A stretch of DNA of 64,000 nucleotides. Origin: an uncultured Anaerolineales bacterium (lineage in GTDB: Bacteria; Chloroflexota; Anaerolineae; Anaerolineales; RBG-16-64-43). Where the stretch lies: NCBI GenBank assembly GCA_964521085.1, contig CAZFPL010000008.1, positions 946-64,945 on the forward strand, read 5' to 3'. The translations under genes and the position numbers were made by a program. Under the pieces are notes generated by a model. The model was given only the letters and a program-made list of their open reading frames with translations. It was not told where the DNA came from and searched no databases. Of the stretch, positions 1 through 64,000 are shown piece by piece (within the stretch, counting starts at the first letter, position 1; each line of letters starts with the position of its first letter).

Positions 1-1495
1 AACGGATCATGAAGGTGCCGTCGCTCAACGCGTTTGCGGAGGTAAGATACGTCTTCCCTTCGCCGTATCCGCTGGGATCGGGATCGGCCAGGAAGAGCTC
101 AATCCGGCAACCCGGGCAAGCCGTGCCGGATGCATAGAGGCTGGCGGCGCCGGTGATCACGGGAGAGGCAATCCCCCGGTTGACGTAGTCCGAGAGGAAG
201 GATATTCCCAATCCGCCGTTGGAAAATATGCTGTTCTGCGTGATGGTGATCTTGGTTCCTTCGTCCGATGCGGGCCCGGAGAAGATGGAGATGCCGTCCC
301 CTCCGTTCCGGGTGATGACGTTGTTCTCGATGGAGAAGTTTTGAGCCTGGTCGATATTAATCCCGGCCGCGGTGTTGAAGGCGATCAGGTTCTGGACGCT
401 CGGAAGGGTGCCGCCTCCGATTATTGAACCTTCGCCGCGGCATGAAAAATCAATTCCGACGTTATTCGGAATCGGAAGCGAACCGGACGCGTCGGTCCCG
501 ATTTTATTTCCGCGGATGATAAGCATATCGCTGCAAGAGTAGATCCCCGTTCCGTTTCCTGAAATCAGGTTCCCTGAACCAGGCTCATCCCCCCCAATGG
601 CATTGTTATGGCTGCTGATCACGTGAATGCCCTGAAGCGAATTGGGCACTGCGGCGGTTCCTTCCGCATTGGTGCCGATATAATTATTCATTATGGAATT
701 GCTGTCGGCATTCATATGAATATAGATGCCCGTGTAGTGGCCCGAAATGACATTGCGGTTTTCCGGACCTTCTCCTCCGATGTGGTTTCCATCGGAAAAT
801 ATTTCGATGCCGATTACTTGATCGCCGAGCTTGGCTGTTCCGGCGAGATTAAGGCCGATCCAATTTCCAAGGATGGTTTGATGATCGCTATATATTTGTA
901 TCCCGACTTCGTTGCCCGAAATCAGATTTTCTCTGACCATGTTGTCCGAACCGGTCGAATAGAATCTGATGCCGGCTTGATTTCCGCGGGCGTTTCCTGT
1001 TGGTTCCACCCCGATATAGTTTCCCTCGATTCGATTTCGGTTGCCATCCACATAGATGCCGTCGACCGTCTCGGTTCCGACGATGCTCAACCCACGGATG
1101 ACGTTATCATCGGTAGCAAGGACCAATCCAGCGCCGCGTTCCAGCGCGCGGAAATCGAGAACGACGAGAGGAACTCCTCCGAAGTAAGGGGAGCGGGTGC
1201 CGTCCAAGGTGGTCCCATTATCGAGAAGAGGAGGTAACGGGGTCTCCAAGAATATGGTGTGAACGCCTCCTTCTCCGAAGAGAAAGATGATCTCGTCCGG
1301 CCCGGGATTGGCATTGGCCGCCTGGATCGCTTCACGGAGAGAACAATGCCGGGTGTCGCACAAGCCATCGTCGATGTCGACCGTTGTATTTACGACCAGT
1401 GTGGATGCGCGGGCATGGATGGGGGGAGAAAGCCACCATAGGAGCATCCCGATCCCCAAAAACGCGAACAATTTTTGGAAATGATTTTTTACCAT
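1..1495 (-). CDS. Secreted parallel beta-helix repeat protein with CSLREA-like N-terminal motif (3' end runs off the window)
   Basis: Absent from the ORF track because no stop lies inside the window. The reverse complement from ATG 1495-1493 reads MVKNHFQKLFAFLGIGMLLWWLSPPIHARASTLVVNTTVDIDDGLCDTRHCSLREAIQAANANPGPDEIIF, followed by NxIxGN-type repeats. Collinear paralog of 1540-4521. The + ORF 608-1237 is its antisense shadow. Confidence 0.8.
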   Translation of the reverse strand, partial: MVKNHFQKLFAFLGIGMLLWWLSPPIHARASTLVVNTTVDIDDGLCDTRHCSLREAIQAANANPGPDEIIFLFGEGGVHTIFLETPLPPLLDNGTTLDGTRSPYFGGVPLVVLDFRALERGAGLVLATDDNVIRGLSIVGTETVDGIYVDGNRNRIEGNYIGVEPTGNARGNQAGIRFYSTGSDNMVRENLISGNEVGIQIYSDHQTILGNWIGLNLAGTAKLGDQVIGIEIFSDGNHIGGEGPENRNVISGHYTGIYIHMNADSNSIMNNYIGTNAEGTAAVPNSLQGIHVISSHNNAIGGDEPGSGNLISGNGTGIYSCSDMLIIRGNKIGTDASGSLPIPNNVGIDFSCRGEGSIIGGGTLPSVQNLIAFNTAAGINIDQAQNFSIENNVITRNGGDGISIFSGPASDEGTKITITQNSIFSNGGLGISFLSDYVNRGIASPVITGAASLYASGTACPGCRIELFLADPDPSGYGEGKTYLTSANALSDGTFMIR

Positions 1496-1539
1496 GGCTT
1501 TCTCCCAACTGTTCCGCCGATGACGTTCAGGCCATGCCA

Positions 1540-4521
1540 TCACGGCGTACACGACCCTCCCGGCTGGGCGCCCTGCGGGCAGGGGGCGACACATTTGTCG
1601 GGTCCCTGGTTCTGCTTCACCCAGCAAGCGAACGGTTCCACTTCGACCACTGGTACTTGGTTTGTGTCTCCGGATGTTTCCACGTTTTCATCGGCAAGCC
1701 AGCACTGCGTCTGAGTGCCCGGTACCTGAACCTGCCACCAACTGCTGTTCTGATTTCGCCCGACGATGGGCACATTCGATCCGTTGGGGATGGTGGTCAC
1801 CGCGTCATATTCGGTTCCCGGACCGCGGCGGCAGATACCGTTCTGCCGCAGCGTGGCGGTCGGCGCGGAGAGAGTCGGGGTGACAGTCTGAGTGGCGGTT
1901 GCGGTTGCGTCTGGCGCGACCGTCTCCGTTGCGGCGGGTTGAACAGGATGCGGCGAGGCGATTTGGAACATGCGTTGGATTGTATCGGTGCAGAGGGGCG
2001 TCCAGAGCATAGATCCGTTCTGTGAACGTTCGCCCTTAAGGGTCCAGAAATAAACTCCGGTCTGTTTGGGATCAAATCCCACCTCGGAAAGGCTGATGGA
2101 ATTCGAGGTCAGTTCCTTGCTGATGATGTGGTTGCCGGGTCCGGTTACATCGAGGAACCAGCGCGTTTGCATTCCGGGCGGATCAGGTTGCGGCGACAGT
2201 TCAAAGAGCACGTCGGTGCCCGGGGAGAATATTGTTCCCTCCTCGGGGAAAAGTGTGGCCGCATCAATAAACTGCCCGCACGACGGCGAGGCCGGGGGAG
2301 CTTGCTCCCCCCTGTTCCAGTCGATTTGGACGACGGGCAGAGCAAGCAGACCGATGGCGATGATTGCGCCGAGAAGGCCGCCGGCGAGTCCCGGTACAAG
2401 CAGGGAGAAACCGGAAGGGGAACCCGGTCTGCGGGCAATAACGAGTACGAGGGAAAGTACGCTCCCGCCCGCCGCCCAGAGGATGATCCAGATCCAAACC
2501 AGAAGCGTAGGAGGCCGAATGCACACCCCCGCGGAAAACGACCTGGAAAACGTGGAGGTATTAAGATAAGCGCCGGTCGCCGTTGCCGTAAGCGTGTCGC
2601 ACCGATCGAGCGTCCGCCCGAGGTCGGCCCGGAAGACGCCGCTTGAAAAGGCGTCGATTGAGGTCAGGAAGGTTTGGCCTTCCCCGAAACCGCTGGGATC
2701 GCGGTCGGAAAGGAAGATCTCGATGTGGCAGCCCGGGCAGGAGGTTCCTTCCACGGTTGTGCCGGTTACGGCGGTGATGACCGGCGGCTCGATCCCGTCA
2801 TTGATTGCGGATGACTGAAATTGAATCCCCAACCCGCCGTTGTGGTATATGCTGTTTTCCATGAACAAATTGTGAACGGAGCTCCCGGATGACGTCGTCT
2901 CCAGAAAGATGCCGTCCATGCCGTTGGAGTGAACGGTGTTGTGCAAGATGCGCATGTTGCTGGAATCCTGCATATGGATGCCGTAGGATGTGTTAAAGGC
3001 AATCGGGTTGTTGTCATGAATCTGAAGTTCCCGCTGAATACCCACCACCCGGATCCCCACATTGTTGGGGATGCCCGCTGTGCCGGCCGCGTCGGTGCCG
3101 ATGCGGTTGTTTCGAATCGAATTACTCTCCGCTTCGATCCAGATTCCGATGCCGTTACCCGAGATCAGGTTGCCGGCTTCCGGACTCCCGATGTCGTTCA
3201 GAGGCGTCAGGATTTTTAATCCAATTTCGTTTGGAACGACGGTCGCACCGGATAGATCGGTGCCGAGGATGTTCCCAAAAATATCGGCCGATCCGGCTTC
3301 GTCCTCGAGCGAGATGCCGATCCCGTTGCCGGAGATGAGGTTCCCCTCGTCCCGGCCGTAGCCGCCGATTAACAGTTCACGGCCGTGCTCGCTGAAGATG
3401 CCGTATCCCTGTCTACCCAAAGCCCTGTTCCCGGCCGCGTTGGTCCCGATCCGGTTGCCCCGGATGATGGACCGGTCGGTATCGGCTCGGATCCCATATT
3501 CGTTGCCGGAGATGAGGTTGCCTTCGACGACCGCCCGCGGTGATTCCCGGCACATCCCGTCGGGATAAGCGTCACAGCGGTTCGCCGCCAGATTGATTCC
3601 GATGTAATTGGGGATTACGGCGTCTCCCGCGGCGTTGGTGCCGATGTAATTATTCTGAATAACGGCGCCAAAATCGGCATCGATCCCCTCTCCATAATTA
3701 CTGAAGCCCGAAATGACGTTCCGTTCCGCGGGCGACGAGCCGCCGATGATCAGACTGTTCACGGATCCGTAAGCGATGATGCCGAATCCCCTGGAATCTT
3801 CCGCGGCCCGGCTGCCCGTCGGGTCGGTCCCGATGAGATTTCCAAGAATCATGTGCCTAACACCCTCGCGGACCTGGATCCCAGTTCCATTGCCGGAAAT
3901 GACGTTGTCGATGACATATTGGCTTTCACCGTCAAGCCAGATGCCGTCGCTGTTGCCCTGGACGCTTCCATCCGGAGCCAGGCCGATGAAATTCTTTTCG
4001 ATGGTGTTGTTCGCGCCGTATACGTCGATCGCGCAGGCCGCATATCCTCCCGTAAAATTTATCAAACTCAATCCCCGTATGATGTTCCCATTGGAATTGA
4101 TGGCGATCGCTACGATCAACTCCGCCGGACCGCCGTCCAAGACGATGACGGGCGTTCCGCGGGCGTTCAATCCCGAGCCGTAAACCAGATTGTTGACATA
4201 TCCGGGCTGGGAATCCCCCGCAATCGTGGTGCCGCCGTCGCGGAGCGTGGGAAGCATCCCCGCCAGATGGATCGTATAGGGACCGGATCCGGGGATATTG
4301 AAATTGATGACGTCCGGTCCGTCGTGGGTGTTGGCCAGTTCGATGGCTGCCCGGAGCGTACAGTGAGCCGCCGTACAGCGGCTGTCGATGTAACTGTCGG
4401 AATCGTCAATGGAATTGACCGTGTAGGTGACGGCGCGGACGGGCGAGGGCGATGCCAACATGCCGGTCACAATCCCGAGAATAATGAAGGGCATTGCGAT
4501 TCGAAAGAGTCTGGTCTTCAT
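1540..4521 (-). CDS. Large surface protein: signal peptide, CSLREA-like motif, parallel beta-helix repeats, internal two-helix TM hairpin, FN3-like domain, C-terminal SH3b-like + Cys-rich module
   Basis: 1002-aa ORF. The likely start is MKTRLFRIAMPFIILGIV at 4521, with AAGGAGA upstream. Contains CTAAHCTLRAAIELAN, many NxISGN/IGTN repeats and the hydrophobic stretches LLVWIWIILWAAGGSVLSLVLVI and LLVPGLAGGLLGAIIAIGLLALPVV. The tail ends CWVKQNQGPDKCVAPCPQGAQPGGSCTP. Confidence 0.85.
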   Translation of the reverse strand: MKTRLFRIAMPFIILGIVTGMLASPSPVRAVTYTVNSIDDSDSYIDSRCTAAHCTLRAAIELANTHDGPDVINFNIPGSGPYTIHLAGMLPTLRDGGTTIAGDSQPGYVNNLVYGSGLNARGTPVIVLDGGPAELIVAIAINSNGNIIRGLSLINFTGGYAACAIDVYGANNTIEKNFIGLAPDGSVQGNSDGIWLDGESQYVIDNVISGNGTGIQVREGVRHMILGNLIGTDPTGSRAAEDSRGFGIIAYGSVNSLIIGGSSPAERNVISGFSNYGEGIDADFGAVIQNNYIGTNAAGDAVIPNYIGINLAANRCDAYPDGMCRESPRAVVEGNLISGNEYGIRADTDRSIIRGNRIGTNAAGNRALGRQGYGIFSEHGRELLIGGYGRDEGNLISGNGIGISLEDEAGSADIFGNILGTDLSGATVVPNEIGLKILTPLNDIGSPEAGNLISGNGIGIWIEAESNSIRNNRIGTDAAGTAGIPNNVGIRVVGIQRELQIHDNNPIAFNTSYGIHMQDSSNMRILHNTVHSNGMDGIFLETTSSGSSVHNLFMENSIYHNGGLGIQFQSSAINDGIEPPVITAVTGTTVEGTSCPGCHIEIFLSDRDPSGFGEGQTFLTSIDAFSSGVFRADLGRTLDRCDTLTATATGAYLNTSTFSRSFSAGVCIRPPTLLVWIWIILWAAGGSVLSLVLVIARRPGSPSGFSLLVPGLAGGLLGAIIAIGLLALPVVQIDWNRGEQAPPASPSCGQFIDAATLFPEEGTIFSPGTDVLFELSPQPDPPGMQTRWFLDVTGPGNHIISKELTSNSISLSEVGFDPKQTGVYFWTLKGERSQNGSMLWTPLCTDTIQRMFQIASPHPVQPAATETVAPDATATATQTVTPTLSAPTATLRQNGICRRGPGTEYDAVTTIPNGSNVPIVGRNQNSSWWQVQVPGTQTQCWLADENVETSGDTNQVPVVEVEPFACWVKQNQGPDKCVAPCPQGAQPGGSCTP

Positions 4522-4592
4522 CGTCCCGTCTCCTTGGCACTTGCCCAAAGCGCGTTTGCTTGTCCGCTTCGGACTGTAATTGCTGAGACCAC

Positions 4593-4656
4593 GGATTACA
4601 CGGATGGAACTCTTTGGGCTTATTCCTTTGCTGAATTGGGTCTATCCGTGTAATCC
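4593..4656. repeat. Intergenic inverted repeat GGATTACACGGAT / ATCCGTGTAATCC (13 bp perfect, 38-nt spacer) within a cluster of CACGGAT/ATCCGTG motifs
   Basis: Read directly from the sequence. The repeat lies between the stop of gene 4685-6286 and the start of gene 1540-4521. Additional ATCCGTG copies occur at 4666-4682. Confidence 0.8.
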
Positions 4657-4684
4657 ATATCTCTTTATCCGTGTCATCCGTGAT

Positions 4685-6286
4685 TTACGGTTCGCATGCG
4701 CCTCCCGGCTGGGCGCCTTGCGGGCAGGGGGCCACACACTTATCGGGTCCTTGCTGTTGTTTCACCCAGCAGCCGAGTGGTTCGGCTTCGACGATCGGCA
4801 CTTTACTAGTATCGCCGGACGTCTCTACATTTTCTCCTGCCACCCAGCATTGGGTCTGGCCTCCCGGGACTTGCACCTGCCACCAGGTGCGGTCTGGGTT
4901 TCGTCCGACAATTGGCACGGTCGATCCCTTCGGCAGATTAGTCACAACGTCGTATCCAGTGTCCGGTCCGCGACGGCAGTTGGCGTTCTGCAGGAGGGTG
5001 GCGGTGGGCACTGTCGGGGTGACATCGGGCGGCGGCACGGTAACCAAAGGACCGAGGTCGGTTGGACAGATTCCGCCGGTCTGGTTGACGATGAAAGAAT
5101 AGGCATCCGAGTAAGGTCCGTCTGCGTCTCCGGGCAGTTCTGCCTTTACCCTCCAATAGAACCGTTCGCACTCGCGCTCTCCCGTCTCCCCGGGCAGTCG
5201 GAGGTTTACACTTTCCTGAAATTGTGAGTAATTAATTTCACGGGTGAGGACAACAAGGGTGTCATCGGCCGAAAAATCCGGATTGCGGGAAACCTCCAGT
5301 TTATATCCCCCGGGCGCCAGACAGGGTGTGGGATCGTTCCACCCCAGGCCAACCGCGATCCTGCCGTCGGTTTCCATCCATATTCTGGCCACTTCTCCGT
5401 CTGCGGGGAACAATGGGATCGGGGCAAGAAAGGAGGTCGGGTCACTGGTACTGACCGAACAGATCGGGCCGATGAAGTACCCCGCCGTCTCCGACGTCTC
5501 CGGGGGGGCATACTCGCTGAAGGCTTTCACGCGCCATTCATAGAATGTTCCAGGCGTGAGCGCATCCGGAGGAGTCCAGGATCTCAGCGAACCGTCGATA
5601 TTTTCTTCGAAAAGTATCCGGGAAGTCGACTCGGATGTTAAAAGCTGTATTTGGAAGTGATCGGGCTTGCAGCGACCCGGATAATCCCATACATGAGTGG
5701 GTGCAAGGTTGCTCACCACCTCGTATTCTCCGGGCCAGAACGGGATGGGAGCCACCAGGTCGTCTTCCAATCCGCAGGTTAGAAGGGTCGCGCAGTATAT
5801 GACCGGCCGGCCGAGCAGATAACCGTCCGGGTAGGCAGAAGTGTTTTCGCTATTGTCGGTCGCAAAGACTTGAAATTCTATATTTCCGTTTTGCGTGCCG
5901 AGTTCAGTGCCGGCTTCGCTGCCCACGTTGATCAGGAAGCCAAACTGGCTGCCCATGCCCTCAAAGGTGCCGGAAACGGTATGCCAGTCGCCGACATAAC
6001 CTTCCTCGCCCTGGTAGCGATACCGGACGTGGGTTTCCGAAATACGGGATGGATCCGGGTCCATGCCGGTATCCGATGGATCGAGAATCCTCGCGCCGAT
6101 GTGCAATTGATTCTCGCCGCAGCCTGCGGGATAAAATACCACATCTTCGAGCGCCACGACGCCGTTTATTTCCGGCGGCGTGGTGTCCGTCGGCGTTGGG
6201 ATGCAAGCACCAAGCAGGATGCTCAACAATGAGAATACCGCAAGGAGCTGTGAAAACCGGTTGGATAGTTCAGGTTTTGATTTCAT
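4685..6286 (-). CDS. Lipoprotein with two FN3-like (YxWRVK) modules and C-terminal SH3b-like + Cys-rich module
   Basis: Lipobox SILLGAC, with GGAGG 6 nt upstream of the ATG at 6286. Contains the motifs FYEWRVKAF and CERFYWRVKAEL. The C-terminal 105 aa are shared with 3 neighbouring genes. Confidence 0.85.
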   Translation of the reverse strand: MKSKPELSNRFSQLLAVFSLLSILLGACIPTPTDTTPPEINGVVALEDVVFYPAGCGENQLHIGARILDPSDTGMDPDPSRISETHVRYRYQGEEGYVGDWHTVSGTFEGMGSQFGFLINVGSEAGTELGTQNGNIEFQVFATDNSENTSAYPDGYLLGRPVIYCATLLTCGLEDDLVAPIPFWPGEYEVVSNLAPTHVWDYPGRCKPDHFQIQLLTSESTSRILFEENIDGSLRSWTPPDALTPGTFYEWRVKAFSEYAPPETSETAGYFIGPICSVSTSDPTSFLAPIPLFPADGEVARIWMETDGRIAVGLGWNDPTPCLAPGGYKLEVSRNPDFSADDTLVVLTREINYSQFQESVNLRLPGETGERECERFYWRVKAELPGDADGPYSDAYSFIVNQTGGICPTDLGPLVTVPPPDVTPTVPTATLLQNANCRRGPDTGYDVVTNLPKGSTVPIVGRNPDRTWWQVQVPGGQTQCWVAGENVETSGDTSKVPIVEAEPLGCWVKQQQGPDKCVAPCPQGAQPGGACEP

Positions 6287-6393
6287 CTTGCCTCCATGTA
6301 TCCATCGACCGCACTCAAAACTCGGACGATAGATCGGGTTGTACGTTCATCTCGTCTCCTGCATATCGCCATCTAGAAAGCGGCCCAAGGAAT

Positions 6394-7602
6394 TCACGGT
6401 TCGCACGCTCCTCCCGGCTGGGCGCCTTCCGGGCAGGGGGCTACGCACTTATCGGGCCCCTGCTGCTGCTTCACCCAACAACCGAGCGGCTCTGCTTCAA
6501 CGATCGGTACCTTGCTCAGGTCGCCGGACGTCTCGACATTTTCTCCTGCCACCCAGCATTGGGTCTGGCCTCCCGGAACCTGCACCTGCCACCAGGTTTT
6601 CTCTGGATTGCGTCCGACGATTGGCACGATCAATCCCTTTGGCAGATTGGTTACGACGCTGTAATCGGTGCCCGCCCCGCGGCGGCAATTGGCGTTCTGC
6701 AGCAGCGTGGCGGTCGGCGGAGAAGCGGTCGGGGTGATGCCGGGAGTCGCGGTGGCCGTCGGTTCCAGGTGGGGAGACGGGCCGGGAATCGGAGGCCACA
6801 GGCATTCGCGTCGGATGTCGGTCCACATGTATCGCGGAGCCGACCACGGCCCGTCGTCGTCCGTCCCGGGCAGGTTCACCCGGACTCTCCAGTAGTAGAC
6901 GGCGCATTCCTCATACGGAAATAAGTCATCAGAGGTCATGCCGATAAAAGCCATGTTTGTGATTCCGGATATATTCTTCGTGTATACCGTTGTATCGAAA
7001 GCAGGAGAGGTGGAGAATTGAACCGTGTATCCGCCTGCCGGAGTGCAAGGGCTGGGATCTTCCCATTCAACGGCAAAAAAGCCGCTGGTAAGGTGATACG
7101 CGTCGGGAGGGTTGAGCAGGATGGGCGGGAGAAGTCCGCCGGAGCCCTCGCATTGCGGGCCGGTATCGAATTGAAATTGATTGAACGTGGCCGGACCTTC
7201 GGTCCGTCCGGCTATGGGAACAATCACATAATAATAATGCGACGCCGGTTGAAGCGGCTGATCGGCCGGCACGGTGAAGCTCGTCACGTTGGACCAGCCT
7301 ATAACTTCGATATCGAACTCGATATACCAGCGGGTGAAGATCCGGATTTCGTAATTCTCCGGACGGCAGTCCGGATCCGGGTAGGTCCAATGCAGCGTGG
7401 GCGTGAGGGTATCGATGATTATGTTGCGCGGGTCCGCATCCTCGATCGCCACCAGCTCCTCGGCGGTGCATATTCTGGAAGGCGTGGCGATCGGCGACGG
7501 AGTCGATTCGGGCCTGCAGCCGACGGCCAACAGCATGACCAACGCTGCACAAGGCCATCGCCGTAAAGTAGTCGAAAGGAATCCCGTCGAATCATTCTTC
7601 AT
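6394..7602 (-). CDS. Lipoprotein paralog (FN3-like x2 + shared C-terminal module)
   Basis: The ORF extends to 7680, but AGGAGG precedes the ATG at 7602 (MKNDSTGF...), and a LLAVGC lipobox follows. Contains CAVYYWRVRVNLPGTDDDGPW. The C-terminal module is nearly identical to that of 4685-6286. Confidence 0.85.
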   Translation of the reverse strand: MKNDSTGFLSTTLRRWPCAALVMLLAVGCRPESTPSPIATPSRICTAEELVAIEDADPRNIIIDTLTPTLHWTYPDPDCRPENYEIRIFTRWYIEFDIEVIGWSNVTSFTVPADQPLQPASHYYYVIVPIAGRTEGPATFNQFQFDTGPQCEGSGGLLPPILLNPPDAYHLTSGFFAVEWEDPSPCTPAGGYTVQFSTSPAFDTTVYTKNISGITNMAFIGMTSDDLFPYEECAVYYWRVRVNLPGTDDDGPWSAPRYMWTDIRRECLWPPIPGPSPHLEPTATATPGITPTASPPTATLLQNANCRRGAGTDYSVVTNLPKGLIVPIVGRNPEKTWWQVQVPGGQTQCWVAGENVETSGDLSKVPIVEAEPLGCWVKQQQGPDKCVAPCPEGAQPGGACEP

Positions 7603-7730
7603 GGATCCTCCTTTGGACACATTCCAAATTGTTCTCCATTCCGGGCGATAACAGACGCCCGGATTTGCTTGCAGGCCCAACCCGGCTTTGGAAACCCTCC
7701 GCCGGGCCGCGGGTGATACGGATTTAATAT

Positions 7731-7786
7731 GGATTGCACGGATAGATCCGGGATAATTATTGAATTGGGATCTATCCGTGCAATCC
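7731..7786. repeat. Intergenic inverted repeat GGATTGCACGGATAGATCC / GGATCTATCCGTGCAATCC (19 bp perfect, 18-nt spacer)
   Basis: Read directly from the sequence. Same relative position as 4593-4656, between the stop of 7792-9450 and the start of 6394-7602. It differs from the first copy by paired (compensatory) substitutions. Confidence 0.85.
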
Positions 7787-7791
7787 GTGGT

Positions 7792-9450
7792 TTACGGTTC
7801 GCATGCGCCGCCCGGTTGTGCTCCCTGCGGGCACGGGGCCACGCACTTATCGGGACCCTGCTGCTGTTTCACCCAGCAGCCTAGCGGCTCGGCTTCGACG
7901 ATCGGCACTTTACTGGTATCACCGGACGTCTCCACGTTTTCCTTGGCGAGCCAGCAATGGTTCAGGCTGTTCGGTATCCGCACCCACCACCAGGAGTTAT
8001 CCGCATTCCGGCCGTCGATCGGCACCTCCAGACCCTGGAACAGGGTTGTCAGCGACCGGTACTCGATGCTTGGTCCGCTGCGGCAGTAGGCGTTGTGCAG
8101 GAGTTTGGCGGTGGGGGTTCCGGAACCCGGGGAGGGCAGGAATTGGAAGTCCCATCCGAAGTTGTTCTCGCGGCGGATATCCGCGTCACCAAGTGTAATT
8201 TCATACTCCCCCGTTTCGCAGCCGCGCACCGGAAAGGTGAAGCTGCCGGGGATGAGGACCGAGATGTTCGCTTCGGAAAGGGGATTGATCGAGACGCAAT
8301 ATGCGCCGGCGGCAAGTGGGCCGAACATATAATGCCCGCCCGAATCGGTCGTGGTCGTAGCCAGGCCCGTGGAGGGGCAGGGGCCTGCGCCAAGGTCGAC
8401 GGTCACGCCTTCCAGACCGGGTTCTCCTCCTTCGAAGATGCCATTGGCTTCAAATCCGCCTCCGGGCACGGCGATGCAACCCGGGGGAACGATATCGGTG
8501 CTTGCATAAGGAACGGCACATAGGTCGTGCCACACGTGGCCGTCGATCCAGCTGGACGGTTCGCTGGAGGTGCCCCCGCCTGGACCTCCGCCGGGGATCG
8601 GGAAATCGAACGGCGGGATGGGGGTGATATGGGTCACCGGGAGGGTCGTGCATGCGCTGGTCCGGATGGTGAACGACCAGGTTTCCGACCAGGGGCCGTC
8701 TTCCGAGTCAACCCGGTCGCGCAGGTCGATTTTCACTCTCCAATAGTAACGAGTGCAGTCCGAAAGCTCGGATGTCGTCCAAGGCGGTTGGACTCCCAGA
8801 TAAGGGAGGACGCTGCTGACCTCAATCGGATCGGTGAAGGTCGGCGTCTCGGATATTTGCACCTTGTAATCGCCGGGAGGGATGCAGGTGGTCGGATCGT
8901 CCCATTCAAACAAGGGAGTCCGGATATCCCAAACGGATCCGTCCGGCGGGTAAAGCAAAACCGGAGCCGACATTGTCCCCGGACTGATCACCACGCACTC
9001 TGGTCCGGTGCGAAAGATACCCCAATCGACATCAGGGGTCTCGTCTCCAACACCGGCTTGGATCGACCAAATATACATCGTTCCGGTATCCAATGGATCG
9101 GGAGGGATCCATGATCTCAGGGATCCGGGAATTCGAACATCTGCAACGGCGGGGGGCATGTATGTCGCAGGCCAATTGGTATACAGGCGCAGCTGAAAAT
9201 ACTCGGGGTCGCAGGATGAATCGGAAAAAGACCACTCGAGGGTCGGTGACAATGAATCGATAAGGACGCCCCAATCCGCCTCCGGCCCTCCCGGTGTCAG
9301 GGTTTCGGCTATTCCAAGATGGTCCGGCGAACAGGCCGGCAATCCTCCTTTTGAGACCGGACGGCACGCACCCAGGAACACGACCATCCCTGCGAGCGCC
9401 ACTGTGCGGAACCTGCCGAGAAAAGTCCGAGGTCGAATCCTGTTGATCAT
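7792..9450 (-). CDS. Lipoprotein paralog with extra Cna-B/SdrD-B-like domain and shared C-terminal module
   Basis: The ORF extends to 9498, but AGGAGGAAAA precedes the ATG at 9450 (MINRIRPR...), and a FLGAC lipobox follows. Contains CTRYYWRVKIDL and GVTVDLGAG...TTTDSGGHYMFGPLAAGAYCV. The tail CWVKQQQGPDKCVAPCPQGAQPGGACEP is identical to that of gene 4685-6286; gene 6394-7602 differs by one residue (PCPEGAQ). Confidence 0.85.
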   Translation of the reverse strand: MINRIRPRTFLGRFRTVALAGMVVFLGACRPVSKGGLPACSPDHLGIAETLTPGGPEADWGVLIDSLSPTLEWSFSDSSCDPEYFQLRLYTNWPATYMPPAVADVRIPGSLRSWIPPDPLDTGTMYIWSIQAGVGDETPDVDWGIFRTGPECVVISPGTMSAPVLLYPPDGSVWDIRTPLFEWDDPTTCIPPGDYKVQISETPTFTDPIEVSSVLPYLGVQPPWTTSELSDCTRYYWRVKIDLRDRVDSEDGPWSETWSFTIRTSACTTLPVTHITPIPPFDFPIPGGGPGGGTSSEPSSWIDGHVWHDLCAVPYASTDIVPPGCIAVPGGGFEANGIFEGGEPGLEGVTVDLGAGPCPSTGLATTTTDSGGHYMFGPLAAGAYCVSINPLSEANISVLIPGSFTFPVRGCETGEYEITLGDADIRRENNFGWDFQFLPSPGSGTPTAKLLHNAYCRSGPSIEYRSLTTLFQGLEVPIDGRNADNSWWWVRIPNSLNHCWLAKENVETSGDTSKVPIVEAEPLGCWVKQQQGPDKCVAPCPQGAQPGGACEP

Positions 9451-9952
9451 TTTTCCTCCTATGATTCCTGCCTTGTTCACGGAATGACCGCTTTTCATAC
9501 CGGCGCGGAGTCGGCAGGCGGAACTCCGCTAGCCGGGATAATATGAAATGAATAATGGGATAAGAATTATCGTATTAGTAGAAAGGAAAGTAACTAGATT
9601 GAGAATAGCATAATAAAGACAAGTCGGCTTACATAAAACCTACACAAAACCTCTTAGTGCCGCCGAACTAAAACCAGCCTGGGTTATGGGCGTTGCAGCC
9701 GATTTTTCAGCCGATCCTCCGGCTTTCATTCCATGGCAGGAAAGATCGAAATCGATCTATTATGAAGAGAAAGCGCAGGATGAAGCCGGTCACCCATTGT
9801 TTTGGCTGGTCCGCCAGAAACCGGTGTCAGACCCGGCGATAAGGAACGAGGGAGTTGGGTTCTTATCACCTATACTTGCGCGGATTTCTTTGGTAACCTA
9901 CCCATTGCAGGATGGGGGCCTGCCCAAAGCGCAAGCGACACAGGAGGCATGG

Positions 9953-11248
9953 ATGAAAATCGCAGTCATCGGCGGCGGATCCACCTATTCACCCGAGCTG
10001 GTCAACGGTCTCCTCGAGCGCACGGTGGTCCTGCCCGTGCGCGAACTTTGGTTGGTGGATATCGATGCAGAACGGCTGGAGATCGTGGGTGGATTCATAC
10101 GGCGGATGGTCGCCGCCGCCGGCAGCCCGTTTTCGGTCGAACTGACGGACGATTACAAGCAGGCCGTCGCGGGCGCTTCCTATGTGGTGACCCAGCTGCG
10201 CGTCGGCAAGATGCCCGCCCGCCGGGAGGACGAATACCTCGGCAAGCGCCACGGCCTGATCGGCCAGGAAACAACCGGCGTCGGAGGGATGACCAAAGCC
10301 CTGCGGACGATCCCTGTGATCCGCGGGATCGCCGCGGAGATGCGGCGAGTCGCACCCGGAGCGGTGCTTGCCAATTTCACAAATCCGGCCGGCCTGGTTA
10401 CGCAGGCGCTGACCGACGTGCTGCCGCACGGACAGGGGATCGGGGTATGCAACGTACCCATCACCACCCGGATGAGCATCATCAAGCGTTTGGAAAAGAT
10501 GACCGGAGCCAAAATCGATCCTGCGCGGACCCAGCTCAATACGCTGGGATTGAACCATCTCTCCTGGCATCGGGGATTCACGCTGGACGGAGAGGACCTG
10601 TGGGGGCAGATCCTCGCGGAAACGGTAAAAGAACTGAGAGCGCAACCGGACCCGGAATGGGATCCGGATTGGATCGAGAAGAACCGCCTGCTTCCGAACT
10701 ATTATCTGCAATACTACTACCACACCGAAAAGAAACTCGCCGCCCAGGAGAAGTGGCCGCCTTCGCGCGCCGAGGAGGTGATGGAGGTTGAAAAGCGGCT
10801 GCTGGCGGAATACGCCGAACCGGACCGCACTGCGCCGCCCGAGGATTTGAAAAAACGGGGCGGAGCATACTATTCCACCGCGGCGACACAACTGATCGCC
10901 GCCCACTACGCGGGGAAAGGGGAAGTCCACGTCGTCAACATTGCCCACAACGGCGCAGTAGAAGGCTGGCCGAAGGATTGGGTGCTCGAGATGCCGGTCA
11001 ACGTGACGCGCGGATCCGTGCAGCCGATCCCCGCGCCGCCGCTGCCAAAAATGTGCTACGACCTGATCGCGCGGGTCAAGGAATACGAACTGCTTACCGT
11101 CCAGGCGGCGATCCATGGAGATCGCAAGGCGGCCCGGGGAGCGCTACTCGCCCATCCGCTGGGTCCGGGTCCGGATCGGGTGGACGCGGTGCTTGACGAT
11201 ATGCTGGAGACGAACCGGCACCATCTGCCGTTGTTCTGGGAAAAATAG
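9953..11248 (+). CDS. chbF: GH4 6-phospho-beta-glucosidase (ChbF/CelF-like, NAD/Mn-dependent)
   Basis: MKIAVIGGGSTYSPELVNGL..., VVTQLRVGKMPARREDE, GQETTGVGG, RTIPV, NFTNPAG and GVCNVPI match E. coli ChbF closely. AGGAGG lies 6 nt upstream of the ATG at 9953. The track ORF start at 9686 is an unsupported N-terminal extension. Confidence 0.9.
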   Translation: MKIAVIGGGSTYSPELVNGLLERTVVLPVRELWLVDIDAERLEIVGGFIRRMVAAAGSPFSVELTDDYKQAVAGASYVVTQLRVGKMPARREDEYLGKRHGLIGQETTGVGGMTKALRTIPVIRGIAAEMRRVAPGAVLANFTNPAGLVTQALTDVLPHGQGIGVCNVPITTRMSIIKRLEKMTGAKIDPARTQLNTLGLNHLSWHRGFTLDGEDLWGQILAETVKELRAQPDPEWDPDWIEKNRLLPNYYLQYYYHTEKKLAAQEKWPPSRAEEVMEVEKRLLAEYAEPDRTAPPEDLKKRGGAYYSTAATQLIAAHYAGKGEVHVVNIAHNGAVEGWPKDWVLEMPVNVTRGSVQPIPAPPLPKMCYDLIARVKEYELLTVQAAIHGDRKAARGALLAHPLGPGPDRVDAVLDDMLETNRHHLPLFWEK

Positions 11249-11296
11249 AAGCACAGAATCCGGGATTTCGAAAATTTTAAACCGCTTCCGAAGGGA

Positions 11297-12295
11297 TTGG
11301 ATTTTCCAGTAATGACATCACAAAAAATCCTCCTGGGCGTCGATATCGGCGCCACCAAAACAAGGGCGCTCCTGGCCGACGAGAACGGCGCGGTTCTCGG
11401 TTTCGGCCTGGCCGGTCCCGGAAACCATGAAACGGTGGGATATCCCGGCCTGACGGCGTCTGTGCGATTTGCGCTTGAGATGGCCTGCGCGCAGGCCGGG
11501 GCGGCCGAGGCGGATATCCTGGCAGCCGGATTCGGGATTGGCGGGCTGGATTGGGATTCTCAGGAAGCCGACACCCGCCGGGCGATCGGGGAAACCGGTC
11601 TGCGGTGTCCAATGCGGCTGGTGAACGACACCATTCTGGGATTGGTCGCCGGCGCTCCGGAAGGCTGGGGAGTGGCGGTGGTTTCCGGGACGGGCTGCAA
11701 TTGCTGGGGATGGACCAAGGACCGCACCCGCATCGGGCGGGTGACCGGCGGCGGGATACAAATGGGGGAGGGAGCGGGCGCAACGGAACTGATCGCCGAG
11801 GCGGTCAAGGCGGTTGCCCGGTCTTGGACCAAACGGGGGCCTGCCACCGTGCTGGCGGATGCGTTTGTGGCGTGTGCCGGCGCGCGGGATCTTACCGACC
11901 TGCTGGATGGAATGATGGAAAACCGCTACGAAATGAACGCCTGCTCCGCGCCGCTGATCTTCCAAGCGGCCGCGAAGGGCGACCCGGTCGCCGCCGGACT
12001 GGTGGAGTGGGCCGGAACGGAATTGGGGGAAATGGTGAATGCGGTCGTCCGTCAATTGGATTTCCAGGAATTGGAATTCGATGTAGTGATGATCGGAAGC
12101 ATGTTCGACGGCGGACCGGCCCTGGTGGACGCGATGCGCCGAAAAGTGGCTGCACTGGCGCCGCATGCACGCTACATCCGCCTGGCCTGCCCGCCGGTGG
12201 TGGGAGCCGCAATCCTGGCGATGGAACGGGCCGGCATCCCGGTCTCGGCAAAGGCAAAAGAGCGGCTTGCCCGGGAAACGATCGCGCATATGTAA
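11297..12295 (+). CDS. BadF/BadG/BcrA/BcrD-type ATPase (N-acetylglucosamine kinase-like)
   Basis: KILLGVDIGATKTRALLADENGAVLGFGLAGPGNHE is the typical N-terminal phosphate-1 motif of this sugar-kinase family. The start may instead be the ATG at 11312. Confidence 0.75.
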   Translation: MDFPVMTSQKILLGVDIGATKTRALLADENGAVLGFGLAGPGNHETVGYPGLTASVRFALEMACAQAGAAEADILAAGFGIGGLDWDSQEADTRRAIGETGLRCPMRLVNDTILGLVAGAPEGWGVAVVSGTGCNCWGWTKDRTRIGRVTGGGIQMGEGAGATELIAEAVKAVARSWTKRGPATVLADAFVACAGARDLTDLLDGMMENRYEMNACSAPLIFQAAAKGDPVAAGLVEWAGTELGEMVNAVVRQLDFQELEFDVVMIGSMFDGGPALVDAMRRKVAALAPHARYIRLACPPVVGAAILAMERAGIPVSAKAKERLARETIAHM

Positions 12296-12345
12296 CCGGT
12301 CCGCAGCGGGCCATTCTTCATCTCTATAAAAGGAAAAACGACCTT

Positions 12346-13383
12346 ATGGAATCGGTGCTTTGGAAAGAAATCCACGAACAACCGGAAGTCATCCGGAAAC
12401 TGATCACGGAAGAACATACTCAAATTCTCCGATTGGGGCGCGAGCTTCGGGAAAAGTCGTGCCGCTTTGTGTACCTCGCAGCTCGGGGGACTTCCGACAA
12501 TGCCGCCCGCTACGGACAATACCTCTTCGGCGGGATCAACCGGCTGCCGGTGGCGCTTACGGCTCCTTCCCTCTTCACCACCTATCGGACTCCTCCGCGA
12601 CTTGGGGATGCGCTGGTCATCGGCATTTCGCAATCCGGGCAGTCGCCGGATATTGTTGAGGTGCTGGAGGAGGCGCGCCGGCAGGGGGCGCCGACTATTG
12701 CGATCACCAACGACGGCAATTCGCCGCTGGCTCTGGCGGCCGAGCACGTCCTCCTCCTCGCGGTCGGCCGCGAGCAAAGCGTTGCGGCCACCAAGACGTA
12801 CACCTCGCAACTCGCCGTGCTGGCGATGCTTTCGCTGGCGATGGAGGATCAATTAAAGGAGGAAACGCTTGCGCCGGTCGTGTCCTGGATGGAATCCGCT
12901 TTGCAGGCGGAGCCACAGGCGCAGGCCGCCGCCGAACGAATTGCGGATTCCAACCGCGCAGTCGTTTTGGGCCGCGGTTATCACTTGTGCACCGCGCACG
13001 AAATCGCGCTGAAAATCAAGGAGCTTTCCGGCGTGGAAGCCGAACCGTATTCCACCGCGGATTTCAAACACGGACCGATCGCGATGGCGGAAGGCGGTCT
13101 GCCCGTGATCCTCGTTTCGGTGGGCGCCACTTTCCGGCAGGAAATGGTCGAGTTGGCGGATCTTGTCCGGTCGCAGGGCGCGCGCGTCCTTCCCGTCGCC
13201 GACGAACTTCCCGGCCTCCAGCCTGCGGATTCCTGGATTCCCCTTCCGCCCGGGGAACCCGAATGGCTGACGCCCATCGCGGCGATCATTCCCGGACAGC
13301 TTTTAGCCATCCATCTTACGCGGGCGCGCGGATTGGACCCGGACCGGCCGCGGCATATCCGCAAAGTAACCCTTACGCATTGA
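12346..13383 (+). CDS. SIS-domain sugar-phosphate isomerase/deaminase (GlmS C-terminal/AgaS-like)
   Basis: MESVLWKEIHEQPEVI..., FVYLAARGTSDNAA, VIGISQSGQSPD, ITND, ATKTYTSQ and the tandem SIS pattern support the call. The track ORF 11551-13383 begins inside the previous gene in another frame, so the start was taken at ATG 12346. Confidence 0.75.
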   Translation: MESVLWKEIHEQPEVIRKLITEEHTQILRLGRELREKSCRFVYLAARGTSDNAARYGQYLFGGINRLPVALTAPSLFTTYRTPPRLGDALVIGISQSGQSPDIVEVLEEARRQGAPTIAITNDGNSPLALAAEHVLLLAVGREQSVAATKTYTSQLAVLAMLSLAMEDQLKEETLAPVVSWMESALQAEPQAQAAAERIADSNRAVVLGRGYHLCTAHEIALKIKELSGVEAEPYSTADFKHGPIAMAEGGLPVILVSVGATFRQEMVELADLVRSQGARVLPVADELPGLQPADSWIPLPPGEPEWLTPIAAIIPGQLLAIHLTRARGLDPDRPRHIRKVTLTH

Positions 13384-13523
13384 ATGGAGGAGAAAATTTT
13401 TTATCGTAAACAGAAACCGGTGAAAAAAGCCGTCATGCTAAGCGAATCATCTATGCACACGTTGTAGATCCTTCGCTACGCTCAAGGTGGCATATCCAGA
13501 AGTGTGATCTATAGAACAATCTT

Positions 13524-13580
13524 CACCACAAAGACACCAAGACAAAAAGGAAAAATCTTTGTGTCTTTGTGCCTTGGTGG
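13524..13580. repeat. Copy 1 of a dispersed inverted-repeat element, core CCACAAAGACACC
   Basis: CACCACAAAGACACCAAGAC ... CTTTGTGTCTTTGTGCCTTGGTGG. CACAAAGACAC pairs with GTGTCTTTGTG, and CACCAAG pairs with CTTGGTG. The same core recurs at 58587-58650. Confidence 0.7.
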
Positions 13581-13611
13581 TAAATGAGATTGTTTCAGAC
13601 CAGGGCTGAAA

Positions 13612-14457
13612 ATGGAAAAAACGAAGTACCTGATTGTCAACGCGGATGATTATGGCCGCACCCCGGGTGTCTCCCAAGGCATCCGTGAAGCGCATTTGCA
13701 TGGGATTGTCACCTCGACCTCGGCACTCATGAATATGCCTTGGATCGAAGAGGATTTGCGGATCGCGATGCGGGAAACTCCGGATCTGGGATTGGGCGTG
13801 CATCTGGTGCTCACTTGCGGAACGCCGTTGCGATCGCCCGATTTGGTGGAAACCATAACCGGCGGACATGAGAGTTTTCCGAAATTGCAGGATTTGGTGC
13901 AAAAATTAACGGGTGTGGATCCGGAACAGGCAGCCGCCGAATGGGATACGCAAATTCAGCGGTTCATCGAGCTCACGGGACGGAATCCGGATCACCTGGA
14001 TTCGCATCATCATGTGACCTTTTTTACCGAGGAGTTGTTTTCGAAGTTCCTGGATCTGGCGCGGCGATACAGTTGCGCGATTCGGATCCCGTTTCCAACC
14101 CAGTCGGGCTATTGCGACGGCCTGCCGCAGCAGTTTTCCGACGCGGTGATGGAATTTGTTCCGCGGTTGACACAGCAGGATGCGCCGTCCAAGCCGGATT
14201 GGTTTATCGGCACTTTCTATGATGAACTAGCCACGTCCGAACAGCTTTTCCGGATCCTGGACCAAATGGAAACCGGTGTCTCCGAGATGATGTGCCATCC
14301 CGGGTATGCGGACGAGGCGCTCCTGAATGGCTCGGCCTACAGCAAGCCGCGAGAACGCGAGGTGCGGATCCTGACCATGGATTCGGTCCGGCAGACTTTT
14401 GTGGAACGCGGGATACGGCGGATTAATTTTTCTGCACTTACACAATTGCCCAAATAG
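13612..14457 (+). CDS. chbG: ChbG/YdjC-family carbohydrate (chitooligosaccharide) deacetylase
   Basis: YLIVNADDYGRTPGVSQGIREAHLHGIVTSTSALMN and LDSHHHV are hallmark YdjC motifs. Confidence 0.85.
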   Translation: MEKTKYLIVNADDYGRTPGVSQGIREAHLHGIVTSTSALMNMPWIEEDLRIAMRETPDLGLGVHLVLTCGTPLRSPDLVETITGGHESFPKLQDLVQKLTGVDPEQAAAEWDTQIQRFIELTGRNPDHLDSHHHVTFFTEELFSKFLDLARRYSCAIRIPFPTQSGYCDGLPQQFSDAVMEFVPRLTQQDAPSKPDWFIGTFYDELATSEQLFRILDQMETGVSEMMCHPGYADEALLNGSAYSKPREREVRILTMDSVRQTFVERGIRRINFSALTQLPK

Positions 14458-14477
14458 AAAAAATTAAACGGAAAAAG

Positions 14478-14508
14478 AAAAAACCTCCTTTTATCTTGGG
14501 AGGTTTTT
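14478..14508. terminator. Bidirectional intrinsic terminator between convergent chbG and the anti-sigma gene
   Basis: AAAAAACCTCC - 10-nt loop - GGAGGTTTTT. The hairpin has an A-run on one side and a T-run on the other. Confidence 0.75.
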
Positions 14509-14532
14509 ATATCCTTTCGATAATGGCGTGTC

Positions 14533-15843
14533 TTATTTCATGCTTTCAGCGATGGCGGTCAGATCGGTGTGATCCAGCCTTCCGCCAAACGCGGATGACC
14601 TGGTGAAAGTCATCATCAGTTTCAAGCCTTCCTTTGTCCAGATCAGCGCTTGCGCCAATTCGTTGGAAAGGATTTTCCCCGTCAGATCATCGATCCTGAC
14701 TTCCTCGGCCGTCGTCGGTTCCTGATGCCGCGAGGTCAAAGCGTAAAACATCCACTCAAGTTCGGCCGGAATGGATATTGGCATCTCATAAATATAAAGA
14801 TCTGCAACCGACCGCCGGTCTTTGATCAGGCAATATCTAACCGTCACAAAATCCGCAAGATAAGGCGTATATCCTTGAGACAGGGCTTGATCATCATGAT
14901 GATAGCTTGCGCCGCAAAATTGGAATTCCTTCGGGAGGAGTCCGGGTTCGAGAATGTTGTATCCGGCCTGTTGTTCGACGGGGGGCGTATCGAAACCGGC
15001 TAGGGTATCGATGCCATTTGAAATGGAGACCAGGTTCTCCGCAAAGTCGATCAGTTTTTCTTTCATCCCCTCCTTGGGGGCTTGCTCGACGGAAATCTCA
15101 AACCACCGGCTGCCTTCCTTCCAGCGCAAACGGTAATACGGATCCTCTGAGTACCACCATTTCCCTGCATTCGGAGAATTCGGCTGTGAGACCCAGTGCC
15201 CGGCGGCATATTCGGCCGGATACGGACCCACCTTAACCGCTTGAACGGCATCCTCCGCGACCCCGCACCAGGGCTCCGGACATGAGGATGGAAACTCTCC
15301 GAGGCCCTGGTTGATCTGATAAAAGACTCCGTCCGCGTGGAATGATAGGAGGACCTCGGGCAAATTGCGGTCTACATACAGGAAGTCGAATATCACCTTC
15401 AAACGGTCCGCCGGGAAGGATCGGATCTCGAAGCCGGCTTCGGCCTCGGCATTGATCAGCTGGCACGGGAAGGTCGAAGACAGGGGGGCGATCATCTCGC
15501 CGCATAAATCCATATTGACGGCGGGAATGGGTTCCACGATCACCAGACTGATGGGAATGGAATGGGTGGGTACCGGTGTGCGGGTGGGTTCGAAAGAAGG
15601 AGGAAAATATTTTTCGGTTGTGGTTGCAAAGAATCCGATGATCTGTTGAGCGAGCGCCCGGCCCTGGGGGGTGAACACCAGCAGGAATACGAAAACCACG
15701 ATCGCGATTCCCGCGCCTGCGTACATCCGGCGGTGAACCGCTGCAGAGGGGGTCCACTGCGCGCGATCCATTCGGCGGTAAAAAGACTGCGACGGCGTCG
15801 GTTGAAAATCATGCATTCGTTCTTCAATGGTTTTCAAGGACAT
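14533..15843 (-). CDS. Putative anti-sigma factor, single-pass membrane protein with large extracytoplasmic domain
   Basis: It starts 2 nt after the ECF sigma stop. It has a short cytoplasmic N-terminus, one TM helix (GAGIAIVVFVFLLVFTP) and a ~370-aa outside domain. No zinc-binding HxxxCxxC motif is present. Confidence 0.55.
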   Translation of the reverse strand: MSLKTIEERMHDFQPTPSQSFYRRMDRAQWTPSAAVHRRMYAGAGIAIVVFVFLLVFTPQGRALAQQIIGFFATTTEKYFPPSFEPTRTPVPTHSIPISLVIVEPIPAVNMDLCGEMIAPLSSTFPCQLINAEAEAGFEIRSFPADRLKVIFDFLYVDRNLPEVLLSFHADGVFYQINQGLGEFPSSCPEPWCGVAEDAVQAVKVGPYPAEYAAGHWVSQPNSPNAGKWWYSEDPYYRLRWKEGSRWFEISVEQAPKEGMKEKLIDFAENLVSISNGIDTLAGFDTPPVEQQAGYNILEPGLLPKEFQFCGASYHHDDQALSQGYTPYLADFVTVRYCLIKDRRSVADLYIYEMPISIPAELEWMFYALTSRHQEPTTAEEVRIDDLTGKILSNELAQALIWTKEGLKLMMTFTRSSAFGGRLDHTDLTAIAESMK

Positions 15844-15844
15844 G

Positions 15845-16441
15845 CTATTTCTCCTGAGACCGCGGCCAGTCCCTGTGCAACCGGTCGAGTGTCCGCCGGA
15901 TAGTCACGGACACGGTATTATCGGGAATGCCGAGATGATCCGCTATTTGATGGACATGCCAACCAAGCATATAGCGCAAGACAAGCATCTCTCGTGGACC
16001 GTCGGGAAGCGATTGCAGCATCCGGAGCAATTCGGATTGCTCCTCCCCGGACGATACAATCTCTTCCGGACCGGGATCCTGATTGGCAAGTTCCGCAGGT
16101 GGATTTTCTTCCCTTGCGGGATGCGTTTTTCGCCGGCGGTACCGGTCGATCACCAGCCGGCGGGCGATCGTGAGCAGCCAACCGGTTGCGGCTCGCTCAT
16201 CCCCGTGGAAAATGCGACGTGTTTTCCAGGCGCGTGAAAAGGTCTCAGCGGTCAGATCTTCCACTTCGGCGGCCGGACCGCCGGTCAATCCGTAGAGGTA
16301 TCGAAAAACCGACAAGTGAGCGTGTTCAAACAAAATGCTGAATCCGGACGACGTGGAAAATTGAGCATCGGTGATTTCGGGTTTCGATGAATGGAAGAGG
16401 TTTCGGAATCGATCTGCCAAAACGGCTCCTTTGACAGGCAA
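15845..16441 (-). CDS. ECF-type RNA polymerase sigma-70 factor
   Basis: Region 2 reads LTAETFSRAWKTRRIF...WLLTIARRLVIDRYRRRK. Region 4 reads LQSLPDGPREMLVLRYMLGWHVHQIADHLGIPDNTVSVTIRRTLDRL. Confidence 0.9.
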   Translation of the reverse strand: MPVKGAVLADRFRNLFHSSKPEITDAQFSTSSGFSILFEHAHLSVFRYLYGLTGGPAAEVEDLTAETFSRAWKTRRIFHGDERAATGWLLTIARRLVIDRYRRRKTHPAREENPPAELANQDPGPEEIVSSGEEQSELLRMLQSLPDGPREMLVLRYMLGWHVHQIADHLGIPDNTVSVTIRRTLDRLHRDWPRSQEK

Positions 16442-16556
16442 GCATTGTCACTATAGTAAACGCAATCCGGCAATAAATCTGACAAAACACTTGACGACTG
16501 GAGTCGGAAAGAAAACCCCTGTTATTTCAGCCTTTTTTCCCCTTTCTTTCAATCGC

Positions 16557-16600
16557 TTGACAAGGGGTTGATAATCCGCTAATATATCCAAGACGGATAT
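16557..16600 (+). promoter_or_regulatory. Sigma-70-type promoter of padR with overlapping palindromic candidate operator
   Basis: TTGACA (16557-16562), a 17-nt spacer, then TAATAT (16580-16585). The palindrome ATATCC-n5-GGATAT (16584-16600) overlaps the -10 and the expected transcription start. Confidence 0.6.
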
Positions 16601-16639
16601 ATCTGTTAGGGATATATTCTTAAAAAAGGAGAAGAGGCT

Positions 16640-16990
16640 ATGGCAGACAAGTCGAGTTCGTATCCGCCATTGACCCCGGCGGTTTTCCACATCCTAATAT
16701 CTCTGGCGGACGGGGAAAAACACGGGTACGGTATCATGAAGAATGTGGAGACGCAGACCCGAGGGCAGATAAAAATGGGCCCCGGCACGATGTACGGTTC
16801 GATCAAACGCATGCTGGCGGCGGGGCTGATCGAAGAAACCGAAGAGCGTCCGGATCCGGAGTTGGACGACGAACGGCGGCGCTATTATCGTCTGACCGCC
16901 GTTGGACGGAAAGTGGCGGTTGCGGAAACGGAACGCCTGTCGCAAGTCCTGAAAATCGCCCGTCAGAAACATATCATGGTTTGCTCATAA
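16640..16990 (+). CDS. PadR-family transcriptional regulator
   Basis: HILISLADGEKHGYGIMKNVE...GPGTMYGSIKRMLAAGLIEE...RRYYRLTAVGR is a canonical PadR winged helix. Confidence 0.9.
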   Translation: MADKSSSYPPLTPAVFHILISLADGEKHGYGIMKNVETQTRGQIKMGPGTMYGSIKRMLAAGLIEETEERPDPELDDERRRYYRLTAVGRKVAVAETERLSQVLKIARQKHIMVCS

Positions 16991-17005
16991 AAACGGAGTT
17001 TATCG

Positions 17006-18382
17006 ATGAAACCCAATCCCACGATTGACCTATCGCGCCGTTTCTACGCCGGATTATTGAAGCTTTACCCGCGGGAATTCCGCGACGAATTCGGTCAGTC
17101 CATGTTGCAGCTCTTCACCGACCAATGCCGTTCCGTGATGCGAGAAAACGGAACGCGTGGAATGGTATCTCTTTGGTTGCGAACGATTTCGGATTTGTTC
17201 GTGAGTCTCCTCCGCGAGCATCTTGTACCATCGCGCGCGTCGCTGGGGCTGCTCGAGGCGGTTCCGAACAAGCCGCTGCCCTGGAAGGGCGTCGCCCTGG
17301 TCCTCATTCCCGGGGTTGTGTTCATGGTCGGGCAGATCGGCCAGCTGGCGGGGGAGGATTGGTTCTTCCTGCTCGTTCGCCGCGCGGCGTATTTCCTGAT
17401 CGTTCCCGTTCTGCTGGTCTGGTTCGTTAAACGCAAATTCCCGATCTGGGGGTTGATCCCGCTCGGCATGTTTTACCGTACCCTATTCGAAGTCGGGTAC
17501 CGCATCCCATCCTTGCTGTCGGAAAATATCACGAGGATATTCGAATCACCCAACACACTGGCTGCGAAATTGCATAACGTGTATCCGCCGATAATGAAGA
17601 TTCTGGGTGATGTACAGTATTTTCTGAAAGCCCATTCAAAGGACATTCAAATCTTCATTACCCTCGTCCTGCTGGGGTGCGCGACCGTGATGATCCTGCT
17701 GATCATCCGCCGCCAAGGGTATCCGCGCGCAGCCCGCGCCTGGACGGGCGCGGTTCTCTTCCTGACTCTGCTTCAAATGCTTTCCGGTTTTCTCAGTTAT
17801 TGGGTGGACAATAAATGGCCTCTCGATAAACTGATCTATTCGACGGATTTCAGAAGCATCATCGGAGTGGAATTGGGCATCGCGTATGATTACTTTACCC
17901 TTTATTTCGGCTTTTTTCTTCTGATCTTAATCGGCGCTTTGCTGGCACAGCGCCACGGACGGATGGCGCTTCTGCTCCCCCTGGGATACCTTATTCCAAC
18001 CGTCGTCCTGGGACGGTTCGGATACGATGACAGCATGCCGTACCTGTTGATTTCCGCCAGCGTTATTGTGTTTGTCTATCGTGTTCTTGTTTCCCTGCTC
18101 GCCCCGGTTTGGATCGTACGCTCCGCCACCGATGCCGGTCAGAAACGCGCCGGGACCGTCGGATTGACCGTTGCGGTTGGAATCCTCGTGGTGGCCCACA
18201 TTGGGTATCTGATCTATTGGATCGTGTCCGACGGCTGGGAATGGAATGCGCTTAATGTCTATTACACCTTTTCACCGGAATTAATTACGCTGGCGGGAAT
18301 TGCACTGGCCGTGTCGCTGTATGGTCCAAACAGCGTCGCGCAACCGAAGCCGGGATGGAGACCGGCGGGGCAGGAAATATAG
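17006..18382 (+). CDS. Polytopic membrane protein with PadR-associated cytoplasmic N-terminal domain
   Basis: It lies 15 nt downstream of padR. The N-terminus FYAGLLKLYPREFRDEFGQSMLQLFTD resembles the 'permease prefix' domain commonly found next to PadR genes. About 10 hydrophobic helices follow. Confidence 0.6.
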   Translation: MKPNPTIDLSRRFYAGLLKLYPREFRDEFGQSMLQLFTDQCRSVMRENGTRGMVSLWLRTISDLFVSLLREHLVPSRASLGLLEAVPNKPLPWKGVALVLIPGVVFMVGQIGQLAGEDWFFLLVRRAAYFLIVPVLLVWFVKRKFPIWGLIPLGMFYRTLFEVGYRIPSLLSENITRIFESPNTLAAKLHNVYPPIMKILGDVQYFLKAHSKDIQIFITLVLLGCATVMILLIIRRQGYPRAARAWTGAVLFLTLLQMLSGFLSYWVDNKWPLDKLIYSTDFRSIIGVELGIAYDYFTLYFGFFLLILIGALLAQRHGRMALLLPLGYLIPTVVLGRFGYDDSMPYLLISASVIVFVYRVLVSLLAPVWIVRSATDAGQKRAGTVGLTVAVGILVVAHIGYLIYWIVSDGWEWNALNVYYTFSPELITLAGIALAVSLYGPNSVAQPKPGWRPAGQEI

Positions 18383-18406
18383 CCCGTTCGAGGAACAGTC
18401 TCTTTT

Positions 18407-18437
18407 CCCCCCGGATGATGTTTTTCCGGGGTTTTTT
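18407..18437 (+). terminator. Intrinsic terminator after the membrane protein gene
   Basis: CCCCGGA - loop - TCCGGGG, followed by TTTTTT. Confidence 0.65.
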
Positions 18438-18514
18438 ATATTTTCACTGCGGATCATTGGATACGATATCCGGGAGTACAATCCGCTTAGCGATACGATC
18501 CTGGAGGATGGACA

Positions 18515-19240
18515 ATGGCGGATATGGAATCTGTTTCTGTGCTGAGTTTGGCGAAAATGATCGATCACTCGCTGCTGCACCCGACCATGACCGATAAGGA
18601 CATCCTCGCCGGGTGCGATCTGGCGAAAAAATACCGGACGGCAACGGTATGCGTCAAACCGTATGCCGTTCCCATGACGCGCGACGCGCTGGCCGGATCC
18701 GGAGTGGGCGTCTGCGCGGTGATCGGATTCCCGCACGGCAACAGCACGACCGCGATCAAGATCGCCGAAACGATTCAAGCCATCCAGGACGGCGCGGCCG
18801 AAATCGACATGGTGATAAACATCGGGAAGGCAGTCGGGGGTGATTGGGAATATGTGTCCCGGGAAATCCAGGTGGTGAACGATGCGTGTACGGCTGGGAA
18901 TGCCATCTTGAAAGTCATCTTCGAGACGGATTTCCTTTTGGACGGCCAGGTCATCCGGTTGTGTGAGATCTGCTCGCAATTACAGGTGGCATTTGTGAAA
19001 ACTTCCACCGGATACGGATTTGTCAAACAGCCGAATGGATTCTATGCCTACCGGGGGGCGACAGAGGACATTGTAAAATTAATGCGTGAGCACACGGAAC
19101 CTTGCGTTCTACTCAAAGCGGCGGGCGGGATACGGACTTTGGATGAGATGCTGCGTTTCCGCGCGCTGGGCGCCGCGCGGATCGGTGCGACCGCGACCGA
19201 ATCCATTCTGGAAGAAGCCAAGCGGCGCGGATATGGGTGA
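18515..19240 (+). CDS. deoC: Deoxyribose-phosphate aldolase
   Basis: IDHSLLHP, VCVKPY, VIGFPHG, EIDMVINIG, LKVIFET and FVKTSTGYG (Schiff-base Lys) support the call. GGAGGA lies upstream of the ATG. Confidence 0.9.
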   Translation: MADMESVSVLSLAKMIDHSLLHPTMTDKDILAGCDLAKKYRTATVCVKPYAVPMTRDALAGSGVGVCAVIGFPHGNSTTAIKIAETIQAIQDGAAEIDMVINIGKAVGGDWEYVSREIQVVNDACTAGNAILKVIFETDFLLDGQVIRLCEICSQLQVAFVKTSTGYGFVKQPNGFYAYRGATEDIVKLMREHTEPCVLLKAAGGIRTLDEMLRFRALGAARIGATATESILEEAKRRGYG

Positions 19241-19475
19241 TCTGAAACACCGGAACTTGGAAACCCGATCTCATCCCATCCGGTATCGGAAGCCGTCAGC
19301 ATTTCGATCATGATGCGATCTGCGCGATCGAAGATTATTGTCGATGGGGATCAGGAAACCGCCGGGCGGCGGATCCTTTTCCCTTATGCCAGGATGCGTC
19401 TTGAGTATAATGAAAAATCGATAATCATTCCACGTTGCGGCCGGCGCAACGGATCCAACGAGGATCGAGCGCAGG

Positions 19476-22400
19476 ATGGATAATCCGGTGACGCAGCAAG
19501 ATGAACTTAAGGGGGAATCCACGAACGCCCGGCGGCGTCCAACCCTGGGTTTTCTCTCGGCGAATATTCATATTGGAACCGGCCGTTCCCTCTGGCCGGC
19601 CATCGTCCGCGCGGCGGAACGCCATAATGCCAACCTCATTTGTTTTCCGGGCGGCGGCCTCCGCGCCTCGGGCGGATTCGAAGCGCAACGCAATGCCATT
19701 TACGATCTGGTGAATCCCGGGAGCGTGGACGGCCTGATCAGTTGGTCGTCCACCCTGGGCGGGGTGCTCGAGCCGTCCGTGGTGGCGGATTTCCACAGCC
19801 GGTTCAAACCCCTGCCATTGGTCAGCCTGGCGCAGCTCATGGCGGACGTGCCGACGGTGCTGGTCGACAGTTATAACGGCATGCGCGCCGTTTTGATTCA
19901 TCTGATTGAAGTTCACGGATACCGCCGCCTGGCTTTCATCCGCGGCCCGGAACGCCACTTCTATGCGCAGGAGCGTTTTCGGGCGTACACCGAAACGCTT
20001 CAGGCGTACGGGATCCCCTACAATGCCGCGCTTGTCACGCCCCCCATGCAATGGGAATCCGGCGCCGAGGCGATCCGCCTGCTCTTGGATGAAAACCAGT
20101 TGCGGCCGCGGATCGACTTCCAGGCGGTCCTGGCGGTGAGCGACCTGCTGGCGCTCGAAGCTTTGAAGGCTTTGCAAAACCGGGGGATTCAGGTGCCGAG
20201 CGAGGTGGCGCTTTCGGGATTCAACGATTCCACGGAGAGCCGCCTGTCCACTCCGCCGCTCACCTCCGTTTCGCTGCCGTTTGCGGAGCAGGGGGCGCGG
20301 GCGGTGGAGATGGTGTTGGCTCAACTCGGCGGCGAATCCGTTCCGGAGAAGGTGCTGCTTCCCTCCCGGCTGGTCATCCGCCAATCCTGCGGCTGCCCCT
20401 CGGCCGCCGTGGTGCTGGCGGCGGCCAGGTCGGCGGCCGTGGAAGGTTTGGATTTTCCGATGGCAATGGCGGCTTTCCGGGAACGGGCGCTGGCAGACAT
20501 GGCAACGGCTTTGCCGGATGCGGGGGAACAGATTTCTGTTTGGGCGAAAAATCTGTTGGATGCGTTCCAGGCCGAACTGCAAGCCGCGCCCGCCGGTTGT
20601 TTCATTCCGACTTTGGAAAAGGTCCTCGGTCAGGCGGTGGCGTCCGGCTCGGATCCATCCGCCTGGCAGGGATTGATCTCGGCTCTCCGGCGGCGGGCGC
20701 TGCCGTATCTCGCTCCCCCGGCGCGAGCTTTCGCGGAGGATCTCTTCGGCCAGGCGCGGGTTGTGGTCAGCGAAACCACCCAGCGGATGCAGATCTATCT
20801 GCAATGGCAGGCGGAACGGCAAACCGCACTGCTGCAGGAAATCGGGCAGGCGCTGATCACCACCTTCGACATCGCCAAGCTTGCGGACGTGCTTGCCGAA
20901 AGCCTGCCCCGGCTTGGGATCGCCAGCGGATACCTTGCGCTGTATGAACAGCCGGCCTTGTCCCTGGAATATTCCCATCTGATCCTGGCCTATAACGAAC
21001 ACGGGCGCGCACCTCTGGAAATCGGCGGACGGCGGTTTCTCTCCCGCCGGTTGCTGCCGGAAGGAATGCTGCCTTCCGACCGGCGATTAAGCCTGGTCGT
21101 GGAACCGCTTTATTTCCAGGATACCCAGATCGGATTTGCGTTGTTTGAAATCGGGCCGCACGACGGATCCGTTTACGAAATCCTCCGCGGCCATATCAGC
21201 AGCGCACTCAAAGGCGCCCTCCTGTTCCAGGACGCCCAACAGGCGCGCCTGGCGGCCGAAAAGGCCGACCAAATCAAGACCCGTCTGCTGGCGAATGTCA
21301 GCCACGAATTGCGCACCCCCCTGAATATCATCCTGGGCCATACCCGGAATGCCATGGACCAATCCGGAAAGCCCGATTCGGCCCCCGGTTTATCGGACGA
21401 TCTTCAACACATTCAAAGTAGCGCCGAGCATCAACTCCGCGTGATCAACGACCTGCTCGATCTCTCCCGGGCGGAGATCGACGAGTTGGATCTGCATCCG
21501 GAACTCCTGGAACCTCTGCCGCTCCTGGTGGAGGTCTACCAGAGTATGTCCGGACGGGCGGATATTTCCACGGCGGTGAAATGGAATTTACGGATTCCCG
21601 ACCAGCTTCCGCTCATCCAGGCCGATCCCGTACGGCTCCGCCAAATCCTTCTGAATCTATTAAGCAATGCCAGGAAATACACCGAAAAGGGAACGATTAC
21701 ATTGGGGGCGGAGGTTGCCCCGCCTTTTCTGCACCTATGGGTCGAAGATTCCGGGATAGGAATTCCCGAGGATCAACAGGAACATATCTTCGAACCGTTC
21801 GGAACCGGGGAACATACCGGCGAGACGCCGCCCGGGATCGGGCTGGGGCTCTCCATCACGCGGCACTTGGTGGCGCTGCACAACGGTTCGATCAAAGTAG
21901 ACAGCCGTCCTGGAAAAGGCAGCACGTTCCACGTCTTTCTGCCGCTGCCGCGAATTGACGGTCCGGCCTCCCCGGCGTTTGAAACTGCCCAACCGGTCCT
22001 GCTGCTGCTTTCCGCTTTCGATCCGCCGGCCGAAGAAATAGTCGAATTAAGCCGCCGCCAGGGATTAGAAATCCGCCGGCTGCGCGCTGGAGGAGACTGG
22101 GAGAAGGAACTGACAGGCGTTCGGCCTGTGGCCTTGGCCTGGGATCTGGGCGGCATACAATCGAGCGATTGGACGATGGTGCGCCGGTTTCGCACCCATC
22201 CACTTTTAAGTCAGGCACCGGTCATCCTGTATGGGCAAGCGAAAAAAGAGCAGGGGAACGAAGCGGGGTTGACGTTGGGGTTAACAAGTTTCCTGGACAA
22301 ATCCGCCGGAATTCAGGCGCTGATGGAAACGTTCCACACCGTGAGACCCGCTTCGACCGCCGGTCCGGTTCTGATCGTCGACGACGATCCGAAAGTACGC

Positions 22401-23078
22401 GCGTCGCACCAGGAGGTTGTTCTCAAGGGATTGCCGGGTTTCCCTGTCCGCACCGCAGCCGACGGCAAAGCCGCCCAGGACGCCATGCGCGCGGAAATCC
22501 CCAGCCTGGTCATTCTGGATTTAATCATGCCCGGAATAGGCGGTGAGGAAGTCCTGGAATGGATGCGGGCCGATCCGAGGCTGCGCACGGTGCCGGTGAT
22601 CATCCTCTCCAGCAAATTGTTGAATTTGGAGGATGTCAAGCGGCTGGAACGATACGCGCGGGTAACCTTCCAAAGCAAAGGGATCCTGACCGAGGGAGAG
22701 ACGATCGCCGCGTTGAACCGGGCATTGTTTGGAACCGACACTCTGCCCCAGCACACTTCCGCGCTGGTAAAACGGACGGTTGCATTCCTGCATCAAAATT
22801 ATTCCCGGCCGCTTTCCCGCTGGGAGTTGGCGAAAGCACTCGGGATCAGCGAAGACTACTTAAGCCGGGTATTCAACCGGGAACTCGGTCTTTCACCTTG
22901 GGATTATTTAAACCGCTACCGCATCCTGCAAGCCAAGACGCTGCTGCAGAATACGTCGAACAGCATGCGGATAATCGCCCACCAGGTGGGCTTCCGCGAC
23001 CAATCCTATTTCAGCCGTGTATTTCACAAGTTTACCGGGCAATCCCCGCAAAATTATCGCGACAATCCCGAAGGATAA
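19476..23078 (+). CDS. Soluble hybrid two-component regulator: LacI-type sugar-binding domain, GAF-like region, HisKA/HATPase, pseudo-receiver, receiver, AraC HTH
   Basis: The N-terminus carries a periplasmic-binding-protein-type-1 pattern without an HTH (LAFIRGP...RFRAY, AVSDLLALEALKAL...VPSEVALSGFND). H-box: LANVSHELRTPLN. HATPase: NLLSNARKYT...DSGIGIP...GIGLGLSI. REC: VLIVDDDP...LVILDLIMPG...VIILSSK. AraC: LSRVFNRELGLSPWDYLNRYRI...QVGFRDQSYFSRVFHKFTGQSP. No TM segment was seen. Confidence 0.85.
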   Translation: MDNPVTQQDELKGESTNARRRPTLGFLSANIHIGTGRSLWPAIVRAAERHNANLICFPGGGLRASGGFEAQRNAIYDLVNPGSVDGLISWSSTLGGVLEPSVVADFHSRFKPLPLVSLAQLMADVPTVLVDSYNGMRAVLIHLIEVHGYRRLAFIRGPERHFYAQERFRAYTETLQAYGIPYNAALVTPPMQWESGAEAIRLLLDENQLRPRIDFQAVLAVSDLLALEALKALQNRGIQVPSEVALSGFNDSTESRLSTPPLTSVSLPFAEQGARAVEMVLAQLGGESVPEKVLLPSRLVIRQSCGCPSAAVVLAAARSAAVEGLDFPMAMAAFRERALADMATALPDAGEQISVWAKNLLDAFQAELQAAPAGCFIPTLEKVLGQAVASGSDPSAWQGLISALRRRALPYLAPPARAFAEDLFGQARVVVSETTQRMQIYLQWQAERQTALLQEIGQALITTFDIAKLADVLAESLPRLGIASGYLALYEQPALSLEYSHLILAYNEHGRAPLEIGGRRFLSRRLLPEGMLPSDRRLSLVVEPLYFQDTQIGFALFEIGPHDGSVYEILRGHISSALKGALLFQDAQQARLAAEKADQIKTRLLANVSHELRTPLNIILGHTRNAMDQSGKPDSAPGLSDDLQHIQSSAEHQLRVINDLLDLSRAEIDELDLHPELLEPLPLLVEVYQSMSGRADISTAVKWNLRIPDQLPLIQADPVRLRQILLNLLSNARKYTEKGTITLGAEVAPPFLHLWVEDSGIGIPEDQQEHIFEPFGTGEHTGETPPGIGLGLSITRHLVALHNGSIKVDSRPGKGSTFHVFLPLPRIDGPASPAFETAQPVLLLLSAFDPPAEEIVELSRRQGLEIRRLRAGGDWEKELTGVRPVALAWDLGGIQSSDWTMVRRFRTHPLLSQAPVILYGQAKKEQGNEAGLTLGLTSFLDKSAGIQALMETFHTVRPASTAGPVLIVDDDPKVRASHQEVVLKGLPGFPVRTAADGKAAQDAMRAEIPSLVILDLIMPGIGGEEVLEWMRADPRLRTVPVIILSSKLLNLEDVKRLERYARVTFQSKGILTEGETIAALNRALFGTDTLPQHTSALVKRTVAFLHQNYSRPLSRWELAKALGISEDYLSRVFNRELGLSPWDYLNRYRILQAKTLLQNTSNSMRIIAHQVGFRDQSYFSRVFHKFTGQSPQNYRDNPEG

Positions 23079-23464
23079 ACGTCCTGATGTAAGCTCTTCC
23101 AACAGATGAGAGACCGCTCGTTCGGATTCTTACGGCCTACCGGGAACAATAACGGCGAAAGTCCCGGTTTTCAGGCAAGAATCGCTCCCTTCCACCTGCT
23201 TGATTCAAATCGCACTTCCTCTGAATTCCGCTTTTCCTACGGGCATCCGGGCCTGTGAAAATGGATCACCGACATCCGGGAAAGTGGTAGATTTATAAGC
23301 AAATACCATTGCTATTCCTCGCTTATTAAATGGAAGGAAGGTGAGAGGCATGTTCCCTCCCTTCGCGACAGGCTTACCCCGGCAGCCGAATCACAGCCCG
23401 CCCCCCGGAACGAGCCGCTTTTTTCCATGCAAAGCGCGCCAGAATCCAAAAGGAGGTTTTTATA

Positions 23465-24493
23465 ATGAATCCAAGCGAAACCAATCGTTCTTCTTCCGCA
23501 CGGCAGGATTCCAAAGTGACAGAAAAAACGGCAATCCAATCTGCGGCTGTACCGGTCAGTGAGATTGAGATCCCATGGCGGGAGAGGCTCCGGCGCTTAG
23601 GGCGCGCCATGTGGCGGCACCGCTGGCTTTACATCATCGTATTACCCTCCCTGCTCTTTTTTGTCGTGTTCAAATACTGGCCTTTGTTTAACGCGCAGAT
23701 TGCATTCAAGGATTTCAAGCCGGCGTTGGGCGTGGTAGCCAGCCCGTGGGTCGGCTTCAAGCACTTAGAGGCCTTCTTCAATTCCTATTATTTTTCACGG
23801 CTTATCGGGAACACGCTGTTCTTCAGCGTCGTGAAGCTTATCCTGGGAATGCCGACGGCGATCATCCTCGCCAATGCGCTGTATGAAACGCGCTTTAATT
23901 TCTTCCGGTCCATCGTCCAGACCGGCGCCTACATCCCGCACTTCCTCTCGTGGGTCATCATGTTCGGCGTGCTGCTGACGATGCTTTCTCCCAGCGATGG
24001 GCTGGTTAATGAAATCATCAAGGCGTCCGGAGGGAAATCGATCTCATTTCTCACCTCGCCAAAATATTTCCGCTGGGTGGTGATCTTTTCCGACATCTGG
24101 AAGGAGACCGGATGGAGCACGATTCTCTATTATGCGGCGCTGATGGCGATCGAGACATCTCTCTTCGAAGCGGCGTCGGTGGACGGAGCTTCGCGCTTGC
24201 AGCGCATCTGGCACATATCCCTCCCGGGGATCCTGCCGGTGATCATGATCGTGACACTCCTCCGCCTGGGGCACATCCTGGATGCGGGATTCAACGAGAT
24301 CTTCGTGCTCTATTCGGTGCCCGTGTACAGCGTCGCGGACATCATTGACACGTGGGTCTATCGGGCGGGCATTTTGGAATTCAAATACAGCCTGGCCACC
24401 GCAGTGGGTTTGTTCAAGGGCGTGATCGGGCTCACCCTGCTCGTCGTTTCGAACGAGTTGGCAAAGCGCTGGGCTCGTACCAGCCTTTACTGA
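23465..24493 (+). CDS. lplB: Sugar ABC transporter permease, LplB/YteP type
   Basis: AGGAGG lies 9 nt upstream of the ATG. YIIVLPSLLFFVVFKYWPLFNAQIAFKDF...VGFKHLEAFF is typical of LplB-family permeases. The EAA-like loop reads EAASVDGASRLQRIWHISLPGI. Confidence 0.85.
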   Translation: MNPSETNRSSSARQDSKVTEKTAIQSAAVPVSEIEIPWRERLRRLGRAMWRHRWLYIIVLPSLLFFVVFKYWPLFNAQIAFKDFKPALGVVASPWVGFKHLEAFFNSYYFSRLIGNTLFFSVVKLILGMPTAIILANALYETRFNFFRSIVQTGAYIPHFLSWVIMFGVLLTMLSPSDGLVNEIIKASGGKSISFLTSPKYFRWVVIFSDIWKETGWSTILYYAALMAIETSLFEAASVDGASRLQRIWHISLPGILPVIMIVTLLRLGHILDAGFNEIFVLYSVPVYSVADIIDTWVYRAGILEFKYSLATAVGLFKGVIGLTLLVVSNELAKRWARTSLY

Positions 24494-24508
24494 TCAGGAG
24501 AGATCTCC

Positions 24509-25387
24509 ATGCCAGTCAAATCGAGAGAAGAAATCGTCTTTCAAATATTGGTCAACGGCTTCCTGATTCTTGTACTGCTTATCATCCTGGTCCCGTTGTG
24601 GCGGGTTGTGATGATGTCGCTCACCCCGCTGGGATATGCCGCAGAGGATACCAGCTTCGGCATGCTCATCCCTCCCTGGAGATGGAGCATCGAAGCGTAC
24701 AAGCAGCTGATGACTCATCCGAATTTCATCAATGCGGTCTGGAACAGCACACAGATCACCGTACTCGGAACTTCGCTCAGCCTATTCCTCACCGTACCGC
24801 TGGCGTATGTCCTCTCGATCAGGACCCTTCCAGGCCGGAATATCCTTATTAATTTCATACTGCTTACCTATCTGTTCAGCGCCGGAATGGTGCCGACCTA
24901 CCTGGTGGTGCACGACCTGGGGCTGACCGACCACCTGACCGCTGTGTTTGTTCCGGTGGCGATCGGGGTCTACAACGTTCTTCTGATGAAAGGATTTTTC
25001 GAGGGCCTGCCCGTCGAACTGGAGGAGGCGGCCCGACTCGACGGCGCCAGCGAATTGCAGGTGCTGATCCAGGTCATCCTGCCGCTTTCGAAACCGATCC
25101 TGTTGACCATCGGTTTGTTCTACGGAGTCTTCTATTGGAACGAGTTCTTCTATCCGATCCTGTATCTAAACAATAACGATCTGATGCCGCTGCCGGTGCT
25201 GCTGCGCAACATCCTCATGGCATCCAGCCTGAACGAATATGTGGAATACGACGCATTTAGCGCCGCTCCAATTCAATCTCTCAAAGCCGCGAGTGTATTC
25301 ATCACCATGCTGCCCATGGTAGCCGTCTACCCGTTCATTCAGCGTTACTTCACCAAGAGTACGCTGACGGGTAGCGTGAAGCAGTGA
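24509..25387 (+). CDS. lplC: Sugar ABC transporter permease, LplC/YtcP type
   Basis: The EAA loop reads EEAARLDGASELQVLIQVILPLSKP. Six TM helices are predicted by eye. Confidence 0.85.
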   Translation: MPVKSREEIVFQILVNGFLILVLLIILVPLWRVVMMSLTPLGYAAEDTSFGMLIPPWRWSIEAYKQLMTHPNFINAVWNSTQITVLGTSLSLFLTVPLAYVLSIRTLPGRNILINFILLTYLFSAGMVPTYLVVHDLGLTDHLTAVFVPVAIGVYNVLLMKGFFEGLPVELEEAARLDGASELQVLIQVILPLSKPILLTIGLFYGVFYWNEFFYPILYLNNNDLMPLPVLLRNILMASSLNEYVEYDAFSAAPIQSLKAASVFITMLPMVAVYPFIQRYFTKSTLTGSVKQ

Positions 25388-25484
25388 GGAGGAGGTGAAT
25401 CGATAGAAATCATCCAAGTAGGTCCGCACCAGCGCTTGTGAATTTCCAAGCCGTGAATCACAACATTCTACAAGGAGGAATGGA

Positions 25485-27122
25485 ATGAGAAACACATATA
25501 AGCATTTGTTCCTGGCAGTCGTGCTTATGGCGCTGTTCCTGAGCGCTTGCGCCACAGCGACCGCCGTCGCCCCGACGGTTGCCCAGAACACGCTCGCCCC
25601 GTCGGAGATCCCGCCGACTCCCGAGCCGACCGAAATCCAGCCCGCGACAATTTCTTTGTGGGCGGCCGGACGGGTTTCCGAGGCGGATGATCCGCCGGCG
25701 GACTGGGTCGTCTACGACATCCTCAAGGAGAAGCTGAAGATCACGCTGGACCTTGTGGTGATGAAGGGCGGCAACGACGATATGAACCAGAAGATCAACA
25801 CTGCGGCCGCCGCAAATGATCTTCCGGATCTCTTCTTCGTGAACCGCGATGCCTGGTACGCCCTTGTGGGGCAGGGTCTGATTGCGCAGGTCGATGACCT
25901 GCTGCCGCTGATGCCGACCCGCACCGCAACCCACTACAGCGACCCGAACCGCAACCGGCTCGTGACGATCGACGGCAAAATGTACGGTCTGCCGGACCCG
26001 GGACAGATCCCGACCACCGACGGTCTGGTGATCCGCAAGGACTGGCTGGATAAGCTTGGCCTAGCGATGCCCAAGACCCTGGACGAACTGATCGCGGTGG
26101 CGCGCGCTTTCACCACGCAGGATCCGGACGGCAACGGCAAGAACGACACCTACGGATTCGGCGCGTATCCTGAAATGGCCGGTGTTCCGGAAAACGGGCT
26201 CGGCCGACGGTTCGACTACATGATGGGAGCTTTCGGCGTTGCTGGAATGTGGAATGTCACCCAAGATGCCTTCGGTCTGAACGTCTACAATCCCTCCTTC
26301 CTCGAAGCGCTGAAGGTCGTGCGCCAGATCAATGTCGAGGGTTTGATCACCCCGGACTGGCCGACCCTGAAGAAAGACGATTTCCGCGCCAAATGGAAGC
26401 AGGGCCAGTGGGGAATCATGAGGGAGAACTTCGCCGCCCTCTCCACCAAGGCCAACTATAAAGACTTTGATGCGAATAATCCCACGGGCGAATGGGTTGT
26501 CCTGCCTCCGCCCACCGGACCGGCCGGGCTGAGCTCGGAAGGCCTCTCCAATCAATCGGCGCGCATCTACGCCGTCTCGCAGAAGGCGATCGACGAGGGC
26601 AAGGGTGAGGCCATCGCCCGGTTCCTCGAATGGACCGCCCAAGATGAAGGTTACTACCTGCTGGGCTTCGGCGTAAAGGGCGAGAACTACAACCTGGATG
26701 CCAACGGCTTCATCACCCTCGAAGGCATCGACCCGGCGAAAGCCTGGACCGCCAAGGAAATGCAGCCCTACACCCAGCTGGCGAATATGGTCTACATCTT
26801 CACCGAAGTGGAGCTGCGCGCCCGGTATCCCGAACATCAAACTGCGAACGGCCGGACGATCAAACCGCTTGACTTCCTGGCCGGTTTCACCGCGCAGAAC
26901 TGGACGGAGTGCACCGCCTCCGGGATTATCAATCCGCCCGAAAACTGGGGCGATCTCCAGACAAGATACAACGAGGGTATCCAAGCGTTCGTCCTGGATG
27001 TCGATAATGAGATCACCCAGGAAGCCTGGGATGCTTTCCTCGCTGATCTGAATAGTATGGGCGCGAAGGACTGGGAAGTAGCTGCCCGAGACATACTGAC
27101 TGCCGCCGGATATCTTAAGTAA
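25485..27122 (+). CDS. lplA: Extracellular solute-binding lipoprotein, LplA type (large, ~545 aa)
   Basis: AGGAGG lies upstream of the start. Signal plus lipobox FLSAC. The size and position next to LplB/C-type permeases fit LplA-type binding proteins. Confidence 0.8.
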   Translation: MRNTYKHLFLAVVLMALFLSACATATAVAPTVAQNTLAPSEIPPTPEPTEIQPATISLWAAGRVSEADDPPADWVVYDILKEKLKITLDLVVMKGGNDDMNQKINTAAAANDLPDLFFVNRDAWYALVGQGLIAQVDDLLPLMPTRTATHYSDPNRNRLVTIDGKMYGLPDPGQIPTTDGLVIRKDWLDKLGLAMPKTLDELIAVARAFTTQDPDGNGKNDTYGFGAYPEMAGVPENGLGRRFDYMMGAFGVAGMWNVTQDAFGLNVYNPSFLEALKVVRQINVEGLITPDWPTLKKDDFRAKWKQGQWGIMRENFAALSTKANYKDFDANNPTGEWVVLPPPTGPAGLSSEGLSNQSARIYAVSQKAIDEGKGEAIARFLEWTAQDEGYYLLGFGVKGENYNLDANGFITLEGIDPAKAWTAKEMQPYTQLANMVYIFTEVELRARYPEHQTANGRTIKPLDFLAGFTAQNWTECTASGIINPPENWGDLQTRYNEGIQAFVLDVDNEITQEAWDAFLADLNSMGAKDWEVAARDILTAAGYLK

Positions 27123-27209
27123 CAACAAGACGGCACGCATTTCCTCATCTCGTACGTTGGGCGGCCTTGTGCCGCCCAACGTACAGATGGAGATGGAGCA
27201 CCGGACCGC

Positions 27210-28598
27210 ATGGCCGCCACGGAACTGAAGATCACCTACATCGGGGGAGGGAGCCGCGATTGGGCGCGCAAGCTGATGTTCGACCTTGCGCGATGCCCGG
27301 ATCTCCGCGGCCGGATGGCACTCTACGATATCGACTCTGAAGCCGCACGGTTGAATGAGACGTTCGGTAACTGGCTGCAAGCTCGGCCGGGCGTCGTTTC
27401 CCACTGGCGATACGAAACGGCCTCCACCCTGGATGAAGCACTCCGGGGCGCGGATTTTATCGTCATCTCCATCCAGCCCGGCCCGCTGGAACTCATGGCG
27501 CAGGAGATCGCCATCGCCGACGAATACGGAATGTTCTTCCCGGTCGGAGACACCAGCGGCGCCCCGGGGTTGATCCGCGGACTGCGGTCGGCCGTGATCT
27601 ATGCGGGATTCGCCGATGCGATCGCGAGGATCTGCCCGCGGGCGTGGATCATCAACTACACCAATCCGATGGCCATCTGCACCCGCACCCTTGCGAAAGT
27701 CGCACCGTCGCTGAAAGTGTTCGGCTGCTGTCATGAGGTGTTCAGCACGCAGAGAATGCTCGCGGGGCTGGTCGGCCGGTACTGGGGCGTTTCCCCCGAG
27801 CCGGGCCGCCGCGAAATGCAATGCAATGTGGTTGGAATAAACCACTTTACCTGGATCGACCGTTGTGAGTACCAGGGACGGGATGTACTGGAACTGGTAA
27901 AGCATCACATCACCCAACCCGGAACGGTTCGATCGTATACCCAAGCCGAAGTGGAGAGTTGGAACGATTGGTTCCACAGTGCGGACCAGGTTAAGTTCGC
28001 GCTCCTGCCGCGCTTCGGCCTTTTGGCGGCCGCCGGTGACCGTCATCTGGTGGAATTCCTGCCGGGTTTCACCCGTTCGATCGAGGGGCTTTTCCGCTGG
28101 GGCGTCATCCGTACTCCGGTTTCCTACCGGATCGAGCGCTGGCGCTCCGCACCGCAAAAAACGCGCGACCTGATGGACGGCCGCACACCCCTGGAACTGA
28201 AAGGGAGCGGGGAAGAAGGCGTAGAACAGATCAAGGCGATTGTGGGATTGGGGGAGTTGAACTCCAACGTCAACCTGTCGAATCGGGGACAGATTGCCAA
28301 TCTGCCCTTGGGTGCCGTTGTGGAAACGAATGCACATTTCGGGCGTGACGAAGTCCGCCCGTTGGACGCCGGTTCGCTGCCGCCGGGATTGGCGACGCTG
28401 ATCGCCCGGCACTGTGCCGATCAGGAAATGGTCGTCGATGCCGCGCTGACCAAAAAACCGGAGTTGGCGTTCCAGGCCGTGTACGGAGATCCGACCAACA
28501 TCCTGGATGTGGATGCGGCCTGGGAAATGTTCCGGCGGATGATTGCGCTCAACCGCGTTTTTCTTCCCGGTTGGAAACTCGGCGGCGCGGCCGTCTGA
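27210..28598 (+). CDS. lplD: GH4 alpha-galacturonidase (LplD-like)
   Basis: KITYIGGGSRDWARKLM, ALYDIDSEAA, WIINYTNPM, GCCHEVF, GINHFTW, AAGDRHLVEFLPG, SGEEGV and LGELNSNVNLSNRGQI run collinear with B. subtilis LplD as I recall it. Confidence 0.88.
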   Translation: MAATELKITYIGGGSRDWARKLMFDLARCPDLRGRMALYDIDSEAARLNETFGNWLQARPGVVSHWRYETASTLDEALRGADFIVISIQPGPLELMAQEIAIADEYGMFFPVGDTSGAPGLIRGLRSAVIYAGFADAIARICPRAWIINYTNPMAICTRTLAKVAPSLKVFGCCHEVFSTQRMLAGLVGRYWGVSPEPGRREMQCNVVGINHFTWIDRCEYQGRDVLELVKHHITQPGTVRSYTQAEVESWNDWFHSADQVKFALLPRFGLLAAAGDRHLVEFLPGFTRSIEGLFRWGVIRTPVSYRIERWRSAPQKTRDLMDGRTPLELKGSGEEGVEQIKAIVGLGELNSNVNLSNRGQIANLPLGAVVETNAHFGRDEVRPLDAGSLPPGLATLIARHCADQEMVVDAALTKKPELAFQAVYGDPTNILDVDAAWEMFRRMIALNRVFLPGWKLGGAAV

Positions 28599-28650
28599 TT
28601 GGATGCGGGAATTCGGATTTCCCGCATCTCGGAAAATGACGATAAGGATC

Positions 28651-29784
28651 ATGGAGAAGAAGACGAACGCTCCCGAACCAAACTGGTCCACCCGGATGGC
28701 GGATTCCGTTATGCGGCGCTATTCCGCGGACAAGACGTGGTGGCATTATGAAGAAGGCCTGGTGATGAAAGCCATCGCCGAGACCGCCGCCGCCGCGGGT
28801 GATCCACGGTATGGCCGGTTTGTGCGGGAATGGGTGGATTTGTGGGTGGCCCCCGACGGAAGCATTCGCACGTACCGGCTCGAGGAATTCAATCTCGATC
28901 AAATCTTTCCCGGCCGGCTTCTGTTCTCCATTCACCGGCAGACAGGACAGGAGCGGTACCGCACAGCGATCGAACTCCTGCGGGAACAGCTGCGCCGTCA
29001 GCCGCGCACGAAGGGCGGAGGATTCTGGCACAAGCAAATCTACCCGCACCAGATGTGGCTGGACGGCATCTATATGGCCGATCCGTTTTATGCGGAGTAT
29101 GCATCCGCGTTCGATGAGCCCGCCGCATTCGAAGATATCGCATCCCAGATCGCTTTGATCGAAAGCCAGACTCGGGATCCGAAAACCGGACTGCTGTATC
29201 ACGGCTGGGATGAAAGCCGGAAGCAGCGCTGGGCCAACCCCGAGACTGGTGGTTCTCCCCATTTCTGGGGGCGGGGGATGGGATGGTTCGCCATGGCGGT
29301 CGTCGACGTTCTGGATTTTTTCCCCAGGGATCATGCGGGGCGGGCTGTCCTGGGCGCCATTCTGGAACGTGCCGCCCGGGCGATCGCAAGCGTGCAAGAG
29401 AATGCGACCGGCCTTTGGTATCAAGTTCTCGATCGAGCCGGGAGCCCGGGAAATTACCGGGAATCTTCCGCCTCCGCGATGTTCGCCTACGCGTTCGCGA
29501 AGGGAGTGCGTAAAAAAATTCTGCCCTCGGAATATTTGGCGAACGCAAGGCGGGCTTTCCGCGGGCTTGTGGATCACCGGGTTAAGCGTGATCCGGAAGG
29601 ATTATTTTCGCTGGAAGGAATTTGCGCGGTCGCCGGGTTGGGAGGAGAGCCGTACCGGGATGGATCCTATGAATATTATGTCGAGGAAAAGGCCGTGGCG
29701 AACGATCCGAAGGGTATGGGACCCTTCATCCTGGCGGCTTTGGAGTTGGAGGCTGCGGGAAACGAGAAACTTCCGCAGGAGTAG
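28651..29784 (+). CDS. GH105 unsaturated rhamnogalacturonyl hydrolase (YteR/YesR-like)
   Basis: GGFWHKQIYPHQMWLDGIYMADPF, KTGLLYHGWDESRKQRWANPETGGSPHFWGRGMGW and TGLWYQVLD match YteR. The start was taken at ATG 28651, after the stop of the preceding gene. Confidence 0.88.
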   Translation: MEKKTNAPEPNWSTRMADSVMRRYSADKTWWHYEEGLVMKAIAETAAAAGDPRYGRFVREWVDLWVAPDGSIRTYRLEEFNLDQIFPGRLLFSIHRQTGQERYRTAIELLREQLRRQPRTKGGGFWHKQIYPHQMWLDGIYMADPFYAEYASAFDEPAAFEDIASQIALIESQTRDPKTGLLYHGWDESRKQRWANPETGGSPHFWGRGMGWFAMAVVDVLDFFPRDHAGRAVLGAILERAARAIASVQENATGLWYQVLDRAGSPGNYRESSASAMFAYAFAKGVRKKILPSEYLANARRAFRGLVDHRVKRDPEGLFSLEGICAVAGLGGEPYRDGSYEYYVEEKAVANDPKGMGPFILAALELEAAGNEKLPQE

Positions 29785-29788
29785 CCGG

Positions 29789-31333
29789 ATGCCGTCTGCG
29801 CCCGAAATGAAGCCGCAAAACATCCATTTCAACGTCCGCGAGTACGGCGCTGTGGGCGACGGCCGGACTTTGGAAACCGCGGCATTGCAGGCGGCCATCG
29901 ATGCCTGCCAGAGCCGGGGCGGCGGGATGGTGTTTTTCCCGGCCGGAAAATACCTGACCGGATCACTCTTCCTGCACAATGATGTTCACCTGCATCTCGA
30001 CGCGGGGGCCGTTCTGCTGGGCAGCGAAAATCCGGAGGATTATCCGATCCTCGATCACCGTTGGGAAGGCGCGGAACAGGCGACGTATGCACCGCTTCTC
30101 ACAGGCCAGCATTTAAAAAATATTACAGTCTCCGGCCGCGGGCGGATCGACGGGCAGGGCGGCGTTTGGTGGCGGCGGCATAAGGATAAATCGCTGAAAT
30201 ATCCGCGGCCGCGGTTGATTTCCTTTGCGGATTGCGAGAATGTCCTCATCGAAGGCGTGACGCTGGTCAATTCGCCCAGTTGGACGATCAATCCGGTCCG
30301 CTGTTCCAACCTGACGGTACGCGGGGTGACGATCGATAATCCCTCCGATTCACCGAACACCGACGGGATCAACCCGGATTCCTGCCAGCATGTACGCATC
30401 TCGGACTGCTACGTGAGTGCGGGCGACGATTGCATCACGCTGAAGGCGGGCAGCGAAGACGAACACCCGGACCGGCGGGCTCCCTGCCGCGATATCACCA
30501 TCGTCAATTGCACCCTGGCCCACGGACACGGCGGGGTGGTGATCGGGAGTGAAATGAACGGCGGGGTGCAGAACGTGGTCATTTCGAATTGCATCTTCAC
30601 CGGCACCGACCGCGGTATCCGGCTGAAATCGCGGCGCGGGCGCGGGGGGATCGTCGAGGATATCCGCGCCAGCAACCTGATTATGACGGATGTGCTTTGC
30701 CCGTTCACGATGAACCTGTATTACGGATGCGGGGCCTGGGGCGATCCGGTCGTCTCCGACAAGGGACCGCAGCCGCTGGATGAAGGAACCCCGCGCATCC
30801 GGCGCATCCATCTGAGCCACATCACCGCCCGCGGGGTGAAATACGCCGCCGGCTTTTTTTACGGATTGCCCGAAATGCCGGCGGAAGAAATCTCGCTCAG
30901 CGATATTTCGGTCAGTTTGGCGGCGGACACGGAAGCCGGGTATCCGGAAATGGCCGACGGGCTGGAGCGGATGAAACAGGCTGGATTCTTCATACGCAAT
31001 GTGCGGGGCCTGGCGCTTGAGCATGTGGAAATCAGCGGCCAGACGGGGCCGGCGTTCCGGCTTGTCGATATCGAAGGAGGAACGATCAGCGCCTGCGGAA
31101 CGCCCACGCCGGATCCGCAGGCTCCGGTGATGGATCTGAACAACGTATCCAATGCCCTGGTGAATTCCTGCCGTACGACCCCGGGGACGGGGGTGTTCCT
31201 GCACTTGGGGGGTCCGCAAACCGGAAGAATCACACTGGCCGGAAACGATTTGAATCTGGCGCGCAAAGCGCTGGATCTGGCGGATGATGTGCCGCCCGGC
31301 TCGGTCGAACCGGATCCCCACGGAGGAAAATGA
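29789..31333 (+). CDS. GH28 (exo-)polygalacturonase
   Basis: NVREYGAVGDGRTLETAALQAAIDAC, NSPSWTINP, NTDGINPDS, SAGDDCITLKAG, HGGVVIGSE and RGIRLKS are GH28 catalytic motifs. The start was taken at ATG 29789, since the track ORF overlaps the previous gene. Confidence 0.88.
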   Translation: MPSAPEMKPQNIHFNVREYGAVGDGRTLETAALQAAIDACQSRGGGMVFFPAGKYLTGSLFLHNDVHLHLDAGAVLLGSENPEDYPILDHRWEGAEQATYAPLLTGQHLKNITVSGRGRIDGQGGVWWRRHKDKSLKYPRPRLISFADCENVLIEGVTLVNSPSWTINPVRCSNLTVRGVTIDNPSDSPNTDGINPDSCQHVRISDCYVSAGDDCITLKAGSEDEHPDRRAPCRDITIVNCTLAHGHGGVVIGSEMNGGVQNVVISNCIFTGTDRGIRLKSRRGRGGIVEDIRASNLIMTDVLCPFTMNLYYGCGAWGDPVVSDKGPQPLDEGTPRIRRIHLSHITARGVKYAAGFFYGLPEMPAEEISLSDISVSLAADTEAGYPEMADGLERMKQAGFFIRNVRGLALEHVEISGQTGPAFRLVDIEGGTISACGTPTPDPQAPVMDLNNVSNALVNSCRTTPGTGVFLHLGGPQTGRITLAGNDLNLARKALDLADDVPPGSVEPDPHGGK

Positions 31334-32328
31334 CACTCCCGCCGTTTGGATTGCAGCATCATCTGGATTCTCTGTATGATGACTGCAGGAGGCGATCGAT
31401 TCCCGGCGCGCAGGAAACCATGCGCGAAGAATTCCGGAGATGTCTGGGATTGGCGGGGAGGGAACTCCCGCCGGTGACGGCGGAAGTTTTGCACTCCGTC
31501 GTCCGGGAGACGCATGTCGAAGAAAAAATCCGGCTGACTGCCGGAGAAGGTGTTTCCATCCCGGTCTACGTCTTGGTACCCAAGGCGCGGCCGTCCTTCA
31601 AACCAGTGCTGGTCTTCCCGGGCCATGAGCCCGGGATCCAGGAATGCATCGGAAACTACGCCGATCCGGAGACGGCTCGGACCCACCGGGCAGCGAATGA
31701 CAACTATGCGGAATTCCTGGCCGGTTGCGGGTATTTGGTCGCTGCCGTTGAACAGCGCGGGTTGGGAGAACGCCGGACGGGTCCGGCGACGGAGGAGGAA
31801 ACGCAACGATCCTGCAGAGAACTCTCGTTTGCCTACATGCTGATGGGCCGGACCCTGATGGGCGAACGCTGCTGGGATGGAATGTGCGCCGCCACCTACC
31901 TGCTATCCCGATCGGATGTGATTCCGGGCGGGTTTGGATGCACCGGTCACTCGGGCGGAGGGGCGACGGCGCTGTGGCTCGCGGTACTGGACGAGCGGAT
32001 CCGCGCGACGGTGGTTTCCGGATATTTCTGTTCGTTCCGGGATTCGATCCTTTCGATCGACCATTGCGAATGCAACTACATTCCGGGTATTCTAAATTTG
32101 GCGGAGATGGGCGGGCTTGCGGCATTGCTGGCGCCCCGGCCTTTCTGCGCCGTGAACGGTGAACTGGATCCGATTTTTCCGATTGACGGAGCCGTCCGTG
32201 AGTTCGAGACGGTCCGGCAGGCGTACGCACGGCACGGCGCGGGGGAAGCCTGCAAGCTGGAAGTCCATCCCGGCGGGCACATGTACCAAAACGAGGCAAG
32301 CCGGTCCTGGTTGGCGCGCTGGTTGTAG
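31330..32328 (+). CDS. Alpha/beta-hydrolase, putative carbohydrate esterase
   Basis: ATGA overlap with the GH28 stop. The nucleophile elbow reads GHSGGG. The dienelactone hydrolase/acetyl-esterase-like layout and its pectin-locus context support the call. Confidence 0.6.
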   Translation: MTLPPFGLQHHLDSLYDDCRRRSIPGAQETMREEFRRCLGLAGRELPPVTAEVLHSVVRETHVEEKIRLTAGEGVSIPVYVLVPKARPSFKPVLVFPGHEPGIQECIGNYADPETARTHRAANDNYAEFLAGCGYLVAAVEQRGLGERRTGPATEEETQRSCRELSFAYMLMGRTLMGERCWDGMCAATYLLSRSDVIPGGFGCTGHSGGGATALWLAVLDERIRATVVSGYFCSFRDSILSIDHCECNYIPGILNLAEMGGLAALLAPRPFCAVNGELDPIFPIDGAVREFETVRQAYARHGAGEACKLEVHPGGHMYQNEASRSWLARWL

Positions 32329-32349
32329 AAAATTCTTTGGAGTGGGAAT

Positions 32350-33381
32350 ATGAAAATCGTAACCTTCGGTGAAATCATGCTGCGGCTTTCACCGCCGGGA
32401 TTCCAACGCTTCCGGCAGGCGCGTTCCTTCGAGGTTGTTTATGGAGGCGGCGAATCCAATGTGGCGGTCTCCCTCGCGGATTTCGGCGATACGGCCGAGT
32501 TCGTCACCCGCCTTCCGCAAAACGATTTAGGCGAAGCATGCCTGGCCGCGTTGCGCGCCCGCGGCGTGTTGACCCAGCATGTGGTGCGGGGCGGCGACAG
32601 GCTTGGAATCTATTTCCTTGAAAACGGTGCGGCGCAGCGCGGCAGCAAGGTCATCTATGACCGGGCCGGCTCCAGCTTCGCCGGCATCCAGCCCGGAATG
32701 GTCGATTGGCCGGCGGTGCTTGCGGATGCCGATTGGTTCCATTGGACCGGGATCACCCCCGCGGTCTCGCAGTCCGCGGCGGAGACATGCCTGGAAGCGG
32801 TGAAAGCCGCCAAGCGTCTGGGAAAAACCGTATCGTGCGATCTGAACTACCGCGCGAAACTTTGGAAGTGGGGAAAACAGGCGGGCGAAGTGATGGCGGA
32901 GTTGGTCTCGCAGTGCGATATGGCTGTTGGAAACGAGGAGGATGCCGACAAGGTCTTCGGTATCCGGGCTCCGGAATCCAATGTCGCCGCGGGCAAAGTG
33001 GAAGCGGAGAAATACCGGTTTGTCTGCGAGGCATTGGCCAAACGTTTCCCCGGCCTGCAAACGATCGCCATCACCCTGCGCGGATCGCTGTCAGCCAGTC
33101 ATAACACCTGGTCGGGCGTGCTGTGGACAAAGAACGGCTTTCACACCGCTCCCGTGTACGACATCATCCCGGTGGTGGACCGAGTAGGGGCCGGTGACGC
33201 ATTCAACGGCGGTTTGATCCACGGGCTGCGGGCTTACCCGGGCGATCCGCAGAAGGCTTTGCGTTTCGCGGTCGCCGCATCCTGCCTGAAACACAGCGTC
33301 CCGGGCGATGCCAACGTTGTCACGGCTGCGGAAGTCGAGCAACTGATGGAAGGCGACACCTCCGGACGGGTATCCCGGTAA
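32350..33381 (+). CDS. kdgK: 2-dehydro-3-deoxygluconokinase (PfkB family)
   Basis: MKIVTFGEIMLRLSPPG...YGGGESNVAVSLADFG at the N-terminus and VDRVGAGDAFNGGLIHGL at the C-terminus. Confidence 0.85.
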   Translation: MKIVTFGEIMLRLSPPGFQRFRQARSFEVVYGGGESNVAVSLADFGDTAEFVTRLPQNDLGEACLAALRARGVLTQHVVRGGDRLGIYFLENGAAQRGSKVIYDRAGSSFAGIQPGMVDWPAVLADADWFHWTGITPAVSQSAAETCLEAVKAAKRLGKTVSCDLNYRAKLWKWGKQAGEVMAELVSQCDMAVGNEEDADKVFGIRAPESNVAAGKVEAEKYRFVCEALAKRFPGLQTIAITLRGSLSASHNTWSGVLWTKNGFHTAPVYDIIPVVDRVGAGDAFNGGLIHGLRAYPGDPQKALRFAVAASCLKHSVPGDANVVTAAEVEQLMEGDTSGRVSR

Positions 33382-33386
33382 TCGAA

Positions 33387-34301
33387 ATGCGATTGGTGAC
33401 GTTTTCGCGGAACGATCAGGTGCGAATCGGAGTGCAATTGACGCGCTCCGGCCGGAATTTCATACTGGATCTGAACCGGGTGCAGCCTGCATTGCCGGAA
33501 AAGATGAACGCGTTTTTGGCTGCCGGCGAGCCGGCGCAGGCAATCGCCCGGCGGGCGATGAAGGAGGCCAAAGAGAAGGATCTTCTACCCGAGGAGGATG
33601 TGCGGCTTCTGGCGCCTGTTCCGAATCCGGGCAAGCTTATTTGTCTCGGGCACAATTACCACGATCACATGGGCAAAGGCCGCAGCCAGCCGCCGGAATT
33701 TCCGACCTTCTTTTGCAAAACCGGCAATACGGTCATCGGGCCGGGATCTCCGATCGTGATCCCGCCCGCAACCAAACAGGCGGATTTCGAGGCCGAGTTG
33801 GCGGTGGTAATCGGGCGGCGAACGCGCCGGATATCGGAACGGGAAGCCCGGGCATCCGTTGCGGGATACACCATCTTCAACGACATAAGCGCCCGGGATT
33901 ATCAGAAGCGCACCAGCCAATGGATGATCGGAAAGTCGTTCGACACGTTCGGCCCGATGGGGCCCGTGCTGGTGACGGCGGATGAAATACCCGATCCGCA
34001 CCGCCTGGACTTGACTCTGAACCTGAATGGAGTTCAGCGGCAGAAAACCAACACCCGCCGGATGATCTTTACCATCCCGTTCCTGATCGCATATCTCAGC
34101 GCGGTCATGACACTGGATCCGGGGGATGTGATCGCCACCGGAACCCCGGCGCGCACACCGGCGCCGCCGGGAGCGCCCGAATTCCTGCAACCGGGGGACA
34201 TGGTCCGGATTACGATCGAGAGCATCGGCGAGTTGGCCAATCCCATCATCGCGGAGGAGACGGTTTCTCCGGAGGAACGGCCGCAAGCGCGGAAAGGATG
34301 A
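33387..34301 (+). CDS. Fumarylacetoacetate hydrolase (FAH) family protein
   Basis: KLICLGHNYHDH, PTFFCK, DFEAELAVVIGR, NDISARD, GKSFDTFGPMGP and GDVIATGTP are FAH-fold motifs. Confidence 0.85.
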   Translation: MRLVTFSRNDQVRIGVQLTRSGRNFILDLNRVQPALPEKMNAFLAAGEPAQAIARRAMKEAKEKDLLPEEDVRLLAPVPNPGKLICLGHNYHDHMGKGRSQPPEFPTFFCKTGNTVIGPGSPIVIPPATKQADFEAELAVVIGRRTRRISEREARASVAGYTIFNDISARDYQKRTSQWMIGKSFDTFGPMGPVLVTADEIPDPHRLDLTLNLNGVQRQKTNTRRMIFTIPFLIAYLSAVMTLDPGDVIATGTPARTPAPPGAPEFLQPGDMVRITIESIGELANPIIAEETVSPEERPQARKG

Positions 34302-34305
34302 TCCT

Positions 34306-35328
34306 ATGGCGCGATTTCAACGTTTGGAAGTGACGGGCAGCATTCTCGAAACCGGTTTGCTGCCGCTGTTCTATAACGGCGATCTGAACACCGCCATCGA
34401 GTCGGTTGCGGCCTGCGCCCGGGGCGGCGCTCGGGCCGTGGAATTCACCAACCGCGGCGAGGCCGCGTATTCCGTGTTCGGCGAATTGGTGCGGCATTTC
34501 GCGAAGGCGGATCCTTCCATCATCCTGGGAGTCGGATCGGTGATGGATGCGCCCACGGCCGCGCTGTACCTGGCCGCCGGGGCGAACTTTATCGTCGGAC
34601 CCAGCCTGAATCCCGAGATCTCGCGCCTGTGCAACCGGCGGAAAATCCTCTACCTCCCGGGGTGCGCCACCGAAACCGAGATTGCCACCGCGGAGGAACT
34701 GGGCGCCGAAATCTGCAAAATATTTCCGGGGGATGCCGCCGGCGGGCCGAAATTCATCAGCGCGGTCATGGCTCCCTGCCCGTGGCACCGGCTGCTTCCG
34801 ACGGGCGGAGTCGACGCCACCGAACCGAACGTCACCGAGTGGATCAAAGCCGGAGCGGCGGCGCTGGGCATGGGCAGCAAGCTGGTCACCGCAGCGCTGG
34901 TTTCAGCGCACGATTTCGACGGATTAGCCGCGAAGACCGCAGAATGCATCGGCTGGATCCAAAAAGCCCGTGGAGCGCCGGCCTTCCTGGGGATCGAGCA
35001 TATCGGTTTGTATCCGCACCGGACGGATGCAAAGACTCTCAACGATTGGTATGCCAAGACGTTCGGATGGGAGAGCAAGGAAGGCGGCAGTTCCTTCTTC
35101 CTCTCCGCCGCCGGGCCGGGCCGCATGGAAGTGATGAAGGCTTCCAAGGATGCTCCGATGCACATTGCAATTCGCGTCTCGAACTTCGAGGAAGCCGTGG
35201 CCGCCCTGAAGGCGAAGGGGATTGGAATCAAGGATCCCGTCCTTAAGCCGGAATCCAAATCCGCCTACCTCGAGACCGCCGATCCGGATGGAAATCTCGT
35301 GCACCTGTTGTGGACTCCGAAAAAATGA
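34306..35328 (+). CDS. eda: KDPG/KHG aldolase (Eda) fused to a C-terminal VOC (glyoxalase-fold) domain
   Basis: The N-terminal ~215 aa read GARAVEFTNR...GVGSV...FIVGP...LPGCATETE...KIFPG...LLPTGGV. The C-terminal ~120 aa read IEHIGLYP...HIAIRVSNFEEAVAALKAKGI...YLETADPDGNLVHLL. Confidence 0.8.
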   Translation: MARFQRLEVTGSILETGLLPLFYNGDLNTAIESVAACARGGARAVEFTNRGEAAYSVFGELVRHFAKADPSIILGVGSVMDAPTAALYLAAGANFIVGPSLNPEISRLCNRRKILYLPGCATETEIATAEELGAEICKIFPGDAAGGPKFISAVMAPCPWHRLLPTGGVDATEPNVTEWIKAGAAALGMGSKLVTAALVSAHDFDGLAAKTAECIGWIQKARGAPAFLGIEHIGLYPHRTDAKTLNDWYAKTFGWESKEGGSSFFLSAAGPGRMEVMKASKDAPMHIAIRVSNFEEAVAALKAKGIGIKDPVLKPESKSAYLETADPDGNLVHLLWTPKK

Positions 35329-35441
35329 ACTACCGCGCGGCCAGCCGCGCGCTATCAAGGAATGCAACTCCCATTTTTTCACGACGCACGCAACGGGAAA
35401 TTACACATCCCGCGAAGCGGGATAAAAGAAAGGCGGAAGCG

Positions 35442-36257
35442 ATGTCGTATTTTGAAGCTGTTCCCACGAAAGATGCCCTGAACCGCGTCCCGGGCAATCC
35501 GTTCAAGCTGCTCGACCTGCAATTGCTGATCCTTCCCGATGGCGGGAAGCATTCAGCCGCAACCGGCAGCCGCGAAGTGCTGATGGTGATCCTCGGCGGT
35601 ATAGCGACCGTCGCCGCAGGTTTAAAAACCTTCACCGGCATCGGCGGACGGCCCAATCCTTTTTCCGGGAAGCCGCATTCGGTGTATCTTCCCTGCGGGA
35701 CGGATTACACCGTCACCGCCGCGGGACGGTTGGAAGCGGTGTTGGTCAGTGCGCCGAGTGAACTTAAAACTGATTCGTATGTAATCGGGCCTGAAAAAAT
35801 CACCACCGGAGTCTGGGGAGCGGCCAATTTCAGCCGCAACTTCCATCAGATTCTCACCCTGGCCGGGCAGCCGGATCTCCCCGCGCAGCGACTCATTGTC
35901 GGCGAGACGTATACGCCTTCAGGCAACTGGAGCACGTTCCCGCCGCACAAACATGAAAAGGATGATCTTCCGCGTGAAGCCTTCCACGAGGAGCTGTACT
36001 TCTTCAAGGTCAGTCCGGGCGACGGATTCGGATTGACGCGCTACTACAATGGCGAGGTGGACACCGGCTACGTGGTGCGCGATAACACCATCCTCATGGC
36101 GCCCAACGGATTTCACACCGTTGTCAGCGCGCCGGGATACACCACGTATTATTTATGGGCGCTGGCGGGCAATCACCGCACCCAGGCCACCGCCGACGAT
36201 CCCGCCTTGGCGTGGGTCGGCCGCACCGTGCCGATGCTCAAGGCGCTTGGACACTAG
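35442..36257 (+). CDS. IolB/KduI-superfamily cupin ketol-isomerase (5-deoxy-glucuronate isomerase-like)
   Basis: VGETYTPSGNWSTFPPHKHEKDD...EELYFFK is the IolB signature. The start was taken at ATG 35442 (MSYFEAV). It lies adjacent to kduD. Confidence 0.75.
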   Translation: MSYFEAVPTKDALNRVPGNPFKLLDLQLLILPDGGKHSAATGSREVLMVILGGIATVAAGLKTFTGIGGRPNPFSGKPHSVYLPCGTDYTVTAAGRLEAVLVSAPSELKTDSYVIGPEKITTGVWGAANFSRNFHQILTLAGQPDLPAQRLIVGETYTPSGNWSTFPPHKHEKDDLPREAFHEELYFFKVSPGDGFGLTRYYNGEVDTGYVVRDNTILMAPNGFHTVVSAPGYTTYYLWALAGNHRTQATADDPALAWVGRTVPMLKALGH

Positions 36258-36283
36258 GAACGACCGACCATTGGAGAAATCCC

Positions 36284-37048
36284 ATGATTCTTGATGCGTT
36301 TCGATTGGATGGAAAAGTCGCGCTGGTAACCGGCGCGCGACAGGGATTGGGGCAGGCGCTCGCGCTGGCGCTTGCGGAAGCGGGCGCGGATATCGCCGCG
36401 CTGGATAAGGGCGATGTGACGGAAACCGACGCCAGGGTTGCCGGGTTGAAGCGGCGATTCCTTCCCATCCCATGTGACTTGCGGGAATCCGCGCCGGCGG
36501 ATCTCCAGCGGGTGGTGGAACGGGTGGCCGCCGAACTCGGCCGCCTCGATATTCTGGTCAACAACGCCGGGATCATCCGCCGCACGCCGGCGGTGGATTT
36601 CAGCGAGGCCGATTGGGATGACGTGCTGCAGGTCAATCTCAAAGCGGTGTTCTTTCTATCCCAGGCCGCGGCGCGGATCATGTTGGCCCGCGGCGGCGGG
36701 AAGATCATCAACATCGCCTCCATGCTTTCGTTTCAGGGCGGGATTCTCATCCCGTCCTACACCGCCTCCAAGAGCGGCGTGGCCGGGATTACGCGCGCGC
36801 TGGCCAACGAGTGGGCCGCACGCGGGATCAACGTCAACGCCATTGCGCCCGGATACATGGCCACCGACAACACTGCCGCCCTCCGCGCGGACGCCAAGCG
36901 ATCGGCGTCCATCCTCGACCGAATCCCGGTCGGGCGCTGGGGAACCCCCGACGACCTGAAAGGGGCGGCTGTCTTTCTCGCATCCTCCGCCTCCGATTAC
37001 CTGCATGGCGCGATCATTCCGGTGGATGGCGGTTGGTTGACGCGGTGA
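36284..37048 (+). CDS. kduD: 2-dehydro-3-deoxy-D-gluconate 5-dehydrogenase (SDR)
   Basis: GKVALVTGARQGLGQA, NNAGI, IINIASMLSFQGG, YTASKSGVAG and PGYMATDNT. The start was taken at ATG 36284. Confidence 0.8.
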   Translation: MILDAFRLDGKVALVTGARQGLGQALALALAEAGADIAALDKGDVTETDARVAGLKRRFLPIPCDLRESAPADLQRVVERVAAELGRLDILVNNAGIIRRTPAVDFSEADWDDVLQVNLKAVFFLSQAAARIMLARGGGKIINIASMLSFQGGILIPSYTASKSGVAGITRALANEWAARGINVNAIAPGYMATDNTAALRADAKRSASILDRIPVGRWGTPDDLKGAAVFLASSASDYLHGAIIPVDGGWLTR

Positions 37049-37082
37049 AAGGCCGTAGGATCTCGGAAGGGAGCAGCAGCCT

Positions 37083-38564
37083 ATGACGACGGCGTTCCAG
37101 GCTCTCGATCTGCGAATGGATCCGCGTTCTTTGGTAAGTACGCCGGATGCAGAATACGGTCTATACGAAACCGGAAGCAAAAAAAGACTTGCGGTGCTTG
37201 CCGACTCGGGCTCGGGCGTTTTGAAAACCTTTGAAGGTGAATGCTCGGAGCATCAAGATCGGACTCTATTGCTTGGACCGATAAGCCCGCAGAACGCCGC
37301 CGCGCTTCGTGCTCAACTGGCATGGTTGCGGCCGCGCCTTTGGGGAATGCGCACTTCCGCCGGGTTGGGTGACCGCCTGGGACTGGCCACACCCGGGCAT
37401 GTGCGCGCGATGCGCGCGGCGGGCGGATCGATCGGACCGATCTTCGCCCAGCAATCCATTCGGGAAATGCTGCGCACCGGGCGTTCGCCGCAGCAGGTGA
37501 TGGACGATGCAACCTGGGGCGTCTTCCAGGAAGGCTGGCGCGAAGGGGTGGGCGCGGACGCGGACCATTTGAAAACCACCGCGGATATAGATGGCAGTGT
37601 CGCGGCGGGTTTCACCTTCTTCACAATCGATCCCGGCGAATTCGTCGACCGCGCCGCCGAAACGGCCGACCTGGGTCAGTTGCGCGAGCGGGTGGGAAGC
37701 CAGCCGCCCGACGCCCAGCCGCGCGCGACGGGCCTGCTCGGTAGATCCATCGACATCGAAGGCAGAACCCTGCACTTCGACGAACCGGCCCTGCTCAAGG
37801 CGGTGGTGAAATACGGCCGGGCGGTGGAGCATGTCGCAACCATGAGCCGCCACCTGGCACGCGCCGCGGCGGGGCGAGTGTGCGAGCTGGAAGTGTCGGT
37901 GGATGAAACCGAACAGCCGACGTCGGCGGTGGAACACGTTTACATCGCCAGCGAGCTGCGCCGGCTGGGGGTGGAGTGGGTAAGCCTGGCTCCGCGCTTC
38001 ATCGGCCGGTTTGAAAAGGGGGTGGATTACATCGGCGATCTCGCGGCATTCGAAGCGGACTTGGCGGTGCATGCCGCCATCGCCCGGCAGTTCGGACCGT
38101 ACAAACTCAGCTTGCACTCCGGCTCGGATAAATTCAGCATTTACCCGGCCGCGATGCGCCAAACGCGGGGATTGGTGCACCTGAAGACGGCCGGCACCAG
38201 TTACCTCGAGGCATTGCGGACCGTCGCTTCGATCGAACCAATTTTCTTTCTCGAGATCTACGCTTTCGCGCGCGAGCGGTATGAGGTCGACCGGGCCAGC
38301 TATCACGTATCGGCGCAGCTGGGGCGTGCGCCGTTTCCCGCGGCCGTCACCGACGTTCCCGGGTTGTTGAATCAGTTCGACGCGCGGGAGATACTGCACG
38401 TGACCTTCGGTTCCGTGCTCACGGCGACCGCGCCGTCCGGCGGTTTGCGTTTTTATGAACATCTGAGAGAATTATTGTCCATGAATTCAGATCTGTATGC
38501 CGGCAATTTGGAGGGGCACTTCCTCCGGCACTTGAAACCGTTCGCTTCGAATGGAATCCGGTAA
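37083..38564 (+). CDS. uxaE: Tagaturonate/fructuronate epimerase family protein (UxaE-like)
   Basis: SAGLGDRLGLATPGH, FAQQSIRE and GADADHLK resemble the UxaE family as I remember it, and the size (~490 aa) and hexuronate context fit. This rests on memory, not on an alignment. Confidence 0.6.
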   Translation: MTTAFQALDLRMDPRSLVSTPDAEYGLYETGSKKRLAVLADSGSGVLKTFEGECSEHQDRTLLLGPISPQNAAALRAQLAWLRPRLWGMRTSAGLGDRLGLATPGHVRAMRAAGGSIGPIFAQQSIREMLRTGRSPQQVMDDATWGVFQEGWREGVGADADHLKTTADIDGSVAAGFTFFTIDPGEFVDRAAETADLGQLRERVGSQPPDAQPRATGLLGRSIDIEGRTLHFDEPALLKAVVKYGRAVEHVATMSRHLARAAAGRVCELEVSVDETEQPTSAVEHVYIASELRRLGVEWVSLAPRFIGRFEKGVDYIGDLAAFEADLAVHAAIARQFGPYKLSLHSGSDKFSIYPAAMRQTRGLVHLKTAGTSYLEALRTVASIEPIFFLEIYAFARERYEVDRASYHVSAQLGRAPFPAAVTDVPGLLNQFDAREILHVTFGSVLTATAPSGGLRFYEHLRELLSMNSDLYAGNLEGHFLRHLKPFASNGIR

Positions 38565-38694
38565 TCCATGAACCGGTCCGCCCTGCCTTCCGCCGAAGGT
38601 TTTTCCGGCCGGACGGCCGTCGCCACCGGAAGAAACGTGCCGATGGAGAACGGGTATTCGGGGTTGGGCGGCGTATAAGATCGAGAAAATCAAC

Positions 38695-39987
38695 ATGATC
38701 CAAGAGCAGGCAACGGCCGCCCCCGGCCAAACCCTAACCGAAGATACAATCCGGCAGACGCTGAACCGCGCCCTGGGAGGGCGGTTTCGCGGCCGGAAAG
38801 TCCTGATTCTGATCCCCGATCATACGCGATCCTTGCCGCTTCCATTCCTCTTCCGTACATTGGTGGAGATCCTGCGCGGCGCACATACGCTGGATTTCCT
38901 CGTCGCCCTCGGAACGCATCCGGTGCCGAGCGAGGAAGGCCTGTGGCGCTTGGTCGGCATCACTGCGGCCCAACGGCGCACCGTGTACCGGCGGGTAGGC
39001 CTGTTCCACCATGCCTGGAGCGATCCTTCCGCGCTGACTTCCCTGGGATGGATCTCGCAAGGACTCATTCGGCAATTTGCAGGGAAGTGCTGGCATCCTT
39101 CGCTCGGCGGCGATACAGAGGTGCATGTCAACCGGAAATTGCTGGAATACGACCACATCCTGATTGCCGGCCCGACTACTCCACACGAGGTGGTCGGTTT
39201 CTCCGGAGGGGCGAAGTACATCATCCCGGGAGTTTCGGGCCCGCAGATGATCAACACCACGCATTGGCTGGGGGCGCTTTCCGGAGTGGTGGAAACCATC
39301 GGCGTGAAGGACACACCGGCGCGGAAAATGGTGCATGCCGCGGCATCCAAACTCCCGACGCCCGTCACGCTGCTGGGGATGGTCACCGAGGATCACGACC
39401 TGGCCGGGATCTTTATCGGGGATGCAACCTCCGCCTGGAGCGCCGCGGCCGACCTTTCGGCTCAGCGGCATATCCACTGGTGCGAGAAGCCCTTCCGGCG
39501 GGTGCTTTCCTGCCCATTGCCGATGTATGACGAGTTGTGGACGGCCGCCAAGGCGATGTATAAACTGGAACCCGTCGTCGCCGCAGGCGGAGAAGTCGTG
39601 ATCTACGCGCCGCACCTCGACACCATCAGCCGCACGCACGGGAGGTTCATCTACGAAGTCGGGTATCATATCCTGCCGTATATCCTCGAGAACTGGGACC
39701 GGTTGCGGGATCAGCCGCTGGCCGTGCTGGCGCACAGCTCACACGTCCGCGGATCCGGGCGAATGGAGAACGGGGTGGAAAAACCCAGCGTGCGGGTCAC
39801 CCTGGCCAGCCGGATCCCTGCGGAGGATTGCGCGCGGTTGAATTTGGGGTACATGAATCCGGATGCCGTTCATCCGGAAGAGTGGAAGGATCGTGAGGAG
39901 GAGGGCGTCCTCTCTGTACCGAAAGCGGGGGAGATTCTCTATCGGCTGAAGGGTTCGCGGGAAGCCGAGGCGGGGGAAACGGGATGA
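38695..39987 (+). CDS. LarA-family (nickel-pincer nucleotide-dependent) 2-hydroxyacid racemase/epimerase homolog
   Basis: LILIPDHTRS, ALGTHP and PHEVVGFSGGAKYIIPGVSGPQMINTTH. The H-x9-K-x15-H spacing equals the His174/Lys184/His200 spacing of L. plantarum LarA as I recall it. Confidence 0.75.
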   Translation: MIQEQATAAPGQTLTEDTIRQTLNRALGGRFRGRKVLILIPDHTRSLPLPFLFRTLVEILRGAHTLDFLVALGTHPVPSEEGLWRLVGITAAQRRTVYRRVGLFHHAWSDPSALTSLGWISQGLIRQFAGKCWHPSLGGDTEVHVNRKLLEYDHILIAGPTTPHEVVGFSGGAKYIIPGVSGPQMINTTHWLGALSGVVETIGVKDTPARKMVHAAASKLPTPVTLLGMVTEDHDLAGIFIGDATSAWSAAADLSAQRHIHWCEKPFRRVLSCPLPMYDELWTAAKAMYKLEPVVAAGGEVVIYAPHLDTISRTHGRFIYEVGYHILPYILENWDRLRDQPLAVLAHSSHVRGSGRMENGVEKPSVRVTLASRIPAEDCARLNLGYMNPDAVHPEEWKDREEEGVLSVPKAGEILYRLKGSREAEAGETG

Positions 39988-40490
39988 AAACCACCGGTTT
40001 GATCGTTATGGGCGTTGCGGGCTGCGGGAAAACCACCGTTGGAAAAGCGCTGGCGGAACGACTCGGCTGGGATTTTTTCGATGCCGATGGATTTCATCCG
40101 CCGGCGAATGTGGCCAAGATGGCGGCGGGGATCCCGCTTGACGACGAAGACCGCGCGCCCTGGCTTGCCGCACTGCATGACCTAATGGCCCGGACGCTTC
40201 GCGAAGGCCGCCATCCGGTTCTGGCTTGTTCCGCCCTCAAGGAGTGCTATCGAAAAACACTCCTCGACGGCAACGACGGGATCCGGGTGGTGCATCTACG
40301 GGGCGACTACGACCTCATCCTATCGCGCATGCACGATCGAACGGATCATTACATGAAACCCGGCATGCTGCGCAGCCAGTTCGACGCGCTGGAGGAACCC
40401 GCGGGGGCATTGACCGCGGATATCGCCCGGCCGGTGACGGAAATCGTCGACGACATTCTGTCCGCTATTCCGAAGGAAGGAAGAGATTAG
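39984..40490 (+). CDS. gntK: Gluconokinase (GntK, P-loop)
   Basis: ATGA overlap with the LarA-like stop. IVMGVAGCGKTTVGKALA...FFDADGFHPPANVAKM..GIPLDDEDRAPWL is the classical thermoresistant-gluconokinase pattern. Confidence 0.88.
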   Translation: MKTTGLIVMGVAGCGKTTVGKALAERLGWDFFDADGFHPPANVAKMAAGIPLDDEDRAPWLAALHDLMARTLREGRHPVLACSALKECYRKTLLDGNDGIRVVHLRGDYDLILSRMHDRTDHYMKPGMLRSQFDALEEPAGALTADIARPVTEIVDDILSAIPKEGRD

Positions 40491-40590
40491 CGTTCATGGG
40501 AATCGATCGTATCGGTTGAGGTAAAAACCCCGGAATTTTCCCGCCACGGAACGGATTGCGGAAACAGGCGGATGATAGAAAGGCATCGGT

Positions 40591-42054
40591 ATGAGTCAGG
40601 CGGATATCGGATTAATCGGATTGGCCGTGATGGGCCAAAACTTGGTGCTTAACATGAACGACCACGGATTCACAGTGGCCGTTTACAACCGCACCACGTC
40701 GAAGGTGGATGAGTTCCTGCGGGAAGGCGCCAAGGAAACGCGTGTCGTCGGCACCCACTCACTTGAGGAATTGGTCAGCGCGCTTCAAAAACCGCGCCGG
40801 GTGATGATGATGGTGAAAGCCGGCGCGCCGGTCGACGACCTCATCGAACGCCTGCTTCCGCTGATGGAAAAGGGCGATATCCTCATCGACGGCGGCAACT
40901 CGAACTTCGCCGACACCATCCGCCGCACCGCCTACGTGGAATCGAAAGGACTGTGGTTCCTCGGGGTGGGTATTTCAGGCGGCGAGGATGGGGCGCGCTA
41001 CGGCCCATCGATCATGCCCGGCGGATCGCCCGCAGCCTGGGCCGCCGTCAAGCCGATCTTCCAAGCCATCGCCGCCAAGGTTCCGCGGCTGGGGGAAGGG
41101 GAGGACCCCTGCTGCGACTGGGTGGGGGAGAACGGCGCCGGCCACTACGTAAAGATGGTGCACAACGGGATCGAATACGGAGATATGCAGCTGGTCAGCG
41201 AAGCGTATCACCTGATGAAAGAAGGGCTGGGGCTCTCGACCGAGGCGATGGGCGAGGTGTTCGCGGGATGGAACAAGGGCAAATTAAATTCCTACCTGAT
41301 CGAGATCACGCGGGATATCCTGGCCTTCAAGGACGAAGACGGCCAGCCGCTTGCGGATAAAGTCTTGGATGTGGCCGGACAAAAAGGGACCGGCCGATGG
41401 GCGGGTATCTCCGCTCTCGAATTGGGCATCCCGCTGACGATGATCACGGAAGCGGTCTCCGCCCGATCACTCTCGATGCTCAAGGAAGAGCGCCTGGCGG
41501 CGGCCAAACTGCTCCACGGGCCGAATCCACGCCTTCCCAACCCGACCAAATACTTTGTGGCGGATTTGGGGGAGGCGGTCTTCGCATCCAAAATCATCTC
41601 CTACACCCAGGGTTTTATGCTGATGCGCGCCGCCGCGCGGGAATATCACTGGGACCTCCATTACGGCGGGATCGCCATGATGTGGCGCGGCGGATGCATC
41701 ATCCGCTCAAGCTTCCTGCAAAAAATAAATTCCGCCTTTAATCGGAAGCCGGATTTAACCAACCTCCTCCTGGATCCATATTTCGAAGTCCAGGTCGAAA
41801 CCGCCCAGTCCGCCTGGAGGCGGGTGGTTGCCGCCGCAGCCCAGCAGGGCATCCCGATGCCCGCCATGTCGAGCGCACTCACATTTTTCGACAGCTATCG
41901 CTGCGGATGGCTTCCCGCCAACCTGGTGCAGGCTCAGCGGGATTATTTCGGCGCCCATACATATGAGCGGGTCGACCGGCCGCGCGGGGAATTCTTTCAC
42001 ACCGATTGGACGGGGCACGGCGGGAAGGTGACCTCCTCCACGTATTCGGCGTAG
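40591..42054 (+). CDS. gnd: 6-phosphogluconate dehydrogenase, decarboxylating
   Basis: IGLIGLAVMGQNLVLN, GGNSNF, GISGGEDGAR, GHYVKMVHNGIEYGDMQ and IIRS..L. Confidence 0.93.
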   Translation: MSQADIGLIGLAVMGQNLVLNMNDHGFTVAVYNRTTSKVDEFLREGAKETRVVGTHSLEELVSALQKPRRVMMMVKAGAPVDDLIERLLPLMEKGDILIDGGNSNFADTIRRTAYVESKGLWFLGVGISGGEDGARYGPSIMPGGSPAAWAAVKPIFQAIAAKVPRLGEGEDPCCDWVGENGAGHYVKMVHNGIEYGDMQLVSEAYHLMKEGLGLSTEAMGEVFAGWNKGKLNSYLIEITRDILAFKDEDGQPLADKVLDVAGQKGTGRWAGISALELGIPLTMITEAVSARSLSMLKEERLAAAKLLHGPNPRLPNPTKYFVADLGEAVFASKIISYTQGFMLMRAAAREYHWDLHYGGIAMMWRGGCIIRSSFLQKINSAFNRKPDLTNLLLDPYFEVQVETAQSAWRRVVAAAAQQGIPMPAMSSALTFFDSYRCGWLPANLVQAQRDYFGAHTYERVDRPRGEFFHTDWTGHGGKVTSSTYSA

Positions 42055-42271
42055 CCTGATCCAATCGAAAACGCGAGAGATTCGAGAGATGGGCTAAGAA
42101 TCATTATACATGCACGCAGATTTCGCGGATGGTTTGAATTTTCCTCCGATTTTTCACATTCTTTTACTCGAAATCCTGAAAATCCTCTCGATCCGCATAC
42201 CTGGAACTCAATCCTGAGAGAATGCTGATAAAGAATATCCAAGGCGGAATGATTAACTTAAAATTCCTGAT

Positions 42272-43051
42272 ATGAAAAACGTAATATTCCCGGCATTAAT
42301 CATAATCATGGTTGCCACCGGTTGTTCCTCCCTTACGGGCGTCGCCGCTCCCAGTCCGACCCCAACGGAATTCGCCTGCGCCGAAAACGGCGCCGTGCAG
42401 GCGATGGATGTAGATTCCCAAACGCACATCTTTGTTTACCTTCCACCTTGCTACGACACCGATTCGTCCCGTTCCTACCCGGTGCTTTACCTTTTCCCGG
42501 GATACGGCGGATCGAATTCCGATTTTTTCGGGCCAGGCACAAATCGGATTGCGGATGAATTAATCCTGAGTGGGGAAATCCCGCCGTTTTTAATCGCTGG
42601 CATGGATGATCCCTTTCCCGATTTGGACGCCCGGATTTTCACTGAAAAAATTCTTCCTTTCATGGAAGCCCGGTTCCGGATCCGTGCGGATCGCCGGTAC
42701 CATGCCGCGGCGGGCGGATCGTTCGGCGGCGCGGTCGCCTATCATCTTGCCTTCAAGCGGTACGATCTCGTCAGCAGCGCGGGGATCTTCGGCAACGGGG
42801 CGGCGGTGGGCGAGGAGGAGTCGATTCGCGCATGGCTGGCCGCCATCCCGGCGGAACAGCGGCCGCGCGTTTTCATCAACGTCGGTGAAAGCGATACGTA
42901 CATGCTCGAACGAGCCAAAGTGCTTATTCCGATGCTGGACGAGGCCGGAATACAGCATCTGGATATTTTCAGCCCGGGAAAGCACTCCGGCGATTATTGG
43001 GTCAGCAATTTCCCGGCTTATTTCCGTTGGCTATCCGTAGATTGGGAATGA
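42272..43051 (+). CDS. Esterase-family lipoprotein (CE1/esterase D-like)
   Basis: Lipobox VATGC. Contains YPVLYLFPGYGG and the motif GGSFGG. Confidence 0.7.
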   Translation: MKNVIFPALIIIMVATGCSSLTGVAAPSPTPTEFACAENGAVQAMDVDSQTHIFVYLPPCYDTDSSRSYPVLYLFPGYGGSNSDFFGPGTNRIADELILSGEIPPFLIAGMDDPFPDLDARIFTEKILPFMEARFRIRADRRYHAAAGGSFGGAVAYHLAFKRYDLVSSAGIFGNGAAVGEEESIRAWLAAIPAEQRPRVFINVGESDTYMLERAKVLIPMLDEAGIQHLDIFSPGKHSGDYWVSNFPAYFRWLSVDWE

Positions 43052-43866
43052 CGCTTATGAAAAAAAATATTTTCTTGCTGCCGGTATTTCTATTAAGCGC
43101 CGGATGTCTCAGCCGTCCGGCAGCACCGGGGGATGCATCCGTCTCAACGCCAACACTCTCCGCCCCGATCCCCGTTTGCGACGAACCTGGGACAACCCAA
43201 AGGATGGTCCTGGATTCTTTAGTGCAAGGATACGATTATGAGTGCGAGCTATACCTGCCGCCATGTTACGAAACCGAAACGGAACTGGAATATCCTGTCC
43301 TTTATTTAATTCCGGGGAGGGGGAGCGGCTTTCAAGCCTGGAACGCCGCCGGAGCCGCTCAGACCGCGGATGAAATGATCCACGCCGGGGAAATTCCACC
43401 GCTGATTATCGTATCCACGGGTGATACGGATAATGATCCCCAGGCGGAGGTCATTTACAACGATTTGGTTCCCTACATCGAACAATCCTACCGGGTCAAA
43501 AAAGAACGGCGGTATCATGCCGTCGCAGGCGCGTCGCTCGGCGGTGCGGCCACATATCGGATTGTCTTCCGTGATCCGGATCGATTCGCCAGCGCCGGGA
43601 TCTTCGGCAATGGGGCGACTGCCGGTGAAGAGGAAAAGATCCGCGTCTGGTTGGCGGCCATGAGTACGGCGAACAAACCGCGCGTTTTTATCAAGGTCGG
43701 ATTCGCGGACACGTATATGCTGGAACGCGCGAAAGTTCTCATCTCCATCCTGGATGAGCATCAGATCCCCCACGAAGGAATCTTCAGCGAAGGTGACCAT
43801 TCCTACCCCTATTGGGTGAAGAATCTCCCGGCCTACTACCGATGGTTGTCCGAAGATTGGTTATAG
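43048..43866 (+). CDS. Esterase-family lipoprotein, tandem paralog of 42272-43051
   Basis: ATGA overlap with the previous stop. Lipobox LLSAGC. Contains YPVLYLIPGRGSG and GASLGG, and the C-terminal halves are collinear (GIFGNGA..GEEE.IR.WLAA...PRVFI.VG..DTYMLERAKVLI..LDE..I.H..IFS.G.HS..YWV.N.PAY.RWLS.DW). Confidence 0.7.
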   Translation: MTLMKKNIFLLPVFLLSAGCLSRPAAPGDASVSTPTLSAPIPVCDEPGTTQRMVLDSLVQGYDYECELYLPPCYETETELEYPVLYLIPGRGSGFQAWNAAGAAQTADEMIHAGEIPPLIIVSTGDTDNDPQAEVIYNDLVPYIEQSYRVKKERRYHAVAGASLGGAATYRIVFRDPDRFASAGIFGNGATAGEEEKIRVWLAAMSTANKPRVFIKVGFADTYMLERAKVLISILDEHQIPHEGIFSEGDHSYPYWVKNLPAYYRWLSEDWL

Positions 43867-43889
43867 GCAATGGGGATTCAGGGTTGTTC

Positions 43890-43919
43890 GTCATACCCGC
43901 ATGATCCAAGCGGGTATCC
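43890..43919. repeat. Palindromic element GTCATACCCGC-n9-GCGGGTATCC
   Basis: Read directly from the sequence, in the convergent intergenic region. Confidence 0.7.
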
Positions 43920-43955
43920 AGGAACAGATTGAGTGTTTCCTGTGGCGCTTGTTCT

Positions 43956-44050
43956 GGATTCCCGCTAACAACACCCTCGCTTCACAAACCTTTCAGCTCC
44001 TAGAATCCACGCGAGCTGAAAGGTTCCGCGAGGGCAGGCGCGGGAATGAC
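43956..44050. repeat. Nested palindromic element: outer ATTCCCGC/GCGGGAAT enclosing CCCTCGC..AACCTTTCAGCTC-loop-GAGCTGAAAGGTT..GCGAGGG
   Basis: Read directly from the sequence. On the minus strand it starts GTCATTCCCGC and ends GCGGGAATCCAGAAC, so it is an inverted relative of 43890-43919. Confidence 0.7.
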
Positions 44051-44098
44051 ATCCGTCTACAAAACCGATAAGCGATCCGAAAATTAATCTGTAGGATC

Positions 44099-45073
44099 TC
44101 ACCCTTCCGGATGGGCTTCGAAGAAATCCCAAATCATCTGCGTTGCGCTGAGAACTCCGGCGGATGCGGTAAATCCACCCGGCCAGCCATGCCCACCACC
44201 TGGAATGGTATATAAAACAACATCCGCTCCATCGCGGCAACCGCTCCACGCCTGCCCGGTGAGGTACGTTTCGTCGAGGATCGAGGAGGGACCGGAGGCG
44301 CAACCATTGCGCGCACCCCAGGCGGAGGCCCACTGTGGGATGGGGATTCCGAAGGAGAAGTATGCCGCCGGAGGGGCATTCTGATTTCCGATTCCGTTGT
44401 AAGGAACCACCGGATCGGAATCCCCGTGGAAGGCTATGATCGCCACCCCGCGCGCCGGATCGCATCCTCCTTCCGGAGGATAAAAACCGGATACCGGCCC
44501 GATTGCGGAGATCCGGTCCGAAAGGTCGCACGCCAGCCGGTTGGCCATTCCGCCGCCGCGGGAGTGTCCGGTGGCATAGATGCGGGCCGGGTCGATGCTG
44601 CAGCGCGTTTCAAGTAGGGCGATCAGATCACGCACAAACTGCACATCGTGATTGTTGGTCACCGCGTCGATCTCCCAGGTTGGTATCTCACCTGCGCCTT
44701 GGGGATAGACGGCGATGAAACCCTCCCGGTCTGCAACGGCCGAAAAACCGCTGTATCCTTCGAAGGTATCGGCGGTTGATCCGTTGCCGTGGAAACCGAG
44801 TACGAGGGCGGCAGGCTGATCCGCCCGGTACCCCGCGGGGACGTGGATGCGGTACTTGCGCATCTGGCCGCCGGAATTGAGGTCTTCAAGCCGGCTGCCG
44901 GCTGCGCAGCCATTGGAAGGCGAGGGGGATTGTGCGATCGGCGTATCCGCCGCCGGGGATCGCCGGGTCTCCATGCTCCGGCAGCTGGTTGCCAGGAAGG
45001 CAAGGGATAAAATGGCAATGGATGGCATCTGAAAAGAAGGCAGAGTGAAATGGAATAAGCGGTTCATCTTCAC
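44099..45073 (-). CDS. Secreted PHB-depolymerase-family esterase (CE1, LpqC-like)
   Basis: Signal peptide. Contains YRIHVPAGY...ALVLGFHGNG, GFIAVYPQG, the nucleophile motif GHSRGGGMA, and IAFHGDSD. Confidence 0.8.
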   Translation of the reverse strand: MKMNRLFHFTLPSFQMPSIAILSLAFLATSCRSMETRRSPAADTPIAQSPSPSNGCAAGSRLEDLNSGGQMRKYRIHVPAGYRADQPAALVLGFHGNGSTADTFEGYSGFSAVADREGFIAVYPQGAGEIPTWEIDAVTNNHDVQFVRDLIALLETRCSIDPARIYATGHSRGGGMANRLACDLSDRISAIGPVSGFYPPEGGCDPARGVAIIAFHGDSDPVVPYNGIGNQNAPPAAYFSFGIPIPQWASAWGARNGCASGPSSILDETYLTGQAWSGCRDGADVVLYTIPGGGHGWPGGFTASAGVLSATQMIWDFFEAHPEG

Positions 45074-45193
45074 AGCACCTCCAGAAAATAAATCCTCGAA
45101 AATTATTTCTTAAAATACGGCGATATCGCGCAGAAAAATTGCATGGAGAATCCAAATAAATCCATCATCCCATTCGTGATGTAATCGACAATT

Positions 45194-46057
45194 TCAATCC
45201 GGCCAGAGTGGAAGCATCTCCCGGGTGGCGAGCAGTTTGCGCATATCCGCAGCCGCCGGCGCCTCGGCGAACCGGCTTGCCGACGCCAATACAAGCGGAA
45301 GCAGCGTGACGTCGGAGGCTGTGTTCAGGAACAGCTGCGGCCGGGCAAGCACAAAGCGCACGGCCAAATCTATATCCTCGGGCTCGGTCAGGGTTTCGTA
45401 CCAAGTTGTGGTTTTTCGCTCAGCGCCCTCCGGCCACGGACGCCGGCAGATCGACTTAATGGTCTGTAAAGCGACTCCGCGCTGCCCGCATACCTCCGCC
45501 AAACGGCGGAATCCTTCGGCGTACCGGGGATTCTGCATCATCGGATAGTTATACGGAAGCAGCACCGAAGTGAAGTCGAACCGTTCCAGCGCGCGCAGAA
45601 GGACCGCCGGCGCGAGAAGGCCGTGGCTGGTAATGCCGATAAACCGGACCAAGCCTTCCTCCTTGGATTCCTGCGCGGCTTCCAGGGCGCAGCCCGTTCC
45701 GAGTGCGGCATCCAGTGCTTCCATCGTTTGAACCGCATGCAGTTGGAGGAGGTCCACATGATCGGTTTTCAGACGCTCCAGGGACCGGCGGATTTGATCC
45801 CGCGCTTTTTCCCGGCTGCGTTCCTCGGTCTTGGTTGCCAGGAAGAAATCCTCCCGGTGGCGTTTCATCCATGGGCCGACCCGCCGTTCGGCGTCGCCGT
45901 AGGAAGCGGCGACGTCGATGTGATTGACGCCGTATTGCAGCAGGACCTGCAGGGCTTGATCGGCCACAGGCTGTGTCACCCCGGCAAGCGCCGCCGCTCC
46001 AAAAAGCAACCGCGTGCTCTCGTGCCCGGTTTTTCCGAATTGCATTTTCGCGATCAT
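45194..46057 (-). CDS. Aldo/keto reductase
   Basis: GKTGHESTRLLFGAAAL...GVNHIDVAASYGDAE...FFLATKT...DLLQLH...FIGITSH. GGGAG lies 7 nt upstream of the ATG. Confidence 0.85.
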   Translation of the reverse strand: MIAKMQFGKTGHESTRLLFGAAALAGVTQPVADQALQVLLQYGVNHIDVAASYGDAERRVGPWMKRHREDFFLATKTEERSREKARDQIRRSLERLKTDHVDLLQLHAVQTMEALDAALGTGCALEAAQESKEEGLVRFIGITSHGLLAPAVLLRALERFDFTSVLLPYNYPMMQNPRYAEGFRRLAEVCGQRGVALQTIKSICRRPWPEGAERKTTTWYETLTEPEDIDLAVRFVLARPQLFLNTASDVTLLPLVLASASRFAEAPAAADMRKLLATREMLPLWPD

Positions 46058-46123
46058 CCCAGCAACTCCCGGAATCCGTCTACGGCAGAAACGTGTTTCT
46101 TCATACGGATTCTTTCGGCTTTA

Positions 46124-46546
46124 TCAGAAACTCGCGACATATTCATCATACGCTTGTTTGACCATTTCATCGGAAATGGCCGGATGCGGCCACTCTGCTT
46201 CTTCCAGGCTTGGATCCGGTTCGGGAGGAGGAGCCACGCCAATAAACTTCTCCCATTCCTCTAATTGCCGCAGCACTGGTTTCCGGAATTGGCGAAGCTG
46301 ATTCCAGAATGTCTTTGCTTATCCGGTCACAAGGAAGGCGCCGTTCCTTTCACGTACATATCCGGAGTGCATAAGCTTTGCGATCCCGCGCCGGATTTGC
46401 GGTCCGTTCAGGACGGCATGGTTGATGTAGTCGCCGGTTGCGATGATATCCCGCAGTGACGCGCCTTGACGGATTTCTCCGATGGCGATCGAGAACAATA
46501 GCCAGGCATCCGATCCGCAGAAGACCGGGGATTTATCAACGGTCAT
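46124..46546 (-). pseudogene. Small conserved-looking ORF (141 codons) interrupted by one in-frame TAA at 46321-46319
   Basis: Codon-by-codon reading gives ...RERNGAFLVTG-TAA-AKTFWNQLRQFRKPVLRQLEEWEKFIGVAPPPEPDPSLEEAEWPHPAISDEMVKQAYDEYVASF-TGA. The 65 codons after the stop stay open in the same frame. Confidence 0.5.
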
Positions 46547-46776
46547 AGGGGATGAATCGGGAGGTCGACAAGAATATCATCACGGAAAAAGTGATTCCAC
46601 GCCTCTGAAAAGATAAAGGACAGTAATTAATTCCCTGCCCGGTTATTTTACTACTGATCCCTAAAAAAAAAATAACTGAAGAGAAGAAATCGGACGAAAA
46701 ATCACCCTCCCGTGAGGTACAAAAGGATGAAGTACCGTGATAAGATATGCGACCCATTTTACAAACGGATTGAACC

Positions 46777-47799
46777 ATGACTCTCATTGAACTCAAGGAT
46801 CTGGCCAAGCATTTTAAAATCCTCAACCGCCACGAGGGGTTGAAGGGCGCCGTGCGCGATTTGTTCTCCGGCGACTATCGAACCGTAAAGGCGGTGGATG
46901 GAATCTCCTTCAACATCGACCCGGGCGAAATCGTCGGCTACATCGGCCCGAACGGCGCGGGAAAATCGACCACGATCAAGATGATGACCGGCATCCTCAA
47001 ACCCAGCGGCGGAACGCTGTTGGTCAACGGACTCGTCCCGTACGACAACCGCATGCGCCAGGCGATGATCATGGGCGTGGTGTTCGGGCAGCGGACGCAG
47101 CTGTGGTGGGACCTGCCGGTGATCGAATCCTTTAAAATCCTGAAAGAGATCTACAAAGTGGATCAGAAAATGTTCGATGAACACCTGGGGATGTTCAACG
47201 AACTGGTCGGGTTGAAGGCGCTGTATTCCCAGCAGGCGCGGACTCTTTCCCTCGGGCAGCGGATGCTGTGCGACATCACCGCTTCCTTCCTGCATAATCC
47301 GCAGGTCGTGTTCCTCGACGAACCGACCATCGGCCTCGACGTTTCGATCAAAGCCAAGATCCGTTCGCTGATCCTGGAGTTGAACCGCACCCGCAATACC
47401 ACCATCATCCTTACCACCCATGACTTGGGCGACGTCGAAGCGTTGTGCCGGCGGATCATCATTATCGACAAGGGCAAAAACCTCTACGACGGCGAAATCA
47501 AGAAGGTCACTGCGCTGTTCGGGGCGTATCGGACGCTTAAGCTGCAGATCAAGGATTATTCCGACGCCATGCTGACCACCTTGCAGGAGCGCCTCACCGG
47601 CCGATTTGGAGCAGAGAATGGCACCACTATTTGTCAGACCGAGGATTTCTGGACCGACGTTACCATCGACCAGGCGCGGACCGCTCTGGCCGACGTACTG
47701 GCGTTTGTCATGTCGAATTTCCCGGTGACGGACGTCAGGATCGTCGAGATCACGATGGAGAATGTGGTCCGTAAAGTCTACGACGGAGCGCTGCAATGA
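46777..47799 (+). CDS. ABC transporter ATP-binding protein (ABC-2 type system)
   Basis: Walker A GPNGAGKSTT, signature LSLGQRM and Walker B VVFLDEPTIGLD, plus a C-terminal extra domain. Confidence 0.88.
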   Translation: MTLIELKDLAKHFKILNRHEGLKGAVRDLFSGDYRTVKAVDGISFNIDPGEIVGYIGPNGAGKSTTIKMMTGILKPSGGTLLVNGLVPYDNRMRQAMIMGVVFGQRTQLWWDLPVIESFKILKEIYKVDQKMFDEHLGMFNELVGLKALYSQQARTLSLGQRMLCDITASFLHNPQVVFLDEPTIGLDVSIKAKIRSLILELNRTRNTTIILTTHDLGDVEALCRRIIIIDKGKNLYDGEIKKVTALFGAYRTLKLQIKDYSDAMLTTLQERLTGRFGAENGTTICQTEDFWTDVTIDQARTALADVLAFVMSNFPVTDVRIVEITMENVVRKVYDGALQ

Positions 47800-48587
47800 G
47801 AGGGTATCTTGCATTTATGCGCGGCGCGATTATGGTGGGGGTGGTTTACCGCCTGGGATTCCTGTTCACGATCCTGGGCAACATCATCTATATGATCATC
47901 GCGTACTTTCTCTGGCGCAGCATTTACGCCGGCCGGGAAACCCTCAACGGGCTGACCTTCGACCAGGCGCTGCTGTACGTTGCGCTCGGCAGCACGACCT
48001 TCATCCTGCTTAAAACCTACACGGATTGGGGCATGGCGGGAGAGATCCGCGACGGGACGATCTCCGTCTACCTCACCAAGCCGATCGATTACCAGCTCTA
48101 CAACCTTTTCACCACCATCGGATTCGCGTCGACGAGCGTCGTCACCGTCACGCTTCCGACCGTGATCATGCTGCTCTTCGTGTTCCGGATCCACTTCGCC
48201 CTCGGCGCGGGATACCTGTTCTTCCCGATCAGCCTGCTGCTGGCGTTCATCATCAATTTCAACATGGACTACGCCGTCGGCCTGAGCGCGTTTTACACCG
48301 AATCCATCTGGGGCATCAGCACCACCAAGGAGATCACCGTATCCGTGCTTTCGGGGGCGCTCCTGCCCCTGCAATTCTTTCCGGGGGCGATCCAGCAGGT
48401 CCTGATGGTCCTTCCTTTCCAGGCCATGTTTTTTACACCGCTGATGATGGTGACCAAACCGGATCAGGACGCGGGGGTGTTCCTGCGGATGCTGGCCGTA
48501 CAGGCCCTGTGGGCGGCGGTCATGTATGTCGCCAGCCGGCTGCTCTACGACCAGGCGGTTAAAGTGCTGCGCGTGGCGGGAGGGTAG
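47796..48587 (+). CDS. ABC-2 family transporter permease
   Basis: ATGA overlap with the ATPase stop. About 6 TM helices. Confidence 0.75.
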   Translation: MRGYLAFMRGAIMVGVVYRLGFLFTILGNIIYMIIAYFLWRSIYAGRETLNGLTFDQALLYVALGSTTFILLKTYTDWGMAGEIRDGTISVYLTKPIDYQLYNLFTTIGFASTSVVTVTLPTVIMLLFVFRIHFALGAGYLFFPISLLLAFIINFNMDYAVGLSAFYTESIWGISTTKEITVSVLSGALLPLQFFPGAIQQVLMVLPFQAMFFTPLMMVTKPDQDAGVFLRMLAVQALWAAVMYVASRLLYDQAVKVLRVAGG

Positions 48588-48590
48588 GGC

Positions 48591-49388
48591 GTGCTAACCC
48601 TCGGCGAATACATCCGGTTATATTTCACGATCGAGGCGCAGTACATCAAAGGCCAGATGCAATACCGGGCGGATTTCCTGATCAGCTCGATCGGGATGTT
48701 CTTCAGCAGCCTGGCGACGCTCAGCGTCTTCGTGGTGCTGTTCAACTCGATCCCCAACCTCGCAGGCTGGAGCCTGATGGAGATGGTGTTCATCTACGCC
48801 TTCTATATGATCGCCATCTCCCCGATGCAGATCCTGTTCGATGCCATTTGGTGGATCCGATACAAGGTGCAATCGGGGGAGTTCGTGAAGTATTATTTCC
48901 GGCCCATGAACATGATGTTTTATTTCATGTCCGAACGGTTCGATATCAAAGGGCTGACCCAGCTGGCGGCGGGGATCATCCTGCTGGTGTACTCCTCGGT
49001 CCAATTGGGGTTGGCGTGGTCCGTCGGGAAGGTGCTGGTTCTACTGATCGCGGTATTCAGCGCCTCGCTGGTGCTGATTTCCATCGCGGTCATGGCGGGT
49101 TCTTCCGCCTTCTGGTTGATCAATTCTTACCCGGTGCTGGCGCTGGCCTGGAAAGTGCGCGAGTTTGCCCCGTATCCGATAACCATTTTCGACGGCATCT
49201 TCCGGTTCGCCTTCACCTTCATCCTGCCGATCGGCTTCATCGCTTTCTATCCGGCGCAGTTTTTCCTGCGCCCGGCGGAAATCTCCCCGCTGTTCTACCT
49301 GACTCCCGTCATCGGGATCGGCCTGTTCGCGTTGACGTATAAGGTCTGGACGCTGGGTGTAAACAATTATACCGGAACCGGTTCGTAG
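48591..49388 (+). CDS. ABC-2 family transporter permease (second subunit)
   Basis: GTG start 3 nt after the previous stop. About 6 TM helices; paralogous layout. Confidence 0.72.
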   Translation: MLTLGEYIRLYFTIEAQYIKGQMQYRADFLISSIGMFFSSLATLSVFVVLFNSIPNLAGWSLMEMVFIYAFYMIAISPMQILFDAIWWIRYKVQSGEFVKYYFRPMNMMFYFMSERFDIKGLTQLAAGIILLVYSSVQLGLAWSVGKVLVLLIAVFSASLVLISIAVMAGSSAFWLINSYPVLALAWKVREFAPYPITIFDGIFRFAFTFILPIGFIAFYPAQFFLRPAEISPLFYLTPVIGIGLFALTYKVWTLGVNNYTGTGS

Positions 49389-49410
49389 AAAATTCGTGAT
49401 AGATCGTATG

Positions 49411-49446
49411 AAAAAACTCCCCGCCATCTCTGGCGGGAAGTTTTTA
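49411..49446. terminator. Bidirectional intrinsic terminator between convergent genes
   Basis: AAAAAACTCCCCGCCA-tctc-TGGCGGGAAGTTTTT. Confidence 0.8.
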
Positions 49447-49475
49447 TTATTATTGATATGGACAATGCAACAGGA

Positions 49476-50399
49476 TCAACCTCTGGTGTATTGAAAGACA
49501 AGAATCTGCGAGGGCATCGAATAGAGGGTCAGAATTCGGCCGTCGTGGGAGATCACCGGAAAGCCGAAAACATCGGACACGGTCTCTTGGATCCAGCTTG
49601 CGCCGCCGTCGGAAGTATGAAAAGAAACGACTTGGCTGCTCCCGCCGCCCACCGACGGGATGATAATCACCCCGTGCATGGCATCCGTGAAACGCATCGC
49701 CGCAACGGGAGGATTCATGTCGGCGATCGTAAGAGCGGCCAGGGGCGGGGAGCCGGCCGGCTTCCAGATTTTACCGTCGTCCGCCGTGGAAAAGAGCAGG
49801 CCGGATTGGGTCAGCAGAAATCCATGACCGGCTTTAAACAGGGAGATGGCCCCGATACGGTCCGCGCCTTCCGGAAGCATTACATCATTCCAGGTGGCGG
49901 CGCCATCGGAAGTCGTCACCAGCTTGGCGGAGGTCGCCGCCCAACCGGTCCGGGTATCCAGGAAACTCAGGAAGCGGCAATGATCCGGAATCGCGGCACC
50001 GAGGTTCATTCCTTCATGCCAGGTTTTGGCGCCGTCCGAAGTGACGCGCACGGCTCCGTTGCCGCAGGCCCAGGCCGTGTTGCGGTCCACGATATCCAAA
50101 CCAAAGAGCTGGATTGCGGAAATTTTGGAGGCTTGCCAGCTTGCGCCTCCGTCCTCGGTGTATTGTACCCGGCTGTCGTCGGCGATGGTTATCCCGAATT
50201 TGGAATCGTAGAAACCGGTCAATTGAATCAAAGGCGGCGCCTGCACGGAGAGCAGGAGCGTCCATGGTTCAGGATTCTCCGTCGGAGCGGCGGTCGGCTC
50301 CGGGGTCGCCGTCGGTGGAACGGCATCGGCTTGGCACGCCGAAAGCGAAAGTACTGTTATCCCAAAGAGAGGAAGAAGAAAAAATTTATTTTTCATCAT
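49476..50399 (-). CDS. BNR/Asp-box beta-propeller lipoprotein (Ycf48-like)
   Basis: Lipobox LSLSAC. Five SxDxGxTW-like boxes are present: TEDGGASWQ, TSDGAKTWH, TSDGAATWN, ADDGKIWK and TSDGGASWI. The track start at 50411 is a TTG; ATGs at 50399 and 50396 follow GAGGTGA. Confidence 0.75.
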   Translation of the reverse strand: MMKNKFFLLPLFGITVLSLSACQADAVPPTATPEPTAAPTENPEPWTLLLSVQAPPLIQLTGFYDSKFGITIADDSRVQYTEDGGASWQASKISAIQLFGLDIVDRNTAWACGNGAVRVTSDGAKTWHEGMNLGAAIPDHCRFLSFLDTRTGWAATSAKLVTTSDGAATWNDVMLPEGADRIGAISLFKAGHGFLLTQSGLLFSTADDGKIWKPAGSPPLAALTIADMNPPVAAMRFTDAMHGVIIIPSVGGGSSQVVSFHTSDGGASWIQETVSDVFGFPVISHDGRILTLYSMPSQILVFQYTRG

Positions 50400-50429
50400 C
50401 TCACCTCGCAAAATCAGTTTTTATGATGC

Positions 50430-51749
50430 CTATGCCACCCACATGTTGAACGCGAACAGCATCGCCTCAAACCCCATCAGCAGGGCGCTGAAGATCGTCC
50501 AGGCTTTGTCGAAAGCCTTGTTCCTGCCCCAGTAGGCCAGCATGTAGAAAACCGCCGGGGCGGCGAGGATGTAACGCTGGATCCCCTGCACCGGCCCGCT
50601 GCCCCAGGAGATGACCAGAACAGCCAGACTGAACCAGGCGATCTCGGGTTTGTGTTTGAGGCAGGCGATGCAGGTGACCGCGCCGACCGCCAGTCCGATG
50701 AACTCGGTCAGGAAATACGCCGTGCTGGCGGGATTCCCGGCGGTAAGATTCTTGAACGCGTCCGACCAGAGATAGAACGCAGTGCCGAAATCCAGGAATC
50801 CGCGGTCGAAAACCCGCGCCTCGACGAAATCGAAATTAATTCCCAGCCAGGAGAATTTCCAGATCAGGAAGGTGATCAGGGGGGCGAACGCCAGGATCAT
50901 TTTCCCGAAGGAAATGAGCACTTTGCGGTTCGGCGACTTGATGAAGTAAAAAATCTGCTTCCATTCCATGTCGATGTCGAGCCAGTCGCCGGTGCGAAAC
51001 CAGGTGATCGCCATCGGGATGATCAGCGCCACGCCCACCCCCCGCGTCAGGGTGGCGGCGGCGCCGAGCAGGGCGGCGGGGATCAAATACCATCCCCGGC
51101 GGCGGAGAAACGCCAGACAGCCGAAAGCGAGCCCGACGAACAGGCCCTCGGTATAGACCTGGACCATGAAGAAACCGGTCGGGAAGATGAGCAGATAGAA
51201 GACGGCGCGCATCGATCCCTCCTCGCCGAGCGAATCGCTTGTCATGTCATAGAGGGCAAGCATCCCCCCCAAAGCTCCCAGCGCCGAAACGACAACCCCC
51301 GCCAGAGTCGCCGTCGCAACCGCATTCAACCCGAAGATGCTCAGCGGCAAAGAAAACAGCCAGATCATCCAAGGGTAGAAGGGAAAGAAGGCGTACGCCA
51401 GCGAGGTGGACTCGCCGTAGTATATAGTTCCCTGCAACAGCATGTGATAGTCGAACGTGGTCGTGCTGAAGGGCGTGAGGTGCGGAATTTTCGGGTCGTC
51501 GTACCCGCCGACGGCGATGCCGATGTAGTATTCCGAATCCCAGCACACTTGGTCGTTTAAAAACGGTTCCAGCAGGTACGGACGGTTTACCTGATACGTT
51601 TTCGGGTCGGTGTACATCTCGGTCCATTTTTGGGAGCGGTCGGGCCACTGCGGCTGAAACCGGGCCGTCGCCAGGGCCTGATAGCCGATCACGAGGAGCG
51701 CCCAGGCCAGCCAGATGAGGACGATGTTGCGGAAGGCGATCTTGTTCAT
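50430..51749 (-). CDS. Polytopic GT-C-like membrane protein (PIG-V/mannosyltransferase-2-like)
   Basis: Contains the WDSEYYIGIAVGGYDDP motif in the first loop (compare WD..Y..IA..GY of PIG-V-type enzymes). More than 10 TM helices. Confidence 0.6.
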   Translation of the reverse strand: MNKIAFRNIVLIWLAWALLVIGYQALATARFQPQWPDRSQKWTEMYTDPKTYQVNRPYLLEPFLNDQVCWDSEYYIGIAVGGYDDPKIPHLTPFSTTTFDYHMLLQGTIYYGESTSLAYAFFPFYPWMIWLFSLPLSIFGLNAVATATLAGVVVSALGALGGMLALYDMTSDSLGEEGSMRAVFYLLIFPTGFFMVQVYTEGLFVGLAFGCLAFLRRRGWYLIPAALLGAAATLTRGVGVALIIPMAITWFRTGDWLDIDMEWKQIFYFIKSPNRKVLISFGKMILAFAPLITFLIWKFSWLGINFDFVEARVFDRGFLDFGTAFYLWSDAFKNLTAGNPASTAYFLTEFIGLAVGAVTCIACLKHKPEIAWFSLAVLVISWGSGPVQGIQRYILAAPAVFYMLAYWGRNKAFDKAWTIFSALLMGFEAMLFAFNMWVA

Positions 51750-51756
51750 GTCGGGC

Positions 51757-52839
51757 TCACTTTTCTATGCCGGTGACGACCATATCCTGCATGAAGAAAC
51801 GCTGGGCAAAGAAGAGGATGACAATCGGGACGATCATCAGGACGATGGCGCTGGTCTGCAGCATCTCGGGGGTGAAGCCGTAGGTGATAAACGCCTGGGC
51901 GCTGAAAGCCATCGTGCGCAGGTCCAACCGGGTGCCCAGATACAGGCTGGCCATGCGCATCTCGTTCCAGGTATTGAAAAATTGCAGCAGCCCCACCGTG
52001 ATGACCACGGGCAGCGATTGCGGCAGAATAATGGAGACCAGCGTGCGCAAAGGACCGGCGCCATCCAACATGGCGGCTTCATCCATGTCGCGGGGGATGG
52101 TTTTAAAATTCTGCCGCAGCAGGAAGATGTAAATGGCGCTGCCGAAGAATTGCGGGACGATGAGCGGAAGGAGACTGCCGTTCCAATTCAGGACGCGCGT
52201 ATAGATCACGAACGTCGGGACCAAGGTGATGCTGTCCGGGATCATGATGGTCGCGATGCACAGGAAGAACAGGAACCGGCCGCCCGGAATGCGGAAGCGG
52301 GAGAATCCGTACGCCACCGCGATCGAAGAACACAGAACACCGATCTCCCCCAGAATGACCACGACCATGGAATTCCGGAAGAGGTTCAGGTAGTCGATCG
52401 ATTCCCAAAGCGATACAAAATTGCGGAACGTAATGGACGGCGAATAGGCTTTGCGCAGACTGCGCCAGGAACCATCCCAGTGGATGAGACCCGCTGCTGG
52501 ATTGGCCGGGTCCACAAACTCGCTGTACTTTCGGAAAGAATTAACCAACGCCCATTGCTTGACCCCGTCCGCGGTCGAGACCTCATACACGGGATACTCG
52601 GTTCCCTGGTAATTGAACGTAAAGGCCACCGCCGGGTAGAGGGGTGCGGAACCGTCGCTCAGTTGCGCGCTCGTTTTCAGAGACGTGGCGACCATGTAGG
52701 TGAGCGGGGAAAGATACGCGAAGATGGCAATCCAAATGAAAAGGTTAACGAGAGCCGTCCCCGTGAAATTCCACATCCGAAAGGTCAGCGTGGAAACGTT
52801 GAAAAGGCGGCGGAGGTTTTGGAATCTAGAATTCGACAT
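51757..52839 (-). CDS. Carbohydrate ABC transporter permease (MalG-like) with ~100-aa extracytoplasmic insertion
   Basis: The EAA loop reads DEAAMLDGAGPLRTLVSIILPQS. A long loop lies between TM1 and TM2. Confidence 0.85.
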   Translation of the reverse strand: MSNSRFQNLRRLFNVSTLTFRMWNFTGTALVNLFIWIAIFAYLSPLTYMVATSLKTSAQLSDGSAPLYPAVAFTFNYQGTEYPVYEVSTADGVKQWALVNSFRKYSEFVDPANPAAGLIHWDGSWRSLRKAYSPSITFRNFVSLWESIDYLNLFRNSMVVVILGEIGVLCSSIAVAYGFSRFRIPGGRFLFFLCIATIMIPDSITLVPTFVIYTRVLNWNGSLLPLIVPQFFGSAIYIFLLRQNFKTIPRDMDEAAMLDGAGPLRTLVSIILPQSLPVVITVGLLQFFNTWNEMRMASLYLGTRLDLRTMAFSAQAFITYGFTPEMLQTSAIVLMIVPIVILFFAQRFFMQDMVVTGIEK

Positions 52840-53773
52840 TGTCTTCCTCCTCGGGGAAATGAACCCAGTGACGCGCCGAACGGAAGATGGCCAGCGTGAT
52901 GATCATCACGACGATAAACATGACCCAGGCCAGCGCGCTGGCATACCCCAGATTCGAGTAGGAAAACATCTGTCGATTAATATAGGATTCCATCGGCGAA
53001 AGACTCGCGCTGAAGGGAAGGCCGCGATCGAGCAGCGCCACGCCGCCAAAGGCGCTGATCATATTGATCACCAGGCTGAAGAAAATAGCCGGGGAGATCA
53101 TCGGTATGGTGATGGAAAAGAAGCGGTTGATCGGCCCCGCCCCGTCGACGCGTGCCGCTTCGTAGATCTCCGGCGGGACACTTTGCATCGCGCCCAGCAT
53201 GATCAGAAATCCCGGTCCGATGGTCCAGACCGCCAGTAGAATGGGAAAAACAGCATACAGACCGGCCAGCGGCGGTAGACCGAGCGGATCGAGGATCAGG
53301 CGGTCGATCCATCCGCTTCCCGGGGTGGCGAGGCCGCTGACAATGAAGAAGATGGCGATGGCCGGGATGATGCTGGGCATGAAGAAGAGGGTGCGCAGGA
53401 TGGTTTTGCTTCGCATGCGCTTGCTGGAAAAAAATAACGCCAGACCCAGAGCCACCAGCATCTCGATCGGCACCGCCTGTACAAAATAGGCGATAGATCC
53501 GAAGAGGCTGCTTCCGGCTCCTGTATCCTTGAAGAAATCGATATAGTTCGTCAAGCCGATAAATTTCGTCTTCTCGGGTTCCAGCATTTTAAAATTCGTA
53601 AACGAAAAACCCAGCGCGGCAAGAATGGGCATTGCTTTCAGAAGCAAGAATCCCAAAATCCAGGGGGAGAGGAATATAAATCCGACCAGCCCTTCCCTCT
53701 GCCGCATGGTCAATTGCCTGTGCGGCCCCAATAACCTCTTAAAAATATTCCATCTGTTTTTAGTGCTATCCAT
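52826..53773 (-). CDS. Carbohydrate ABC transporter permease (MalF-like)
   Basis: GGGAGG lies 8 nt upstream of the ATG at 53773 (MDSTKNRW...). The EAA loop reads YEAARVDGAGPINRFFSITIPMISP. Confidence 0.85.
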   Translation of the reverse strand: MDSTKNRWNIFKRLLGPHRQLTMRQREGLVGFIFLSPWILGFLLLKAMPILAALGFSFTNFKMLEPEKTKFIGLTNYIDFFKDTGAGSSLFGSIAYFVQAVPIEMLVALGLALFFSSKRMRSKTILRTLFFMPSIIPAIAIFFIVSGLATPGSGWIDRLILDPLGLPPLAGLYAVFPILLAVWTIGPGFLIMLGAMQSVPPEIYEAARVDGAGPINRFFSITIPMISPAIFFSLVINMISAFGGVALLDRGLPFSASLSPMESYINRQMFSYSNLGYASALAWVMFIVVMIITLAIFRSARHWVHFPEEEDNVEF

Positions 53774-54066
53774 AAATCGAAACCTCCCAGCAACGGGCAT
53801 CCGAACGCGGATGCCTGTAACCCGCGAAGTGCCGCCACTGCCCATGACACGGAATTGTCCGTCCTCAGAGAAGAAAACCGGAGTTTGGACCCCGGGAATA
53901 TTCAGTAAGGCGACTCTGTTTTACTTCCCATGACCAACCGGGAAAATGAACATAAACGGATCCTATTTCTATGTCGTATCCCGCGACAACAGCCGGTGGA
54001 TGGAAGCCCAATCCGGGAACCGGAACGGAGGAAGCCGAAACAGCTCCCATTACTTATTGGAACTGA

Positions 54067-55353
54067 TCATTCCGGAGTCAGGGTCACCGTGGGAACATCG
54101 CCTACTGCAGATGCGACTCGGATCAGCACCACTCCATGCGATGGGACCGTGGCCGTGTAGCTGTTCATAAACGATCCCAAGTCGATCCGCTGCCACAGGT
54201 CGCGCACCGTTGCCGCACCGGGAGGCAGGCCGAGATCAGCCCATGCCACGGTAATGTCGGCTGTTTCGTCGGAACGATTCAAAAGCGCGACCGCGCGAAC
54301 ATTGTTCCCGGACAGAATCTTGGCCCAAACCTCCGGTTTCTTTGTCCCTTCGATATTGCCCACCAGAACTCCCTGATTTCCAAGCGGGTCCTGGTTTATC
54401 GCAATGACTTCCGGGGCGGTCAAGATGTCGATGGTCGCCTGGGACATGTTTCTCAAATCGTTCCCTGCGATCAGCGGCGCGGCCATCAAGGCCCACATCG
54501 TGAAATGCGACCGGTATTCGAGATCGGTCATTCCGCCGTTTCCGACTTCGAGCATATCAGGATCGTTCCAGTGCCCCGGCCCCGCAAAGGCGGCCGAGGC
54601 GCTGTTGGCGTCCATGATCGCCATGATGCGGTCCCATGTGTCTTGGATGTCGCTTGACGTGCGCCACAGATGGGCTATTTTGCTGCCCGCCACCCAGTAT
54701 CCCGGAAATCCCCAACTGCACATGCTGAACACGATCGGACGGCCCGTCGCTTTCAACGCGTTGCTCATCTTCGTAAAATCTTTGACCAGGCTGCTGCCCG
54801 GCGCCGGACTGCAATTGTCGTATTTCAGGTAATCGATCCCCCAGGATGCGATCATGTTGGCATCCTGAACCTCGTAGCCGTAGCTGCCGGGGAAGTGGCC
54901 GCAGGTTTCCGTTCCGCGATTCAGGTAGATCCCTAATTTCAGCCCTTTGGCATGGACATAATCCGCGACGGATTTGATCCCATGGGGGAACTTTTTCGGA
55001 TCGGCTGGAAGGGATCCGTCTGCGTTGCGCTCGGAGGCCATCCAGCAATCGTCGATGTTCACGTATTGATATCCAACAGCCTGCATCCCGCTGCTGACCA
55101 TGGCATCGGCGATCTCCTTGATCAGAGCCTCGCTGATGTTGCAGTTGAACCGGTTGTAGCTGTTCCAGCCCATCGGCGGCGTGAGCGCCAGATCATCCCA
55201 CGTGAGCGGCTTGGGGGTGAACGTCGAAGAGGGCAGGGGCGTGAAAGTCGGGGTTCCGGTCGGAGATTTCAGGATTCCGCAACCACCCGTTACTCCAGCG
55301 AGGATGCAAGCTGCCAAGAGAAAAACGCCGATCGTTTTTGGATTATTCATCAT
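54067..55353 (-). CDS. GH27 alpha-galactosidase lipoprotein
   Basis: Lipobox VTGGC. Contains PPMGWNSYNRFNCNI, YVNIDDCW, KLGIY and GIDYLKYDNC. Confidence 0.9.
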   Translation of the reverse strand: MMNNPKTIGVFLLAACILAGVTGGCGILKSPTGTPTFTPLPSSTFTPKPLTWDDLALTPPMGWNSYNRFNCNISEALIKEIADAMVSSGMQAVGYQYVNIDDCWMASERNADGSLPADPKKFPHGIKSVADYVHAKGLKLGIYLNRGTETCGHFPGSYGYEVQDANMIASWGIDYLKYDNCSPAPGSSLVKDFTKMSNALKATGRPIVFSMCSWGFPGYWVAGSKIAHLWRTSSDIQDTWDRIMAIMDANSASAAFAGPGHWNDPDMLEVGNGGMTDLEYRSHFTMWALMAAPLIAGNDLRNMSQATIDILTAPEVIAINQDPLGNQGVLVGNIEGTKKPEVWAKILSGNNVRAVALLNRSDETADITVAWADLGLPPGAATVRDLWQRIDLGSFMNSYTATVPSHGVVLIRVASAVGDVPTVTLTPE

Positions 55354-55646
55354 TCTTCTCCAAGGCGACCGGCGTTCTCACGAAAAGCCGGGTCGTTGCC
55401 GTTAATCCACCTTCTTCGAAAAAAGAACCACCCGGATGGGCCGGAAGGTATTTTAACCGATCCGCATTCCTGCCCACCAGTGCGCACGGAGGGTGACCAT
55501 TCCCGGACAGAGCAATCCTGATTTTCATCCTCCCATCCGATTGTAGGTGGAAATAGTTTTCCCGTAGTTGTGAATTTGCTGAGAAAGTGGACGGAGAACC
55601 CTTTGCTGGAAAACGTTATCAATCATAGGCCGCCGGGGGAGAAGGA

Positions 55647-56261
55647 CTACCTTCGAGCCGGGCGTTCTCGTTCAGCGGGGGTTATTTCCGCCCGCCGGAT
55701 CCTTTGGTAATGACGATGGGCTTTCGCGCGATTGCCGCAAATTTTCATCGTGCACCAGCGGCGGGAGTGGTTGCGGGTGGAGTCGAAGAAAAGCCAGCCG
55801 CACCCCTCGCATTCGCGAATCCGATTCTGCCGGTTCGAAAGCAGGAGATCTGCGACAGACCGGACCGCCTCGCATAGGATCCAATCCACCGGATCGACCG
55901 TCTGGCACGCCAGGACATACCCAACACCCGTGGACGCCAATCTTATTTTTTTAAACGTCTCTTGATAGAGTTCGTTGAAGGCGGAAACATCCGATTTCGA
56001 TGGGGTGCTGGAACGGGCGAATGGCAGCAGCAAATGAAAGATCAGCAAACGCACTGTGCGGACGCGCGACATGGATGTCCCGGCAGAGGGCGGAGTGGTC
56101 CGAATACGCTTCGGAAGCGTTCCTTGCGCGCGTCCCCACTCGAGAAGCGCATCCCGATCCGGGAAAAAATCATATTCCGGCGGATCGTGACGATGGTCGA
56201 AGGTGTTGCAGAAATCCACGCCATAAAGGCCGCCGGCAAAAAAAAGGCTATCAAATTTCAT
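55647..56261 (-). CDS. ABATE + CGNR zinc-finger putative regulator
   Basis: C-terminal CEGCGWLFFDSTRNHSRRWCTMKICGNRAKAHRHY. Confidence 0.85.
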   Translation of the reverse strand: MKFDSLFFAGGLYGVDFCNTFDHRHDPPEYDFFPDRDALLEWGRAQGTLPKRIRTTPPSAGTSMSRVRTVRLLIFHLLLPFARSSTPSKSDVSAFNELYQETFKKIRLASTGVGYVLACQTVDPVDWILCEAVRSVADLLLSNRQNRIRECEGCGWLFFDSTRNHSRRWCTMKICGNRAKAHRHYQRIRRAEITPAERERPARR

Positions 56262-56412
56262 GGGCTTCCTTCCAATATGGAAGAATCACAGGCTGTTCAC
56301 AGCTTTCCATTATAACCTATAAAAGGTCTTTGACGAGTTATAGAGAAGGGAAGACAACCTACGGGAAAAATATGACAGAAAAATGTAAAAACCTTTCAAA
56401 AAGGAGAAGACA

Positions 56413-57189
56413 ATGGAAAAAAACATATCCGTCATTCTGCTAGTGGCGGCGGCAGTCCTGCTGGCTTCCGGTTGCGCCACGCCGGCCGCCGTTGAGTCAT
56501 CTCCGTCGCCGATCCCGGCCACCGCAACCCAGGAATCCATTGCTCCGGCAACCGATCTGCCGGAGGTCGTGGGGAAATTGCACTGGTTCGGCATCTCGTC
56601 GATCCTCTACCATGGCTCGAAAAATATTTATTTCGATCCGGTCATGCTGACGGGGAATCTGCCGCCCGCCGACATCATCCTGATCAGCCATGCCCACTCC
56701 GACCACGCGGATCTGGACAGCCTTAAGCAAGTTCTTACATCGAAGACCGTCTTGATCATCAGCCCGAATGTCGCTGGCTTCTACGAATCCCATAAGGATG
56801 AAATCGGTGTCCCGGCGGTTATTTTGGACGAGGGTGAGACGACGGAAGTCGATGGTATCAAGATCAAGGCGGTTCCCGCCTACGATGATCAAATACACTT
56901 TCGAAACGGCAAAGGAATGGGCTTTGTCGTCAGTGTCGACGGGGAGCGAATCTATTTCGCAGGCGGAACGCGCGTGTTCCCCGAAATGGCCCAGATCGAA
57001 AGCGATGTGACAATTTATCCGTGGTATCGGAATGCCGATGTCCTCGAGGCGGCCAAGATCCTGCAGACCAAGGTGCTAATACCGGTCCATGTCGGTTATT
57101 CGGGCGTCAAGGCATTTGTAGATGTATATGGAAAGGAAATAACGCGTTTGACAATTATTGCGCTTGAGCCGGGACCGTATAACCCGTAG
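56413..57189 (+). CDS. MBL-fold metallo-hydrolase lipoprotein
   Basis: AAGGAGAAG lies upstream of the start. Lipobox LLASGC. Contains ILISHAHSDHAD. Confidence 0.8.
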   Translation: MEKNISVILLVAAAVLLASGCATPAAVESSPSPIPATATQESIAPATDLPEVVGKLHWFGISSILYHGSKNIYFDPVMLTGNLPPADIILISHAHSDHADLDSLKQVLTSKTVLIISPNVAGFYESHKDEIGVPAVILDEGETTEVDGIKIKAVPAYDDQIHFRNGKGMGFVVSVDGERIYFAGGTRVFPEMAQIESDVTIYPWYRNADVLEAAKILQTKVLIPVHVGYSGVKAFVDVYGKEITRLTIIALEPGPYNP

Positions 57190-57270
57190 AGCGAATAATC
57201 GATAATAGCCGGGATCCGTCATTAATTAATTGAAGATACAGGTAATTCGGGTTTTGCCGGTTCCGAGACA

Positions 57271-57318
57271 GCATCCTTCGGGATCCACAAAGATAGGAAT
57301 CCTGGAGGATGCTTTTTT
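57271..57318 (+). terminator. Intrinsic terminator after the MBL gene
   Basis: GCATCCTTCGGGAT - loop - ATCCTGGAGGATGC (12 of 14 positions paired), followed by TTTTTT. Confidence 0.75.
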
Positions 57319-57383
57319 GTGAGGGGAAAAACGCCAATAAAAACGTGATTTCTTGTCAAATTCGAGTAAAAAACGAACATTTG

Positions 57384-57392
57384 TGCTATAAT
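57384..57392 (+). promoter_or_regulatory. Extended -10 element (TGcTATAAT) immediately upstream of the radical-SAM gene
   Basis: TGCTATAAT ends 7 nt before the GTG at 57400. No acceptable -35 is found at 17-nt spacing, and there is no room for an RBS. Confidence 0.45.
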
Positions 57393-57399
57393 ATAAATT

Positions 57400-58533
57400 G
57401 TGGATTCCCTTGAGAAGCTGAAGGCGGTTTCCCAGGCGGCGCGCGTGGAAGATCCCGAGGAAAGCAGGCGAGAACCCGGCCCTCTCACGTGCGATAACCT
57501 TCCCATCTACAACGCCGTCGTCTCCGGCGGAAAACACATCCGGCTCCTCAAATCCCTAATCACCTCCGTTTGCGAGAATAATTGTGCGTATTGCGGCATC
57601 CGCTGGGCGAAGGACTCGCGGCGGGTGACCTTCACTCCGGATGAAATGGCCGACTTATTTTTACAGCTCCACCGGATCGGTGCGTGCGAGGGTTTGTTTC
57701 TCAGTTCGGGAATCTCCGGCGGCGGGATTCGCACCCAGGATAAACTCATCGCCGCGGCCGAGATCATCCGCGGCAGGGGGTATCAAGGCTACCTGCATCT
57801 GAAAATCATGCCCGGCGTGGAACGGGACCAGGTTGAACAGGCGATGCGCCTGGCAAGCAGGGTATCGATCAACCTGGAGGCACCCACGGCCGAGTGCCTG
57901 GCGGCAATCGCGCCGAAGAAAAATTCGGATGTCCTGTTTGAACCTCTGCGCTGGATCGAGGAAATCCGGAAATCCAAGGAACCACAGGATACGTGGAACG
58001 GCCGCTGGCCTTCTTCGAGTACGCAATTCGTGGTGGGTGCGGCGGGAGAAACGGACCGCGATCTGCTGCGCATGGCGGAACGCCTGCGCCGCGAGGCGGG
58101 ATTGGCCCGCATCCACTATTCCACCTTCGATCCCGCCGAGGGGACGCCGCTCGAGGATGCACCGCCGGAAAATCCGATCCGCAGTTTCCGCCTCTATCAG
58201 GCGGATTTTCTCATCCGGGATTACGGCTTCGGCGCCGAGGAGTTGCTGGAGGGCAGAGACCGTCTGCCATTAAACATCGACCCGAAACTGGAATATGCGC
58301 GGGTACATTTAAAGGAAGCGCCGATCGAAGTGAATCAGGCGGAAAGGCATCAGTTGCTGCGGATTCCCGGTGTCGGGCCGCAGACCGTAAGGCGGATCCT
58401 CGATGCCCGACGGAAGGGCTCCCGGATCCGCTCGGTCGAAGATTTAAAATGCCTGGGGGTGAACACCCGGCGGGCGTCGGATTTTATGCTGGTCAACGGA
58501 AGGAAAATCAATACACAAATGCGGTTGTTCTAG
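57400..58533 (+). CDS. Radical SAM protein with C-terminal helix-hairpin-helix (putative DNA modification/repair radical SAM family)
   Basis: CENNCAYC (CxxxCxxC) and the N-terminal LEKLKAVSQAA are present, with C-terminal LLRIPGVGPQTVRRILDAR. GTG start; an in-frame TAA lies 6 nt upstream. Confidence 0.75.
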   Translation: MDSLEKLKAVSQAARVEDPEESRREPGPLTCDNLPIYNAVVSGGKHIRLLKSLITSVCENNCAYCGIRWAKDSRRVTFTPDEMADLFLQLHRIGACEGLFLSSGISGGGIRTQDKLIAAAEIIRGRGYQGYLHLKIMPGVERDQVEQAMRLASRVSINLEAPTAECLAAIAPKKNSDVLFEPLRWIEEIRKSKEPQDTWNGRWPSSSTQFVVGAAGETDRDLLRMAERLRREAGLARIHYSTFDPAEGTPLEDAPPENPIRSFRLYQADFLIRDYGFGAEELLEGRDRLPLNIDPKLEYARVHLKEAPIEVNQAERHQLLRIPGVGPQTVRRILDARRKGSRIRSVEDLKCLGVNTRRASDFMLVNGRKINTQMRLF

Positions 58534-58586
58534 AGCGTCGACGCTATGAAAATAATCCGTTCGAGAGGCAAATCCAAGAAGTAAAA

Positions 58587-58650
58587 CCACAAAGACACCC
58601 AGACTCGAAGAAATCCGGAAGAATTACTTCGTGGCTTGGTGTCTTTGTGG
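58587..58650. repeat. Copy 2 of the dispersed inverted-repeat element, core CCACAAAGACACC / GGTGTCTTTGTGG (13 bp perfect, 38-nt spacer)
   Basis: Read directly from the sequence. It lies between the convergent radical-SAM and pstB genes. Confidence 0.75.
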
Positions 58651-58724
58651 GTTATATTATTTGATAATTTGCGCAAGGAGTATTTTAGACGAGGAATAAA
58701 ATTTTTATATTCACAGGAAACGGC

Positions 58725-59498
58725 TTATCCGAACCGGCCGGTGACGTAATCCTCGGTTCGCTTTACCTTCGGCGCGATAAACAAGTTTTTCCCTTCACCC
58801 CATTCGACCAACTCACCTTGATAAAAAAAGCCAGCCCAATCGGCCAGACGAGCCGCCTGCTGGACGCTATGCGGGACGATGATAATCGTATATTTTTTCT
58901 TGATCGATTGAAGCGAATCTTCCACCTTGGCCGTCGAAATCGGATCCAAGCCGGATGTCGGTTCGTCCATCAGGATAACTTCCGGCTGCTGGGCGAGCAC
59001 TCGGGCCAGGCACAACCGTTGCTGTTGGCCTCCCGAGATTGCATAAGCCGGTTCATCCAGCCGGTCCTTCATCTCCTCCCACAACGCGGCCGCCTGCAAG
59101 CCCTCCTCGACCGCCCGGTCGAGGTTCCGGCGGCGCCGTTCACCCGCCAGTTCCAGCCCGTAGGTCATATTTTCACGGATGGTCATCGGCAGAGGCACCG
59201 GCTGCGCGAATACCATCCCTACGCGCCGGCGAAGCGCCACAAGATCCACAGTAGGAGAGAGGATATCTTCCCCTTCCAGGAGGACTTTTCCCGAATACCG
59301 AGTTCCTTCCACCAGATCGTTCAACCGGTTGAAGGTCCGCAGCAACGTACTCTTCCCGCCCCCGGCGGGTCCGAAAAGCACTGTGATGGCGTTGCGCGGG
59401 ATTTGCAGGCAAATGTTGCGCAGGGATTCGGTCCCATCCGGATATTGCACCGATAATTTTTCGACGAAGAACTTTGGATTCTGAACCGGGCTTACCAT
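58725..59498 (-). CDS. pstB: Phosphate ABC transporter ATP-binding protein (operon copy)
   Basis: [44 protein letters not shown] and ILMDEPTSGLDP. Last gene of pstSCAB. Confidence 0.9.
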   Translation of the reverse strand: MVSPVQNPKFFVEKLSVQYPDGTESLRNICLQIPRNAITVLFGPAGGGKSTLLRTFNRLNDLVEGTRYSGKVLLEGEDILSPTVDLVALRRRVGMVFAQPVPLPMTIRENMTYGLELAGERRRRNLDRAVEEGLQAAALWEEMKDRLDEPAYAISGGQQQRLCLARVLAQQPEVILMDEPTSGLDPISTAKVEDSLQSIKKKYTIIIVPHSVQQAARLADWAGFFYQGELVEWGEGKNLFIAPKVKRTEDYVTGRFG

Positions 59499-60343
59499 TG
59501 CCGCCTCCGCCGGAAGTAACTGCGGATGAGTGTGGCAACCAGGTTCATGGCCAGGACGAAGATCAGCAGCACCAGCGCGGTGCCGTATTGAATCTGCACC
59601 GGCATCCCCGGCACCTGAGTCGAGATAACGAATAAATGATAGGGCAGGGCCATCGTCTCGTCGAAAATCGATTGCGGCAGATGCGGCAGGAAGAAGGAAG
59701 CACCGGTGAAAAGGATCGGCGCGGTCTCGCCCGCCGCGCGCTCCAGGCCGAGGATGACCCCGGTCAGGATGCCCGGCAGGGCCTGCGGGAGGACGACCCG
59801 TTGGATGGTTTGCCAGCGCGTGCCGCCCATGCTGATGCTCACCACCCGAAACGATTGCGGCACCGCCCGCAGTGCTTCCTCCGCGGTGGAAATGATCACC
59901 GGCACGGTCATGATCGCAAGCGTCAGGCAGGAGGCGAGGATTGAGGACCCGAGGCCCAGGAAAAGGACGAACAGCGCCAGGCCGAACAATCCGTAAACCA
60001 CCGACGGGATCCCCGCCAGGTTGACGATCGCGATCCGGATGGTACGGGTGAAGGCTGAATCCGGCGCGTACTCCGAAAGGTAGATCGCCGCCAGCAAGCC
60101 GATCGGAACAGCAATCACGGCGGTGCCGAGGGTAAGGTACAGTGTCCCGACGATGGCGGGCCAGATGCCGCCTTCGCGCATCCCGCTACTGGGCATCGAG
60201 AATAAGAATTCCCAGGAGAGCGCGGGGAATCCGTTCCAGAAGATGTAGGCGATGATCGCAAGAATCGCCAGGACCGTGACCGCCATAATAGCGGTTAAAA
60301 AGGCGAAAGCGATCCGCTGGGTGACGATCCGGGAGAGTCGCAT
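59492..60343 (-). CDS. pstA: Phosphate ABC transporter permease PstA
   Basis: The C-terminal 283 aa of the 562-aa track ORF, starting MRLSRIVTQRIAF. ATGA overlap with the pstC stop. Contains EALRAVPQSFRVVSISMGGTRWQTI. Confidence 0.88.
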   Translation of the reverse strand: MRLSRIVTQRIAFAFLTAIMAVTVLAILAIIAYIFWNGFPALSWEFLFSMPSSGMREGGIWPAIVGTLYLTLGTAVIAVPIGLLAAIYLSEYAPDSAFTRTIRIAIVNLAGIPSVVYGLFGLALFVLFLGLGSSILASCLTLAIMTVPVIISTAEEALRAVPQSFRVVSISMGGTRWQTIQRVVLPQALPGILTGVILGLERAAGETAPILFTGASFFLPHLPQSIFDETMALPYHLFVISTQVPGMPVQIQYGTALVLLIFVLAMNLVATLIRSYFRRRRQW

Positions 60344-61233
60344 CAGGACAGCATCCGTTCGGCGCGCTTCTTTGCGCGGAAGAGCATGCTCGAGGCGATG
60401 ACGTTCACCAGGAAGGAGATAAGGAACAGGATGATGGCGATCAGGAACAGAACCTGGTAATGGGTGCTGCCGCTGGCCACTTCTCCCATTTCCGCCGCGA
60501 TGGTGGCGGTCATCGTGCGGACCGGGAAGAAGAGCCCGTCCAAGCGGATCTGGGGTGCGTTCCCGGTGACCATCATCACCGCCATGGTCTCCCCGATCGC
60601 CCGCCCGAGTCCGAGCATGACCGCGGTCAGCACGCCGGACCGTGCGGCGGGAAGCGTGACGCGCCAGACCGTCTGCCATTTGGTCGCGCCGAGGGCGAGA
60701 GCTCCGTCGCGGTAGCTTTTCGGGACGCAGTCGAACGCATCTTCCGCGACCGAGACGATTGTCGGCAGCGCCATCGCCGCCAGCAGGATCGATCCGGTAA
60801 GTGCGGTTAATCCGGTAGGAAGGTTGAGTGTTGTGCGGATCAGCGGCGCCAGCACCAGGAATCCGAGGAAACCCAGAACCACCGAGGGCAGGCCGGCGAG
60901 GATTTCCACGAACGGCTTGAGCAGTTCGCGCATCCAGCGGGGAGCCACCTCGGCGATGAACACGGCAGTTGCGATTCCAAAGGGGATGGAGATGACCGCC
61001 GCACCGACGGTGACCATAAGCGATCCGAACAGCAGCGGCAGAAGGCTGTACATGCCCTCGATCGGGTACCAGCGCGGCCCGATCAGAGATGCCGGAGACG
61101 CGTTGAACAGCGCCGGCAGCCCCGCCTGAAGCAGGAATATGAAGATCGCGGCGACGAACAACACGGCCGAATAGCCGCAAACCCGGATCAGGAATTGGAT
61201 GACAGCTTCGAATGATCTTCGGTATTTCGCCAT
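60343..61233 (-). CDS. pstC: Phosphate ABC transporter permease PstC
   Basis: Contains EDAFDCVPKSYRDGALALGATKWQTVWRVTLPAARSG and 6 TM helices. Confidence 0.9.
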   Translation of the reverse strand: MAKYRRSFEAVIQFLIRVCGYSAVLFVAAIFIFLLQAGLPALFNASPASLIGPRWYPIEGMYSLLPLLFGSLMVTVGAAVISIPFGIATAVFIAEVAPRWMRELLKPFVEILAGLPSVVLGFLGFLVLAPLIRTTLNLPTGLTALTGSILLAAMALPTIVSVAEDAFDCVPKSYRDGALALGATKWQTVWRVTLPAARSGVLTAVMLGLGRAIGETMAVMMVTGNAPQIRLDGLFFPVRTMTATIAAEMGEVASGSTHYQVLFLIAIILFLISFLVNVIASSMLFRAKKRAERMLS

Positions 61234-61252
61234 GGATTCCGCCGTTACAGGA

Positions 61253-62122
61253 TCAGGCTAACGGAACGAAGCCTAGGTCCGCTACAATTTTCTGCCCCTC
61301 TGCGCTCAGGATCCAATCTATATACTCCTTCACCCAGCCGGTTGGTTCTCCGTCGGTGTACATGTAGAGATCCCGCGAGATGGGATAGGTCCCGTCCAGG
61401 GCCGTTTCTTTGCTCGGTTCGACAAACGGGCCGGCGGGATCTTTCGCCAGCCGGATCATCTTCACGGCTGATGTGATGTACCCGAGTCCGTCGTATCCGA
61501 TGGCGTTGCGATTCTGACTCACCTCGGACGTGATTCCCTCCGAGGAAGGGAGCAGCAGCGTATCGGCGGCAAAGATGGTCTTATCCTTAGAATTTCCCAG
61601 CCGGATGACGGATTCGAGGAAAAAAACGTGGGTTCCGGAATTGACTTCGCGCGAGACTCTAACGATCGGCCGGTCCTCCCCGCCCAGCTCCTTCCAATTG
61701 GTGATTTTCCCCGAGAAAATGTTGGAAACCTGCTGCAGGGTGAGGTGTTCGACGGGATTACCGGGATTCACGATGACGGCGATGGCATCCCGGGCGACGA
61801 TAATTTCCTTCGGATGGACGCCGTTTTTATTTGCAGTTTCAATTTCCGCCGCCTTCATGGCGCGCGACGCATTGGCGATCTGGATCGTCTTATCGGTCAG
61901 GGCCGTGATCCCTACACCGCTGCCGCCGCCGGAGACGGAAATCGAGACCGATGGATCCACATCGGCGTACGCTTCCGCCCAGGCCAAGGCCAAGTTGACC
62001 ATGGTGTCGGATCCGCGGTTTACGATTACTTTGTTGGTAGAATTCCCGGAGGAGTTGGACGGAGAACAGGCGGAAATCGCAAGGCAGAGGATCACCGGAA
62101 CCCACTTAACCACCCGTCGCAT
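61253..62122 (-). CDS. pstS: Phosphate-binding lipoprotein PstS
   Basis: Lipobox LAISAC. Contains GSDTMVNLA...SGGGSGVGI...ASR, the PBP-type-2 phosphate-binding pattern. Confidence 0.88.
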   Translation of the reverse strand: MRRVVKWVPVILCLAISACSPSNSSGNSTNKVIVNRGSDTMVNLALAWAEAYADVDPSVSISVSGGGSGVGITALTDKTIQIANASRAMKAAEIETANKNGVHPKEIIVARDAIAVIVNPGNPVEHLTLQQVSNIFSGKITNWKELGGEDRPIVRVSREVNSGTHVFFLESVIRLGNSKDKTIFAADTLLLPSSEGITSEVSQNRNAIGYDGLGYITSAVKMIRLAKDPAGPFVEPSKETALDGTYPISRDLYMYTDGEPTGWVKEYIDWILSAEGQKIVADLGFVPLA

Positions 62123-62182
62123 ACCCCAATTGTAACAGAAGACACGGCCAGGAACGACTGAAAACTAGGGTAGAATTGAGTT

Positions 62183-62947
62183 ATGCCTCAGGCTGATCTT
62201 AAATTCCGAATCGACGATTTGGATTTTTACTACGGTGCGTTTAGGGCTCTCGAAAACATCTCGATGGAGATCGCCGAACGGGAAATCACCGCGCTCATCG
62301 GCCCCTCCGGTTGCGGGAAAAGCACCTTCCTGCGCTGCCTGAACCGCATGAACGATACCATCCCGGAATCCAGGGTGGAAGGTAAAGTCCTCCTGGATGG
62401 CGAGGACATCTATTCTCCCGATCTGGATGTGGCGGTTTTGCGCCGCCGGGTGGGAATGGTGTTCCAGAAACCCAATCCGTTCCCCCAATCGATCTTCGAT
62501 AATGTGGCCTTCGGCCCCCGGGTGCTGGGGCTCGATCATTCCACCAACCTTTCCGAACGGGTGGAACAGTCGCTGCGGCGGGCGGCCTTGTGGGAGGATG
62601 TGAAGGACCAGCTGCGGGAATCCGCACTGGGCCTCTCGCTTGGCCAGCAGCAGCGGCTGTGCATCGCCCGGGTCCTGGCCGTGGAACCGGAAGTCATCCT
62701 GATGGACGAACCCTGTTCGGCGCTGGATCCGATCGCCACCATGCGGATCGAGGAACTCATGCACGAATTGGCGTCCGATTTCACAATCGTGATCGTGACC
62801 CACAACATGCAGCAGGCAGCCAGGGTTTCAAATAAAACAGGCCTTTTTTGGCTGGGTAAGTTGGTCGAATTCGACGATACCAAGAAAATCTTCACCCGCC
62901 CCGAGAACAAGCAGACCGAGGATTACGTCACCGGGAGGCTGGGGTAG
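62183..62947 (+). CDS. pstB: Second phosphate ABC transporter ATP-binding protein, divergent from pstS
   Basis: [40 protein letters not shown] and [12 protein letters not shown]. The signature reads [13 protein letters not shown]. Confidence 0.88.
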
Positions 62948-63035
62948 AAGCGTTCCCGCCGCAGCGGGAAAGAGGAACCCCCTTTTTTACGGTTTTTATA
63001 TATACTATTTATACGATTCAAGTAAAGGTAAGCAT

Positions 63036-63479
63036 ATGGCAAACGCGCGGTTATCCTCGCTCGACAATGATTTCTATTCCCGCCTGCTCCGCGAGTCGGA
63101 CGATACATTGCACCAGATGGCTCTGGCGGCCTGCCGTTACGCCGTGGAGAAAAGCAAGTTGAAGTATCCGGCGATTCTCGCGGCGCTGAAGGCCATGACC
63201 GAGAAAAAGCCGCTGAGTCAGGCCGAGCTTGCGGAATTGGGGAAGCTGGTTGCGGCGCTGGATGCCTTCCACATCGGCACCGATATCCGCGACCGGGATA
63301 AGACCGGGAAAACCGATACGCTAAGCGCAAAGGCGGCCATGTTCCAGGCTCGCGCGGCGAACGCCGTGTTCATGGCAACCAATCCGGACCCCTTGTTTGC
63401 GGCGCTCGAGGCGATCTACGAATCGCATTTGGCAACCGGAGACTGGCCCGCTCTGAAAAGTATCCTTACCTCCAAATAA
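63036..63479 (+). CDS. Hypothetical helical protein
   Basis: 147-aa ORF with natural-looking composition. No family recognised. Confidence 0.45.
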   Translation: MANARLSSLDNDFYSRLLRESDDTLHQMALAACRYAVEKSKLKYPAILAALKAMTEKKPLSQAELAELGKLVAALDAFHIGTDIRDRDKTGKTDTLSAKAAMFQARAANAVFMATNPDPLFAALEAIYESHLATGDWPALKSILTSK

Positions 63480-63697
63480 GGGTTAAATACCAAAACACAG
63501 ATGCGCAAGGGCGCCAAGACCACCCCGGTTGGGTCGGGAAGCGTCGCCATGCCTACCCCCACTGTTTAGAACGGGGGTCGGCTATGACCGCTTGCGACCT
63601 TTCCAGCCAGGCAACTCCCACCTTTGAATTACGCAAATGAAAGTAATTACCTGCTGCGGGAGCTCACCCGCATCTCCACAATTGAGGGATAGGAGGC

Positions 63698-63943
63698 ATG
63701 ATGCAACAACTGATGAACCAATTTGAGGGGTCCGGGGATCGGTCAGTTCTGCCTGATCTAGCGGTCAAGGGGTTGATCCTCAGGGGCGGTATTCGATTTG
63801 CCGAGGTGGCGAGGAATTTGATCGTATGCCTGGTCGCCGGCCTGGTCGCCGTTTTCTATTTCCACCTCCCGGGCGCCGCCGTTGCGGTTTTCTTCGGGAT
63901 TCTTGCCCTCAATACCGTGGTGGAGGGGGGATCACTGTGCTGA
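63698..63943 (+). CDS. Hypothetical small membrane protein
   Basis: AGGAGG lies upstream of the start. Two hydrophobic helices (LIVCLVAGLVAVFYF and VAVFFGILALNTVV). Confidence 0.4.
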   Translation: MMQQLMNQFEGSGDRSVLPDLAVKGLILRGGIRFAEVARNLIVCLVAGLVAVFYFHLPGAAVAVFFGILALNTVVEGGSLC

Positions 63944-64000
63944 GGTTGCGCGCGGTCGCCAACCTCGAACCTGCCGCCGACGGAAATGTCCTCCGAACGA

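Follow-up and report, generated by a model that had tools for sequence, protein, structure and literature searches.

Bacterial SH3b domains (PF08239), represented by those of lysostaphin/ALE-1, the phage phiSM101 endolysin (4krt) and C. perfringens CPF_0587 (2krs), are wall-targeting domains usually found on wall hydrolases. SH3-like cell-wall-binding domains were also described in fungal muramidases (8b2f, 8b2g, 8b2h), where they are located N-terminally on GH24 and GH184 enzymes and contain the disulfides Cys9-Cys53 and Cys33-Cys72; among them, the T. saccata domain was crystallised with triglycine and is able to bind cells of M. lysodeikticus (PMC10394673). A constant extreme C-terminus on unrelated, often clustered surface proteins is known from the sorting signals of the LPXTG/sortase, PEP-CTERM/exosortase, GlyGly-CTERM/rhombosortase and PGF-CTERM/archaeosortase systems and from the C-terminal domain of the T9SS. 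In the RsgI/SigI system of Clostridium thermocellum, surface proteins share their binding module with anti-sigma factors, in which it serves as the sensor. The module described here combines a known part, a predicted SH3b wall-binding fold, with a new part, a 28-residue end-piece containing four cysteines.

The window, i.e., the whole stretch of 64,000 nucleotides that was analysed, begins with an array of five genes at 1-9498, all co-oriented on the minus strand as the first-pass annotation had stated (Table 1). Its two beta-helix proteins were recovered, since g1 and g2 both passed the models PF13229/PF05048, and its CSLREA assignment held for g1 (TIGR04214, 46.8 bits against a cut-off of 25 bits) and failed for g2, in which the variant CTLRAA scored 19.1 bits. 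The three proposed lipoproteins agree with the lipoboxes of g3 (LLGAC28), g4 (LAVGC55) and g5 (FLGAC45), which are PROSITE-type pattern matches only, and the proposed Cna-B-like domain was identified in g5 as SdrD_B (PF17210, 38.4 bits over residues 350-406, cut-off 29.7). The label FN3-like stood less well: these modules scored 13-15 bits with Pfam fn3 (E 0.025-0.11, threshold 25 bits) and the threshold of Ig_Rha78A_N was reached in g5 only, so that they are best called, from their profile scores, beta-sandwich modules of uncertain family.

Table 1. Array genes, C-terminal modules and neighbouring cluster, with positions in the window
Feature	Position	Strand	Description
g1	1..1495	-	Partial; signal peptide, CSLREA N-terminal motif, NosD-type parallel beta-helix; C-terminus past window start
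g2	1540..4548	-	Beta-helix protein, 1002 aa as ORF, likely start 4521 (993 aa); signal peptide, beta-helix, TM hairpin, ~130-aa juxtamembrane domain, Pro/Thr linker, module
g2 transmembrane hairpin	2317..2535	-	Hydropathy scan; two hydrophobic helices, residues ~672-744, with RRPGSPSG between
g2 module	1543..1860	-	SH3b part ~1690-1860; linker and Cys4 tail 1543-1689; SH3_3 25.4 bits
g3	4685..6286	-	Lipoprotein, 533 aa, lipobox Cys28; YxWRVK beta-sandwich modules, Pro/Thr linker, module
g3 module	4688..5005	-	Cys4 tail with linker 4688-4834; SH3_3 36.4 bits; copy used for modelling
g4	6394..7680	-	Lipoprotein, 428 aa as ORF, probable start near 7602, lipobox Cys55; two FN3/Ig-like modules, linker, C-terminal module
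g4 module	6397..6714	-	Alignment; tail 6397-6543; SH3_3 31.9 bits
g5	7792..9498	-	Lipoprotein, 568 aa as ORF, probable start near 9450, lipobox Cys45; two FN3/Ig-like modules, SdrD_B (Cna-B-like) domain 8281-8451, module
g5 module	7795..8112	-	Second SH3 subtype (WWWVRIPNS..HCW); tail 7795-7941; SH3_3 19.8 bits
Context cluster	9686..14457	+	Pfam; GH4, BadF-type sugar kinase, SIS, YdjC; divergent from array

Comparison with homologs refined several of these genes. For g2 the later start is likely, as the 100% identity with P0011 begins at residue M10. The transmembrane hairpin of g2, placed between the beta-helix and the module, had been missed in the first reading; similar hairpins occur in P0014, P0019, P0024, P0032 and the L001/L002 proteins. 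Orthologues of g4 and g5 are P0012 (77% identical) and P0013 (61% identical), respectively. The truncated g1 shares 87% identity with P0014 (859 aa) over 498 aa, and because this orthologue continues into the hairpin, the SH3 domain and the Cys tail, g1 almost certainly bears the module as well.

The module occupies 106 aa at the C-terminus of all four complete genes (g2-g5), with copies 73-91% identical to that of g3, taken as reference, and with six invariant cysteines, which bears out the shared C-terminal block reported for every complete gene. At the DNA level it appears as a 300-nt direct repeat in four copies of 72-84% identity, and no copy beyond the array was found by tblastn in the 64 kb window. 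Two SH3 subtypes are present, and recombination, in the form of a cassette swap of the SH3 segment, is visible between paralogues. The tail of g5 is identical to that of g3 at 49 of 49 residues, yet half of the synonymous sites differ.

The first ~62 aa of the module are, by profile and structural model, a bacterial SH3b fold, as had been suggested for the first ~60 aa. The gathering score of Pfam SH3_3 (PF08239, 27 bits) was exceeded in g3 and g4; g2 and g5 scored below it and align over their full length to the other copies at 73-75% identity. SH3_3 matches at E<=1e-3 were obtained for 14 of 35 family members. The AF2 model of the g3 module had a mean pLDDT of 88.8 and 91.9 in two runs, with 92-97 over the SH3 part and 93-97 over residues 1-70, and its top Foldseek matches were the SH3b structures 2krs (rmsd 1.6 Å over 66 residues), 8b2g (2.3 Å) and 9ovi (2.1 Å); the SH3b domains of wall hydrolases matched in this way were 2krs, 4krt, 6biq, 9a7d and 8b2g. 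Like described SH3b domains, the module is C-terminal, behind a flexible linker and on secreted proteins, but it differs from them in a conserved Cys pair. The best PDB sequence matches to the module were the fungal muramidase domains 8b2g/8b2f (E 0.008-0.07), a weak sequence similarity of 31% identity in which the Cys pair aligns with the positions of Cys9-Cys53, whereas the second fungal disulfide has no counterpart, no Cys being present at the positions of Cys33-Cys72. The cysteines of the module may form disulfides, and homology predicts that the SH3b part binds a wall polymer.

The tail comprises the last ~28 aa of the module and reads G-C-W-V...C-x-x-P-C-P-x-x-A-x-P-G-G-x-C-x-P-stop, with the Cys spacing C-x9-17-C-x3-C-x9-C. 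No match to it was found in Pfam, NCBIfam or PDB even at E<=10, in line with the earlier statement that it is no named sorting signal; by these searches, it is a previously undescribed four-Cys element that belongs to no characterised family. An obligatory C-terminal mini-domain of this kind occurs in no described SH3b domain, and the fungal SH3-like domains also lack it. The tail has a dN/dS of 0-0.10 at a dS of 0.8 to above 2 between paralogues, i.e., near saturation, and purifying selection acts on it more strongly than on the SH3 part. In 38 diverse sequences, little or no variation is seen at any of the cysteines, at the W/V that follows the third Cys (C3) or in PCP..A.PGG. The tail is therefore judged to be functional, because a low dN/dS at high dS coincides with near-invariant residues across these sequences. 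It also appears to be autonomous, since the linker between SH3 and tail varies in length by 0-12 residues and P0031 and L033 carry the tail without SH3. According to AF2, with a pLDDT of 82-90 for most of the tail and 74 for the last six residues, it is predicted to be folded as a compact mini-domain of three short beta-strands.

An exhaustive and unbiased profile search over 1.84 billion proteins returned only about 38 clusters, with the exact C-x-P ending in 36 of the 38 true matches. The named genomes that contain the module are all Anaerolineales MAGs, and the module is restricted to a small, Anaerolineales-centred family. Within this family, unrelated architectures, including anti-sigma factors, carry the module in different genomes at identities down to 38-50% with all Cys kept. 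The pattern noted in the array, varied N-terminal parts followed by a constant C-terminal module, holds in relatives as well. The tail is kept under purifying selection in those other genomes and, as it matches no family, the module as a whole is not covered by a characterised one. The source habitats are anoxic, one of the MAGs being from Zodletone spring, and extracellular disulfides may be disfavoured in such habitats.

Among carriers with a length of 200 aa or more, 58 unique proteins were counted. The membrane anchors of carriers are a lipobox (31 of 58, by pattern match), a transmembrane hairpin or an ECF sigma/anti-sigma fusion; CSLREA beta-helix proteins with TM segments account for 11 of the 58. 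Fusions of an ECF sigma factor with a zf-HC2 anti-sigma factor make up at least six of the 58 (seven distinct ones when shorter and duplicate entries are included), and in these the linker and the module are the only extracytoplasmic part. This arrangement recalls RsgI/SigI, from which it differs in that sigma and anti-sigma form one polypeptide with a zf-HC2 domain and in that the module is SH3b plus a Cys tail instead of a CBM. Peptidoglycan hydrolases, the usual context of SH3b, were absent from the carriers found, which are instead membrane-anchored beta-helix proteins, Ig/FN3-type lipoproteins and anti-sigma factors; a catalytic wall- or chitin-degrading domain was likewise found on no carrier.

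The array lies between an amino-sugar cluster and the his operon, and its gene number varies from 2 to 5 among relatives. The former, the GH4/BadF/SIS/YdjC cluster, looks like a putative pathway of amino-sugar or chitobiose catabolism, and its synteny with the array extends from the window to L001, L080 and L081. The check for a dedicated processing enzyme proposed in the first-pass annotation was run on gene neighbourhoods: no conserved non-family gene was found in the flanks of 77 loci, and no partner enzyme was conserved in the longer Pfam-annotated contexts L080, L082, L084 and L085.

Our tentative reading, which we hold at a little below an even chance, is that the block is a putative two-part extracytoplasmic binding/sensor module, probably for a wall polymer, and no sorting signal. 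Its first part is an SH3b domain in which one Cys pair probably acts as a staple, and its second would be an autonomous four-Cys mini-domain of ~28 residues, confined to the extreme C-terminus and with C-x-P as its end. Carriers are exported via Sec or lipoprotein signals and held at the cytoplasmic membrane by lipid, TM hairpin or anti-sigma TM helix, while the Pro/Thr-rich linker would keep the module at a distance from the membrane. We infer that the ligand is a wall polymer and that it belongs to the cell itself, most likely as a polymer of its own envelope; peptidoglycan stem peptides or cross-bridges are the best guess for the SH3b part, and one common partner for the tail. Binding would tether the distal end of the carrier proteins to the wall, and in the ECF sigma/anti-sigma fusions the module would report the state of the ligand to transcription.

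The dedicated surface-display or anchoring system proposed in the first-pass annotation, in which a machine for sorting, secretion or anchoring would recognise the tail or the whole module as a tag and either cleave it or attach the protein covalently to the envelope, is now considered very unlikely. The strictly C-terminal position, with its nearly universal C-x-P end, the combination with many unrelated ectodomains, the tandem arrays, and the analogy to secretion domains that are C-terminal and folded but have no TM helix would all suit such a tag. However, the tail contains neither a hydrophobic segment nor a basic C-terminal cluster and ends in ...PGGxCxP, all NCBIfam sorting-signal models remained without a match even at E<=10, the 77 loci and the four longer contexts showed no conserved neighbour enzyme, and the carriers have a membrane anchor of their own, either at the opposite end or midway along the protein. 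Moreover, anti-sigma factors must remain in the membrane, and a sorting role fits poorly with fusions in which the module is the whole extracytoplasmic part, whereas binding or sensing fits them. Among the known systems, a sortase, exosortase, rhombosortase or archaeosortase signal was rejected on the missing hydrophobic stretch and CTERM match (E<=10), and a T9SS C-terminal domain on the lack of a Pfam/NCBIfam CTD match and on the SH3 fold, which is not the CTD beta-sandwich. A functionless lineage-specific duplication, in which the common end is merely left over from tandem duplication or gene conversion in the recent past, is scarcely credible: tandem genes, an array size that differs between relatives and visible swapping of the SH3 segment would be expected from it, but it is contradicted by synonymous divergence near saturation between copies whose protein is kept and by the occurrence on unrelated architectures, including anti-sigma factors, at 38-50% identity with all Cys retained.

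A rather doubtful alternative, although the least improbable of those considered, is that the module is directed at a target outside the cell: as the binding head of membrane-tethered stalks (FN3/Ig, Cna-B, beta-helix), it would catch foreign wall debris or polymers of amino sugars, either to feed or to adhere, and the sigma/anti-sigma fusions would sense that same substrate. This resembles the situation in Clostridium thermocellum, where enzymes and RsgI-type anti-sigma factors bear carbohydrate-binding modules, and it would account for the use of one module both by surface proteins and, as the only sensor, by the fusions, for N-terminal parts that are mostly non-catalytic beta-sandwich stalks, and for beta-helix parts of the carbohydrate-binding/sugar-hydrolase type (PF13229/PF05048). 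The divergently adjoining GH4/BadF/SIS/YdjC cluster points the same way, but the synteny may be mere conservation of gene order around an array of varying size, and the carriers have no catalytic domain for wall or chitin degradation. Two SH3 subtypes with cassette swaps between paralogues would fit a diversification of specificity, while the extreme conservation of the tail across those paralogues suggests one invariant partner and not diverse targets. Binding of foreign bacterial cells by the T. saccata member of the fungal SH3-like group is also consistent with an external target (PMC10394673).

The tail could also be a cross-linking end-piece (through hinge-like intermolecular disulfides) or a Cys4 metal-binding one, joining the array proteins to each other or to a surface-layer or sheath protein, which we regard as improbable. 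Four invariant Cys within 28 residues, including C-x-x-P-C-P, at a free C-terminus, and a tail that is more conserved than SH3 and near-identical among co-encoded paralogues, as a shared partner would lead one to expect, speak for it, and anoxic habitats favour free thiols or metal ligation. Against it, the Cys spacing is unlike that of zinc ribbons or knuckles, a metal site received no support from PDB or family matches, AF2 folds the tail of a single chain into a compact mini-domain, and the Cys pair of SH3 corresponds to a disulfide known to form within one domain, so that the proteins appear to be built for an oxidising compartment. With a similarly low probability, the four-Cys tail would be a new envelope-attachment determinant of monoderm Chloroflexota, i.e., a docking or covalent (thiol-based) tag whose dedicated receptor or enzyme is encoded elsewhere in the genome; if true, this would be a new mode of fixing proteins to the cell surface, with its state wired to ECF sigma factors.

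Two further observations, on the N-terminal parts and on the ligand, weigh against the reading favoured here. Many of the "payloads" consist only of Ig/FN3/Cna-B-type stalk modules, which would suit a stalk whose binding head is directed outward just as well as a payload with a wall anchor. The synteny with the amino-sugar catabolic cluster hints at an external glycan or wall debris as the ligand.

Anaerolineae are abundant filamentous fermenters of sediments and digesters, and to our knowledge almost nothing is known about the organization of their cell surface. All four complete genes of the surface-protein array (g2 to g5) are terminated by the same block, as the first-pass annotation had described; it comprises 106 aa, is 73-91% identical to the g3 copy and contains six invariant cysteine residues. 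At the DNA level this module is a 300-nt direct repeat present in four copies, and no further module was found in the 64-kb window beyond the array. A two-helix membrane hairpin, not visible in the first reading, is placed between the beta-helix and the module of g2. The g1 ortholog P0014 (87% identical) has the hairpin, the SH3 domain and the tail, so the partial g1, the fifth array gene, very probably carries the module too. A promoter/terminator scan gave no signal above shuffled sequences, and an Rfam search of the window returned no matches.

Coordinates of the array, its surroundings and related loci
Locus	Position	Strand	Feature
Window	1-1495	minus	g1, partial; signal peptide, CSLREA/NosD-type parallel beta-helix protein
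Window	1540-4548	minus	g2; second beta-helix protein
Window	4685-6286	minus	g3; lipobox, beta-sandwich modules
Window	6394-7680	minus	g4; lipobox, beta-sandwich modules
Window	7792-9498	minus	g5; lipobox, beta-sandwich modules, SdrD_B (Cna-B-like) domain
Window	9686-14457		GH4, BadF-type kinase, SIS, YdjC cluster
Window	14533-15843	minus	436-aa protein
Window	15845-16441	minus	ECF sigma factor
Window	17006-18382		458-aa ORF
Window	19476-23078	plus	1200-aa hybrid protein
Window	23465-25387		ABC permease genes
Window	27210-28598 (+), 42272-45073 and 54067-55353 (-)		second GH4, three predicted lipoprotein esterases, lipoprotein alpha-galactosidase
L001	2572-7252		GH4/BadF/SIS/YdjC cluster
L080	1428-6001		GH4/BadF/SIS/YdjC cluster
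L079	2894-4603	minus	569-aa polytopic membrane protein
L078	198-1799		g3 ortholog
L002	3848-4111	minus	degraded or truncated module copy
L001	7720-7881	plus	degraded or truncated module copy
L005	8762-10345		beta-helix protein ending in Cys-stapled SH3 subtype
L004	8180-10495		beta-helix protein ending in Cys-stapled SH3 subtype
L006	1411-3375		beta-helix protein ending in Cys-stapled SH3 subtype
L084	4809-6284		sigma/anti-sigma fusion P0034/P0048
L044	2710-4326		sigma/anti-sigma fusion
L055	7232-8830		sigma/anti-sigma fusion
L056	5227-8040		sigma/anti-sigma fusion
L060	3977-5593		sigma/anti-sigma fusion

The first part of the module (residues ~1-62) is an SH3b domain and belongs to an already known kind. 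The bacterial SH3 fold suspected from the sequence was supported by the Pfam SH3_3 model (above threshold in g3 and g4, just below it in g2 and g5), by an AlphaFold model built from 35 family sequences (mean pLDDT 91.9; 93-97 in the SH3 part) and by Foldseek comparison with the PDB, in which good alignment was obtained for the SH3 part only. The structures retrieved were SH3b domains of wall hydrolases (2krs, rmsd 1.6 Å; 4krt, 6biq, 9a7d) and, from a fungal muramidase, an SH3-like domain that binds cell walls (8b2g; 31% identity, 2.3 Å), and such fungal domains were also the best PDB sequence matches of the module. Their Cys9 and Cys53 align with C1 and C2, the first two module cysteines. These two residues form a disulfide in the fungal structures, and the T. 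saccata domain of that group binds bacterial cells and was crystallized with triglycine (PMC10394673).

The second part is a tail of ~28 residues that runs to the stop codon and has the pattern G-C-[WYF]-V-x(7-15)-C-x-x-P-C-P-x-x-A-x-P-G-G-x-C-x-P. It is joined to the SH3b domain by the linker VPIVEAEP in the window and by Pro/Thr-rich linkers up to 12 residues longer in relatives, lacks a hydrophobic segment, and is predicted to form three short strands (pLDDT 82-90 over most of its length, 74 for the last six residues). Tail-only searches of Pfam, NCBIfam and PDB were empty even at E<=10, which agrees with the earlier remark that the tail resembles no named sorting signal; an actinodefensin match was rejected as noise (14 bits vs a cut-off of 65). 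Literature searches on CSLREA and on Anaerolineae SH3 surface proteins yielded no description of the module. This obligatory C-terminal four-Cys mini-domain is undescribed in the three databases and the searched literature, and likewise its pairing with a disulfide-type SH3b domain on lipoproteins, TM-hairpin beta-helix proteins and sigma/anti-sigma fusions. In the database protein P0031 and at the related locus L033, the tail is directly preceded by a linker or by an SdrD_B domain, without SH3, and is thus an autonomous unit; the module defines a small domain without any database entry.

Synonymous sites are near saturation when the four paralogs are compared (dS 0.8 to above 2), and the tail has hardly diverged (dN/dS 0-0.10); the tails of g3 and g5 are identical at 49/49 residues and differ at half of the synonymous sites. 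The shared end is therefore kept by protein-level selection rather than by recent duplication or conversion. The SH3 part is under weaker constraint than the tail (dN/dS 0.10-0.56). Recombination also occurs: in a near-identical strain (L078), the g3 ortholog matches g3 at 99% of nucleotides over 1275 nt, identity then falls to 65% in the 177-nt SH3 segment, which is closer to the g5 subtype (78%), and in the tail it is back at 93%. A cassette has here been swapped between paralogous modules. Two degraded or truncated copies were observed in a related MAG (L002, L001), one with an in-frame stop and loss of the third cysteine, the other consisting of the last third of SH3 and the tail only, which suggest gene turnover in these arrays.

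The module family is rare: among 5.8 billion clusters, word-indexed searching recovered only nine short fragments (7 and 5 matches per search), and a word-indexed protein search with an SH3-only alignment gave zero matches. When 1.84 billion representatives were searched exhaustively with HMMER and a profile of the tail alone, 41 matches were obtained at E<=1e-3, of which 38 were real; P0017, P0033 and P0040 were discarded as compositional matches to numerous short 'DPCPNGANPG'-type or translated-repeat stretches in giant or spurious proteins. C-x-P is the exact protein end in 36 of the 38, an unbiased figure, and in 70 of 72 tails overall, a figure biased because the degenerate DNA pattern required C-x-P and a stop. 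That pattern found 71 metagenome loci, mostly genuine. Overall, ~38 clusters were found at the 50% identity level, and 72 tail sequences were distinct. At least two co-oriented module genes occur at 13 loci. When one genome per GTDB species was scanned, the full module was present only in two Anaerolineales MAGs (L001-L003), and the same Cys-stapled SH3 subtype without the four-Cys tail occurred in other Chloroflexota (L004-L006). There it ends beta-helix proteins and is followed by a different four-Cys tail (DCPSIASDAKCNATDGCTYDYVGKKCVAQ) in L005 and by an FN3-like domain in L004 and L006.

Module proteins are named hypothetical, CSLREA domain-containing or ECF sigma factor in the source databases. 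The analysis covered 58 unique carriers with a minimum length of 200 aa. Of these, 31 contain a lipobox and 11 belong to the CSLREA-type beta-helix proteins with TM segments; six or more are single-polypeptide fusions of an ECF sigma factor and an anti-sigma factor, and most of the remainder are fragments. Seven distinct fusions were counted (P0034/P0048, P0038, P0047, L044, L055, L056, L060), with P0034 and P0048 taken as one and with P0038 and L060, which are shorter or duplicate entries, included. They consist of ECF sigma-70 regions 2 and 4 joined to a zf-HC2 anti-sigma domain, followed by a single TM helix, then a Pro/Thr linker and finally the module; the module with its linker is the sole extracytoplasmic part. 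In Anaerolineae, the module is the mark of a coherent group of surface proteins anchored in the membrane and of sigma/anti-sigma sensors. The gene after the L084 fusion encodes a related lipoprotein with SdrD_B domains and without the module.

All-against-all ORF clustering of 77 loci revealed no conserved neighbor besides family members; recurrent ORF clusters were rejected as partners, being antisense ORFs of the family genes. Nothing resembling a processing enzyme recurred in the Pfam-annotated longer contexts. The window shares synteny with L001, L080 and L081, in all of which the array adjoins a divergently transcribed GH4/BadF/SIS/YdjC cluster with a predicted role in amino-sugar or chitobiose-like catabolism. 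The array has two genes in L080/L081 vs five in the window. It is flanked on the other side by hisG in L080, and hisG comes after the g1 ortholog in L079; the array of the window lineage probably lies likewise between the sugar cluster and hisG. Between the g1 ortholog and hisG, L079 encodes a polytopic membrane protein without Pfam match that looks like a large integral-membrane transferase.

A dedicated surface-display or anchoring system, as proposed in the first-pass annotation, was not supported: the tail has no hydrophobic segment, no cognate enzyme was found near it in the 77 loci and the longer contexts, and the carriers are already membrane-anchored. A true sorting or processing tag is improbable and, on present evidence, the module is no new sorting pathway. 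Membrane anchors in the middle of the carriers or at their other end, the Pro/Thr spacer, the SH3b domain of a wall-binding type and the presence of the module as the sole external part of anti-sigma factors, together with these absences, point towards a binding or sensing module rather than a sorting signal. Tentatively, we prefer the reading that the ligand of the module is a polymer in the envelope of the cell itself. Such binding would tether the distal end of the carrier proteins, and in the sigma/anti-sigma fusions the module would report the state of the envelope. That the tail is strictly terminal and very highly conserved points to a single important partner, which, once found, would be a handle on envelope architecture and sensing in this uncultured lineage.

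The main alternative, that the module is a displayed head capturing external wall debris or amino-sugar polymers, would be favored by the mostly stalk-like N-terminal parts, the amino-sugar cluster adjoining the array and the fungal muramidase parallel, and is considered possible, if rather unlikely. The four cysteines might instead make the tail a thiol- or metal-based cross-linking piece, for which we see a small chance, somewhat above that of the processing tag. A functionless duplication is already contradicted by the data and hardly credible.

Several other genes of the window were noted. The ECF sigma factor gene beyond the sugar cluster is followed by that of a 436-aa protein without Pfam match and without the module, which may be its anti-sigma partner; the 458-aa ORF also has no Pfam match. 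The 1200-aa hybrid combines a LacI-type periplasmic binding domain, HisKA, HATPase, a receiver and an AraC-type HTH in a single polypeptide and is located upstream of ABC permease genes. The window is rich in exported carbohydrate-active lipoproteins, none of them module-bearing.

Follow-up and report, generated by a model that had tools for sequence, protein, structure and literature searches.

What does a LarA homologue do at the end of a block of pectin genes in an uncultured Anaerolineales bacterium? The question is raised by the 64-kb stretch of DNA analysed here (the window), in which an earlier, sequence-only reading had seen a possible shunt from mannonate via gluconate into the pentose phosphate pathway.

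Gene order at the pectin locus

The uxaE, gntE, gntK and gnd genes are encoded together in the window, in this order and as intact full-length ORFs, with gaps of 130, -4 and 100 bp. The overlap between the gntE stop and the gntK start that had been read from the letters is indeed there (ATGA at 39984-39987), gnd follows, and the upstream gene described as UxaE-like matches the UxaE family over its full length (Table 1). The gntE-gntK-gnd module would form the tail of a 13-gene pectin operon (28651-42054). Co-transcription of this co-directional block is presumed; a scan for promoters and terminators returned counts no different from chance, and hence no information on the operon limits.

Table 1. 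Genes of the co-directional pectin block, in window coordinates
Feature	Position	Strand	Basis
GH88 unsaturated uronyl hydrolase, first gene of the block	28651..29784	+	Pfam GH88 on 99.9% identical contig L014; frame intact in window
GH28 polygalacturonase-like hydrolase	29789..31333	+	PF00295, 159 bits; start per L014 gene call
Alpha/beta-hydrolase, putative esterase	31330..32328	+	PF12715, weak match
PfkB-family kinase, KdgK-like (2-keto-3-deoxygluconate kinase)	32350..33381	+	PF00294; top NCBIfam matches are KDG-kinase models
FAH-family hydrolase	33387..34301	+	PF01557, 245 bits
KDPG/KHG aldolase (Eda) with C-terminal glyoxalase-like domain	34306..35328	+	NF005499, 293 bits (cut-off 275); PF00903 at residues 241-333
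KduI/IolB-family isomerase	35442..36257	+	PF04962, 227 bits; start per L014
KduD, 2-dehydro-3-deoxy-D-gluconate 5-dehydrogenase, SDR	36284..37048	+	TIGR01832, 387 bits (cut-off 339); top PDB match 4Z9Y, E 1.9e-95
UxaE tagaturonate/fructuronate epimerase	37083..38564	+	PF16257, 458 bits, full length
SDR gene remnant, positional counterpart of uxaD (fructuronate reductase)	38568..38681	+	blastn vs L018; 37 codons
GntE-type LarA homologue, predicted NPN-dependent D-mannonate/D-gluconate 2-epimerase, 430 aa	38695..39987	+	4NAR, E 1.7e-59; conserved residues; group 19 placement
GntK/IdnK-type P-loop gluconokinase, 168 aa	39984..40490	+	TIGR01313, 167 bits (cut-off 113.75)
Gnd, decarboxylating 6-phosphogluconate dehydrogenase, 487 aa	40591..42054	+	TIGR00873, 737 bits (cut-off 427)

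Family and subgroup of the LarA homologue

Judged from its sequence, the 430-aa protein belongs to the LarA superfamily of nickel-cofactor enzymes, and the resemblance goes far beyond what chance would give. A profile search detects Lar_N (PF09861) with 77.5 bits (cut-off 23.3; E 1e-21), and the protein matches PDB entry 4NAR over its full length and, more weakly, 2YJG (E 4e-9) and 5HUQ. In view of the strength of the first of these matches (Table 1), the fold can be regarded as settled. The LarA hallmarks that had been noticed in the sequence are confirmed: DHTR at residues 42-45, GTH at 73-75, and H164-x9-K174-x15-H190, with a spacing identical to that in LarA. Alignment to Lactobacillus plantarum LarA, which the sequence-only reading had proposed as a check on His108, His174, Lys184 and His200, shows that seven of seven catalytic and cofactor-binding residues are conserved. 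The catalytic residues D72, H108, H174 and K298 of LarA correspond to D42, H75, H164 and K286, and the NPN-binding residues R75, K184 (the tether) and H200 (the Ni ligand) to R45, K174 and H190.

The lactate racemase LarA (5HUQ) thus has the same fold family and the same catalytic and NPN-binding residues, but the similarity is low (E only 5e-8), and the substrate pocket differs. At the positions of LarA F175, F176, W358 and T359, the window protein has the selectivity signature E165, V166, A346 and H347. Identity as a lactate racemase (NF033504, 73 bits against an equivalog cut-off of 460) or as a malate racemase (NF052593, 94 bits against 500) was rejected on the scores and on the pocket residues. 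The best NCBIfam match, NPN_18_hexonate for the putative hexonate epimerases of group 18, was also rejected, since its score of 146 bits lies far below the cut-off of 500 and the identity to group 18 sequences is about 27%. Relatives in the clade are labelled 'lactate racemase' in the databases, which, in view of the low similarity to LarA and the replaced pocket residues, is misleading.

GntEs usually carry E, V, A and H at the selectivity positions (PMC11770544, PMC7583248). As a membership test, we used E, V/S, A and H at these positions together with a tryptophan in helix alpha-11; the four residues of the window protein and W282, located in this helix, agree with GntE. A neighbour-joining tree of 15 proteins belonging to groups 18, 19 and 20, which is a distance tree without support values, places the window protein with the characterised GntEs, at the base of group 19 of Desguin et al. 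This group includes GntE1 (LarAH19) of Corynebacterium glutamicum, which epimerises D-mannonate in vitro, and proteins such as Trad_0660, Plabr_2258, Rcas_3031 and Npun_F5335. They share with the window protein the residues D R H H E V K H and the motifs W-T-A-K and L-A-(H)-S-T/S-H. In blastp, the window protein scores 374-332 bits against group 19, 206 bits against GntE2 and at most 102 bits against group 18, and its identity is 46-48% to non-actinobacterial group 19 members, 36% to GntE1 and 33-37% to GntE2.

GntE2 of Thermotoga maritima (LarAH20, TM0442, PDB 4NAR) is the best structural homologue, with 37% identity in the alignment. Orthology to this group 20 protein was nevertheless dropped in favour of group 19. 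The signature residues are S156, G286 and N348 in group 20 and V166, A285 and A343 in the window protein. The modest identity to the well-behaved GntE2 is a point against the GntE assignment.

The sequence-derived evidence indicates that the window protein is probably an enzyme of the GntE type, an already characterised kind of D-mannonate/D-gluconate 2-epimerase, which would feed 6-phosphogluconate formation together with GntK and Gnd. [quoted passage not shown] Within this clade, thousands of proteins from Chloroflexota are labelled 'lactate racemase' or 'DUF2088' in public databases and would be better named GntE-type hexonate 2-epimerases.

Conserved neighbourhood, substrate and proposed route

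Relatives retain the link of gntE to gntK and gnd, as the sequence-only reading would predict. In 19 related loci from Chloroflexota and Calditrichia, the core consists of an SDR gene, gntE and gnd, with a hexonate kinase of either the P-loop GntK or the PfkB type, often preceded by uxaC-uxaE (upstream of gntE in nine loci). An orthologous SDR gene lies directly upstream of gntE in 18 of the 19, and gnd is found less than 2 kb from gntE in 14 of the 16 distinct relatives with contigs that extend far enough. The 4-bp overlap of gntE and gntK recurs in L018, L019 and L020. The Pfam annotation of loci L020, L022 and L023 contains no mannonate dehydratase. The published context of group 19, three genes to each side, comprises LarB, LarE, LarC, UxaC, COG0246 and SDR, but neither gluconokinase nor Gnd. 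In the window clade, in contrast, the neighbours of gntE are gnd and gntK (or a PfkB kinase) instead of larBCE. As had been stated before, the scanned ORFs of the window contain no LarB, LarC or LarE domain, and larB, larC and larE are also absent from the 10 kb on either side of gntE in L020-L023. A nickel transporter was found neither in the window nor in these four 10-kb neighbourhoods. Both absences count against the GntE reading.

In vitro epimerisation of D-mannonate has been recorded for GntE1, GntE2 and LarAH15 (Desguin et al. 2020, PMC7583248), but the characterised GntEs have high Km values for free mannonate (9-120 mM). The Km of GntE1, the nearest characterised enzyme within group 19, is 120 mM and led its authors to doubt that mannonate is the native substrate, to leave the mannonate role of group 19 open and to propose another substrate for the group (PMC7583248). 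The window enzyme, as a group 19 protein, might therefore epimerise a different sugar acid, such as another hexonate or an aldarate like glucarate/mannarate, and the deletion of the mannonate-making reductase gene beside gntE in the window lineage (see below) would fit. This is unlikely, however, in view of the gnd and hexonate kinase genes that flank gntE in nearly every locus of the clade, the uxaC-uxaE-SDR genes in many of them, and the lack of aldarate genes seen nearby. The context thus favours a GntE product that becomes 6-phosphogluconate. Conversely, the conserved SDR-gntE-gnd-kinase core provides independent genomic support for the view that group 19 LarA homologues feed mannonate into 6-phosphogluconate.

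If mannonate is the substrate, the acid/base pair would be H75 and H164, which would invert D-mannonate at C2 and so yield D-gluconate. The P-loop gluconokinase, whose gene is translationally coupled to gntE, would convert gluconate to 6-phosphogluconate, and Gnd would decarboxylate the latter to ribulose-5-phosphate with a gain of NADPH. Flux presumably runs from mannonate toward the pentose phosphates. The sequence-only reading regarded this route as a bypass of the KDG branch, which overstates the case. Since kdgK, eda, kduI and kduD are in the same operon, the module would run parallel to the classical KduI/KduD/KdgK/Eda branch for unsaturated uronates. The data suggest that uncultured Anaerolineales may direct some of the pectin-derived galacturonate to the pentose phosphate pathway, with a gain of NADPH, beside the KDG branch.

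A connection between hexuronate catabolism and the pentose phosphate pathway had been thought undescribed. However, as summarised in three papers that cite their work (PMC3750489, PMC6978723, PMC7583248), Rodionova et al. 2012 proposed the sequence mannonate, gluconate, 6-phosphogluconate, ribulose-5-phosphate for the gnd-uxaR-uxaE-uxaD-gntE-gntK operon of T. maritima, and in vitro measurements of how GntE acts on D-mannonate followed in 2020 (Desguin 2020, PMC7583248). The route is thus already known, proposed in 2012 and biochemically supported in 2020; the window is an added member, and the current understanding of the pathway and of the enzyme family is unchanged. The T. maritima operon, in full aldH-pelB-gnd-uxaR-uxaE-uxaD-gntE-gntK, is induced on pectin and, like the window, combines GH28, uxaE, gntE, a gluconate kinase and gnd in one unit with the same proposed route. 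It differs in its kinase, which is of the COG1070/FGGY type (the COG1070 entry we take to be TM0443) instead of a P-loop GntK. Moreover, a UxaR regulator gene lies between the T. maritima genes and none between the window genes, and uxaD is intact in Thermotoga, whereas its positional counterpart in the window is deleted.

The steps could also occur in reverse order, with 'GntK' phosphorylating D-mannonate and the LarA homologue epimerising 6-phosphomannonate to 6-phosphogluconate. [quoted passage not shown] 2020). That route, like the one proposed for the window, leads from mannonate to 6-phosphogluconate; it connects the isomerase pathway with the pentose phosphates and is redox-neutral. The high Km values of GntEs for free mannonate would be understandable in such a scheme, and the tight coupling of gntE and gntK is compatible with either order. 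Nevertheless, we consider phosphorylation before epimerisation improbable: the three characterised enzymes turn over unphosphorylated mannonate, the score of the window kinase exceeds the threshold of the GntK/IdnK gluconokinase subfamily, and mannonate is reportedly not a substrate of E. coli GntK. LarA homologues are not known to have been tested on phosphorylated substrates, and the L. suebicus 6-phosphomannonate activity has not been tied to any of them. It is more doubtful still that the GntE and GntK proteins of the whole clade act in this order, with the LarA homologue as the 6-phosphomannonate 2-epimerase of the L. suebicus galacturonate route. If phosphorylation did come first, this would be a so far unreported case of an NPN enzyme acting on a phosphorylated sugar acid.

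Loss of the reductase gene and the supply of mannonate

For the preferred order, epimerisation before phosphorylation, the origin of mannonate has to be considered. The sequence-only reading had derived mannonate, via fructuronate, from the UxaE-like gene just upstream, but in the window the mannonate-forming step is lacking beside gntE. The 130 bp gap between uxaE and gntE, which that reading had passed over, is not a plain spacer, but contains the remnant of a deleted SDR gene, according to blastn against L018. Of a 277-aa protein, about 21 codons at the N-terminus and about 10 at the C-terminus are left, in a reading frame of 37 codons in total, after an in-frame internal deletion of about 0.7 kb. 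The remnant translates as MNRSALPSAEGFSGRTAVATGRNVPMENGYSGLGGV, compared to MSHPSSPTSKEFSGTVAVVTGGGG...DGGYSAFGGV in L001. All 19 related loci have an intact orthologous SDR; the UxaD-like gene beside gntE is reduced to a remnant in the window lineage only. In addition, tblastn did not detect a UxaC homologue in the 64-kb window. An assembly artefact behind the missing SDR and uxaC genes was ruled out: four independent assemblies contain the identical remnant spacer, and L014 agrees with the window to 99.93% along 13.3 kb. The operon in its present form thus lacks a complete path from galacturonate to mannonate, and mannonate must be supplied from elsewhere.

These losses raise the question of whether the module is a relic, either decaying or inactive, with a GntE deprived of its role by the loss of uxaC and the SDR gene, and possibly also of cofactor synthesis. 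Genes appear to have been lost stepwise, as uxaC is missing in both the window and L018, and the SDR gene only in the window lineage; larBCE are absent from the window; and GntE shows a slight excess of lineage-specific substitutions (38-45 unique changes against 25-29 in relative-rate tests, p 0.03-0.27, uncorrected, a weak and inconsistent signal). We nevertheless regard a relic as very improbable, since all four genes from uxaE to gnd are intact, every catalytic residue is retained, the rate of change of GntK in the window lineage is lower rather than higher, the same arrangement is found at 99.9% identity in four samples, and genes for the reductase and the isomerase could lie in other parts of the genome. 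The uxaC gene may lie outside the operon, as it does in T. maritima. As an improbable alternative, the lineage may, after the loss of the dedicated reductase, make mannonate with the KduD-like SDR of the operon.

Identity of GntE and the published route

The best solved-structure match of the window GntE, over its full length, is 4NAR (E 1.7e-59), the T. maritima TM0442 protein termed GntE2 or LarAH20 (PMC7583248), whereas L. plantarum LarA (5HUQ) is matched with an E value of only 5e-8. The motifs noticed in the sequence-only reading, DHTR (residues 42-45), GTH (73-75) and H164-x9-K174-x15-H190, are indeed present. In the alignment with 4NAR and LarA, the catalytic residues D42, H75, H164 and K286 (LarA D72, H108, H174 and K298) and the cofactor binders R45, K174 and H190 (LarA R75, K184 and H200) are all kept, among them the expected counterparts of His108, His174, Lys184 and His200. 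The selectivity positions are E165, V166, A346 and H347, with W282 in helix alpha-11; according to a published rule, GntEs usually show E, V, A and H there (PMC11770544; also PMC7583248).

Lactate racemase (NCBIfam 73 bits, cut-off 460), malate racemase (94 bits, cut-off 500) and a group-18 "putative hexonate epimerase" (146 bits, cut-off 500; about 27% identity to group 18) were rejected as identities. In a neighbour-joining tree with sequences of Desguin groups 18, 19 and 20, taken from the supplementary table of that study, the protein lies at the base of group 19, the group of C. glutamicum GntE1. Its identity is 46-48% with group-19 proteins of Rubinisphaera, Truepera, Nostoc and Roseiflexus, 36% with GntE1, and 33% (blastp) to 37% (local alignment) with GntE2. 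In view of this branching and these identities, it belongs by sequence to the GntE1 type, rather than to the Thermotoga type.

The earlier claim that a link between hexuronate catabolism and pentose-phosphate metabolism had not been described is wrong, because the route was proposed in 2012 and the activity has since been measured. In the proposal of Rodionova et al. 2012 (Environ Microbiol 14:2920), as recounted by Valk et al. 2020 (PMC6978723), Rodionov et al. 2013 (PMC3750489) and Desguin et al. 2020 (PMC7583248), mannonate is turned into gluconate by the epimerase TM0442 (gntE), and gluconate reaches pentose-phosphate metabolism via gluconate kinase and 6-phosphogluconate dehydrogenase. 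The T. maritima unit, aldH-pelB-gnd-uxaR-uxaE-uxaD-gntE-gntK, is under the control of UxaR, and its expression rises 2- to 5-fold on pectin (PMC3750489). D-mannonate is epimerised by GntE2 loaded with the nickel cofactor NPN (Km 17 mM, kcat 197 s-1) and by GntE1 (Km 120 mM) (Desguin et al. 2020, PMC7583248). LarAH15 from Phytophthora was added as a third GntE in 2024. Enzyme family and metabolic link are thus both published, and the window gene is a further, so far uncharacterised member. The additions made here are the assignment to group 19, a conserved SDR-gntE-gnd-kinase core among Chloroflexota, and the loss by deletion of the reductase gene in the window lineage.

The functional guess of the sequence-only reading was itself sound. 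The window GntE probably epimerises D-mannonate at C2 to D-gluconate in an NPN-dependent reaction. Proton-coupled hydride transfer, as in LarA, would invert C2, and GntK, then Gnd, would act afterwards. A different sugar-acid substrate, already suspected for group 19 (Desguin et al. 2020, PMC7583248), appears unlikely.

Pectin operon and gene context in relatives

The gntE gene belongs to a block of co-directional genes with gaps of at most 113 bp, in the order GH88, GH28, alpha/beta-hydrolase, KdgK, FAH-family hydrolase, Eda, KduI, KduD, UxaE, SDR remnant, GntE, GntK and Gnd, followed by two esterases. The UxaE-like gene ahead of gntE and the consecutive gntE, gntK and gnd genes are as first described, with the gntE stop overlapping the gntK start (ATGA at 39984-39987). 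Co-transcription is inferred from spacing; counts in a promoter and terminator scan are at chance level. As KdgK, Eda, KduI and KduD are encoded in the same operon, the GntE branch stands beside the KDG branch and, contrary to the first suggestion, does not bypass it.

Features of the window and of related Chloroflexota/Calditrichia loci (L numbers)
Feature	Position	Strand	Details
Four consecutive SH3_3 proteins	1540-9498	-	428-1002 aa
Hybrid regulator	19476-23078		1200 aa
Two ABC sugar permease genes	23465-25387
Pectin operon	28651-42054		13 genes
eda	34306-35328		KDPG/KHG aldolase; C-terminal glyoxalase/VOC-like domain, residues ~240-334
KduI/IolB family	35442-36257		NCBIfam IolB 207.7 bits (cut-off 205)
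uxaE	37083-38564		PF16257 458 bits, full length
SDR remnant	38568-38681		114-bp ORF
gntE	38695-39987	+	430 aa; Pfam Lar_N 77.5 bits (cut-off 23.3)
gntK	39984-40490	+	168 aa; GntK/IdnK gluconokinase TIGR01313 167 bits (cut-off 113.75)
gnd	40591-42054	+	487 aa; Gnd TIGR00873 737 bits
Two ABC-2 membrane-protein genes, opposite-strand 439-aa ORF	47796-49388, 50430-51749		third-position GC 0.82-0.84
PfkB kinase after gnd	L005:13564-14646, L006:5033-6118, L021:12924-14006, L022:13796-14857, L023:13822-14904
~175-aa ORF between gntE and gnd	L005:11261-11815, L007:11261-11791, L023:11306-11824
Split gntE	L013:2143-3418		overlapping ORFs 2143-2850, 2795-3418

L018 and L020 have the aldolase-VOC fusion too; the aldolase of L022 (222 aa) lacks it. 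The KduI/IolB-family protein only just exceeds the model for IolB (5-deoxy-glucuronate isomerase); its position adjoining kduD suggests KduI, and the automatic IolB name may be wrong.

Among named relatives, the nearest to this uncultured Anaerolineales bacterium are MAGs of Anaerolineales and Chloroflexota. In the 19 related loci compared (48-78% identical at the protein level), the SDR gene always has an ortholog; these orthologs share 62-92% identity, and in 18 loci the gene lies immediately upstream of gntE. Of the 16 distinct relatives with a long enough contig, 14 have gnd at most 2 kb after gntE; in L012 it lies upstream instead. uxaC-uxaE precedes the SDR gene in 9/19 loci, and among the loci annotated with Pfam none has a called mannonate dehydratase. 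A kinase is found near gntE in every locus. The gntE/gntK pairing holds in closer relatives (L001-L004, L009, L018/L019, probably L020), where a P-loop gntK separates gntE from gnd, but not in more distant ones (L005-L007, L013, L021-L023), which have a PfkB-family kinase after gnd. The kinase adjoining gntE in Thermotoga is of FGGY type (COG1070), so that three unrelated kinase families have been recruited to the same position, which argues that the GntE product needs phosphorylation en route to Gnd. A kinase-first order, with GntE acting on 6-phosphomannonate, is also unlikely, slightly more so than another substrate; it draws on the 6-phosphomannonate 2-epimerase activity found in L. suebicus extracts (Valk et al. 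2020, PMC6978723). The published group-19 context table lists LarB, LarE, LarC, UxaC, COG0246 and SDR genes, without gluconokinase or Gnd, so that the gene neighbourhoods of the Chloroflexota clade are additional evidence on what the group does physiologically.

The PfkB kinases of loci without P-loop gntK are 75-83% identical to each other and 34% to the window KdgK, and seem to have replaced the hexonate kinase without being orthologous to it. The ~175-aa ORF conserved in distant Chloroflexota has no Pfam match, P-loop motif or window homologue. The apparently split gntE of L013, downstream of which gnd was not detected, could be a copy with a frameshift, or the MAG may contain a sequencing error there.

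Missing uxaC and deleted SDR gene

In L001-L003, L011 and L020, uxaC lies between kduD and uxaE. In the window these are 34 bp apart without uxaC, which is likewise absent in the closest relative, L018, and tblastn finds no UxaC homologue anywhere in the 64-kb window. Of the gene for a 277-aa protein, the SDR remnant retains ~21 codons at the 5' end, with the Rossmann-motif start FSGRTAVATG, and ~10 at the 3' end (GYSGLGGV*). By blastn, the window aligns with both ends of the L018 SDR gene, and ~0.7 kb between them is missing. The deletion is real, because four independent assemblies (ERR4334730, ERR4334733, ERR4334734 and ERR3804376) share an identical 130-bp spacer; one of them is 99.93% identical to the window along 13.3 kb.

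UxaD of Thermotoga is an SDR that acts as a mannonate oxidoreductase, and the intact SDR of relatives holds the position of its gene. The best PDB match of the intact SDR is 4WUV, presumably deposited as a putative D-mannonate oxidoreductase. With the adjacent SDR lost, mannonate in the window lineage must come from a reductase encoded elsewhere. One might speculate that the operon KduD is a candidate replacement by sequence, as it matches TM0441/1VL8 with 170 bits, compared to 102 bits for the intact SDR.

That GntE itself is a relic without function or cofactor is the least probable reading. uxaE, gntE, gntK and gnd are intact; in a relative-rate test, GntE shows no more than a slight surplus of changes, and GntK shows none. 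Genes for larB, larC, larE and a nickel transporter were not found in the 64-kb window (for larBCE as first noted, by domain scans of ORFs there) or within 10 kb of gntE in four annotated relatives.

Other features of the window

The ABC-2 genes and the 439-aa ORF, which has no Pfam match, stand out in third-position GC from the rest of the window (~0.65-0.75). The four SH3_3 proteins each carry this domain at the C-terminal end, and one also has beta-helix/NosD repeats; these are probably carbohydrate-active proteins that are secreted or exposed on the cell surface. The 1200-aa protein just upstream of the sugar permease genes is a hybrid one-protein two-component regulator, in which a LacI-type periplasmic-binding-like sugar sensor is joined to HisKA/HATPase, receiver and AraC HTH domains.
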